From contig CM060733.1 of NCBI GenBank assembly GCA_030704615.1, positions 5,580,001 to 5,644,000 on the forward strand: a stretch of DNA of 64,000 bases, read 5' to 3'. The translations under genes and the position numbers were made by a program. The notes beneath the pieces were generated by a model. That model did no database searches, was not told the DNA's origin, and saw only the letters and a list, made by a program, of their open reading frames with translations. The stretch comes from Takakia lepidozioides. Taxonomy: Eukaryota > Plantae > Bryophyta. Shown piece after piece: positions 1 through 64,000 of the stretch; position 1 is the stretch's first letter; each line of letters starts with the position of its first letter.

Positions 1-1
1 T

Positions 2-2656
2 CCCATTCTTGAGGACCTCCTCAATCCGAGAAAAATCCCCAACCTGATCCATCACCGCCGCCTTGGCTGCCAACTGAACCTCGAGCACCTCCCACGTGTG
101 CCATGGATGCGGCCTGCACCTCGTGGTCCTCACATGCTCGCCCCCACTCGCTGCCTGTACCGTCTCGGTAGGCAGGGAGACCATGAAGGGAAGTGTACCC
201 CGTACTCTGCGCTGCTCAGCCATAGCCAAGCTGATAATCCAGGTCAAGCAATTGAGATCCATTGCTTGCCCCAACACCTGACGACGCAATGCCTCAGAAA
301 GAGATGACACCGCCGTGGTACCAGTGGTAAAACCAATCGCCCGCTCGCGCTCGTCGGCATTGGGCTCCACTAATTGTTGCAACTGGCTATCCCACAAGAG
401 GCCAGGTCCACCATCCCAAAAAGCATGGGATCCTGGGAAGCTGAGCAGTGTAGGTAATGCTGCTTGTGGTTGACCCACCCTGTTGACCACTGCCAAAGGC
501 AAACGGTCATCGTGTCTCACACGTTGAGACTGCCTCCCTGTGTCCAAAATGCTATCCACTGTGAGGTGTGCTGGCCGCTGCACCCCATCAAATGCACGCT
601 TGAGCAGTGCGGGTGGCATCAAGTTAGTCCACCATAGCCGTGGACGATGAGCCCATGACCCCACTGCAGCTGCATCCAGCAACAATGCTGACCCAAGCCA
701 CGACCGGACTTGATGCACACTGGCCATCACCCTGGCTCGAGAATCACCCATCAGTGGCACATTCTCCAAGATGTATACTGGAGATGCAGCTTGATGAAGC
801 TGCAAGTGGCGCAAAACCCGCACCATCTCCCAAAACAGACCCGTCCTCGAGTCTCGCAATCCATTGTCATGCCCGGCTGATGAATGCCCTTGGCAGGGCC
901 AACCTGCCACTACCAGATCAATGGAGCCAACCTGTTCCAAATCCTGCGCCCCCAGCAACGAAATGTCTGCTGGCAAGGCTTGTTGGTATCCACGAACTGT
1001 AGACACTGACAACAAAACATGGTACTGCTGTACCAACTGAGCAAGATGGCGCAGTGAGACGCGTCGTGCAGTCTCATCCCTCTCTACATACAGGTAACGT
1101 CGAACTCGTACACTTGCCTGCAGCACTGCAGCCAATCCAGTGCTGATCCCGCCAAACAAGTCCAGAAGGCATATGCCTTCATCCGGGCACTGCCACACAA
1201 GAGGTGTGGTGTCCAATGGCGACAACTGAGGTGGTCCTGGTGCAATCACCACACTCTCCTCTTCTCCTGACGGTACGAAGGCCTCTACCCAAGCTTGTTG
1301 CACCCGTCCATCAGCAGCCTGCTGCAAATCTTTACTCGTACCCCACAATGGAGTGTGAGCAACCATGGCAGGCAACTCCGCCGTACCATGCATGTCATCC
1401 TGCTCTGCTGGAGGTGACACATCCTCTGCATGGGCATTGCCTTCCAGCAACTCTCCAGGCCAACTAACTGCAGCTGTAAAGGCAGCTAGTGTTGGCATCT
1501 TGCCCCGCTGGGCAGCCGCAATACCCCCAATGAATGTCACAGGGAGTTGTGCACGACGACCATCCCCTGACTGCCATCCAAGCCTGTAGGATGCTGACTC
1601 CTCCCAAAAGTCCAGGGTGAAGCCCATGGGATATAACACTGCCCCACAAATGAGGACATCGTAAGATACCGCGTCTGTCACAATGGCCTTGGCTCGCATC
1701 ACTGAGCCATCTATAGGATGATCCGGCTGCAGTGTAATGGCCAACTCACGCTGTGTCATGCCCCGAGCCTGCTCTGATCCTCCCAGAGATGTCTGTATCT
1801 GGAAAGGACAAGGCTCCATATCCGCCTCTATGAGGCCCAAACCTGCAATAGCAGCTCTGCCCAACATCAGTGGCTGAGCTCCCGAGTCCAACAAGACCCG
1901 CAGTGGTCGGTATTTCTTGCCTGCCGGTCCACTCAAAGAGAAAATGCCATCCTGGTTGTCTAACAAGACAACTCCAGGTGTCACCATGGCGCGCTCAAAG
2001 GCTGGCCTAGCTGGCAGCTCCGTCAACCTGGCAGCTGCAGCTTGCCATGGCGCAGCCGTGGCAGTCTTGACCCTCAAATCCGAGGATCCCTCTGCCACTA
2101 CACCTTCCAGTAACTCCGCAAAAGATGAAGTGACCTCCCCACTCTCACAGAGTGTTGCTGCTAGTCTGAACACTGTAGCTGGTCTTACCCCCGGTGTCGC
2201 AATCATGGTTGCCGAGAATAGTGGGGCTTGACACACAGAGGTGGCTGCCCCCAATAACACACTGGCTGCACTAGCCTTGGTAGCAGGTGTCAGTGATGCA
2301 CGTGTAGCTCTCCCCAATGGCATAGTAACCTCCGCCTCGGTAATAGTCGGGCAAGAACTAGGTGCCATGGATGGCGTCGACACTGTCTCCGCCAATGTGA
2401 ATGATTGAGGAAGCCTCGCCTGACGGCTTACCTCCCCACGCTGTGGCTGTGGATCCAATTCCACCTCTGCACCCCGTGGCTCAGGAACTCGTGCTGCTCC
2501 TCGAGTCACGGCTGCAGCAGACTCCACCTGCTCTAGTGGTAGTGCTGCTTCGCACATGAATCCCATGCCTCCCATATCTCCTCCCTCAGGAACAGGAGGT
2601 GGACCATCCCGCCTGGGAGCCGGTACCACCTGAGCTGTAGCCATCGCAGCGAGCCT
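2..2656 (-). CDS. pol: Pol polyprotein, open to the window edge (~885 codons): linker, retropepsin aspartic protease, C5 cytosine DNA methyltransferase
   Basis: Hand translation gives one frame starting just after TAG 2657-2659: RLAAMATAQVVP...KYRPLRVLLDSGAQPLMLG...YDVLICGAVLYPMGFTLDF...ICLLDLFGGISTG...IEEVLKNG. All motif codons sit at + coordinates = 2 mod 3, and the ORF track lists no terminated ORF in this frame below 2657. Confidence 0.88.
230..1174 (-). other. DNMT3-like C5 cytosine DNA methyltransferase domain within pol
   Basis: Motif I LLDLFGGISTG (D 1160-1162); II YLYVERD; IV DLVVAGWPCQG (catalytic C 893-895); VI YILENV (758-766); VIII AHRPRLWWTNL (RPR 638-646); IX ERERAIGF; X RRQVLGQAM (GQAM 260-271). 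The order is canonical, not permuted. Confidence 0.92.
1560..1990 (-). other. Retropepsin-type aspartic protease domain of pol
   Basis: VLLDSGAQPLMLG catalytic motif, flap-like IQTSLGG and distal YDVLICG (the D.LLG equivalent). Limits are approximate. Confidence 0.8.
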
Positions 2657-2693
2657 CTACTCTAGCTGCTGAAGCCGGTTGGCCATGCCTTGG

Positions 2694-3143
2694 TCAACAC
2701 CCTGACCTCCGCGTCCTTGGCATGTTGAGCTTGCCCTTGGCCTGCACCTCGTGCCTGGCCACCTTGTCCTCTCTAGGCTGGTCCACCTCGCCCCGGCCAC
2801 CATTGTTCCCTTGAAACTGGCCTGGGCGCAACTCAGGATGCAAGTCATAACACTGGGCATCTCCATGCCCATACTTGCCACAATGCCCACACTGCAACTG
2901 TGCAGGCTGTGCTTGTGCCGGCCTTTTGCCACTCTCTGGGCAATCTCTTTTGACATGGGGTCCTCCACATGTCCAACATATCACCCCTGGTTGCTGTTGG
3001 TTTGCAAAAGATGCTACTGGTCTCTGCACCTGAGGTCCCCTGTAAGCTCCATGAAATTTGGATTGGGAAACCTTGCCCCCCTGACCACGCTGTTGGGCAG
3101 TCCCTTGTGCCTGTGGGCTGGCAGCTGCGCCTCGTGCAGGCAT
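2694..3143 (-). CDS. gag: Gag nucleocapsid segment with two CX2CX3-4HX4C zinc knuckles (out of frame with the rest of gag)
   Basis: CWTCGGPHVKRDC and CGHCGKYGHGDAQC in the ORF track translation. Confidence 0.8.
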   Translation of the reverse strand: MPARGAAASPQAQGTAQQRGQGGKVSQSKFHGAYRGPQVQRPVASFANQQQPGVICWTCGGPHVKRDCPESGKRPAQAQPAQLQCGHCGKYGHGDAQCYDLHPELRPGQFQGNNGGRGEVDQPREDKVARHEVQAKGKLNMPRTRRSGC

Positions 3144-4123
3144 GTCTTTGCCAAATCCAATGGTAACAACTCGCTCCTGTTGAGCTCAATCCGCTCAGCC
3201 AGCAGAAACACATCTGCTAATGTGGGTTGGGCTGCTTGTAACAGGGTTGCATCCCGCACCCTTCTCCTGAGCTCCTTGTCCAAAATTCCATACCGGAACT
3301 GGATTGCCTGAGCTTCAGTAACCCCTTGGGTCACACTTATCAAGTGCCTCATACGAGTGTAAGCCTCTCGCAGGCTCTCACTGGGTTTGCGCTGGAAGTC
3401 TTGCAAACTTCGCAGCTTCTCTGTCCGTACACCTTGGTAGTTCCTCCGCAACTCCTGGAAGAGTTCCACCACCGGGTTGAATCTAGGCACATGTGTTGTA
3501 GTCGTGGCAGGAGGAGTAGTAGCACCTTTTGAACTGGTACCACCTACAGAAGTACCACTACTTGTTCCACTACTAGTGCTGGCAGTAGGAGATATTGGTG
3601 CTGATGCAGCTACTGGTCGCGTTGTGCCTCGAGTAATGGAGATGTAGTCAGGTGACCAATACATCCTCCACTCCTCAATCTCTGCTTCATGTCCTCGCCT
3701 GAACTCGTGGTAATCGTCCATAGGCGGGCCTTCCAAATGCTGGAACAGTCCCTTCCACGCCATGAATAGGGTGAACAGTTGTGGATTGCGCATCTGCTGC
3801 AAATCACACCAGCTGTCGAACTCCTGGATAAAGTCATCCAGCTCAATTGTGCCCACAGCTCCAGAGTACCTACGAGGCCCCTTGGTAGCTCCATACATAT
3901 CCTCCATGTCGTCCCACAACAATGGCGAATGAAACTGCACACCTGTTGATGAAGCCTCCGAGTCTGTATCTGACTTTGCACTAGTTGAGGGTGGAGGTGA
4001 AGGTGGTTTGAACCGAATACCTCGTCTTGTGAACCCACTCTCACTGTTACTGCCTATAGCCGTACTCCCCTCAAAATCCTTGGGTAACTCCGTGATGACA
4101 CTCACAATGTGCACCTCCCCCAC
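3014..4123 (-). CDS. gag: Retrotransposon Gag (capsid part); frameshifts near 3170 into the zinc-knuckle frame
   Basis: Contains RYSGAVGTIELDDFIQEFDSW and LRSLQDFQRKPSESLREAYTRMRHL (Q..ES..Y..R major-homology-like region). After IELNR the sensible protein continues in another frame (VVTIGFGKDMPARG...). Confidence 0.8.
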   Translation of the reverse strand: MGEVHIVSVITELPKDFEGSTAIGSNSESGFTRRGIRFKPPSPPPSTSAKSDTDSEASSTGVQFHSPLLWDDMEDMYGATKGPRRYSGAVGTIELDDFIQEFDSWCDLQQMRNPQLFTLFMAWKGLFQHLEGPPMDDYHEFRRGHEAEIEEWRMYWSPDYISITRGTTRPVAASAPISPTASTSSGTSSGTSVGGTSSKGATTPPATTTTHVPRFNPVVELFQELRRNYQGVRTEKLRSLQDFQRKPSESLREAYTRMRHLISVTQGVTEAQAIQFRYGILDKELRRRVRDATLLQAAQPTLADVFLLAERIELNRSELLPLDLAKTCLHEAQLPAHRHKGLPNSVVRGARFPNPNFMELTGDLRCRDQ

Positions 4124-5890
4124 GTCACACTATAAGGCTCTAGTACTAATTCTAATAGTGACACGGGTGGGCACCTGTTGCAATTTAAGGGTCATATCCC
4201 AGTGGCTCAGGGCACCTGCACCTGCATCCACCGCAAGAATTCCTATGGTTGGCTGGTCATCAACCTAGTCTCACCATAGAAGAAACACTGGTGGTCTTGC
4301 TGGTCATCACTCCAGCCTCACCACCGACAGCATACTCTAGGATTGACCGGTGATCAAATCCGGCCTAATCCCTATGAAAGCAAGTGCCCACACAAAACCA
4401 ACATGGCGCACAGTCAAGCATGCATGTGTTGGGGGGGATCCAAACACAAGAAATCAAAACATCAACACCCCCACACCAAAATCCATCTGCAATGCTGATC
4501 CTGCAGAATATCCCAGCCCAAAACCCCGGACTGATTGGCCTCCACCAAGAGAGGCTTTGGCAACTACAAGTACAAAGTAATGAAAATAGTAAAGAGAGGG
4601 AGGGGAAGAATAGAAGCCCCACCAAGCAAGATCTAATCCTGATCTATACTATCAACTGTCAGACTTCTCTCAAAGTGCCTCGCTCTGCATGATGGTAAGG
4701 TGATGGAGGTATATCTATGTCCAGAAACCTTGTCCCAAGCTACAGTAGCTCGCTCTAACCAACCCTCCTCCTTTTTCTGCCAGGTAGAGACAAAACAACA
4801 CTCCCCTATCTCCCGCTTATTGAACACTAAAGAAAATAAAGGTAGGGTCTGACAGTCTCTCAACTCGAAAACTTTGAGATGGTTGCGGGTGTCCTCATTG
4901 CGAATGACTGCATCTCCTTCAAGAAAAACAAACTTGTCATTGCTAATGAACCCCCGCTCGTGGTTGCCTTGTGCAGAGCGTGTCCGGCTGCAACCATGTC
5001 TGATTGCAAGAACTTGTGTGGCTCCTGCTCCTCTGCTCCAGTACACCACGGCCTTGTGGCTGAACACCTTGGTCCCCGGGGCTGTCTTTGGCTGTGTTCC
5101 AAGCCTAGCTTTCACCCACTTTGGTATTTCACCTACAGCTGCAGAACTGCTGGCTCCAACAGAGTTCTGACTGTCCAAAGCAATATTGAAGACCTCAACG
5201 CCAACTACAGCAGTTTGTTGTCTACTGCTAATGCCTGACTCCCAGTATGCAATCAACTCGTCCAACTGCTCTCCACTCAAATCAGTCTGAGTTCCTTGAG
5301 AAACATAAATCTTGTCCCCTTGTGTGCACAGGCTAAGAGAAGAGACATGCCCTTCAATTATGTCCTCATTTCCTCCAGCTATACAAGGAGGACATCCACA
5401 GATTTGTCTTTCATATAGACCAGAACAGGTTCTAGAAACAGAATTGTGGATCTTTCATGGCACACTCACACTCTAAAAATTCCATAGATTTTTAGCAGAG
5501 TCCGAAAAACTAAAACCAGCTTGAGATAGGTAGATTTCCCCTTTCTGCAGCTATCCTCGCAAAAACTGTACCAAACGGAGCTCATATGACAAAGATATGA
5601 CCAATTAGGCTCTAAATCATTCGAATTAGATCAAAAAGGTTTTTTTTTTTTTAACACCAAAACGTTCTCGCCATTAAAAACTGTTCCCAGGTTATCTACG
5701 GGTTCCTGAGGCTGTTCCCCGACTATGCTGACTCCGGGGCTTTGATCCTTCACGCTTGTATCATTCTAAACCAAGTAGCTCCCTGACCCAAGCTCGTATC
5801 AACAGTACACACCTCTGCTCAACAGGCTTAGCAACCCATAGGCTACTTATCCCCAACCTCTACACTCTAGTGAAACAGGATCAGGCCAAG

Positions 5891-6895
5891 ATGAGCAACG
5901 AAGAAGAAGGCTCTGCTCAGCTGAGCCCAATTGAAGAAGACGAAGAGGTCAGTGACATGCACGTCTCCGATGAGCCATACTTCTTTGACGACCAAGTACT
6001 GCAACCCAAGTCCGCCCGAGACCCGATAGAGGTCACCAACGAAGATCCAAGGCCGATTTCTCTCCCCAACAAGGAGCCCCTCTGCCTACAGATCCAGCAT
6101 GCCAGCAGAGGGGGTTCACACCAGCCCCAACCTCAACCGACTTTCCAGCACCATCAACAGTGACGAAGGCAGCTCACACTCCGAACCCAAGAAATCCAGG
6201 GGCCCCCCCTCAAACGAACATCCATCAATTCTCGAAGATACTAACTCCCAGTCCCCGCCGCAACTGTGGATGGGCTATCAGGTCCTCCAATAACATGTGT
6301 TGGACCGGAACTGCTCATAATCAAGGAGATGCAATCCACCGCGGAGCTCCAACAGCTCGGGCTAAAGGCCTCCAAAATCCATGAACTCAGGTACTGCTTG
6401 AAAGCTTTTCCCCACGTACCACAATTATATTTCCCTGCCACTAGACCAGATGGGAAAGATGGGCAGCTGTACCCACTCACCCAGCTTCCAAAAGGCATGA
6501 ACGTCGACCCCGAATCGGGCCTGTCTGCAACACCACATCACATAATCATACGATTTGACAAGGATACAGACATGCCCAAGGAGCATGCTCTATACCGTGC
6601 AAAGAAAAGGTTCACAGATATGAACATCCCCTTGGGGAATATTTTGTACTCCCCAATCACGGCATACACCAAACATGCAAGCAAACTATGGTCAGGGTTA
6701 CTCAAAGTCGAGCTGCTGAACCCCCCGACACAGGTGCTAGGCAGGCTGGTGAGATTCAAGCCACACACGAATAGCTTGAATGGCTTAGCACCCACTGCCG
6801 ACGAAATTCTGGAGCGCCTCCGAGTCGCCAATATAAATCAAGCCCAGCCAGCCCAAACGGGGGATTCCACTGGTCCTTCTCACGCTGCAGCATGA
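5891..6895 (+). pseudogene. Disrupted intronless ORF of unknown function, probably TE-derived
   Basis: Overlapping ORFs 5756-6163, 6099-6293 and 6266-6895 chain by frameshifts. An acidic N-terminus (MSNEEEG...) precedes a globular-looking region (LYPLTQLP...WSGLLKVELLNP), followed by an A-rich, hairpin-rich tail. Confidence 0.4.
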
Positions 6896-7834
6896 GTGCC
6901 CTCATAAACTGAGCACGGCAGGCCTCCTTATCTCCCAGGCTGATTATTGTTGGCTTTGAACTGTTGCAGCAACACTTCAAATGGTTTCCGCCTTCCTGTT
7001 CTGCTCCACTCGGCACACATAGCCAGTCTAACTGCAGGCTGACCAAACTATATTATAATAGTGCTTAAAAACAAAAAACATCATATCTAGCTTAGCACTA
7101 AAAAACTAGATAGCTCATCTCTCTGGAGTGATAGAAAACTAAAAACACACAGTTGACACAAGAAACATGAAAACCAACACCATCACTCTTTAACATAATA
7201 GTCGAGCCAGGGGCACCCCAAGCTATGGGGACTCCACCCCACAACAACCTATTCTCCTTTCATAAACACACTCAGATTTTACATGGTGAAGGAGCTCGAT
7301 CGTGCAGGCTCAACTCGAGAGAGATGAGCCGCACGACTAACGCTCTCGTGAAGATAAGACGGTTCAGGTGTCAAACTAAATTTGACACCTGACTTAACAC
7401 TTGAACTAAATCCAAGTGTTAAATACAAATAACTAGCTTTATTCTAGTTAGTTTCACACTGTGTTTATTTAACTTGATATACAAATCAGCCTCTGGAGTC
7501 TGTCTATGTTGTCGTTGTTGTCGCTCACCGACAATCTCACACCCACACCAAAAGGAACCTTGCAACTTCAAACTCTTACTTAATTATTTTCCTTTCAGGA
7601 ACAAATTCACTTGTTTCTTTACCAAAACATGTGAAATCTGAACTCTTTCACAAAGTGGATGTGATTACAGCAAACCAAGCAACTCTTTGAAGCAAGATGC
7701 TGAAAGAGACTCTTATTTTCTTGAGCAATCCAAAGTTGCGCAACTAGCATTGCACAGATGTTGATGCTCCTCCAATCCCATTTTCTCTTCATTTGTTTAG
7801 CATAAGAGATCATGGTGACCAACCAGTACTAATA

Positions 7835-8075
7835 CCATCCGCAGAAAGCTCAAAGAGCTTATGGGACAAGAAAAGAAGAAACAAGAAAGGGAGAAGGGCC
7901 CTCCACAACCAGCCCACAAGCAACTATTGTTCAAGGGATTGCCAAAGAGTCAACGCCTCATGCGGGTAAGCTTCTGATCCTCATAATGGAAGGACTCCTG
8001 AGAGTGTGGGTATCTAGATAGAATCTCCCACAGTAGAAAGGACAGTGAAAAAGAAGTGTTCTTCACTTTCGATTT
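7835..8075 (-). mobile_element. 3'-terminal remnant of a LINE family (further copies at ~34690-34745 and 36459-36960)
   Basis: Shares GAAAGCTCAxAGAGCTTATGGGAC, ACTATTGxTCAAG, TTCTGATCCTCATA and AAGAAGTGTTCTTCA with 36480-36730. The minus strand reads EEHFF..., like a LINE ORF2 C-terminus. Confidence 0.55.
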
Positions 8076-10882
8076 CTCTATTGTAGAGGGGAGGATCTTA
8101 ACCCATGTACAACCTTCCATTCAGAGACAAGACCAGTGCCTGCCAAAGTGAGGGCAACAAGCATACTTTCCTGATTGGTGGGCCTCCTGCCAGTCATAAA
8201 GAGCCTGTTTTTACCATCACAGTGGGATGAAGAGCATTTCCATTGCCTAAATTAAACTCAGAAACCCTTGCCAAATTGATGAGGCACTCAGCGGAGGCAA
8301 TCTACCTTCAGGCATTAGCGCTCCAAGTGTGCAGTCAGCATGCTTGAACCACTCGGCTACCAATTACAGTTGCCAATCATACCAGACCCATTGTAAGCTT
8401 GGGTGAGCAGAGCTTCACCCCAGTCCAGTTTTCAATGAAGGAAATGACCCCCTCAACTCTATAGCTTGTTTTCCTCGCTTAGCACTCCCAAGGTCTGCCC
8501 TCGCTTCAATTATTTTACAGGTAAAATCACCCCACTTAAGCAAGCCATCAGCCATGGCAATAGGCTGTCTTATCGTCATTTCGCACTCTATCATTTCACG
8601 CCATCCAAACTGGGCGTGGGGTTAGAGCCAGCATTGACAAGAATTTGCGTGTCCACTGTTGTAGGTAGCTCCTTTCTTGAAAGTGCGTATGCCTCATAAA
8701 ATGGCAGCACTTTGGGACACTTTATGAATGTAGTGTGGTCAGTGTGTAGAAGACTTCTCCATCCCTGCCTATAACTATGTCGTGAGCTATTTGAAGCTCT
8801 TCCATGTTATGTGATTCTTCCACCCTATGTAAACGGGCAAAATTTGGGAAGAAAAGTCACCCAAACATTCCCCACTTCTTTGCACCTCACCTGTTGAGCT
8901 CAGAGAACAAACAGAAATGCAACTTCGGTGGATCTCGTTTCACTACGAACATCTTTTTCCCAGAAAACAGACTGTCGTCTTTCGCCGAGTCGATTTTGTC
9001 GCCCAAATGGAAGGGCCCATGCGTTGGGGCAATTCTTCAATCCCAAAATCAGCCAACCTGCCGTCCACCATGCATCTAAAAAGAACACAACCACAGTTAG
9101 AGATTCTCCCTTTCATACAACAGCCTTTCATACAACAGTCCACAATAAGCTCCACACAAACACAGCAACAGGCATGCACAGCCATAGCTCTCTGACATGC
9201 TCCTCCTCCATCCCCACCCCTCCTCACCTTCTCCTTGCTATGAGGCGCACGCAAAGCTAAGTGACAGGAATCCGCCCAAGTCTTCAGCAGCAGCATCTGA
9301 GACAAGACATCTGCCCACATCCTTCAGACTGGCAAGTACAAAGAAAGAGAGCTGCCATAGAGTGGCCAAATGATGCCAAAACAAGAGGAAAGTCGGGCAT
9401 ACAACAAGAAAACAATTTCCAGGACAACCATCTCATTGCACAGTGGAGTGGAAACAAAATTACTAACAGCAGTACAACATTCATTACCAAGTCAATTTCA
9501 AAGGGCATCTTCGCAGTCAACATCTTTACTCAAATGAGTTGTGTCAAACCAGTAGAGCTAGATACCAAGTACCAATGTTCCCTCCATGCATCTTCCCAAC
9601 CCTGTCAAGGAGCCCTGATTCTAAAAAGACTGTCAACATGCGGTTTATGAGATAGTGCATGTAATCCAGACAGACAAGATGATCCTCAGCAACACCAGAA
9701 TGGGGTGTCATTCAACTGCAGACCAAGGACAAAGCGCGGGCACCCTCCATTTGTCCCACTAGAACGAGGGGCAACAGTGCTTTGACAAAAAATTCTTTCT
9801 CAATACAGTCCACAGCTTCCGATTGAACAAAAATTGAATGGAGTTTGTGTCCATAATTCCCTAAAAACAGCTTCATGGTTTGGGAAGGAGGAGGGCAGCA
9901 TGTACAACTACCAAGTTCTCATCGCCATGACCAGCACTGGGGCTGAAGGTACCGAAATGACAGAACATTGGCTTGCTTAGTTCAGCACCTAGCTCCTACC
10001 AAGATTGAAGAATACAGATGGCCGTGTGGGGGAAGAGTTACAAGGGGGCATCACAAACTTGCCACTTTCTCAGTGCGGCAGAGTCCAGGACAAAAAGAAT
10101 CTACGAGATGCCAAAGTGGACCTTAAAGCACAGTCAACAATCTGCCTGTCAGAGTTCTCTTGTTTCCATGTTGTCCAGCGGCGTGTGAGGCGCATTGCCT
10201 CACATAGCATCAGCCATTGTAGAATTGTGGGGATATCTCGGAATTGACCTCCAAAAACAGCCGTTACCCTTCAATAGAGGGACGGCGGAAAAGGCCACTC
10301 AATCTTTCAGCCTACCGTCCTGATGCACCCCACGTGTATCAGGATCCACGGTCAGCAAGTGCAAGAAAGTCCTTGAAATTGCTTGAGCCAAAGCCCCAAA
10401 CGTTGCAATGAACGCCATGCTTCTTTACAGATAGTGTTCTGTCCACATACGATACACACAAGTATCAGTGACAATTCTGCTGTATGCAGCGCTACATACA
10501 AGAGAAGTTCATACTCTAAATTGCTGCCCTCCCGGGTCAAAACAAGGTGGCACACATGGAGCAGCACTTGTTATACCCCTAACCCCCGCCTTCCCCCGAT
10601 CATCCACACACAAGTGACGAGCTCAACTTCGCCTCTTCAGAGAATGCAGAGGCGCATTGCCCTTTGACATGTGTACACAGCGAGGTCCAGCGAGGTCCAG
10701 CCTCGACGAAATAAACTGTACCACATTGCGACATGCAATTCTTGGAACGTCACAGAAAGTTTAGCCATCGTTCAATTCCCTGCTTAAGACCTAAATAGTC
10801 ACCATGAGAAGCAGATACAACATCGCAGCAAAAACTTGTTCCAGTTCGAAATCAAAAGTGCAATTCAGCGAGGGAGCAGTGA

Positions 10883-11821
10883 CTAACTTATGATGAGCTC
10901 GGAGGAACTGGACAGTAGGAAAGGGTTGGAAAGATGCTGCACGATAGTTTCAGAACAATCTCTTTTTACGAGGTCACCGAATGCATCATTACCAGTGCTG
11001 CCGTGCTTGCCGTGCTTCATTTTGGCAAGCTCCACCTGAGTCTGCATAAACAGTTGCATTCTTTGCAGCTCCAGGTCCTTGGTAAATTCCATGCGCTTGT
11101 TCTCCAGGTCCATCAGTTGTTGCTGCTTCGCGCTCTCAATTCTCTCATACACTTCCCCAAACTTAATTATAGCCCTGGCCAGATCCTTGAAAGGCCCGTC
11201 TTGCAATCTCCGTTTCTTAATCATCTTCGCCTCCGTTCCCGGTGTGGTAGCATGCGGACAGCTGTCCGTCATGTCAGGACTCTCCTTCGACTTCGTATTG
11301 GTGGACGCATTGTTAAACGTCTTCGGCTCCACATCCTCCCGCGCCTCCCGCTTCCGCGGCTTCAGCCCCGACTTAGGAACTCTCTTGTGCTTCCTCGACG
11401 TCCCTATCAATTCATCCAGCTTCTCAAAAAAGGCCCACTTGCTCCCGCTCCCGCTCCCGCTCCCCGCAACCTTGCTCTTCTCCAACTTGTACTTCTTCTT
11501 CAACGTGTCCAACCTGTTCTTGCACTGCACGTCCGTCTTGGCCGCCTTCCCCTCCTCCCTGCTGTTCACCGTGTCCGCCACATCCTTCCAATGCTTCTGC
11601 TTCAGATTCCCCCGATTCAGCTCCATGTACCGATCCCCCCACGCCTCGATGAGCGTGAAGGTCGCCCCCTCGCTCCAGCAATCCTCCCTGCCATGCTTCT
11701 CGCTACTCTCCAATCCTCCCTGCTTGGCAACCCTAGCCGCGCTGTGGATGCCCGGCAGCGAGAGCGAGAGGGCGTGGTGCTGCGGGTGGACGCCATGCGC
11801 AGCGTGGAGGTGGTCCTCCAT
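10883..11821 (-). CDS. Trihelix transcription factor, ASIL/SIP1-type (Myb/SANT-like DNA-binding domain plus C-terminal coiled coil)
   Basis: GREDCWSEGATFTLIEAWG...W..VA..V...KTDVQCKNRLDTLKKKYK...W.FF and LARAI.KFGEVYERIE...Q.M.DLE..RMEF. Likely start is MEDHLH at 11821 (upstream in-frame ATG at 11962). Probable splice donor after 10993 and a possible tiny last exon at 9715-9708. Confidence 0.92.
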   Translation of the reverse strand: MEDHLHAAHGVHPQHHALSLSLPGIHSAARVAKQGGLESSEKHGREDCWSEGATFTLIEAWGDRYMELNRGNLKQKHWKDVADTVNSREEGKAAKTDVQCKNRLDTLKKKYKLEKSKVAGSGSGSGSKWAFFEKLDELIGTSRKHKRVPKSGLKPRKREAREDVEPKTFNNASTNTKSKESPDMTDSCPHATTPGTEAKMIKKRRLQDGPFKDLARAIIKFGEVYERIESAKQQQLMDLENKRMEFTKDLELQRMQLFMQTQVELAKMKHGKHGSTGNDAFGDLVKRDCSETIVQHLSNPFLLSSSSELIIS

Positions 11822-12283
11822 AGCCAGCAGCGCCTCGCAGGGTTTGTAGCGCCCCCCCGCCCACCCCCCAACACCAAACCGTTGCCGGCCCGCCTCTCTC
11901 CGTCTCTCCTTCCGGCCTCTCCCTTTCCCCTCGCACACTGCCTTCCCGTGGATGACCTCCATCGTTCATCCTCGCCTCGTATTTTACGACACCACTACGC
12001 AATTACGTCCATTGGGTGCGTTCTCGTCGTCGCCCTTTAAAAACTATTGTTTGCAGCAGAATCGGATGTGGAGTTGAACCTGGGACCGCTTGCGTGTTGT
12101 CGGATCGCCTACTCCTGCAGATGTTGCGTGACCTGCAGATGCCGGTTAGCCCGTGCCTGCCGCCTCGCTACTCGCTACCTAACTTAACTCGTTGGTTCCA
12201 AGTTACAACCAGTCAAACTATGGGTGGATGGACGACCATGTGCAAAGCATTCATCGCGGTGGGACGGGCGTGGCGAGTGGCGA

Positions 12284-15200
12284 AACTGTGTCCCAGACAG
12301 CGAGGGGAAAGTGCCGCGGATGCCCAGCCTCCCACCTGCCCGTTTCGCCACGTCATCTATGCCACGTTGGCGCACAAGCCCGCTTGTGGACTGCCCTCCT
12401 GCCCGCCTCTCCTCGCCACGCTGGTGCACAAGCTACGGGCAGGCCTTGCCATGGAGTCTATGGCCTATGCTGCGTACCCGCTCTCCCTTTCTCAGAAGTA
12501 TATCATGGCTCAATCTGAGGCAATTTATAGAAGATATGCAACTATCATTTGGCATATAGTAACCATCTAACAAGTGCATATGGTAAGTTTTTAAAATTTT
12601 ATATGTGTATATTAATATCTTAGATATATAAAAATATATAGAAATATAATTATATGTTATAGTATATATATTTGATGAATATGTAAACATGAAATAAATA
12701 TAAAATAAATATCCAAAAAATAATGAAAAAATGACCATATAAAGTTTAAAAATATATACATAAGCAGTAAATATATCAATGAATTTGATATAACTGAGTA
12801 ATATTATGATGAGTACTATGATTATTATTTAGTATGAACTTGATATACATAAGTAATACTATAGATGAGTAATATTTCTACATCATGCGTGTTTATGTAT
12901 CATTCAACAAATTTTGTTTTGTTTTCAAATGACTTTAAACTTAGATATGAAAGAGACATTATGTTTTGATGTATAAGATTGTGTACATGTTCATTAAATA
13001 TTAGATGGTCCTACGGACAAATATAAACAGTTTAAAGAGTTACATATACATATATATGACGCCAACCGAAGCTAGCGTAAATAAGAGCCTCTTCCCCTTG
13101 CGGGTACTGTCCCTTTTAGGGGTGGACTCTTGGTGGACACTATCTCTACCGCAACCTGTCACACCGTGGCTAACTGGCCAATCTTAGGCTTATTGAGAAT
13201 TAGGGATGCGAGTGATGTAATTATTGTGAAGTGTCCGGCTCGCAATAAAAGCGTAGTGTATTTAAATGGTAGGTTGAGGTTATCTTTCAGACCTTGGATA
13301 TTATGGCTATGAGCTCCACCTTTGATACACGCACTGATGACGGTTAGAGGTGATGTGTTGCAGCTTCGCTGCCAAAGTGCCTATATGATTGGGTCATATT
13401 TTTCATGTTTGTACATAATCAATTGGTCTAGATATCGAACATGGCAGAACGCGAATTCCAAAAAATATATTTTGAGGGATGTTAGTGGTCGTGTCGACGT
13501 TGATGCCGTTAGAGGAAGTCCTTGAACTAACAAAATATCTGGGTAGAGTCTTGCGAGGCATAGGCACGGGCGCCGTTGGGAACACACACACGACAGTAGC
13601 CATGGGGTATGGTGTGGTCCGGTGAGTCAACCTTGAAACGTGCCTGCATTGATGAATTTGAACCATTTGGATTTGGGATGTCATGAAGTTAGAATTTTGA
13701 GGAGTTGTGTAACCCCTTTGGTTATGTCTTGTTACCCGTAGTCCATGAATTATGGGGTAATTGCAGAGGAGGAGTAAGTGTGGCCATGTGTCTATTTGGG
13801 GGTTTTGGGCGGAAGAGTTACAAAAAGTAACAATATAGTATAATATTTGCAAAAGTAGAGCAGAGCAGCAAAGCAGATATCTAATTTACCATACAACAAA
13901 CTAGAATGGTTGTACAAGGGCAGTTGAAAAGTGCGGGTTTCGAACTATAGACAAAAATTTCTATGTGTTGAACCTATATGAAATTGAGTTCCGTTAAGAA
14001 GCATGACAATCATCCCACTACCTCCGGCTCCACCTCGAAGACGAGCCCCAAGGCGGGATCCCATTGGGCCCGTTCTCCACCCGTACTTCACCAAGCCAAG
14101 CCTTCTCTCGACCCTACCAATGCTCCGATATACTTGTGTAGCAGCCACAGCCACGATATTTCTAGGGGCCTTGGGCCCACCGCCCCACCGACTGATCCCC
14201 ACTTCTAGAAAGCTCTAGAACCAGAAGCACACCCACCTTCCTATTTTTGTGCTACCCTCTCCACGTGGCCTTATATTTCAGCTGCTCCTATATGGGTGCC
14301 TTCCCTCCTCATTGGCCGCTCCAATCTTCTCTATTTTCTCGACTCTCAAAAGTAGCCCCTTCCAGAATTTGGGACCCCTATTTATTCATTAAATATTGAC
14401 ACAAAATGTATCACTAGTAGAATTATTTATTTATTTTGGTTGGAAAGGGGATGGAAGCCCTAAATTTTATAACAAATGGACAAATGCCGGGTGGTACAAG
14501 GAGGATAAAATAACCTCCATAGTGGGTGCCAAAGAGGCTAATCTAGGAAGACAATGCTTTGAAACCAAAGTCTGAGAAAGCAGAAAACATGTAAGAGATT
14601 GGGATGCTATCAAGGAGAAGAGATAGCTACAGCAGACAAACTACATCAGAAGACGGAGATCTAATAGCTGCCACGTTTCCTCTTGTGAGGCTCATAAGAA
14701 AGCTGAGTCCTAGATCGAGTTTGCCTAATAGAGCTGCGGCGGTGCCTCTAGTTCACTTCCGAGTCCTCATCCTCCGCAAGAGAGTGCTTTGCGCTAATGG
14801 AGCTCCGAGCCTGGTGGGATGGTGTCAACCCATTGAATTCCCGAGTAGATATAAAGTAATGACCCTAGTATGTAACATATCTACTCTTGCACATTTTGAC
14901 ACGAGTGTATGGTTATATGAGTTATACACTTGTATGCATTCTAAATTTAAGATGTATATCTAATATCCGACTAAAATTAGACCATATACTTTTGTCACTA
15001 TGTATGAAAAATCAATGTCAAATGTAATATTAGCCTAGTTAAATGACACTCATAAACCCATTTTTTGACACTTTTCATATCTGTATGGCTACAAATATGA
15101 AAATTTGTCTACATTTTATTAAGCCTCTCATTTTTTATTAATAGGGTCATGAATACACGGGCGGGCCCCGCCAGTACGGCCCTTGGGGTGAGTTCATAAG

Positions 15201-16825
15201 CCCACCACCCATTCACCGGGTAGGCCAGATTCTGAAATTTTTCTAAGTCCTTGTTCATCCACCATGGCGGACCTTCTAGCGGATTGGGCAGACCCTCCAA
15301 CAAACCGACTTCTAGGAGACCAGCAGACCCTTTAGACAAAACATATATTTAGTAATACACATTACTACTGTAGTATAACCTAGCAAGATTTGAACATCAC
15401 ACACTATGTTTATTATTCATTGCTCTTACCCACCACACTACTCACCATTTTCTACCAACCTTTGCAATAACTAATGCTTTATGTGCATATTGTGGCCCCG
15501 ATAGACTAACTCATGTGTTTTGTGGGCCCAGCAGACCAGCTTGCCGGGCAGACCCAAGACTGGCCAGGTCCGGGTAGGGGCGCTCCTACCTCTGCCACAC
15601 GCGGGCCCCGCCGCAGCCACACGCGGGCCCCGCCGCAGTCACACGTGCGGGCATTCATGACCCTATTATTGTTAAATGAGAAGCTTTTATTAATATGCCA
15701 TGTAATATAACACTAGCCCATGACAATCCTTAATCCAATTTAAAAATGTTTTGTATATAAATATGGTGAGATACATGAGAATGTGCTCTACATTTTTGTT
15801 AATATGTATGAAATAAACCCACTTTGAACATATTTTTTCATATGTTTATAGCTTAATGTACTAAAATATGTCATATGTTTTGTTAATATATTAGATGAGA
15901 TAGGAACATCTGCAACAATACCAACCCACTTTTATGACATTCCTAAACTCACACAATCTAAAATTTCTCTAGATAAGTTAAAAGTCATTTGAAAACAAAA
16001 ACAAAACACATTCAACTCTACAAGAACAAGATATAATAACAAATAAAAAACAGAGAACAATGGTGCCGGATGTGGCCCCGGGGGAAGCTCCACATGTCTA
16101 GGTAAGGGGGGTCGGGACATAGCCGTGGCTAGTCTGGCCTCATCAGCCTCTTGCTAGGCTTTTTCGGACATTTTCATGGTTAAGGGGCAATCTCTCCTTT
16201 CTCAGCCTCCATGGCCTGTCATGTGAGGTCACGTTATTTTTTCCTCCTTAATTTGTTTCGGCCTATCTCGGGCCTTTTCCAATATATATATATATTACTC
16301 AGGTATATCAAGTTCATATTATCATCATACTATTACTTATATATATCAAGTTCATCATAACAAAATATAAATGATACTTTAAAATGGAAGAATGTAGTGC
16401 AATTTGTCCACCATATTAGTTTTGTGTGTCATCTTCATTATATTTTCAGATGATTTAGTCATAATGTATGGCACCGTATTCTTAAACCCAACCATTGTTA
16501 ACACGTACAACAAAACCCAAAAAAAAATAACACACACACTTACATATGGTATTCCTAGTAACATATCATATATGTGATGTATTTTCTATAATTTGCCATA
16601 GACTCTCTAAAAAGGTATGGCTCAACCTGTTTTTAGCCCTACACTTTTGAGAGTATATGGAAGAGCCCTTAGCCAGAGTGCCCCGTGGCAAGGGGGGTGT
16701 GTGGGCTCCCCTCCAGACAGTGAAGGAGTAGTGCCGGGGCTGCCCGGCCTCCGTAGCGCAGCGGGCAGGTGGGAGGCGGGGCAGCCCGGGCACAATCTCC
16801 CCACTGTCTGGGACATAGTGCCGAG
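12284..16825. mobile_element. Non-autonomous element with long diverged terminal inverted repeats (Mutator/foldback-like), containing nested insertions
   Basis: 12285-12352 (ACTGTGTCCCAGACAG...GCCTCCCACCTGCCCG) matches the reverse complement of 16752-16819. AT-rich blocks 12780-12860 and 16290-16360 are also inverted. The 9-mer GAGTGGCGA flanks both sides (12275-12283, 16826-16834). Confidence 0.6.
15111..15697. mobile_element. MITE-like element with terminal inverted repeats
   Basis: TAATAGGGTCATGAAT (15139-15154) and ATTCATGACCCTATTA (15653-15668) are a perfect inverted pair, with weaker symmetry extending outward and GC-rich GCGGGCCCCGCC subterminal repeats. No clear target-site duplication. 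Confidence 0.65.
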
Positions 16826-17347
16826 GAGTGGCGAGGTCGGTCGGTTGGTAAGTATCCCATTCTGCAACCAGGCGCTGGCATCGGAACGACCGTAGGCTTG
16901 CGTGTAATTGTCTTGCCGGAAGGTAGGCTACACACTACACAAGACATTCTGATACGCTGGTGTGTGTTAATACACCTAAAACTAGATACCCACCGTGTTA
17001 GGTACCTAACCTGGATCCGTATATGTACTAGGTTCCTATGCGACAATACGGATTTCCCGCACGCGTGAAGTCTGGCATGCCGGGCGTCCGCCGGCCTCTT
17101 TGATTTTGCCTGATTCTTCACGTTGCTACCTCTTCTCATCCAGAACGTTTCATCCACATACACCGTCGCAAATGAAGAATAGTGACTCAGCAAGGACGGG
17201 CTGTGGATGAAAAACACACCTTGTATGAAACGCGGTTCTCGTATACCTAGTACTTCGGAAGGCAGAATTGTTTTTACATAAAAACAATACCCGTGGACCA
17301 CGTTACCCGCGCCCCAAAACAGAAACCCGGCCGTCCGGAAGCGCGAT

Positions 17348-17360
17348 AAACCCTAAACCC
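17348..17360 (+). promoter_or_regulatory. Telo-box / interstitial telomere motif AAACCCTAAACCC
   Basis: Exact plant telomere-type motif in a CpG-rich region; the associated gene was not identified. Confidence 0.4.
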
Positions 17361-17926
17361 AGCATCAGCCTCCGGTGTGTGACGGTCAACGTGACCGGCG
17401 CGACCGGCTGTTTCCAATTACCGAAAGGTAGAGAGTACAAATCTTGATTAGCGCTAATCCAAAGATAATAAAGAGCGTAAAGACATTGTTGGGCATTGTG
17501 CTAATTAATATCGCTTAGTGCACGACCGGGTGGGGCATTTATATGGATGGATAAACGCTAATCATCCAACACCCGCCGGCGGACCCTCAGCTGCCGGACC
17601 TGTCAGCCCCCTCTTCCGTCACGGCGGTGGCACGATGTTGCTGTGTCTGTCGATAATACAATATAAATACTAAATAATAATTATTCTTTCCTATTCTATT
17701 TGTGGCAAAAGAAGCTCACGAGCGACAGTTACGGCCGGCGTGGTACAGGACCGGCCGGGCACCAACCGGGCCGGGCACGGCGCGCCGGCCCAGCAGTGGC
17801 AGGCGGGGCGGCGGATCCCGAGGATCGGCGCGACGAGCGCGGTTGCCGGGATCTTGCGAGGCAGTGGTGGGGCCTGCCGGAGATGCCACCAAGATCTCGC
17901 CGTCTGACTTTCCGTTCAACCGTATG

Positions 17927-18038
17927 CTGCGTTCCCGCGTGCCCATCGCGTACGCCCGTGATCCCGGAGGCTCGCAACTGCGTTCCCGCGTGCCCATCGC
18001 GTACGCCCGTGATCCCGGAGGCTCGCAACTGCGTTCCC
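17927..18038 (+). repeat. Perfect 51-bp tandem duplication (2 units plus 10 bp)
   Basis: CTGCGTTCCCGCGTGCCCATCGCGTACGCCCGTGATCCCGGAGGCTCGCAA at 17927 and 17978, partial unit at 18029. Confidence 0.95.
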
Positions 18039-18265
18039 ATGGTACATGTTAGATTGTTCCCCGCTGCCCGACACCGGGCCCATGCCAAGACGTGGCCGGG
18101 CCGTCGGCAGCGCAAAGAACAGAGCGGCAAAACCGACCGGCAAGTCCGTCTCGCAGGTGTGGGTGGTGGGTGGACGCCGACCGGCAGTCTGCTCCCTGGT
18201 TGCAGGAGAGAAAGTTTCAAAGCGAGTGGGCCCCCGACTGCGTGTCTCTGTGAGTGATGACTCAT

Positions 18266-19627
18266 GAGCTTGTGAAGGGTCCACATGGTCCACACTTCAC
18301 AGCGAGCATGGGAAGGAGAGAGCTCTGTGTGGCTTGGCTGTGGACGTCTTTGGCACAGCTTTGGAAGGACACGGGCTTTTCGGAATCTTGGAAACTGTTC
18401 CAAGTTTGAATGCGTCCGCAGATGGTTGAGGTCTAGAGTCTAGACAGGTTTGGATAGTCGGTTCAAGGAAGGGTAGTTCACATTTTGCTTCTGGAAAGGT
18501 TAGGTCTGTCGGAGAACACAGGATAAGTTTTACACATGCCAGGATCTGTGAAGAAGAGGTCAGACTTCCATAGGGCAAGAAGTGCATATAATAGAAGACC
18601 AGGTCATCTGCACAGTGCACATCCGATGGAGATAAGTACATTAGGCTCACAAACAAATCCAGAGTCTGTTCCGTCATATGTACCGTCGGAGCTGCTGTCA
18701 CCTCCGAATGCCATACCCGCAACAGCGGACTGGCTAATGATTAGTATGCCTGATTAGTCCCTTTGGAGTTTTGTCAGCTCCAAGCGAAGAACAGGGACAG
18801 AAGTGTATTGGATACCCGTGAATACACAAGGATGAGATGGTTAATCAACGTAGTGATTGTATTCTTCATTTCTTCCAGAAGATAAAAAACGCTTTCCCTC
18901 GGTTGGTTCCCCGTGAGACAGACTCTGGAAACTCCGCGATGTCTGTAGCTAGTCAAGCAGATTGGCTTGGCCCAAAGACTGGGATCCGTTTTGAAAGTAT
19001 TCAGTAGGGTCGGATGCACATACTCTATAAACCCCATCTGCACGTGAAAAAAGGGTCGGGTTCCAGTGTCAATTCTCAATGCTTGACGTGAAACAAAGTT
19101 TGTAAGTATGTTGCTGTCAACTAAAACCTTCATGGTTGTTTGCCATCATCCATATGCTGGCGGGACCACAATTCAAACAAAACTAGTACCTGCTGTGTCA
19201 GAAGGTGACTTGTCCCACTTCAACTCTACTTAATACTAGATGTGATGAAATTCACACCCACCCACTCTTTCAGTTGAGTCGCAGATCAGCCAAGCACCTA
19301 TTCCCTTCACTTGTCTCATTCCAGAGACAACTTAAGGTAAGAGGCAGACATTCTCCTTGGGCAGTACCTGTGACCATGTGGTCTGTACTGGAATCAACAT
19401 TTTAACGCAGATGGGCCTTGCACCCACAAATCTTCACATGTGTCTGAGAGAGAAAAATAGTCATTAAATGTTTCGTGTGGACGTTTTGGCTGTGACATAA
19501 CCTTGAGGGTGTAGATCACAGGTATCACATGTACTCCTTCGACTTCACTTCTGACCATAACCTGCACCTGGTGTGGAGGGGCTCCCAAGGCTGAACGACA
19601 GCTGGACAGAGAATTCAGCTTAGAGTA
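18266..19627 (+). repeat. Local segmental duplication, copy 1 (~1.36 kb direct repeat of 28963-30317)
   Basis: Near-identical sequence from GAGCTTGTGAAGGGTCCACA to GAATTCAGCTTAGAGTA; the ORF track shows duplicated translations (18536 vs 29217). Confidence 0.97.
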
Positions 19628-20357
19628 GGTAATAGAACTGAAACATGGTTCAATACCCTAGAGACATGGTTCACAATTCCTCACCACGGAGAATTTGCAC
19701 ATGTTATTTATACATTCTCCCACTACTCTAAGGGTATGGCACTTATTCATCACATCCTCTACTTCTATTAATTTAATATGTCATGGTTTGAGTAATAGTA
19801 ACTAGTAACTAGTGAGTAAGTGAGAGGGGAAGAGAGGCCCCGGCTCTCTTTATATACTTATACACGCTCAGACGGCGGTGGGACCTTGTAGAAGGTTACC
19901 TCGGCCACGTACACTTCTCCAAACCACGTCTGCTCCTCGGTCCCATCAGGACCATGCAAACTCCCCAAAAATGGGGACTGCGGTTTCCGAGCCCTCTTAA
20001 TACCCTTTCCCATGTTTAATTTGGCCCGGGTTCATTCCCTGTGGGCCCTAGTTAGTTGTTGGACCACAGTTTAATCCTCACCCCAATTCTAACCTGGGGC
20101 ACTTATTTGATGCTCTCTTCTTAGGTGGCCTAATTAGTAGCTCTTCCTCCAACAGACTCTCGAGTCACGGTGGTCCTTCTCTCTAGATGGATCCTCTCCA
20201 AAGAATGTTATGTGGAGCTGAGAGGGGATGACCACGTGGCAGACCCAAGGAAACAGGGGAAGGATAGACTGAACAGGCCATCATCCGGCCTCTCGTCATT
20301 TGCTGCATTGCCAACTTCTTCAACAGTGCCCCCTGCTTCACTGCCACTTGGAGGTGC

Positions 20358-23300
20358 ATGCTTGCAATTCCTGCATTCTGGAACGCGTTATCATCAGTTG
20401 GGTACGCAATTTTCGAAGTCTTCTCCAGCGTTTCTGATTGCGACTCCACGGAGAGGGACGAAGCTCAAGTTGAGGCAGCATCCTCTGGTTTGAAGTTGCC
20501 GAGGTAAGCGCACTCTTATTCAAATCTGTAGTAAAGAGTTGAATCGATTTGGATGGAATTGATCGCTTTCAGCTTTTTGAATGGTTACGCAAGACTCCAA
20601 ACTTTGCTTATGAAGGAGGACTGAGGGTATTGGTGACCAAATTGCGATAGTATACCTATCACGCATTGCTTCGTTCTGGATGGAGAATAGAACATATTGT
20701 AATCCAGGATTGTAGTTGGGTCTTTGTAGTTTGCAGTGCCGTGAGGCGAGCACAGACGAGATGGTGTAATTTTTCTGTTTCCGGTTAGGTGGACACGAGG
20801 AAGTACTCTTCGGATGAGCTGCCGGTATAGTGCTCATGATTTGATGTTTTGAGTAAATGAGGCCATTCTTTGTGGACAATGTGCGCTATAATCCGGCTTG
20901 TGCAAGATTAATATGAAATCAGTGCGGTGGAAGACAAAGCCTAGTGTACTGAACCTGTTGAATACAATTCAGCTTGTGTGTGTGAATGCGTTGGGCAATG
21001 CTGTGAATGCACTAGCTTGGATGATAATGAATTGCGGGTGAAGGTTCAGGAATATCACGGAAAGGAATCATGCCTCCCACATTGCTGCTCGCTTCGTCCT
21101 TCACCGGTTCCAAGTATGTCGTCGGGAGAAGTGCTTCTGTGTGAACCCTAAATTGTTGTATGGCATTTTCTTTTGTGATATCATGCTCGGGTTGACTTTC
21201 ATTTAGTGAAAACGACGTTTCTTGCTTTGATTCTGGGGATGTAAGTACCATGGGATCACCTGCAACTCGTGGTGCTGTCATTGTGAGATTTTAAGGTTAC
21301 CTGTATCTGTCTGGCTTCTTGCGCAGATTGCAAATTCCATGCGCAGTCCAGGATAAGATTTCTACTGCTGATGCCTCCAGTGTTTCACCTGGAATTGTAG
21401 TATGTCAACAAAAAGAAAAAGACCAGGTGTCTACTAGACAGGCTGCGTCAGGTAAAATACGCAATGACAATGTGCCTACAAAGTTGTCAAGAAGGTGCGG
21501 TTCTGCACCTCTAAACTGTGAATCACAGAAACTTTCCTTACCTCTTAAGTTAAACTGTGACTGATTTGGGATTTAGAAGTCAATGTCAATCAGAAGGCAG
21601 CGTGCTTTGTGGAATGATGGACATGGACTTTTCTCTTTGACTGCCAAAGAATGTGAAGAGCCTTTCACAAACCCCAGCTAACACAGTGTACACGTGTTTG
21701 CAGAGAAACAATCCTAAGATCAAGCGGTTCTGCACTGATGTTGGCCTTCTTCAACTTCTCGTACTTGCCCCTAAATCCTTCCCATCGTATGCCTTTTGTG
21801 CTTTCTGTACTGGGTCATTGTGATGCCCACGTTTTGTGTGCAAGTGCGACAATCAGATTCTCGTGTTTTCATAGTCGATTTCAAAGGGTAAGATACTGTT
21901 TACTAACGATTCTAGGTCCATTTATCAGAGAAAGACTTTTGGTTCCGTGTCGAATCTGGACCCAGTAAGCACTCCATAGGGTCTAACGTGCTCTTATTCT
22001 CTAATTTCATGAAAATTCTCTGTTGTTGTGTGGCATTGACTCTGAGTGATGCATATGCAGCGGCGAGAGGCCTGACTATTTGGGCGTGCAGTCGAACCCA
22101 CCGTCCCTTGCGCTGTGCCCACCAACTCCTAGTTGCATCTCCACCTCAGAGGAGCTGAACGATCCCACCCACTATGTTCCCCCATGGTACCGTCTGCAAC
22201 ACCCATGCAACCTCGTAGTTCTTTAAGACCAGTCAATTTTATCTTATAGTAGCATCCAAGCCCCGTTTCAGTATTTTTTTAAATTGAGTGCAAATGCCTG
22301 TAGAGTATGAATTGGTTATTACAGTGGTCCTTCTACATTGCCTGCCTTTGATGCAACGTAGGTTCTTCGGTTCTAGTAAAATCGTGTTTATTGCATGCAC
22401 CAGGACATACAATCCTAAAGACGGTCGTGGCCGAAAGAATCCTGCATCTAAGGAGAAGGCTATGGCGGAGCTCATTGACTCTGTGAGCCTCAGCTTCACT
22501 TGTTCTTCCGATTTTCTGCATCTAGAAGATGTATGGTACTTCAAATAGTAATGGCATATATACAATGTTACCCTGTTTTGTGAAAGAAATGAATCAAGGT
22601 TGGAGCTGACTATGTTTTTTCCTTAGGAAATGCCTAATCATGAAAGACGTTCCATGTAGTGCTTAAAGGTTCACATTTGAATGCTCACAGATCAAGACGA
22701 CAAAGCCTGATAATTTCACGCCTCGAATCGTCAAGCAAACTGACGACTACGTCTACGTAGAGTACTCAAGTCCTCTTGTTGGTGTAAGTGCATAGACAAC
22801 CTTTTTCTCTTCAGCTTTTAGAACTGACACGATTTGTTTGAGCAAAGATTAGAATACAGGGATTTTAACAGATTTTGTTTTGCGACACACTTCCCAGAGC
22901 TGCAAGAGTTTCCACTCCACATCTGTATTCGGTCTAGTACCAGTAAACTTTAGGATCTGGTGCACAGCGTTAAACATATTTATTGAGTTCTAGTTCAGAT
23001 GATAGAATTGAAGAGGAAGGAATGACCTGACAGAAAGTATCGTGTCATGACGTATTCAGTTTGTGGATGACGTCGAGTTCTGGTTCCCTCCTGGCGATCG
23101 CTCGTTGGTGGAGTATCGATCTGCATCTCGAAGAGAAGGAATTGACTTCGGTTTCAACCGTAAGCGAATCAAGGTTAGTTCGAGACGCATTTGTATTGAT
23201 AACTGTAAATCAACATAGTTGAATTGAACTTGCATGTCTGTATCTGGGGTGATGAATTCTTTTTAAAGAGCTTGTCTTTATACAAGCTTTAAATTCAGCA

Positions 23301-23587
23301 ACAAGGGTCAAAGTGCTTAGAGGTCACTTTAACTTCTCTTCCTTCCAAATCCTGCATACAATGCTCTATAATAATAAGCTGCTTTTTCAGTCCTTTCCTC
23401 TTCAAGAAATTTTTTATGCTCGAAAGACATCAAATTAGACGTACTTGTGACTCCGATTAACAGTCCATTTGCAATTTGGTTAGATTCTAGGTACTTTCAT
23501 TGTGGAAATTTGTGGTTTAGACGTGATATTCCACAGGCTCTACGCCAAGCTCTGGAGCGCTATGGGTGGGAATCTATTGGATTTTGA
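20358..23587 (+). CDS. DUF1499 family protein (probably plastid-targeted), about 8 exons; first exon uncertain
   Basis: Spliced exons ~21329-21494, 21704-21760, 22061-22186 (GERPDYLGVQSNPPSLALCPPTPSCISTSE), 22404-22482, 22691-22783, 23059-23173 (FVDDVEFWF...VEYRSASR...FNRKRIK) and 23537-23587 (ALRQALERYGWESIGF*). GT-AG borders give a consistent phase. Confidence 0.85.
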
Positions 23588-25129
23588 AGTCATCAGTTCG
23601 CCCTTCAGCTCAACACTCAGCTACCTCGGATAGTACTCCCGGCAATTCAAGGTCAGGTCACGATATTTCTAACGAATATGTATTCTACATCACATCCTCC
23701 TGATGATTGTCTCTTTAGATGTTATCATGTAGCTTACTTGCAATGGATATACTCGTCGCTAGGGAGCGCGGTTAATGATGTGGGAAGAGCAGCAGAGTGT
23801 TTGCATATATTATGCAAATTTTCCCTCTTCACTCATCAGCTGAAGACTGCAACCTTGCAACCTGTATACACTCACCTCTTATGGTACATTTGTACAGCTC
23901 TTACTTGCTGAATGCAAATATTTCCTTGAGATACCGGGGGATCCTGATTTATGTTTAAGATGACAATTTTTTTGAAGTAATGGTTTTGATGACAAGAATT
24001 TGTTCAATTTTCCTGGTAGGGTTTCTGTCATTGATATTGTGATATTCATGTCCTTTTCGTTACAGGGAAATCTCTACACTCGTGTTGCCTCCGAGTTTTC
24101 CCGAGGCACCTGGTCGTGGATGCAAAGTGAATTCATTGTTCAACTATTTTCTTCCAATTAGTTTGATGCCTCTAAGGTTATGTATTTTAGTTAGAAGTCC
24201 AAAGAGATTCCTAGCTCAAGAATTAAAATTGTGATGCTCTTGTTCGTTAGAGTGAGAAGTCGAGAACTCGAGAACATTGTCCCCATTGCGACGGAATTAT
24301 TAACATTGACAACTGAGAGTGATGTCCACATGCTAAAGCTTGACTCATGCACGAAGTTCAGATTTAGCTGTCACAAATACTTCAACAGTGGTGCATCCGA
24401 TTCACCAACTCTCAAGGCAAACAGCAATATCTAAAGTCACATCATTCTGTAGCTCTAGCTTGAATGCTGGATCACTTTGTCTAGCATCCATCTCTCTGAT
24501 GTAGGTATGTGTGTCGGTGACAAAGTTGTTATGTTATAGTGTTCCAGTGTTCTAAATGTGACTCAAGAAATTCCCTCACGCTTCTAGGTTGCAGCTATTG
24601 TTGGAGCTAACTACAAAATGAAGTTGCATTTGCAATCATTCATTATTTGGTTCCTACATACGGTATCCATTTTTTCAGACTTACCTGCCTCATAATATTG
24701 CTAGAATCTCCAATATGCTGATATATCTGGTGAATGGTTTTCCAACCACACCTCATCCTCCCCCGAAGACTATATTCCTATTCGGTACATACAAGCCCAA
24801 CATACAAATGCTGCCGTGTAATACATCTATACGTGCACTTCTACGCTGATCCCTTCCTGGGCTAGACCTATGACTCAAACAGAAGTCACATGGCAAGATC
24901 AAACATGATTGCAGTACAACTTTTCAATCAAATCCTGCGCACAAAGCATCCTGAGCCCAGAGACATCAGGAGAGCTGTGCCAATAACCAAGTACGTAGTG
25001 TCTTCCTTAGCCCTGTCACTCCTAAAAGCAACTATGAGCTTCTTATTACTGCTATTTCTTCCATGGTAAGCCTCAGTAATTCTGCATTCAGAGTGTTACA
25101 ATAATTCACACAAAAGTTGAAGGACATAC

Positions 25130-26000
25130 ATGAGTGTACCACCAGAGTGTACCAACAGAAAGCACATGAGGCGACTGTTCATTTTCCGGAATGTTCAGCG
25201 ATTGCACCAATATTGCCATGGCCACTGCCTGTTCCAAATACACGCACCCTATGCAAGTTAATTCATTAGATTCAGCATCCAACTTACCCATGCAAGAATG
25301 GGAAGGCAGGGAGGAGTGTGGAAAATTGCTTTCAAGATCCACGACGTACATTTGGATTTTTCATCCAGCCAGAGATAAAACTACTGACTTCACACCCCTA
25401 TAGGAAGTCTCTGCACGCGGTAAACAAACCTCATTTCAACTGAAATACACCCAATTACTAAATTATTTCACTATCATGACCTTCTCAATCCATGCTTTTC
25501 ATATTTTGTATTGGGCCTTGACCATTCTGACACATCGACAGGCCAAGTGTAGATGCAATCAAGTACACAGATGATGTGGTGAAATAAAACAGAGTAGAGC
25601 AGAGGTGCAAGCAAATTGTTACCTTGCCCCCATAGCTACCCATCAGCAGTTTACGCCGACCCTGGTTGTCCATCAATGATAATGCCACCGCTGCCCCTGC
25701 ATACAAAGCATCCATAATGTCCAATTGACCTCCTTCATTTAATACTTGAGCATGGCACATTCTTGTAACTCGACAAATAAAACATCCATCATAGATAAGG
25801 GAAATCTGCTGCAAAGTGAAGGCGAGGCACCAGAATTCTTACCAATAAGGCTAGCAAACCCCACAGCAGCACTTGCAGGAATGTCATTGGTGATACCGGC
25901 ATCTAGTAAGTCAAGGATGAAAAGTAGAGCACACCACTGATTCCTGCAAACTGCTGCAGTGCAAACAATGCACTTCCAATAGAAGCAACTGCAAGCCATG
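25130..26000 (-). pseudogene. Fragment of a plastidic glucose transporter-like MFS sugar porter (3 internal exons, frameshifted)
   Basis: IGSALFALQQFAGISGVLYFSSLT / DAGITNDIPASAAVGFASLIG (frameshift between them), AGAAVALSLMDNQGRRKLLMGSYGG, AVAMAILV...LSVGTL. Carries the sugar-porter QQ.aG and D..GRR motifs; I found no N- or C-terminal exons. Confidence 0.78.
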
Positions 26001-26617
26001 TATAGGGTTGGTCAGTCAGCTGCTCAAGCTTTGGAATTTGTTTAATCAAGGCAAGGGAAAGGCAGGATACGGTTGATTGACTATACAACCTTCTCTAAAA
26101 GAAGCAATGGACAACATAGTAAACGAGTGCCAAAACCTGTCTTAATCAAACTGAGCCAAGAAAGGTAATCAATTGGACCGTTGTAAGTACTAATTTGGAC
26201 AGAAGAGCACCAATGCATGGAAATCGTCAGCCAAAAAGTCTCTAGCAATTGCATAGTCTCTAGTTCTTGGATGACCAGAATGATGTGCCAACTTGAACTC
26301 TGAGAGAGTACCCATCAACCATTCCCTGCAATATCTGCCATGACAAACCCTTAAGGGCATTGTACTCGCTGGACATCAACTCTCCCCTTACCGAGTGTGA
26401 AGCTCAACCAAACTATCAATTGTGCTGCCACACAGGTGATGACAACCCAGCTGCAGGAATTGACTGTGGTACTAAGCAATGGACATCATATTACAGGGTG
26501 CCAGGTTGATTCCCACACTACTGCTGCAGCTCTGCAGGTGGATCTTGATGTGGTTGCACTGCCAGTTACAGAGTTAAAAGCTTGGGAGATGTTGTTTGTT
26601 GTTTGTTTCGCTTATCA

Positions 26618-28990
26618 TCACCAATAATCCCCACAAGAGCACACCCCGTTCTTGAAGTGGTGAAAGCGATTTGCATCCCTGGCGACAATCTCTCGCCCAA
26701 CAATCTTGGTGATGAACTTGGTGGCAGTGTGGCAATCACCACATACCCGCAGGTTCTTCATTATGCGGATAGTCGTCCCAGGGGGTGTACTGATGAGCCC
26801 AAATGCAATGGCCAGTTTTTCACTGTGGTGGCAGAGAACCTGTTCTTTTGTCCGCTTATCCATATCATGCAAGACAAACCGTGTGTCTGGCACATATCCT
26901 GCCTCCTTCATCTGCCTGGTCAATCTCTCCAACTCAGCATAGATCTCCTCCGTTTGTGGGTGTGATCGATCCTGCACACCAAACGTATGTACCCTGCTGT
27001 TGACCTCAATCCAGCAGCACCCTGCCTCCTTTTTCACACCTCTGTCCTCCATGACCTTTCTGACCTTTGCTACATCCTCCCACCTTCCGGCCACAGAGTA
27101 AGTGTTTGAAAGCTGCACATACACTGCAGCATTTTCCGGTTCAGACCTGAGGACCTGTTCTGCAGCGCATTCTGCTAGCTCCACCCTGCCATGGATCCTA
27201 CAAGCACCAAGCAAGGCCCACCACACTGCAGCACCTGATTCAATTTGCATGTTGTTGATGAAGTCCTCAGCCTCGTCCAACCTTCCTGCACGGCCAAGAA
27301 GGTCAACCATGCAGCTATAATGATTCTCTGTCGGTGTGATGCCATGATCTCGACTCATGGAAATAAAGTATTGATGACCTTTATCCACCAGGCCCACATG
27401 ACTGCATGCAGAGAGAACGCAGAGGAATGTGACCTGGTTGGGTTTCACCCCTTCCAATTGCATGTCTTCAAAGACTTGCAGAGCCTCTTCTCCGTGCCCA
27501 TGCTGGGCGTATCCCATCATCATTGCATTCCAGGCGAACAGGTCCCTTTCAAGAATTTTGTCAAATGCTTCTCGTGCATCCTTGAGGCTTCCGCATTTGG
27601 CATACATGTCAACAAGGGCAGTCCCAACATAAACATCTGACTCGGATCCAGATTGCAAAATGTGCGCATGGACCCGTTTTCCCTCTTCAAGAATTGCTAG
27701 GATGGCACACGCTTTGAGGATGCTGGTGAAAGTCATCTTGTTTGGGCTAATGCCTTCTAGCTGCATCTGCCAAAAAAACTCGCAAACATCCTCAGCATGA
27801 CCACACTGGATTGATCCAGCAATCATCGCAGTCCAGGAGACCACATTCCGTTCAGGCATTTTGAAGAACACTCGGTGCGCATCCACCACACTCCCACTTC
27901 TGCAATACATGCTGACAAGAGCAGTCCCCACTTGGACATCTGACACAAATCCAGCTTTGATGATGCTTGCATGAATCTGCTTGCCCATTTCCAGGGTGGT
28001 CGGGCTGGCACACGCGCTGATGAAGGTGATCTTGTTTGGCTTCATGCCTTCTAGTTGCATTTGTTGAAAGAGGTCCAAAGCCTCTTCACTGTACCCTTGG
28101 TGAGCATATCCTGCCATCATCCCAGTCCATGAGACCACATCTCGTTCAGGCATTGTGTCAAATACTCGGCGCGCATCCCCCACACACCCGCACTTGCAAT
28201 ACATACAGACAAGTGCAGTCCCCACTTGGACATCTGATTCAAAACCAGCTCTGATTATGCCGGCGTGTAGCCGCTTGCCCTGTTCGAGTGCTGCTGGGCT
28301 GGCACATGCATTGAGAATGCTAATGAATGTGACCTTGGAGGGCTTCAGGCCTTCTTCTTGCATTTGGCGAAAGAATTCAAATGCCTCTGAACCATGCCCT
28401 TCCTTAGCAAGCCCTGCAATCATCGTATTCCATGAGACCACGCTCCGTTTAGGCATTTGGTTGAACACTTGGTGTGCATCCACAACACTTCCACACTTCA
28501 CATACATACTAACAAGGTTATTTCCTAGGAAGATATCTGGCTCGAATCCACTTTTCATGATGTGGGCATGGACCTCCTTGCCATCTTCCAGGGCCTTCGT
28601 CTTTGCATATCCCTGCAAGAGACGAACACAGCTCTCGGAGTATGCACGGAAGCCACGTTGCTGCATGAAATCCAGAATTTCCAGTGGTGCCTCCAATTGC
28701 CCCACCTTGCAGAGTAGTCCCACATTTCCACCAGATACACAACTGTCGTTGCCACCTCCCTCTCCCGGTCTTTGCCTCCAGCCTCCATTAAATGCAGTGC
28801 TGCCGCTGTAGTTGCAATGAATGGCAGGCCTGCCCCAGCTTGCATACCGAGCAGATGACTGGGTGTGATTCGAGACGTGGAACTCCACCGCCCTGCGTGA
28901 TGAAAGAGAGTGACTTGAGCATAGTGACTTCGGAGTGGAGTATTTTGTGTGGAGAAGTATAGGAGCTTGTGAAGGGTCCACAGCAAGCAT
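26618..28990 (-). CDS. PLS-class pentatricopeptide repeat protein with E and DYW deaminase domains (organellar C-to-U RNA editing factor)
   Basis: Intronless ORF with P-L-S triplets (VVSWNTMIAG, LVSMYVKCGSVVDA), PG-box-like AGCCWIE, HSEKLA...CGDCH zinc ligands and terminal DYW. First ATG is at 28990 (MLAVDP, 790 aa); the Ser-rich N-terminus resembles a transit peptide. Confidence 0.97.
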   Translation of the reverse strand: MLAVDPSQAPILLHTKYSTPKSLCSSHSLSSRRAVEFHVSNHTQSSARYASWGRPAIHCNYSGSTAFNGGWRQRPGEGGGNDSCVSGGNVGLLCKVGQLEAPLEILDFMQQRGFRAYSESCVRLLQGYAKTKALEDGKEVHAHIMKSGFEPDIFLGNNLVSMYVKCGSVVDAHQVFNQMPKRSVVSWNTMIAGLAKEGHGSEAFEFFRQMQEEGLKPSKVTFISILNACASPAALEQGKRLHAGIIRAGFESDVQVGTALVCMYCKCGCVGDARRVFDTMPERDVVSWTGMMAGYAHQGYSEEALDLFQQMQLEGMKPNKITFISACASPTTLEMGKQIHASIIKAGFVSDVQVGTALVSMYCRSGSVVDAHRVFFKMPERNVVSWTAMIAGSIQCGHAEDVCEFFWQMQLEGISPNKMTFTSILKACAILAILEEGKRVHAHILQSGSESDVYVGTALVDMYAKCGSLKDAREAFDKILERDLFAWNAMMMGYAQHGHGEEALQVFEDMQLEGVKPNQVTFLCVLSACSHVGLVDKGHQYFISMSRDHGITPTENHYSCMVDLLGRAGRLDEAEDFINNMQIESGAAVWWALLGACRIHGRVELAECAAEQVLRSEPENAAVYVQLSNTYSVAGRWEDVAKVRKVMEDRGVKKEAGCCWIEVNSRVHTFGVQDRSHPQTEEIYAELERLTRQMKEAGYVPDTRFVLHDMDKRTKEQVLCHHSEKLAIAFGLISTPPGTTIRIMKNLRVCGDCHTATKFITKIVGREIVARDANRFHHFKNGVCSCGDYW

Positions 28991-30317
28991 GGGAATGAGA
29001 GAGCTGTCTGTGGCTTGGCTGTGGACGTCTTTGGCACAGCTTTGGAAGTACACGGGCTTTTCGGAATCTTGGAAACTGTTCCAAGTTTGAATGCGTCCTC
29101 AGATGGTTGAGGTCTAGAATCTAGACAGGTTTGGATAGTCGGTTCAAGGAAGGGTAGTTCACATTTTGCTTCTGGAAAGGTTAGGTCTGTCGGAGAACAC
29201 AGGATAAGTTTTACACATGCCAGGATCTGTGAAGAAGAGGTCAGACTTCCATAGGGCAAGAAGTGCATATAATAGAAGACCGGGTCATCTGCACAGTGCA
29301 CATCCGATGGAGATAAAGTACATCAGGCTCACAAACAAATCCAGAGTCTGTTCCGTCATATGTACCGTCGGAGCTGCTGTCACCTCCGAATGCCATACCC
29401 GCAACAGCGGACTGGCTAATGATTAGTATGCCTGATTAGTCCCTTTGGAGTTTTGTCAGCTCCAAGCGAAGAACAGGGACAGAAGTGTATTGGATACCCG
29501 TGAATACACAAGGATGAGATGGTTAATCAACGTAGTGATTGTATTCTTCATTTCTTCCAGAAGATAAAAAACGCTTTCCCTCGGTTGGTTCCCCTTGAGA
29601 CAAGACTCTGGAAGCTCTGCGATGTCTGTAGCTAGTCAAGCAGATTGGCTTGGCCCAAAGACTGGGATCCGTTTTGAAAGTATTCAGTAGGGTCGGATTG
29701 CAGTCGCACATACTCTATAAACCCCATCTGCACGTGAAAAAAGGGTGGTGTTCCAGTGTCAATTCTCAATGCTTGACGTGAAACAAAATTTGTATGTTGC
29801 TGTCAAGTAAAACCTTCATGGTTGTTGCCATCATCCATATGCTGGCGGGACCACAATTCAAACAAAACTAGTGCCTGCTGTGTCAGAAGGTGACTTGTCC
29901 CACTTCAACTCTACTTAATACTAGATGTGATGAAATTCACACCCACCCACTCTTTCAGTTGAGTCGCAGATCAGCCAAGCACACACCTATTCCCTTCACT
30001 TGTCCCATTCCAGAGACAACTTAAGGTAAGAGGCAGACATTCTCCTTGGGCAGTACCTGTGACCATGTGGTCTGTACTGGAATCAACATTTTAACGCAGA
30101 TGGGCCTTGCACCCACAAATCTTCACATGTGTCTGAGAGAGAAAAATAGTCATTAAATGTTTCGTGTGGACGTTTTGGCTGTGACATAACCTTGAGGGTG
30201 TAGTTCACAGGTATCACATGTACTCCTTCGACTTCACTTCTGACCATAACCTGCACCTTGGTGTGGAGGGGCTCTCAAGGCTGAAAGACAGCTGGACAGA
30301 GAATTCAGCTTAGAGTA
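28963..30317 (+). repeat. Local segmental duplication, copy 2 (overlaps the PPR start codon)
   Basis: Matches 18266-19627 but lacks the 16-bp TGGTCCACACTTCACA present in copy 1. Confidence 0.97.
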
Positions 30318-33300
30318 ATGAGTCTTTTTAACAAGGTGATACAGTTAGAACAGAGTTGAAGTCAGAATCAACAACAAGTAGAACGCATGCTTGCTTCCTT
30401 CTTACCAGAGAGATAAAAAGTGTTCGGCTGATTGTCAACATAGTGTGTTTTTGGAGCTTCCCTGTAAACGAGAAACCATTCATCATCTGAAAGGACAACA
30501 TAACAGTGTGAGTGGGGTTGTTAGCTGAAAGCCTCAGGTCAGGGACATGTCCACCCTTGATAATTGTCACTTGGAGTCAATCAGACTAAAGACGCCGCTT
30601 CATTAAACTCTTTGTAATGCTTCCAAGCACAAATGAGTTCAACTAAAACGACAATTGTACCGTACAGATTGGAAACACAAGCTACGCAACATTCCAGTTT
30701 GCCTATTGGGACTCTTATTGGTCTGACTAGTTATCTGCAGAGAAAACATGGATCCCCTCATGTATTGAAAAGAAGATAGAGGGAAACATGCTTAGCTCAC
30801 CAACTTAGATGGCAGTCACGTCATAGTGCCTTATGTACCATCCAAGAATGATGTGATGGTTATTAAGAGTGCATCTTCACAAGGCACACACTCTTACAAT
30901 TAACATTCCAGCGTTCATTTACCTCTGGATGGAGACATAATCAGCCTGTGGGTCACTATCTTCAACGCAGTAAGATCAGGACAACCTGCAGCCCCTACAC
31001 ACAGGAGAATAAGACATGATTTGAAATGAAAGAAACAAAAAAATGTCCACAGGGGCCCTCAATGGACCATGGGGCAAAAGTAGAACAACAAGAAACCACT
31101 TGAGAGGCAGAGAGAGGCAGCTTTCCAAGGGAGAGCAGAACATCTAGATAACTTCCATTGCCCAAATGATGGCATTGGGGCAATCCCTTTTTACTACTGC
31201 CAGACAGATAGCCCACACTGGTCTGTGATCCAGCCACAAATTCATTGTTACTAGATTAAATCACATGTACCTTATCCGTTACACAGCAGAGCACCATATT
31301 CGACCTTCCACAGCTTTCTTCGGCCTTGTCCAAGGGGAAGGGGTTGATAGTCCATGTGTGCTATCTGGAGGGGTTGTCTCTGGCCTTCGTGGTCCCTTTA
31401 GCAATTCAAAATCCCACAATCCCAGAAATTGTGTAAGGTTCTCCTGGTCTTGGCTGGTTATTGTGGGCCCCACTTTTCTTTCTTGGTTCTTAATCCTTTC
31501 CTTGGTTCATAAACTCTCTGAGCTTACTTTGGATGTCATAACATTATAATCCTTTTATATGATACTTAAACAGCGCCATATTGTCTGGTACAACTTGTTC
31601 ACATTCACATAATTCCTTGAGTTTCATTAGAATAATTGAATGGTGTCAATGAGCGGATTTGACTAGTATTAGGTTGCAGTCAAGCAAGGCCGTACTCGAG
31701 GTAATCATTACAAAGCATTTCCGACAATCCCTTTTGGTAAAACTTATGGCATATCATGCCAAATATTTAAGGACTAGCCAGCAGTGTTGTCCAAATCTCC
31801 GACAAAGGCAACCAATAACTGTAATGTTGGATCAATGGAACGGAAAAGCATGGATCTATTACCGTACTGTAAAAGACCTGCAGTGGAAGAAAATGGGAAT
31901 TGGTCCTTTCCTGCCCGTTTTGACCACCTTTTGAGTATTGGCATCCCAACTGCAATTGTAAGAGAAATCAAGTCCTAGGTGAGTGTCAGCCAGGTAACTC
32001 TTGTCAGGGACCACTGAGCTCTGTATTCAATGCATTCAATGCCTTCCAGTTAAAAATGACAACAGAGCTCTTCGAGACATAAGCATATAGCCACCACACT
32101 ACCCCAAGATGCTAATCAACCCAGGTCTAGATTTCAGCAGACCCAAAGGGGAATAGAAATAGCACTATAATAACCGCATAAAATACTTCAGACAAAATAA
32201 AACCCCTAGCAGAAAATTATGGTGTCAACAAACATTACTAGCAGTTCAGAAGCTTCCATCCCCTTTATTCTTCACTTCTTTTCTACTTTCCGGTCCGTGA
32301 GTCAAGAGAATGTACTCATAAGACATTGTTTGCCGTAACCTTTGTGGCCATTGACCTCACGCCCAGTTTGAGCGGAACACAAAGGGACAGAACCTACCTT
32401 TGTCAGGGGCTGACGCTGGTAGTAAGACTTACCATGGAATAAACAATTGATCCGGGCTTTCCAGATATCCTCTAGAAATCCATTGACACAAGCATCAACC
32501 AGCTGTGTGTGGTTTGTCCAATAACTAGGCCCCAAAAGGGCCTGGGCTTTTCGCTCAGCCTCGAGACTTTCAAAGTTGGTAAACAGACCCTTGATAGATT
32601 TGAAGAGAGCATCTCTCTGGTGAGAGAATCCCAGACAATGAATCAGAAAATGAATATTGTCTTCAGGTTGTCCACACAACAGGCAATTGCACTCTCCCTT
32701 TCCTCTCTGCTTCTGTTTGCTGTTCAAAGGTAGGCTTCCCGCCCTGAGTTTAAATTTGAGTCTCGTGCCGAGAGTGAGTAAACCCTTGAGGCCATCCATG
32801 ATGTCCTCCCCAATGTCACAGACTGGAAACAAGTTCAGGGAAGTTTTCTGCCTAACTTCATTTTCATCAGACAATTTCCTGGCAACAGACATGGCTTTGG
32901 ACACTACAGCCTCTAAGTCAGCAGGGTCAAGATTTGCCAGCAGGGTCAAGACTTGCGGGCTAAGATTCTGATCCTTCAGAATCTCTTCTACTGTCTTCCG
33001 CCAGGACTTAGCCTATTTGACAGGGCGATCCTGCTTCCAAGATATAGAGTCAATTAACTTAGGATATCTGATGTTGGATATATGTTGCAGCTGACCCTAC
33101 CATCTGACCTTGAATTCATCTCGTTGGGAGCTTAAGGAAGGGATGCCAAACGCACCCTGAACAGCCACATTGGCTGTTTTGGAGCTTGCTGACATGCACT
33201 CCTTGAGCCACCCCATTTGAATGGATTCCAGAGACTTAGACTGGTTGGAGTTATCAACCCATATTGCTGATGCGTACTCCAAGGCAGGTCTAATAACACA

Positions 33301-36300
33301 ACAAAGAATGGTTTTTTTTTACCTTGAGTTGATCCCTCTGCAGTGGAAAAATTTAGTGAGACCCAGCGCTTTGCACTTGCCAGTTTGAACCACTTTTATG
33401 TGCATCCAAATTACAGTTGGAGGAACTCAACACCAAGGTATGTGTAGGAAGGGAGGACCGGAATCTCTTGGCTTCCCCACTGCCACTTTGAGATCACCTC
33501 CTCTCTCTCCTCGGTCGTTGAATGCCACCACTGCACATTTACTGACGTTAACCTCTAGCCCCCAAAGGTCAAAGTATCTCTTCGCACAATCAAACAACTC
33601 CTGGAGATTGGAAGGAGTCTCCCCTATGCCTGCGAAGTCATCTGCAAACATAAGGGCTGGTATGGTGGCATCACCCACCCTTAACCCAAATCCCTCACCT
33701 TCCACATCCTTGAGGAGTTGATTGACGAAAACATTGAAGAGCAGAGGGGAGAGGGTACATCCTTGAGCTACACCTTGGTCTATGTCAAAGAAGTTAGACT
33801 TCTGTCCATTAACAGTGACACAACTTTTGGTGTGAGCATACAAGTTATGAACCACTCTCCACATCTTCCCCAGTCTCTCCACACTGTGTCGTAAGCCTTT
33901 TTGACATCCAAGAAAAATACAAAAGTGGGTTTCCCTTCTTTTTTCCTTCCCTGGATAATCTGGCTTAGAGTGAAGATATGATCCACACAGCCCCTGTTTC
34001 GCCGAAAGCCAGCTGGCCTTCGTGAAACAACCTCTAGATTCCAGATCAACCTCGAGACAAGTACTTATAACTCCACAAAATATCTGGCCAACTGCATTGA
34101 GGAGCGTGATGCCTCGGTAGTTCCCGGTTCTTGTCTGTCACACTTCTTGTATAGATTGACAATGACCCCCTGTCGGCAGTGAAAGGGGTTAATTTCAGTC
34201 CTCCAGATAAGGTTAAAGAGAAGTACAAGGGCCTCTATCATGGGAACGCCACCGTGCTTGATAAGCTCGTCGATTATGCCATCAGGTCCACCAGCTTTAT
34301 ATCCGCTTAAAGGGCTGTCTTGAATCATAGGAACAGTTTTTCCAACTGTCCTTCCATTCTTCAGAGGACCCCTCACTGTTAGTTAGACCTCGAAATTCTG
34401 CCAAGGATACTGTAGTGGGTTTCAAAGGTTTTGACAATGTCAACCGTTGAAGTCACCACTGCACCCTTAGTAGTCCTCAGTGCTTGTACTTGCTGACAGT
34501 TTTTCGGCTTGTACAAACGTTGAAGGGCCAACCAGAATCTCTTCTCATTACCACCATGGTGGATTGAGTTTATGTCACTGTATAGCTTGTCCCAGTATAA
34601 TTTCTTCTGAGACCTTACAAGCTGATTGATATCTTTGTGGATCTGGTAGAACCTAGCCCACAATTCTTTGAGTCAAGAGGGAAAGAAGTAAATGAAATGA
34701 ATGAAATGAAATGGTGCTTTATAACGTCTGCGGAAAGCTCACCTTATTAGTGTCTGTTTTTCGAACAGGTTTAATTACTGCAGTTGGCACCACCTGTGGG
34801 CAATCACACATGGGAAGATATTATAACGACATGTTTCATGTGTAATTGTGAGTCTCCAGGCCATCCTGACCATTTGACTTTCAGATTTTCAGTTCTAGAG
34901 GTAGGCAAAAGCCATCATTAGCAGAAGCTGGGTAGAAGTAGACTAATCACATTTGTGATAGCCCATTGTACACTGGTTTTATTTCCAGGAGCCCAAGATG
35001 TTGAGGAGCTCAACTCATGCTCTCAAGTCACTCTTCTAATTGGGTGCCCGCTTCAATTTGTAAGACTAGCCACAAGCCTTAATGGTGATTCTTCAAGTGT
35101 CAGGACTCTATTTTACAGACATAGTTTGATAAGCTAATTAGCCTCCCATTCAGAACTGGAATACGAGTGAAACTTGTTCTGACAACTTCATTCATATTCT
35201 GCTTCTAACTCCGCTGGCATGCCTCTATCTCCTGTCAATTTCTACCTTTGCTGTTGGTACCACTGTCTTCTATCCAATGTATGGGATAGCTTACCTGACC
35301 ATACGGTATCCGCTGCAGAAGCTGCCTCTTTAGATCAGTAATACGCTTTTCGTAACTTCTCTTCATTTGTACCTGCATTTTCGATGGGCAAAGATGATGA
35401 GATACACCATGAAATGTATGCTTTCCATTTGCAGCAAAAACAAAAAAAATTGGAAGTTCAATAATCTTACTGCCTGGTGTTTCCCCCGGTCCCGCCAGAA
35501 GAAGCTCATATCAGCCTGCACATCAAACAGATTCAGGCTTATTGTTATTATGTTATTATGCTAAGAGAGGAAGGGGGTGTTTCCTTTAGAAGCAAGAGAG
35601 TCAGAGAGGAAACGAAGAAGAGGACAAAATAAACTTACTATGTTCATGTGAGGTCCTAAAGGCCTACATGCCACAATTAAAACAACTGAACTACAGAAAA
35701 CAAACCATAGAAGACGTACTCAAAAGCTCAGGCAGCACAAAGGCTGAGTGCCAGATAGAGAGGGTACCAGAAGCTCTTGTAATGTGGCAGTTGGAACATC
35801 GGGGCAGTTCTGCTTGCGGAAAGCCATCACCATGTCATAAGCCTCAGCAGGTATCCTGCCATATGACAGCAATTTTGATTCAAGATACACCCTGAAAATG
35901 AATGTGGCCAGAATGAACAACATCATGTTGCTTTGAGAGGTCTAAACCTCGATGATTCGATCAGAGACCAGACAGGATGAAACGTTGTCCTACTTGAAAA
36001 CTTATGATACTCCAGGAACACCTAGCCTTTTTTGAGCCCTCAGAGCTCCAGTTGACAGGTTATTAATTTGAACTTACATGCACAATCTCTAGTTTCTTAC
36101 CACTGAGCAGCCTCTGTCTTCATCTGGACAGGTCTGACATGATGTTTACAACAACTGTACCGGTGTGACAACCGCTGCATACCAAAACAACAGGAAGTAA
36201 TAGAGCGTAAGCAAGAATTACATCTATTTTCTTTAGCTGTAACTCTTCACCCGCCCTTGATGTTTACTGTACCACACACTGTCAATTCACATGATGCCAG

Positions 36301-39300
36301 CAGAATAGAGAAAGGTATGATATCCTCATTCACATTTGCTCGCCCCGGCTTGTCACAATACACACCCGACACTGCTTGGCCAGAGTGGAAACAGCTGGGG
36401 AAGAAACGGAAAGAAAGTTGTTACGTCCCAGGGACTCCCAGAGGGCCCCAGAAGATATGAAATGGTGCTTTATAATGTCCACGGAAAGCTCACAGAGCTT
36501 ATGGGACTAAATGGAAGAAAACATGAGAGAGGAAACAAAACCAGAGCCACAGATAAAAACTATTGCTCAAGTGATTGTCTAAGGGTGAGTGCCTCGTGCA
36601 GGTAAGGTGCCAAGCATTTCTGATCCTCATAGTGGAAGACTTAAGTGAGAGATTGGGTTCCAAGGAATAGACAGTGGAATCTCCCAGGGATCTCATAGTA
36701 TAGAGGGAAATAGAAGAAGTGTTCTTCAGGAAATAAACTGGGGGGACTTGATAACGCCCGCAGAAAGCTCAAAGGGCTTATTGGAGAGAGACAAAATGAA
36801 ACAAGGATGAGAGAGGGGCCTTCCACAAGCAGCCCAAAAACAATGAACAAATGACATGAAATGAAGTAAAATGTTATAATGTTCGCAGGAAGCTCAAAAG
36901 AGCATACGGGACCAAAGAAAGCCAGATACAAGAAAGAAAGTGAGACCCTTAACAAGCAGCCCAAAGACTACAATTGAACATCAGCTTATAAGGTCCACAC
37001 AGCTCTGAGAGCGAGCAGAAACATTAAACCAACCTTACTGCACAAAAGGATGGAAAACTTTCTAACATCCTTAGGTGGATCCTTGTGACTATTGGACCCA
37101 CAAAATGAATAATAAGCAGAGGTAAATGGACCAACGTATGTGGAACACCCTGTACCTGAAATCTCGCACCCTTAGAAGACAGGGGCATGTACACCAATCC
37201 TTTCCCATCTTGCATCTCTGCATTCATCAGCAGGAAGTGTGCAGATACAGACAATCACTAGCAACAGAGGAGCACACAGAATTGTGGAAAGTGTTTGGAG
37301 ATGACCTCACAACATATAAGCATTTCAGCAGACCCAATTGCTATGTGGGATTGCAAATGCAAGGGAGTACCTGATACTTTTTGACGGCTAAATATGGCAG
37401 ATGTCTATCACATCAACTTAAGTGAAACAAGGGCTGCTCTTTTGAGTGATTACTTTTTCCCTGCTACTTACCACTCACAAGATCTTGATACTCTTCGACA
37501 TTAGCCATAAGCTGTACCAGCCGGGCATTATCAGCCCAGATCTGCTCCATCCTCTCCTGCACTCACAAAGGCACCTCTATATGCTCAAATTGAAAGAAAA
37601 TTGGTCAGTTTTGTCATAGTTGTAACCCACTGTTGGCAGGTGCATTGTTGCGAGATACTGGCTCTCCTTCCCCAAGCTGAGCTCTCTACACACACATTGA
37701 AAGATTACAAACGAGTGCTTCTTTAGTTGCTTTCTGCTGCAAACCTCAAAACACGACCTGTAATTACACAGTATCTGTGGATGGTCCACAACGAAGGGTC
37801 AGATTTTTCAAAGCACCTCGACATATTGCAGTTTCTGTTAATACAAATCATTTATGCTTCCCATGTGTTTGATTTCACCTGAGTTTCAGGAAGTATAGAG
37901 GTCAAACTTCTAGCGTGCACTGCTCTGACTACCAATAATCCCAAGTTTCTCTTATGTTACTGTTACCAATTGTGTAATTCTAACCTGTTGCTCACGGAGA
38001 TCAGCACATGCGCCCGAAAGCTCCTCAATTTCCTTGGTGGTTGCATGAAGCTCCTTGGTGGTCATTTGACATATGCTCGTCTACCCCAACCAGCCTAAGC
38101 TTCAATGCTAGGAAATATCCACGTATGGAGCCCTAGACACTAAGAGAACCATCATCATTACAAAAAGTACAAACCTGGAAGCACCAGACGATTCCACCAG
38201 GGTTCTGTGAGTGCTGCAGGGCTCTCTGGCAGGCAAGGAGAACTAAACTGGGAGGAGGTAGGAGAGCAATAGTGTGACAAGAAGAAAGAAAAGCCAAATA
38301 CATTCAGAGTGGGGGAGGGCAGGAGGCCTGGGGCATTCTTTATAAATGTCCGTTAAGAAGTTACACAGCCTTCTACTTTATAACAAGTTAGTGTAATACT
38401 GTATGACCTTTACTGCTTTCATGTAATTAAGAGATGAAGGCACATGAAACCTCTTCCCGAATAAAGAGGCATCCACGGAAGTGGAAGTCTGCCAGGAGGA
38501 CTCTTAGTTTGCCTGGTTTTGATCTTAAAGTGACAAGAACCCAGTGACTGGACTCAATGTAGTCTGTGGGACACCATCACGGCTGCTCTAGGGATCAGTC
38601 TCTACTGATTGAATTGGTTGCAGTGGTTTGCATACTGCACCACATTTGCATGAAAACCTTCAACTACAATAATCACTATCTAATGTGTTGGACCACCACC
38701 AGACAAGAATGGAAGTTTACTGCGTTAATGAGAGCCACTGGACATCTATTATTTCCCCTGTCAAGAACGTGGTTCAAGACTGTCTCTCACCTGAGTTTCA
38801 AGCTGCTCCTCCAACACAGCTTCTCTGGTCTCCACCTGGCTTTCACCCAAAACCTACACTGCTTACAGATCAATGCATCTCTGCATATCTCCAGAGAGAG
38901 TAAAATGAATGGTTTGAAAGTTTCAAACTGTTCTCTAGAAGCTGCATTAGCAGGATCTAAATGAAAAGGGTATCAACCTTAGAGAGGTGCAGTTTGGTAA
39001 CCTCCAAGTCTTGCTGCAGCTTCTTGATCTTCTTGTCCTGCCATTCCCCATATAATAGAGAACTTTACACCCAACAACACTTTCAAGTGGAAGTTCAGTT
39101 CCACCAAAGTGACAAGGATTCAGAGATGGAAGCACTTCAAGGATTCATGTGAAAGTCATAAGCGACAGGAATTCAGCTGAAAACTAGAACAGCGTCGAAG
39201 GCATTGGCAAGGTTTGGCTTTCTAAGAGGGGGCATCTGATCCCTCTCTACACTATGGCTCTCCAAGCAATGTCTGGGGTCCGTTGACAGGTTCTCCTCGT

Positions 39301-41834
39301 TCCATCATAGCGCTCTCTGGACCTCCTGTGGACATAAAAAACTTCTTCTGTCCACACTAAGAATCTCCTGCTGACTAAGAACTATATGCGCTAAGAAAAT
39401 ATGGAGTACAGACTGTGAGGACAACAAGACACTTGAGAACTGTAATGCATGATAGACCAGGCCAACCCATGGTTATTACTGGACACCGTGACATTCAAGC
39501 TTTTCTGCTTCTTTTAGTGAAGTGGAAGTCTCTTATCGACCCCCTTGCCAGAGCTTAGTCACCCTACGGACCCTGTAGCCCCCCCATCCACTATGAATCA
39601 GGAAAACCTCAAGAAAACACTGCAAAGATGAAGCAGTGTAGAGAGAACCTGAAGGGCGGCACGTTGTTGGTGCAGGCTCAACCGTTCATCCATCCTTGCT
39701 TGCTCCTTAGTAAAATAGTGCAGAGAATCAGTCTAGTGATGCAGCAAACAGAAGATTCTACATGATTGAACCCATAGCAGAAACTGAAGCTGATGGATGC
39801 ATTGGGCTTCAATGAGCAAAGTAGAAAGTCTTCAGCATGTGACTCAACATCACGCACTGTGTAGTCAATAGCATGAAGGTCACATGCCATCAAACATGGA
39901 GTAGTCACAGATGCTTCAAGAAAATTAATTCTGAAGGCTGATTATCTGTGGATTTCTCCAAATTTCCCCAGCACCTGATTACTGACCAGGTCCAATTTAA
40001 TTGACAGCAGTTTACTAAGTGTTCAGAACCTCAATTTAGCTCTTGCTCCATCTCCGTTCAAACTTGGTCAAAGTGCTAGCTTGTCCACATGTTCTTACTT
40101 AGCTTGGTCCAAGAATTTAGTTCACAGGCTGTCTTATCAGTCACATGAAGGTCTTTTATGGTGAATGTCTAACAGGAAGTAAACACTCAGAATACTGACC
40201 TCCTTGAAGTCACTTTCACGCTCTTGCAAGGTGGTCTGAAGAAGTCGTACTCTGTTTCCAAGCACACCACCCACCTCAGACACACAATTGTTCGACAAAG
40301 CTGTCATCTTATCCATTATGTTGTTTAGGTTCTCACCTGGTCTCCAGCTTCTGGCTAGTGTCAAGCTGATTTTTTATGAAGTCAGCCTGCTCCTCTGCAA
40401 TCAAGGTGCATGTCGCCATTTTCCCCTCCAACATCTGCCATGCTCAGACATCCCTTGTAACTTCAAATGCTAGAAGAAAATCATTTCTTGACAAGCCCTA
40501 GTACAAGAAGTCTCCCAGTGGATGCTGCGAGGAGCCTGTGGCAACCCCTGTGCTCAGTGGAGCCCCCCCCCCCCCCTCAATCCCCTTTGAGCAGCTCTTT
40601 TAGACAAAGGCCACACAAGAAGCAGTACGAACCGTAATGTCAAGCACATAATTGTCACGCTCCTCTCGAAGAGACTTCATTTGCGATTCACTGCAAGGTA
40701 CACAGAGTGTCAAGTTCCATGCTACTTCATACATTCTGAAACAAATAAAGTATAGGCTGATTGTGGATGGTCCTAAAATAGGCTTAAAGCATCCACTTGT
40801 CTTTCCAAACTTCTCAAAGAATTATTGACATGATGGTATAGCATGAAGCCTGTCAATTCATAGCCTGAGAGGGAGGCTGACCAAAAGAGAAGGCGTTCCT
40901 TCAAATCCACTGCCAGTTTGTGCATATGTTTGGCTTTTGCAGAATCATCATCCCTGGTCTGCAGCAAGACCAAGTAAGTGACCAAGTTACTCCTCATCTC
41001 ACCCATGGAATCAGATGCGTCTTCTGGTCGCTTCCTGCAACAGAGACATGATGACTGACTCCACTCCATCTCCCAATTGAAACAGCAACCAAAGAGTTGA
41101 TACTAAAGAGCTTGGGCACCAAAAAAGTTCAATTTGTCACAGACAGAATGGGATGGCACCTTCGCTATCAGTGCATCAGCAAGCGAAGTCTGAAGCAAAC
41201 TCAGAGACAGTGACCTCTCCTTCAGATCTTCTTTTGTAACTTTCAGTAGCCCCATCAGTCGGACTCTCTCCTTTTTCCAGGTTGCAGCCTGCAGTGCCCA
41301 CATGTTGTTCACATTCGACTCCATTGGGCACCCACATACCAAACCAGATCAACTGGGCAGACATTTGGGAGCTCAAATAGAGAGCAATAGCAGACAATAG
41401 AAGTTGATCGGAGCTGTGAGTAGGGAAGAAGACGGGAAGGGGGAAAGTTCAGAGCTTTTGGTAACAAAAGCCTAAACAAATACACAAAGGTACTACTAGT
41501 GTAAGAGCATCAGACTCTCCCTACACGAAGACTGCTTGGCAGGCGAGAACAAAGACTTGTTGATAATCACGAATTAAAATTGGACAACTCTACAGCACAT
41601 TGGGGGATCGAATTTAATAAGTTCAGTGTGAGCCCTTACGAACTTCCGTATCGACAAACTAATATCGGCGGAAGATGGGAAATTTTCAATCGAAAATCAA
41701 TCCTACGGAATCCAAGTCAGCTGCAACAACAAGCGGGCACTCACCTCGGTGTAGAGTCTGTTGAGGCTCTCCTCGTATGACAAGGCGTCGTCCATGACAG
41801 CTAGCGTTCCTGGAGGACTCTCACTGGGATCCAT
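29000..41834 (-). CDS. Long multi-exon gene for an uncharacterised coiled-coil protein, possibly degenerating; 3' end uncertain
   Basis: Exon 41834-41745 MDPSESPPGTLAVMDDALSYEESLNRLYTE|GTGAGT; 41288-41160 AATWKKERVRLMGLLKVTKEDLKERSLSLSLLQTSLADALIAK; further short GT-AG-bounded, E/K/L/Q-rich exons near 40900, 40660 (ESQMKSLREERDNYVLDIT), 40370, 40230, 39020, 38020, 37200, 35800, 35340 and 31300-31630. Some candidate exons contain stops. Confidence 0.5.
32290..34670 (-). mobile_element. 5'-truncated, degenerate non-LTR retrotransposon (LINE ORF2: reverse transcriptase plus C-terminal Cys/His finger), intronic
   Basis: KAGGPDGI, AGFRRNRGCVDHIFTL, FLDVKKAYDTVWR, GVAQGCTLSPLLFNVF, LMFADDF and CLLCGQPEDNIHFLIHC, spread over several frames with stops. 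Confidence 0.93.
36459..36960 (-). mobile_element. Stack of three LINE 3'-end remnants
   Basis: TATAA(T/C)G...G(A/G)AAGCTCA motif recurs at ~36470, 36750 and 36875. Minus-strand EEHFFYFPLYYEIPGRFHCLF; a (GAAAT)n tail is also seen at 34690-34712. Confidence 0.55.
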
Positions 41835-44800
41835 TTGTCCAGCTTGACAGGAAGAGAAGTCACTGCATCATCTCAATGCAGGAGCTGGAGTAGCCAAAAC
41901 AACAAGACATTCCTGGTTCAAATGAGAGGACAACCAACGAAACAATCCGGAATCTGTTTGAATTGCGGAAGGAGAGTCATTCTCTAACGAGATTGCTGAA
42001 AACCTAGGAGCTGGAGAGATCCAGCAAGAGAGAGATTGCAGAGCGCAGACAGGGCATGGACGTGTTGTAGATTTCCCGTTGCGAAGAACGGTTAGGTCGT
42101 TAAGACTTCAACGGGAATGGCACCCCACGTGGCGCACCATTCAGCAGAAAATCCTTTTTCTCTCTTTTTCTTTTGTTTTTCTTTTTTTCAATATTTGGAA
42201 GGAGTACTTCTTAAAGTTCAAATGCTTACTAGTAAGTTTGGTATCAGCCTGTATCAGGCACCTTATCAGAGGTTATTTTTTTCTTCTTTGTATCTCTGGG
42301 ACGTTTGGGTCCATTATCTTACTGCCCCTCTTCTCAAAAAAAAAAAAAAAAGTACCCGTCTACTTAAAATTAACAAGAAAATAATTATCCTTGCAAAGTG
42401 ACAAGCATGGTTTGATTTATGTGTATAAGACATTGTTGGTTTGGTGTGTTTGTCCAAGTGGCATCCAATTGTGAACCATCACTATAAGGGTATGGTGTCT
42501 CTTCATCCTCAAAAGCTAGTGCCTTCTGGCATGAAAGTGGACACTTTGTGAAGCCAATCGATGTGAGGTGGTATGTGCCAGTGTTGGGAGGTATATGGGT
42601 ACGTAGAGGGTATCAATGATGACTCACATGGAGATGATGATGTGGTGATACCCTATTCCTGCTCTACACTAAAACTAGTCTATGACCTTTAGTTGTCCCT
42701 AGAACTAGGGCTACGTGTTGCTACGCACTACTACTGACGACTTCTGAGAAGAATGTATTCAAATTTTACAAACAGTTCAACGTTTCTAAGTGTTTTTTTG
42801 CCACATTAAGGTAGCATCAGTTTTTTGAGCTTGTTGAGAAAAATGGATACTCTAGATCAACCAGCAGGTATGAGAGTTGACTCCACTTCATTTTATGGCT
42901 ACTACTTCTATCAAGAGTGGGTCCTATAAAAGATTTTTTTAAATCAAAATCTTCCAAGTAGATCTAAAATATTCAAACATAGAGACTACATGGAATCCAG
43001 ATGTACATTCATCTAATATCTATCAAACAATTGGTTGATGTGTACTTATAATAAACAAATATATTTGTATTTTTTGTCCAAAATATAGACTGGAGACAAA
43101 AATCCAACATTAAAGAGTCTTGATATTTCATTAGCTATTGCGAATATATATATATGTATATAATTGTGATCTGTTAGTAAATTGAAACCAAACAAAACCA
43201 AAGAATTGAATTTGTGAGCGTTTCAAAAACCGGGCATACCATTGAGTTATGTTTGGTGGTTTATCATAATTAATATATAGAAGTGCTGTAACATTTACAT
43301 TGAATGTGTGGAGAAATAAGAGAAAGGAAGAAAGTGATATCAAATTCACAAAATAAATTTTGAAAATAAGTTTTTTAATTTTTCTTCTTTTTGGGGCAGC
43401 TTAAAAAAATGACGATGATGATGTGGTTGAAGAAAAGAAGAAAGCGATATTTGCAAAAACAAATTTCAAAGTTCAGTTTTTTCCCTTAGGGCAGTCCAAA
43501 AAAAATGATGACGATGTTGTGGCTGACAACGACATGGCATTGTGTCACCCTATCCCTCCTCTACACTAAAACTGGTCTCCGACTTTCAGTCTTCACTAGA
43601 ATAAAATTGATTGAGTGTATTCATGTTAACCTTTAAATGTCGACGTGACCCATTTCGAGTCAAGTCACTTTTCATCCACAACATCACTTTTATGGATGAA
43701 ATTGGATGAATTCATGTCATGAACCTTTAAAATGTGCATGTTGTGAGACCTGCAAATTTGAAATTACAACGTGTGAAAATAAGAATCGGACATGATTTTT
43801 TGAAGGTGTAGGGGTACCTATTTTATGTGACCCGGACAATCAACCAATGTAATGAGCACATACCACCTCGGAAGTGGTTGCGGGTTCAATCCAAAAATTT
43901 GTGTAAAAAAGGTGTCCACTTTCTTACCGGAATGTAGTAGCCCTTTGTGGTCAAGAGATACCATATTTTAGGCTTTTTCAGGAGGTGTCATATATCAATT
44001 ATTATTATCTGGCCCATAAAAAAATACCCAACACGATTGATATGTGGCAACTGGGCAAGCGGTTCCATCTTGTGAATGCACTGCCCCAGGGGCTGAGGAG
44101 AAGAACTAGCATATGTGATGGGGTGCAAGGATTGGAAGTGTTTCACACTCCTACAAATTGGTGTGTTGTCATAGACCTCAATAGGTCTCATTTGGGTGGA
44201 TCGCAATTAACATCCAGTCATTGTAAAACTCTTACATTGGACTTAGGAAATATGTTGTAAGAGGACGAGACCTAGAAGAATTGCATGTATATGAGGGTGA
44301 TTCAACATATCATGAGGAAGATCATGAGGAGGTCTGGAAAAATGCAAATATCGATATTGATGTGCAAGCGAGTGACACAAATCCTTCTTTTGCCAAATTG
44401 TTTGCGCTTTCACAAGTGGGAGTGCAAAGACTCCACGATAGACTTGCATTTGTAGGGTTGCCTACACCGGGCCAACTTTCCCAAACATGATGGGTGCCAA
44501 TGCCATTTCATTTTCTCATCTATTTTGGAGGTTAGGTGGAGTGGGATGACATACAAAGAACGTCCAGTGGCGGCTTCATTCACATTTTCAGTTTCCAACA
44601 ACGGACCAAATTTACAATGACGTGGTCCACCAAAATGTTGTTAGCTCCAACAACATTTAGTCTGGTTTGGTAATATAAAACTTATCTACAAAATATCTAA
44701 AATCTAATTTGCTAAATTGATCAAAACTGAAAAAATTTCAGCAATGCAATGTGCATTGTACATTACATTGAATAGACGAAAATTTCACATACAAAGCAAA

Positions 44801-46105
44801 CCCCCTTAAATTCTTTTAGTTTGGGTTGATATTTTGAGACAACACCTAATAGGTGACACAGAGTTGAATGTGGAACATGAAAAATCCAAGTCTCAGCAAA
44901 AATACTTGGTCAAATCAAACTTTGGAAGGAAGTTTGGAATCCACTTGGAAAATTCATTGGTCCTTGTTTTCATTATTATCAGCCTAATGCAATAGGGAAA
45001 TTTGCCAAAAGTTTGTGAGCACATGGATGCAACACCACGGAATTACATTACATACAATGCTATTCTAATTATAGCCGAGAAATAAACAATTATATTTAGG
45101 AAAAGCCTCGTTTTCATAAGAGTTTTCAGTTTACGAAACCTCATTCTAGAATCAATGCATACTTTGTGCCATTCTTGATGGCGCTTCCCTGATTTTTTAG
45201 GCCATATAATGCATTTTTGGATATCAGCTTGTGTACTTTTGATTACGGGCTTCGGGAATATTTCGGCAACACAAACCCCACATGTACAGTAAAATCTTTC
45301 TTTCTGACTTTATGAGTGGTTGTCAAACTGGGGCCAGAGTGCTGGAATGCTGCATTTTCCTAAATGTAGTAGTCACAGCGTAGTATTCAATGTTTATGAG
45401 TACATCTCTTCACCATTGATACCTAATATCTTCATGTGTAGTCAATGCCAACTATACTCTCAGTTCTTAAACATATCTAATGTTGGGGTTGTTAACTTGG
45501 TTTTTGACGCAGGTATCCTGACACACTAGACACTCCAAACGTAGACCGGTATCCTGACACTCTTTCCCTACCTCTCTTTCCATTTCTGTTCTGTCAAAGA
45601 GGTTGGGTGCACTTGGGTTGTTGCTACTGGGCTCTGTTGCAATGGTAATGACATAAAACAAAATACACATCCTCTCTTTGGTACCTTACAGTTCTGGAAA
45701 AGTATTTGTCTGTTGTAAAAGGATTTGGTCATGACCAGTTGCAACACATGACCTCGGACTACACACCCCACAAGATTTTTGGACGCACAGTTGCTCGGGT
45801 TGTGATTGCACCAATTGCTGGAGTGTTTGGGTGCTGAGGCAATGTAATAGACATAATGTAAATTTTAGGAGAGCCCCTAGTTATGTTTGTGTAGGCAACC
45901 TAGGCCAATTCCCCGTAGAACCCGTAGAAGACGCGATCTTCCCCCAGTAGACCCCCTACTCCTCTTGACCGCCTTCGTGTTCCCCCCTGTGGCCCCCTTG
46001 GACATTGCTACCCCTCCTGCCACCGGCGATTCGATCATTGCCAAGATTGCTAATTTCGACCATACAAAAGTCAAGAATTGGAGCACTCGATTCTCCCACT
46101 AGACT

Positions 46106-46410
46106 GAGAACGTTGGCAGTAGACCATGGACTGTCCCAGAAGTTTTCAATTTCAATGAAGACAATGACTAGCTACCAACCCGCTTCTATGCCTTCAAAAT
46201 TGACGTTTATATCTTTGGAATCGTGTACTATGAGTTGCTCAGCGGGAAGGTGCTTTTCGAGGATAGAGGTCATCTTCCGGCTCATGTGAAGGCCAGGGAA
46301 CGACTGCAGCTGCCTAAGGAAACCCCAACGAGATTGGCTGTTCTCATTCGACATTGTTGGGATAAGAATCCTTGCCTACACCCTGATTTCTCTGCAATAT
46401 GCCCATTGAG
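46106..46410 (+). pseudogene. Protein kinase fragment (subdomains VIII-XI, Raf-like/TKL type) with an in-frame stop
   Basis: NVGSRPWTVPEVF...ND*LPTRFYAFKIDVYIFGIVYYELLSGKVLF...LIRHCWDKNPCLHPDFSAIC; no N-lobe or catalytic loop upstream. Confidence 0.8.
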
Positions 46411-47176
46411 AATTGGTATGGATTTTATATTGATGAAGCATGCAATGAATATGCAGCATCCACCACGCGAAGATCAAACAACTTCAATGCTATTGCTAAG
46501 CCATTAGGAAGTTCCCTTTCCACCACATTTCTATACTTCCCAATGCTAATGACCCAACTGGTAAGGCCAATATCTTGCAAGTGGTATTGTGTCAAACGAG
46601 CAAACTCCTCGATACCAAAAAAACCTGTAGCAAAATCGGACAAATCCACCTCCGTGGAGATTAACCTTTTCTTCCCTTTCTCAATAGCTCTCATTGTCAC
46701 TTTTGGAATCAATGGGGATTTGAGAGTCCGTCCTCTTGAGCTCTTCTTAATTAGTGGGGGTACTTGCAAATCATAACCTGTTGTTGAAGTGTGTTCTATG
46801 GTTTAAAAACAGTGCTATAGGATACGTGCTTTTGCTAGAGATTGTATGGATGGATGTAGTGCTCGAATTTACCAGAATCTCTTATATGTTAAGATAGATG
46901 CAGTATTGAACCTATGTTGAGATGTTTGACCAGATGCATATTTCGGAAACAGGTCGAACTGTGGTAAAGAAACCCTGATAGAAGAGGTGTACAAAAAATG
47001 CAGTACAAGGTTCAACCATGCCACGACAAAAGTTCAATGTGTCTAAGGTGATTGAACATGAAAATGATACCGATATCGATATCGATATAATCGGTAAATG
47101 TCCTATGACGGGACACCTCCCGTCCTCCATTGCCGATTCCCAAGTGATTAGTAGCAGACAAGACACACTACAGATA

Positions 47177-47555
47177 CCCAAGTGATTAGTAACATTCATT
47201 ATGGGACATTTCGGGGTGCAGCCAAATAGTTACAGAAGGTCACACAAGTCTTTATGTTACACACTGGCGATGTAATCTAAAATCTTATGTGGCCTTCATG
47301 TAATTCTTGGCATGCACAAGCCTGAATAGTTCTTGCTTACGATGATGGGCGGAAAGTGTGAGTAGGCAGAAGTCCATTGAACATCCTAAGTGATTAGTAA
47401 CAACCCAAGTGATTAGTAACCTTCATTACAGGATATTTCGGAGAGTGCATCCAAATACTTTCAGAGGGTCACACAAGACTTTATATTACACACTGGCAAT
47501 GTAATCTAAAATCTTGTGTTGCCTTCATGAAAGTCTTGCTATGCACAAGCCTGAA
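47177..47555 (+). repeat. Diverged tandem duplication, period ~227 bp
   Basis: CCCAAGTGATTAGTAAC...GTCACACAAG...TGTAATCTAAAATCTT...TGCACAAGCCTGAA at 47177 and 47404. Confidence 0.85.
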
Positions 47556-49344
47556 ATGTGTTTGCATCAATGCATAAAATTATGATGGGTTGAGAGGGTG
47601 AGATGGCGGAAGTTCCTATTTATTCTAATTAAACTACATCGTTCGACAAGTGATCTCCCGTCGTCCTTCGACGGGAGGCCTCCCGTCCTCCTTTGACCAT
47701 TAACATCTTTGTGTTGGGACTGCCCAGTTACTGAAAGTTACCAACCGGTTAATTTTTTATCCATCAGGAATCGAACTATAGGGTGTTGGAAGTAACGCAC
47801 CCTGGTCGTATGGTCTCAGCAAGAGCCTCTGCTGAGAAATCCTTCAACCTTATCAGACTGCTGCGTTCAAAGGTTTCCGCCGAACAGGCGCAATCCTCCT
47901 CGGAGTCTGAGGGTAGGGGCGAGGGATCTGCTGGGGGTGAGGGTATTGTGGAGTCTTCACCATTTACACACGCTCGTTCTGAAAGAAGTCAAGGTCGCCA
48001 GGAGAGGTCACAAATGTCCCGCGACACCAACTCTTGAAAGGATTTACTAACACAACCAGATACAGTCGGAAATAGACTTGTGCACTTGGAGGAAGATGAA
48101 GATGACAGTGAGATTGAATCCAACGGCGTGCGTCAGAGCCCAATGTTTCAGAACCCATTTATCCACCATTTGACTGGAGTGCATATATGCGACGTGGAGT
48201 CAGAAAATATTTCGCCAGACGGGCAAGCCAGAGGCTGGCGGACGACGGGCGGTACGCTTCAGTTCTCCCTGGAACCAATATCCTCAAGGCCCCCGAATAT
48301 CTCAACTTTTCAGCTGTATAATCCTTAGATCGATGTAAGAGTGCAAGGCAACACGGGCATGCACAGGGAGATTATCAATATTGATGAGGACAAAGTGGTC
48401 AACAGGGTTGAGTCAGCATTTCATTATGGAGGGCCAACGAATGCCTCCATTGACTTTACTTCCCAAGTCCAATATACCGGTGGGGATAGGCTTCTTGCGA
48501 TGTCGGACTTTTCTGAGATGACACCCAACCAAGTGGACTTCGTTCTATCCGCAGACCTTATCACGGGAGGTCTCCCGTTCTCTAGGGCTCGGCGGCCGGC
48601 ACTGCAACCATGCTTGTCGTCATCTCCTGGTGGAACACCGGTCCCCACAATCACTCCAACTTTTTTACGTCCACAAGACCTCCCAGTAACCGAGGACATC
48701 ACATCTGCAGGAACCACACCAGTCGCCGAACAAGACGATGGATATTTGAGGCAATCACAGCTGTCTATAGTGGAGAACCTCACCTAGTCCCAGACCCAGA
48801 CAAGGACAATTGAAACAGAGCTTCCCACTCCACAACTACTTCATGGTGTTAGCAATACATAGCTCATTGTCACTCCTGCCAATCCATTGCCGGCACAATT
48901 CCCCATAACCGAGGACATCACATCTGTTGGAAACACACAAAATCTCGTTCGAAACCCTGACACTTTAAGGCAATCACAGCTGTCCACCATCGACCACATC
49001 CCACAGATGCAGACATTGGAAACGGAGCTCCATATTGGTGTTAGCATGGACGCCGCCTAAGGAATGCTCACAGATGGTGTCATTGATGGGTTGAGGGCAA
49101 TTGTTGATGGCTACTGCACCCCTTCGACCGTTGGATTGTCTCCGGAGGATGTTGCCAGATGTTGTGGAGGTTCTATTGTTAATTCCTCTCCCTCAAGGGT
49201 GGGCATGGGAGGTCTCCCTTCCTCTTCTTTTGGGAATACCTCAGCACGAGAGACCTCCTGTACCAAAGAGGCGGGATATCTTCCGGGAAAGCAACAACGG
49301 GAGGTCTCCCGACATAGTAAAGCCGGGAGATCTCTCTGTATCCA

Positions 49345-49745
49345 AGTGTCGAGGCCCAAATGCGACCTCTAGGGTAGCATATGCCGTGGGCCCAAGTGTC
49401 AAGTATCATCTAAATCCAAGTGTAAGATCTTCTATGTCTCCTAGTGCGTCTCCTATGTTGAGGCCCAAGCGACCTCTAGGATAGCCTGTACATTTGGCCC
49501 ATGTGTGAAGAATTGAAAATCGAAGACAAAGTGCAATTTCCTATGTATCCAATGCGTCTCTTATGTCGAGGCCCAAATGCGACCTCTAGGGTAGCCTGTG
49601 CCGTTGGCCCAAGTGTCAAGTGTCATCTAGGCCCAAGTGTCAAGTGTCATCTAAGCCCAAGTGCAATCTCCTATGTATGCAAGTGCGTCTTCTATGTCGA
49701 GGCCCAAGTGCGACCTCTAGGGTAGCCTTTGCCGTTGGCCCAAGG
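49345..49745 (+). repeat. Four-copy tandem array (period ~110-130 bp)
   Basis: TGTCGAGGCCCAA(A/G)TGCGACCTCTAGGGTAGC-like units at ~49347, 49456, 49564 and 49695, with nested GCCCAAGTGTCAAGTGTCATCTA sub-repeats. Confidence 0.9.
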
Positions 49746-51740
49746 GTCCAATGTCATGTAAGTCCAAATGCATTTTTTTCCCACAGAGCCTACGACCAGA
49801 TTTGAACCGGAGACCTTTCCCTTGATATCTCTCCCATCGAGGCTCCAACCATTGTCCCAGGAATGCTCACTTTGCCATTTGTGCTATTTTTTGTGAATTT
49901 CCAGCGACCAAAAGTACTTGGAATTCCGTATCTCCCACACCGCAGTCCAAAAGTCAAGAGACCAAGCCGGTGCACCCCTCCTCCTCGATGGCTTTCCAAC
50001 CGTACCAAGCACCAGCGCCGGGGCCTCGCGGTTTAGGACATCTCAACGCTACAAAACAAAACGAAACGAAACAAAACAAACAAACGTCTCGATTCATATA
50101 TTGATATTGATAGGCATATGGAAAAAGAGATTGAACCATGGCCGAGGACAAGTCTTCATTTTGTTACATTAAGTTAAAAATATCCAATTCGAAATCCTCA
50201 TTTACAAGTTTCTCGCTAGCCTAGCCAATGGGAAGATATCAACCCTTAGATCGGACATCCGGAGTGGCATGCTCAAAATGCATGGATGAAAACAATCTAG
50301 ACAGCAGGTACTATATCATGTACATCCATCCACACTACTGCTATCCGTCGACAGTGTTATTTGAAATAGCTCGGGACAGATGGCAAAACCACCATAATTG
50401 CAGAAATTGCCAAATCACGGACCTGACAGGTGTATGCAGAGTGCAGTGTCAGGACTGAGGAGGCACATTCCGTGTGGAATTCTCAATGTGATCAGTAGAC
50501 AGGACCAAGCCCTTTGGCCTAGCCGCTTCGTAGAATCGGCCTCTTTGTAGACCGATTCTAAGTTGACTGCTTGCCCTAACTTTGATGTATTTGTGGGCTA
50601 CTATGACTGCCGACGCCGTAAAGTGAACAGCTGAGACACCTACTGCTGTAAGCCTTTAATTGGCCCACATGTCGCTTGTTCACGCCCAGTTAAATATCTT
50701 TCAGTATTTTTGGTAATGTTTTGTGGACCCCTCACTCGGTGTCTTTCTTGGCCAGTTGGACTGGACAATCGGTAAGTTATCGTGCTTGGGAACTGTCCCC
50801 TTCTTGCTACTTACTCCTTACCCACACGCTTATTTTTCCCTTGTATCTTCCTTTCTTCTAGTAATAAAGTTTTATGGGCTTGAGTCGGTTCACTAGGGGC
50901 CAGTCGGATTTGTGAGCGGTTGCTCCATGACAGGCCTTCCATCTCGTCCGTTTGGACTTCTGTTCGTTTTTGCATTTTATTTATTATTATTATTTTTGAG
51001 TGGATTCTACAAAAATAAGAAAAACAATAAAGAAAGATTAAAAGTGTGGCAGCGCCGTGGAGGTGATTGAAAGTTAGGGTTCCGGGGAATTGGCGCCAGG
51101 CGATTCCGCTACCGCGCTCTAATCAGGGGGACAGGGAGAGCCGTGAGATTGGAGGGGAAGATCGGATGGTGGAGAGGAGCGGAGAGGGCGGGAGAGCGGG
51201 CGAGGCCAAGAGGGAGAGAGAGCGGAAGGCCGCGCAGGGCCGGTCCTTCTCGGAGCGTGGCCTCCTCAGCGCTCGTGGACGCTGCACCCCGGCTGTGATA
51301 TTCGCGGCGTTGCTGCAGGCAGGCTCTCTTGCCTGTGACGGGTCCCATGCCTACAGGAAGGGTTTGACGCTGGCGGCCAGCAGCAAACAGCAACGCGCAT
51401 ACCTGGGGCGTGGTGGTGAGGGAGGTCCAACCAACCTTATCACAGACGTCGTCTGCGTGTGTGTGAATCCGGGCCTTCTGCTTGCATGGTCGAGTTGTTT
51501 TGAAGCAGCAGAGATTCAAGTGGGGAGGGAAGAACGCGGTGCATCCTGCTCTATCTACTTCTTTTTTGTGTGGTGGATGTGAGTTGCCCGCTCTTGTTCC
51601 CTAGAGCTCTGCAAGGCCTAAAATCATAAAAATTAAAAAATCTCAAAACTAGAACTCACTCACTTCATACCCGGCAGAAGATTTTCTTCTTGCCTCCAAA
51701 AATCTGGAAAAATCATCTCCAGTCCCAGTTGAGTCCCTAA

Positions 51741-55868
<4,128 letters not shown>

Positions 55869-57338
55869 AGATGTGCATTACACAACCAGGATGCAATGGC
55901 CTTTGGTCTTTGCTTTGGCCCTTTGTTTCTGATTGTGTGGATTGGTATCTGCTTGGTCTACATGGATGCAGGTCACATTGTACGTTTCTACTGGTGTAGG
56001 AATGGATTTGCTTGTTCAGACATGGGAGGATGGTGTTGTAGGTTGGGTTCACTTTGATCGGTGCCTGCTCCATGAGCAAATTTTGGCCTCCAGTTTCACC
56101 CTTTTTCAATCAAGTGTGGGACATGGTTTCCATCCCATGCTTTTGGGGATTTTGGTGGTAGAAGTGATTGTCTCATCGGCGTAAGACATGGGTGCTACCT
56201 GCTGCCAAGCTCTGATATCATCTGCAGCAAAGCTTAATTTTTGGTGGGGCTTATAGGTGGCTGGGGGATAACTGCGGAGTCTGTCCTTCCTTCTGTTGTC
56301 TGTTTGAAGCAATTTGAAAAAACTTTTTCAATGTGTCTGAGCATCATCTGGTGAGCCCATTGTGTAGTGCTTGTGGAAAGGGGAGGTAGATGTGTGGTGT
56401 GGTGAGTGGGCCTTTTCCCTGTAGTTGCCGAGGTTAACTGGATCCATCAACATGCATCATGTCTAGGATTTTTTTATGATTGGGGCATGTAATGGCTATC
56501 ATTTGGAGGATTGGTTGTTTGGCTGCGGTAAGTGTTTCAGGAATTCTTTTACATCTGTAACATGCAGGATAGTTGTCATATCTCAATGTGGTTGCAGTTG
56601 CTCCTAAAGAGGTTGACGTCATGTTTAGTTTTAAGCACCTGCCCCAGGGTTTTTTTCGGTTTGAGGACCCGTCCGAGGAAAATTTTGGGAACTCCTTTGA
56701 GAGTATGTTCTCTCTCTACAAGGCTGTGCAAAGTCGCTGATTTCTTCTACTTTATCTTCAATCTCTGCCCAGGGCAATGGCCTGTAATCGACGCATTAAT
56801 TATGTGAGTCCTGTATCCGTGGTCTTTGTATGGATTAAAGTCCTTTGAATTACATAGGTACATAGTCAGCAGGGTTTTCTGCACTTCAAATATTATAGGC
56901 ATGTTGATCATTATTCAGGAGAACTGTGCTCGAATTGGTGTAATGTCACAGTTCTACAAACAAATTCCCCACAGGCACATTTTGATTATGAAGTATTGAG
57001 ATATGCTTCCTCCCCAATGGCATATTTGCTCTCAATGGAAGTTAGCTGACTTATGTGGAGATGTGGTAGGTAACTTCAGTGGCAACTGTTGAGCAGCTCC
57101 CTGCATGGTTGATGCATTCCTCAGTTCTACTGCATTGCCAAAGTTTATGATGAGGTGTAGGTAGTTAGCTCTGTTGACCCGTTTTGGGAGTGCAGAAAAT
57201 TGGTATGAAGCTTCAGAAGTATCCATGTTATGTCATGTATCATGAGCTATTTTGTCTGCGTTTAGGTCGGTATCCTCCTTGGCACTCGGTGTTCAAGGGT
57301 AGAGAAAGGTGAGTGCAAAGTTTGTATCAGCAGATTTA

Positions 57339-57846
57339 CTAGTCTAGACAACAGTTTGCACGAGAAGCTTACTGGAAGATCGGAGATGTGCATCCTGGAA
57401 GCCAGTGTTGCTAGTTGCTACCTTCTTGAATAGTTTGCAAGGTCCAACTGCTGTCATACAGCACGAGTTGTACATCGCTCCCAAATTCTATCCGCTCTTC
57501 TCCTTCCTTTGTTGCTGCAATACTTACCACTGGGTTATTGGGATTCCTGTGTGTTCTGCTGAAGCTCTGAACTGCAGAGTCTGCCCGCGTCCCTGCTGCA
57601 AATCTTTGTATCTTTCCATCAGGACCTGTAACCTCGGCAAACTACCCATCCCCTTGAAGGTCATGGTTGCTGCTAGCTTAGATATTGAGCTTGTTATCAA
57701 TGTAAGAACAATAAGTTCATATATTCAATCTCTGCAGCGTTTGAGTTTATACTGCATGGAAAATCAACACACCAAGAGAGGAGGGATATCTTACACATAA
57801 GTTTCGTGCCTGTGATGTTGAACCCTGTTGCATCTTGTGCAACCAT
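57339..57846 (-). CDS. Small (~86 aa) uncharacterised plant protein, 2-3 exons, divergent from OAT; not in the ORF track
   Basis: Exon 57846-57795 MVAQDATGFNITGTKLM(C)|GTAAG; exon 57625-57422 PDGKIQRFAAGTRADSAVQSFSR...SIAATKEGEERIEFGSDVQLVLYDSSWTLQTIQE|GTAGC; then AG|AC TAG (stop 57339-57341). Phases are consistent. Confidence 0.7.
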
Positions 57847-58605
57847 CAAGGATCAAACTATTTGATCCTTTGTGAAATGAGCGAGGAGATCTCTCATGAG
57901 ACACTATCTCGATAGCCCAGACAGTAGACGAAGACTGCAAATCAGTATCAGACTGCAAATCAGTATCTTGAGGCTGTTGCGTCTCTGATTCCAAGTGGGA
58001 TCCCGCGTTCCACTACAGAGATGTGATGTGTGTTTCTAGATGTGAAGGGGTAGTATTCCCGAGTGTTGTGATTTGAGACTCTGGATGATGTTGTGTACAC
58101 CTATGAATGTGTTCTATTTCCAAAGCACATCAATGTCCGAGATGAATGTGTTCACAACCTTACAAGTTAGAAGAGTGTTAGAAGAGTGTTTTCTCTAAAG
58201 AATAGTCTACTGGACGAGTCTTTCCAAATCGGTGGCTTGCGTGTTGGGCTTTACAGTTGACGAGGCAACTGCAGTGCTGGCACGCAATCCCAGGAAAGGA
58301 GGGCAGATTGGGTTCTGCCACTTGAGAAAATTTCTGAGAATCTTTTTAGAACTAATATCATGTCAAGAGAGAAAGAGAAGAGGACTGTTAAAGCTGTGTT
58401 AAAGCAAGACAGTGTGACACGTTTTGTCTATCTATGTAGGATTCGAAGTAGTGTAGGATTGATCGAGACAACGGGAGGGGAGGCCTCAACATTACAGTCT
58501 CGAAATTGAGGAACTTGAAAGCGATTTGATTACCCCCCACGCACTCAGAAGAGCGTAAGAGAGCTAGAAGGGAGAGGAGGAGGGGATTCTCAAAGTCCAC
58601 TCACT

Positions 58606-61600
58606 ATGGCGGCCCGTGCCAGAGTCATGCAGGGTAGAGCATTGCAGACTCTCTCATCGTGCCTCAGGGTTAGGACAGTGCCAGTTTTCCACCGTGATCT
58701 GTCGGCAAGTACGCAGGCTGTTCCAAAGAGGGCTGATTCGGGCGGTACGCTGTCTTCGGAGGATCTGATTCAATTGGAGCATCAATGCAGCGCCCACAAG
58801 TGTGTTCTCGTGTCTCTGTCATTCCATTAAAATTGTGAGAGGGTTTAGGCATGACAGTATTCACAAGTACCTCATTTGTCAGAGTCATGGATTGCAACAT
58901 AACAATTCCAACACACTGGCATACCCCTCAACAATCCGGATTCCATGTTAGTTGCATTGCTTTAAAGGTTGCCATTGTTATTGCAGTGAAAATCATATTT
59001 CTAATAAAAGCACCACTGATTTGTTTCTCTACTTTACCACATGCATATGTCCTGGCAGTCACAGTAACATATAATGAAGAGAAAGAGGAGATTTTGGACT
59101 TGCCGATTCGAATGCGACCAGGGCACTGCAATAAATTCGTCCTTTCCTCCGGGTATACATCTCGGCTAGTCCATGCCCCGGGTCGATCATGAAGCTACTA
59201 CACACGCCTATCCAGTGTGGTCACAACTTGAACGCTCCTCTATGTTAACACGACCAGTGGGAATATTTGCAGTTATCATCCGCTGCCAGTGGTTTTTGCA
59301 CGCGCTAAGAACGCTGAGGTTTGGGATCCTGAAGGGAGAAAGTACCTGGACTTCCTTTCTGCTTACTCTGCTGTCAACCAGGTTCCTTCATAACCACCGT
59401 CAAAGTATGTGGCATAGAGTGGAGTGAGATCTTCCCAGGGAAATTTCCAGGGGGTACTTTGTCCAGCAAAGATTCACTTGCTTGATTGACAGGATACTCC
59501 TATGAAACTGTGTTATTTGATGTGAAGTCGCAGTATCTGTAGGATCCAGAACCCGTGGTAACAACTGCAACTACAAATTCTCTTGAAATTTGTAACAAGA
59601 GCTGCTGATTTACCCACTTAGGAGCACCCTGACCAGCTGCTACATGTTCTAGGTGAGTTTCCAAATCAACCATCAGGCAACTGCATTGCTCAAGTACTGG
59701 AAAGTAATTAGAAACCTGTATTTGCTGCACTTTATTGCAATTTCATATGCCCTTTAAGGAGTGTAAGCAAGCACTGAGGAGCAACCTACAATATGAGAAA
59801 GTTGATGGTTGGGTTGCAGGGGCATGGGAACCAAAAAATTATTGATGCGCTAGTGGAGCAAGCACAGCGCCTCACTCTAAGCTCCCGTGCTTTTCATAAT
59901 GACAAATTTCCCATGTTTGCCAAGATGTTGACGTCAACCTTTGGCTATGAAATGATGCTGCCCATGAACACTGGGGCTGAGGGTGTGGAAACAGCAATCA
60001 AGCTGGCACGCAAGTGGGGATATGAGAAGAAAGGCATCCCCAAAGATCAGGTCTGTTCATTGTTTGATGTCAGTAGCTAGTGTTTGAAACCTTAAAGATG
60101 CTCTGTCTATTCATCATAGTCGTCAAACTGCACTCAGTTGCTTAGCATAGAGGCACCCAGGCTCTCTTGGTTTTTACAGAGAAACAGTTATTGCAGAGCT
60201 GCTGGCACAAGTTGTGAGCAATGGCCATCTGACTAATCTGACGTGCTCGTCAATTTAGGTTTTGTGTGTGGCAACTTGATAAGTAAAGTTACTTCGGCTG
60301 AAGTAGTGGGTGTCATTTCAGGCCATGATTGTTTCATGTTGTGGCTGCTTCCATGGCCGCACCATGGCAGCAATTTCCATGAGTTGCGACAATGAGGCCA
60401 CCCGTGGTTTCTGGCCATTGGTTGGCGGCCAACTGAAGGTCGACTTTGGTGATGCTGATGCCCTTGCACATCAGCTCAAAAGTGAGTGATACTGCATATC
60501 ATACCAGATACTTCCAAGGATGTGCATGGTTTTTGACTTTGAATCCAAGTGACTGTTTATCCCACTCCCAATATATATGTACTTTCAGACTGGAACGCTG
60601 CATGCTCAAATTTATGAATGGTCTTTCGAAGGAAATGCCGTTCAAGAGAGGGTTTGCTCCAAGATCCTTTTAAGTTCCAGGGCCACCTCAAAGAACTCGT
60701 TTCTACTGAACAGTTACCTGAACAAATGGAGACGGCAGTATGAATGTAGTGGGCAAGAAAATGAGTCTGGTTATTGGTTGGGGGTACATTGTGATGGTCA
60801 CATTGCTATTTTGGAAGGGGGACTCGCTGTGCAAGGAATTCCGTTGCTGTGTATGGATGCAGAGGGACTAAAATTGGCTAATCAGCACAAGCAATTTTCC
60901 TGTCATGTATCTCTCTTGTCCTTGATCCTGGTCCTCCCCGTCCAACACCAACAGATGCAAGGTCACAAATGCTGTAGTTACCTGTTGTTGCAGAGCATGG
61001 ACACCATGTTGCAGCATTCTTGTTCGAGCCTATTCAAGGAGAAGCTGGGGTACACTCTGGGCATTCTGTCTGTGTCATTCATTAAGATACTGCACAACTT
61101 TCTTAGGACTTTATCAGAGAACATCCTTGTGCACAGAAATTACAGTTTTTCCAAATCTATAACTTAAGAGTTAGGATCGTTGGTGATTGGGCAACGCTTG
61201 CGTGGATGATGAGATGTGGCCCGTAGTGAGCTTAGCAGACAACCTTATGTACTGAATACATCCAGAAACCACTGTTTAGTTGGCCACTCCTCTATTTCGG
61301 TCCACGACAGCTGCATTAACTAAAAGCCAGACAGGTGAAGAAGCCCCATATTGGAAAAACTTATTCAGTTATATGCTCTGACTTGAAATGTGCAGGTAAT
61401 AGTTCCACCGGAGGGGTATTTGAAGGCAGTCCGGGAGCTGTGTTCAAGGCACAATGTGTTAATGATAGCTGATGAGATCCAGACGGGAATTGGACGCACC
61501 GGCCGTCTTCTGGCCTGTGATTGGGAAGATGTTCGCCCCGATGTGGTGGTATGTTTCACTTCTTTTTTCTCAGTCTATGAAGAGGAAGATGTGTGAGGGA

Positions 61601-63713
61601 TGTGGGTGTTTCTGGGATAAGTCAGGCTCACAAGCATGTCTTGGCTCAAACTAATGTCTGCGCGAGGGCTGAGCAGCCTTTGAAAAGACAATACCCTGTC
61701 CCTATGTTCTGGGCAGCAGAAAAAGTAGTGTTCTTCTCAGCACTTCTTTTTTGGCAAAGTATGGAGATATCTCGATCTTATGAGGATATTTCTTGAATGG
61801 TGCAAGCTGGGCAGGCCCTGCCTCCCTGTCTTGACCTGAAGATTGTTTGAGCTGTTCCCAAAACACTGGTGAGGGATGCTGAGAACAAGGTGGGCAAGTT
61901 TTAAGGCATCAAGATGCAGTAGAGTTGGTGTTTTGGGGTGAGCTTCCCCTCCAGGCCTCATGTACGTTTTACATGGATCTTTGGAGATCCTGTCTGAGAG
62001 AGGGGGGAGAGACAGAGAGGAGAAATATGTCCACAGGATTGTGATCATGTCTTGAAAGATGTAGAGAGGAAGTGCTTTCATCCTCTGTATCTTGACGCAG
62101 AACAGTGGACAAAAAACTCCACTTTCAGAGTTGATGATTTTCTTGGGTATATGGGCAATGCAGATATTAGGTAAGGCACTGGGGGCGGGAGTGTTACCGG
62201 TGAGTGCGGTGCTCTCAGATCAGAATGTTATGCTTTGCATCAGACCTGGCGAGCATGGCAGGTGTGTGCAGTAGCTCCATCTTTTGACCTCTTGAAGATA
62301 GATACATCATAAGTTACTGACATTATTGTACATCAATCAATCCATGTTTGTGTGGGCTTTATGCACTGACGAAGGCTGCGTGGATGGCAGTACCTTTGGA
62401 GGAAACCCTTTGGCAAGTGCAGTGGGCATTGCTGCACTGGAAGTAGTGCAAGAAGAAAAACTCTCTGAAAGGTAGTGTGTCTCTGTTTGATGCTCTTCTG
62501 CCCCACCCCTTTCTCTGGTAGTCTGCTCTTTAGTCTTGTGTAATGAAGCCAACTTCAAATTGCCTTCTGTATTCCTGGTAGAATTCTAGCGTGATTTCAG
62601 AAAGAAGAGATGTCTATTCTTAAAGACTTAGCTGCCATAGCTTGTGACCCATAGACAGCACACCATATTCAGACAGAGAAGAAAGGATGGAAGAGGCAGG
62701 AGGCGACAAGGAGAGCAGTATCTGGCCCTTTCTAAGGGACTCACTCCTGCGAAGATAGTTGATTCTTGCATTTTTTCTTCAGAAGCGCTTTATTTCAGAG
62801 TCAGTTAAACATAGAGCTTGCAGCATTCTGTGAGGTTCTCAGAGAAAGGAAGAAGAAATGGGAAGGAAACACAACCAACTTCAGTAGCAGGGACGCAAGT
62901 AGAACAACGAAGGACCATAGAGAACAGACCACAGTAAGAGAGACATGGCATGCACATTGGAAATTTTGGGAATGAGACAAATAACAGTGGGATTTTGTTG
63001 GGGGTAGGTTGGTAAACAATAAGAGTACAACTGGCATGGAGAAAGTGAGATGCTGGAGAGTGACAGCAGGGTAAATTGTGGGCCTTGTTGGGCCAGAGCA
63101 GCGAAGGTAGGGGAGGAGTTCAGGGAGCAGCTACGCTCAGTGCAAAATGCCTACCCTGACTTGGTCAAAGAGGTCCGCGGCCGTGGTCTTTTGAACGCAG
63201 TGGAGCTATTTTCATCGGCGGAGTTCTCAGCTATGGATGTGTGTCTGGGTCTGAAGGACCGAGGAATTCTGTCCAAGCCCACACATGACACTATCATTAG
63301 ACTTTCGCCACCTCTTACCATTAGGTCATTCGTCACTTGCTGTCCCTCAGCCAAAACCCTTTTTTGTGGTAGGAAGCTACGTGGGGTGCTTAGAACTGAG
63401 AAACAAGGTTTATTCAGCTTTGAGTTGTGTACATTGTCTTGGTTTACATTTCATTGTACTACGTCATGTGGATGGAGCAAAGAGCTCCTAGTTCTCTAGA
63501 TCCAACTGCCCTCAGATGTCACCTCTGTTCTTAACCTCTCCTTTTTTGTGCAGGCAAGAGCAGTTGCAAGAGGCAGCCAAGGCTCTGAAAGACGTCTTTG
63601 AATTTGACATGGTCAACATGAAGCTTCGCTCGGAAGGCCGGATTCCCCAGAAAACTGAGGCTTGTGATCGCTGTGGACGCTACAAATATGAGATGCCTGA
63701 GACTGATCTCTAA
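58606..63713 (+). CDS. OAT: Ornithine delta-aminotransferase, mitochondrial (class III PLP enzyme), about 10 exons
   Basis: [93 protein letters not shown] (PLP lysine, ~62173), [32 protein letters not shown]; Arg-rich presequence; TAA at 63711-63713. Confidence 0.97.
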
Positions 63714-64000
63714 GCTCTCTTACTGACTTTTTTGCAGTTCCTTTTAATCATTCGGAGCTGATGTGGTGAGTTAGGACTGTGTAGTCTGTAGAGGGCTACT
63801 GTAGAAGGGGAGCTGCAGTTCGGGGAATTATGATCCAAAGTATACTGTTGTCAGAAGATGGAGTTCGGTCTGGTTTGGTGCACACGTTATGTGCAATCAC
63901 TGGATGCCCCAGTATGTGAAGATCTTGTGAATTGATCAGTGCGATTATAATGTTGTCCGTTTGTATTTAGGCAGGAAAAAATACTGCCATGATATTATTT

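Follow-up and report, generated by a model that had tools for sequence, protein, structure and literature searches.

Cytosine methylation is the means by which plants silence transposons, and why an element should carry a methyltransferase of its own has been a question since 2018, when two families of DNMT-carrying retrotransposons were described (PMC5890265). According to the main text of that paper, SymbioDIRS-Dnmt3 comes from dinoflagellates and encodes an enzyme for which CG methylation was shown in yeast; KnitGypsy-Dnmt3 comes from the charophyte Klebsormidium nitens, and its enzyme gave no methylation in yeast, a result that its authors call inconclusive. Retrotransposons of this kind from both groups of organisms are mentioned, with the year 2018, in a preliminary description of the DNA studied here. 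Later papers of the de Mendoza group speak, in the parts available, of “streptophyte” Gypsy-DNMT3 elements, a term that may silently include Marchantia, and according to a paper of 2019, land plants such as tracheophytes lack transposons that encode methylases.

The preliminary description knew of no characterised land-plant family, and this agrees with the literature compared (outside Repbase and most subscription journals), which includes PMC5890265, PMC12440569, PMC6338049, PMC12344493, PMC6453930, PMC11982613 and PMC10952607, and the bioRxiv preprints 2021.11.30.470311, 2022.06.16.496473 and 2026.05.21.726589. The available portions of these sources contain no mention of the land-plant range, no bryophyte report of DNMT-bearing elements, and no account of their stop codon, self-priming or integration from circles; one supplement file of PMC12344493 gave no matches.

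Here we analyse a 64-kb stretch of DNA (the window, meaning the whole stretch), which almost certainly holds a defective Gypsy-type retrotransposon copy with a DNMT3-like methyltransferase encoded after the protease. Comparison with other genomes, which supplies most of the evidence, points to a land-plant and wider green-algal range of Gypsy-DNMT3 elements.

The methyltransferase and the rest of the window's copy

The minus-strand frame 2656-2 is open over 885 codons. The preliminary description had read a series of protease and methyltransferase motifs in it, and a motif scan recovered every one in the order given and in canonical order: VLLDSGA (1897-1877), LLDLFGG (1168-1148), YVERD (1090-1076), DLVVAGWPCQG (919-887), YILENV (775-758), DAAAVGSWAHRPRLWWTN (676-623), ERERAIGF (352-329) and RRQVLGQAM (286-260), all on the minus strand. 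Motifs I, IV, VI, VIII, IX and X, the catalytic Cys, the Glu of ENV and the Arg-x-Arg pair are intact, as had been claimed. The proposed HMMER-type search gave a PF00145 match with E 3.3e-12 (46.9 bits, cut-off 22), so that the domain placed at 230..1174 is real, with a true extent slightly wider than that (1177-206).

Comparison with solved structures assigns the domain to the DNMT3 type. A single-sequence search returned DNMT3A and DNMT3B as best matches (E 5e-8), and a 30-sequence profile ranked DNMT3A (E 9e-26) before the DRM type (2e-18), HhaI (1e-9) and DNMT2 (2e-6). The predicted structure has a pLDDT of 93.8, and Foldseek placed DNMT3A/B on top (E 1e-19, TM 0.71), all 31 fold matches listed being DNMT3A/B/C. 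These results confirm the window domain as a C5 methyltransferase of the DNMT3-like kind that shares a frame with the retropepsin ahead of it; de novo DNA methylation is the activity that we infer for it from sequence. A host gene of the PpDNMT3 type was considered and rejected: such genes are described, in the parts of the literature available, as multi-exon with a C-terminal DUF3444, and the window protein has no Pfam match to DUF3444 and is intronless and fused to the protease.

Table 1. Features of the element copy in the window, in order of position.
Feature	Positions	Strand	Basis
Tail after DNMT; conserved stop predicted 2-13 codons past the window edge	2..205	-	HPW-motif spacing
DNMT3-like C5 cytosine methyltransferase domain	206..1177	-	PF00145, motifs, profile, fold, residue conservation
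Retropepsin, DSG at 1888-1880	1529..1984	-	DSG motif, identity to Mp4g09160
In-frame TAG in gag-protease linker, decay of the window copy	2657..2659	-	Intact relatives open here
Gag nucleocapsid segment, two CX2CX4HX4C knuckles, shifted frame	2694..3185	-	Frame comparison with relatives
Gag, capsid-like part, first ATG 3907	3186..3907	-	60% identical to Mp4g09160 residues 1-267
5' leader of 3.2 kb, longer than in relatives (about 1.1-1.3 kb)	3908..7112	-	Comparison with relatives
Predicted self-priming primer-binding site, directly after CA end of repeat A	7113..7128	-	Complementarity, fold
Candidate 5' repeat A, LTR-like, TG...CA, about 405 bp, 5' end tentative	7129..7533	-	TCA before primer site; TGTC start at relatives' spacing
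Predicted 5' end of element RNA (self-primer)	7314..7329	-	15/16 bases complementary to 7128-7113

The retropepsin that the preliminary description had named has no Pfam match in the window protein; it is backed by the DSG motif and by 56% identity to the matching segment of Marchantia Mp4g09160, and relatives' proteases give weak Asp_protease_2 matches. Upstream of it, the gag match to Retrotrans_gag (E 0.0012) falls short of the cut-off. Gag, knuckle segment and protease-DNMT match Mp4g09160 throughout, despite the frame breaks: two compensating frameshifts flank the zinc-knuckle segment, which in intact relatives (L023, Mp4g09160) shares its frame with gag and protease. With two frameshifts and one stop in gag, the window copy is defective. 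Excess decay of its DNMT was also considered, and is a weak case since 15 of 166 otherwise invariant sites differ against 0-18 in relatives; nine of the 15 are explicable by a single C>T or G>A change. At the other end, the window edge lies 36 residues past an HPW motif, and four intact relatives end 38-49 residues past theirs, so the copy's own stop is predicted just off the edge.

The leader holds two frames without Pfam matches, 4633-5454 (minus) and 5891-6895 (plus, interrupted), which may be either nested insertions or accessory genes. A 273-aa leader frame suggested as TraN was treated as noise (Atlas 0.86, below 0.9, and no Pfam match). Elsewhere in the window, Pfam matches mark a PPR protein of the DYW type and a Myb/SANT frame of the trihelix type, which point to a land plant as host; its placement among bryophytes comes from the nearest named relatives.

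Relatives and the stop codon between methyltransferase and RT

Searches with the window's DNMT domain retrieved 64 longer proteins, and 232 representatives at 50% clustering matched it with E < 1e-30. The top relatives are about 60-74% identical, with 73% for the top match, 72% in Calypogeia, 60-72% in Marchantia (full-cover matches) and 49-56% in Sphagnum. More distant named members come from Closterium, Scenedesmus, Haematococcus and Klebsormidium nitens; Riccia and one Coleochaete transcriptome gave pol-only relatives. Among the 44 loci fetched, 34 are copies of the element family, most of them called Sphagnum-type here because one, L001, matches an S. fallax protein with 100% identity along stretches of 90 and 123 residues. 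The retrotransposon-borne C5 methyltransferase of the preliminary description is thereby borne out as a family present in dozens of contigs.

Three layouts were found. The land-plant type and its kin encode Gag-protease-DNMT and end shortly after the DNMT; other proteins run unbroken through protease-DNMT-RT-RNase H-integrase; and chlorophyte forms have RT-RNase H-DNMT-integrase-PHD. Gag, protease, RT, RNase H and integrase follow in this order in five loci (L001, L005, L023, L024 and L025), and the window itself contains gag, protease and DNMT only. The two frames of L023 include matches to the rve and H2C2 integrase domains and to a PHD instead of a chromodomain. They gave no recombinase match, and a tyrosine-recombinase element of the DIRS/PAT/Ngaro kind was rejected.

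The checks proposed earlier, namely collecting genomic copies and estimating dN/dS on the methyltransferase, showed that the family has multiple copies and is under purifying selection; in relatives, RT, RNase H and integrase follow further along in the same register. Across 221 full-cover domains, not dereplicated, the catalytic Cys is kept in 216, the Glu in 219 and the two Arg in 217 and 216. The comparison of L020 with L023 gives a dN/dS of 0.13 (DNMT) and 0.10 (protease), and values between lineages are about 0.1-0.2. The window differs from eight Sphagnum-type copies by a dN of 0.21-0.24, with dS saturated; when dead Sphagnum-type copies are compared with one another, dN/dS is 0.32-1.07, which is the expectation once a copy has inserted. 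Marchantia has five full-length Gag-protease-DNMT frames of 1278-1281 aa with mutual identities of 95-98%; intact copies there include Mp4g09160 and Mp5g06330. Some of its near-intact copies lie on the V sex chromosome. Since these intact frames exist and Marchantia polymorpha is a transformable model, the question of the methyltransferase's purpose is testable there.

Phylogenies of the DNMT domain, built without host DNMT3 and re-rooted such that support labels may sit one node off, group the window firmly with Marchantia, Calypogeia and Sphagnum (1.0 in FastTree, 98 UFBoot in IQ-TREE). The two methods disagree on the deep branching order: FastTree joined all DNMT-before-RT forms, K. nitens included (0.94), whereas IQ-TREE (43 sequences) nested the chlorophyte forms among them, with K. 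nitens basal.

The preliminary description placed the methyltransferase in frame within pol. Land-plant-type relatives have an in-frame stop between DNMT and RT, about 75-130 codons past the former, and the enzyme closes the Gag-protease frame instead. L023 has two stop-free frames in one register, 1369 codons of Gag-protease-DNMT and 1047 codons of RT-RNase H-integrase-PHD, with a single TAG between them. Within a set of 32 loci (L009 and L022, which lack the junction region, were left out), this junction was found in 28, as 22 TAG and 6 TAA, each followed by CAR-YY, and with a search pattern (stop plus Q-led peptide) that is partly circular; unselected translations give the same site. The remaining four are explained by two insertions there, one contig end and one missed frameshifted copy. 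Most junctions (24/28) are in frame with the DNMT. Exact CARYYA follows the stop in all four non-Sphagnum-type loci and CAACCY in 24 Sphagnum-type copies, and the five Marchantia frames and one Calypogeia-type frame terminate at the same place. Among proteins with a complete DNMT, 49 terminate past it, in 40 cases within 58-169 residues; another 35, some of them spliced gene models, continue into RT unbroken, and the stop is therefore not lineage-wide. No conserved RNA structure was evident 3' of the stop in six folds.

UAG-CAR-YYA is the tobamovirus type I readthrough motif, reported as 6-10% efficient in transgenic Arabidopsis in the available parts of two sources (PMC3542737, PMC2754532). 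The comparison of junctions suggests that the DNMT ends the Gag-protease frame at a conserved stop with CAR-YY, predicted also for the window copy, and that this stop is probably read through to make RT-RNase H-integrase-PHD.

Alternatively, ribosomes might reinitiate at an AUG close by to make the pol frame, or a spliced or shorter RNA might serve for it, in which case the DNMT would still be produced with Gag. We consider this rather unlikely. Three of four lineages do have an ATG 6-12 nt past the stop (+7 for Sphagnum-type copies, +13 for L020 and L034), which gives reinitiation its place among the explanations, and the database gene models P0006 and P0040 splice over the stop. However, the intact L023 has GTG at that position, L026 has no ATG in the 30 nt inspected, and the spliced models disagree on junction positions; the Gag-DNMT and RT frames are exactly in register, and CAR-YY is kept among lineages whose synonymous sites are near saturation. 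Much less probable still is that the domain is retained to bind nucleic acid without catalysis or to methylate RNA: the inactivity of the K. nitens enzyme in yeast (PMC5890265, main text) would fit this, but the catalytic and SAM-binding residues are near-invariant and the profile prefers DNMT3 to DNMT2 by the wide difference in E given above. As for a one-off chimera, a misassembly or a host DNMT3 gene beside a transposon, the sole point in favour is that the window ends inside the element; dozens of independent contigs and genomes have this order of domains, equally without introns, which together with the missing DUF3444 leaves this practically without credence.

Repeats, predicted self-priming and the proposed cycle

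In the window, candidate repeat A has TCA as its last bases and the primer-site sequence follows at once, an arrangement shared with two related families. There is no second copy of it in the 64-kb window, and neither it nor the rest of the 5' region has DNA similarity to related loci. The complementary segments 7329-7314 and 7128-7113 are unique in the window among pairs spaced 120-280 nt apart; they lie 3.2 kb upstream of gag and form the closing helix in the fold of 7335-7100. Fold z-scores of the self-priming regions are -3.6 (window), -4.4 and -3.3 in the three families. In relatives, the 16 bases after A pair with a site inside A, about 26 nt behind a TATA-like box. The pairing is 15/16 in L023 and 14.5-16/16 in five of eight Sphagnum-type copies (16/16 in L025), partial in one and poor in two. 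Because the three families share no sequence there, and position and pairing are the same, the pairing itself appears to be what is kept. Judged by this complementarity, the element RNA is very probably self-priming in the manner of Tf1.

The termini are those of Ty3/Gypsy elements in part. TG...CA ends and a 4-bp target duplication (within the usual 4-6 bp) were found in L025 (AAGG) and L013 (TACA), and Troyka elements, described in the sources available as having CG...CG termini, a 3-bp duplication and a CX2CX8-10HX4C knuckle and as confined to animals, and without the split repeats for which they were considered, were rejected on this ground. Two identical LTRs at the ends were not found; the repeats of the LTR retrotransposon that the preliminary description had named are not ordinary paired ones. 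L025, the only complete copy of its form among the loci studied, reads A (339 bp, TG...CA)-internal-purine tract-B (113 bp, ending CAYGACA)-GC-A-B. L001 also has B-GC-A; L005, L009 and L013 end at the first B, L013 being A-internal-B. Purine tract, B and CA-NN-TG junction can be recognised both in Sphagnum-type copies and in the distant L023.

From this anatomy we propose the following cycle. The element RNA would prime itself to give the minus strand, and the plus strand, primed ahead of B, would complete a cDNA with the true terminal repeat B-NN-A. The cDNA would circularise and integrase would cut the internal palindromic B-A junction, a two-repeat circle yielding A-internal-B-A-B and a one-repeat circle A-internal-B. 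The integrated permutation, A first and B last, follows if the cDNA circularises and the palindrome is cut. Foamy virus integrase can cut such palindromic junctions, as far as the accessible part of PMC1180852 describes; for the present integrase we give circle cutting an even chance. The repeat anatomy would make integration from circles obligatory, which for retroviral integrases is known, in the sources compared, only as a side reaction.

With the DNMT encoded ahead of the stop, each Gag translated would come with a copy of the enzyme, and large amounts would enter the particle. A leaky stop would thus leave it as abundant as Gag and predicts many enzyme copies per particle, which the protease would release, an amount suited to methylating a 9-kb cDNA. 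De novo methylation of the double-stranded cDNA, probably at CG sites, would then give insertions that are methylated on arrival; we favour the cDNA as the substrate of the enzyme by a small degree. The other DNMT3-bearing elements of 2018 also have split repeats (PMC5890265, main text), which would fit a role of the DNMT on a free double-stranded intermediate. The lack of yeast methylation by the K. nitens enzyme speaks against such a role. CpG depletion was tried as a trace of self-methylation and rejected, the observed/expected ratio being 0.40-0.55 in the element against 0.32-0.50 in three other coding stretches and the whole window.

Two further explanations concern these later steps. The element might have ordinary LTRs on a linear cDNA, the short A-internal-B copies arising from later genomic recombination between two B repeats; recombination between B1 and B2 would preserve the termini and target duplication seen in L013, yet this leaves unexplained both the conserved internal CA-NN-TG junction and the presence of the purine tract before B in copies that start with A and end with B, and we regard it as possible at a clear disadvantage. 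Action mainly on host DNA, with the enzyme riding with integrase-PHD to the flanks or working in trans genome-wide, is a more doubtful proposition. The readthrough product would link DNMT to integrase and PHD, and chlorophyte relatives have the DNMT between RNase H and integrase, but in the land-plant form its place before the stop leaves most of the enzyme integrase-free. We lean towards the explanation that combines the element's identity with readthrough, self-priming, circle integration and cDNA methylation. A tentative extension is that this is a green-plant lineage, with members in bryophytes, that primes itself, cuts the palindrome of its circle with a DDE integrase, loads a de novo DNMT at Gag level through a leaky stop and premethylates the circle, and whose near-intact Marchantia copies may add to the host methylome.

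Comparison with known systems

As described in the parts of PMC6317226 and PMC4600332 available, the Tf1/Sushi group, Tj1 and the plant Tcn1 chromoviruses self-prime from the 5' end of their RNA, as is predicted for the present family. They differ in having ordinary paired LTRs; Tj1 needs a stop between gag and pol, whereas the stop here comes after protease and DNMT, and Tcn1 has a chromodomain where the present family has a PHD finger. The available part of the REXdb paper makes no mention of a methyltransferase. Type I readthrough in tobamoviruses, as given in the accessible parts of PMC3542737 and PMC2754532, resembles the junction in its stop with a six-base context and a polymerase as the extension, in another genome type and with the difference that Sphagnum-type copies have a pyrimidine at position 6.

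EpiLTRs (bioRxiv 10.64898/2026.05.21.726589) likewise combine, in an LTR element, a cytosine DNMT with a chromatin reader. Their enzyme is DNMT4-related, they have an adenine methyltransferase and a chromodomain, and the accessible part of the preprint states that they are distinct from streptophyte Gypsy-DNMT3. SymbioDIRS-Dnmt3 shares a retroelement-borne DNMT3 and split direct repeats; it differs in its tyrosine recombinase in place of a DDE integrase, in its dinoflagellate hosts and, according to its authors in the main text of PMC5890265, in being an independent capture.

KnitGypsy-Dnmt3 is the closest system. The main text of PMC5890265 (Fig. 4c and the main supplement lie outside this scope) has no terms for readthrough, self-priming or target sites in connection with it, describes the DNMT inside the Pol frame and confines the element to the K. 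nitens lineage; the family described here extends to land plants and has a conserved stop, so that the single open frame with RT is replaced, in land-plant-type copies, by two frames in the same register with a stop between. As in KnitGypsy-Dnmt3, there is a Gypsy domain set, an unrearranged DNMT3-like domain and purifying selection, and the relatives share its DIRS-like A-coding-B-A-B split repeats, of which the window holds a 5' repeat candidate only. The K. nitens protein KFL_009030040 reads protease-DNMT-RT-RNase H-integrase, and its DNMT is 44% identical to that of the window over 260 aa (E 9e-59). Judged from these sequences, the element most likely works like, and descends with, KnitGypsy-Dnmt3.

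Features neighbouring the element

Besides the broken retrotransposon, several coding stretches were detected in the window, together with a direct duplication of ~1.3 kb whose copies share 96-99% identity and are separated by 10.7 kb (listed below). The PPR-DYW frame and copy 2 of the duplication overlap at the frame's 5' end, and the PPR protein is an organellar RNA-editing factor. We take the multi-RRM exon to be like poly(A)-binding protein.

Features of the window in window positions
Feature	Positions	Strand	Basis or remark
Leader frame, 273 codons	4633-5454	-	sense to gag
Interrupted frame in predicted leader	5891-6895	+	antisense to element; N terminus acidic
Trihelix-type Myb/SANT frame	10883-11965	-	Pfam domains
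Duplication, copy 1	18298-19627		
PLS-type PPR protein, intronless, with E, E+ and DYW domains	26618-29098	-	Pfam domains
Duplication, copy 2	28979-30317		
LINE-type reverse transcriptase, broken	32302-34137	-	RVT_1, E 1e-15 (Pfam)
Multi-RRM exon	52929-53621	+	Pfam domains
Frame presumably resembling ornithine aminotransferase	63023-63499	-	

Leader and candidate 5' repeat

The 273-codon frame in the leader, the predicted 5' region of the element, had no match in Pfam and an Atlas match only at <0.9; it may be either an accessory gene or a nested insertion. The Pfam search with the antisense frame also gave no match. Within the element's candidate 5' repeat we observed a pair of hairpins lying side by side (7364-7430).

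The DNMT family in other genomes

Two full-length Gag-protease-DNMT frames, P0448 (Mp_Vg00370) and P0449 (Mp_Vg00540), are located, according to their gene names, on the V (male) sex chromosome of Marchantia. Two further family proteins carry bacterial database labels (P0057, Minisyncoccia; P0394, Synechococcales), likely reflecting eukaryotic contigs wrongly assigned in genome bins.

In a separate lineage (P0052, P0238, P0240 and P0241) the frame ends 2-3 residues past the DNMT, and in its sister, P0317, it continues into the RT. These sequences point to a second break at the post-DNMT place, independent of the first, the conserved stop of land-plant-type relatives.

Finally, in chlorophyte-type relatives (P0087, P0220, P0222 and ~95 further proteins, Scenedesmus and Haematococcus being the named sources) the same DNMT lies between RNase H and integrase. 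Judging from these proteins, the domain has changed place within pol, and the retroelement DNMT family reaches beyond streptophytes.
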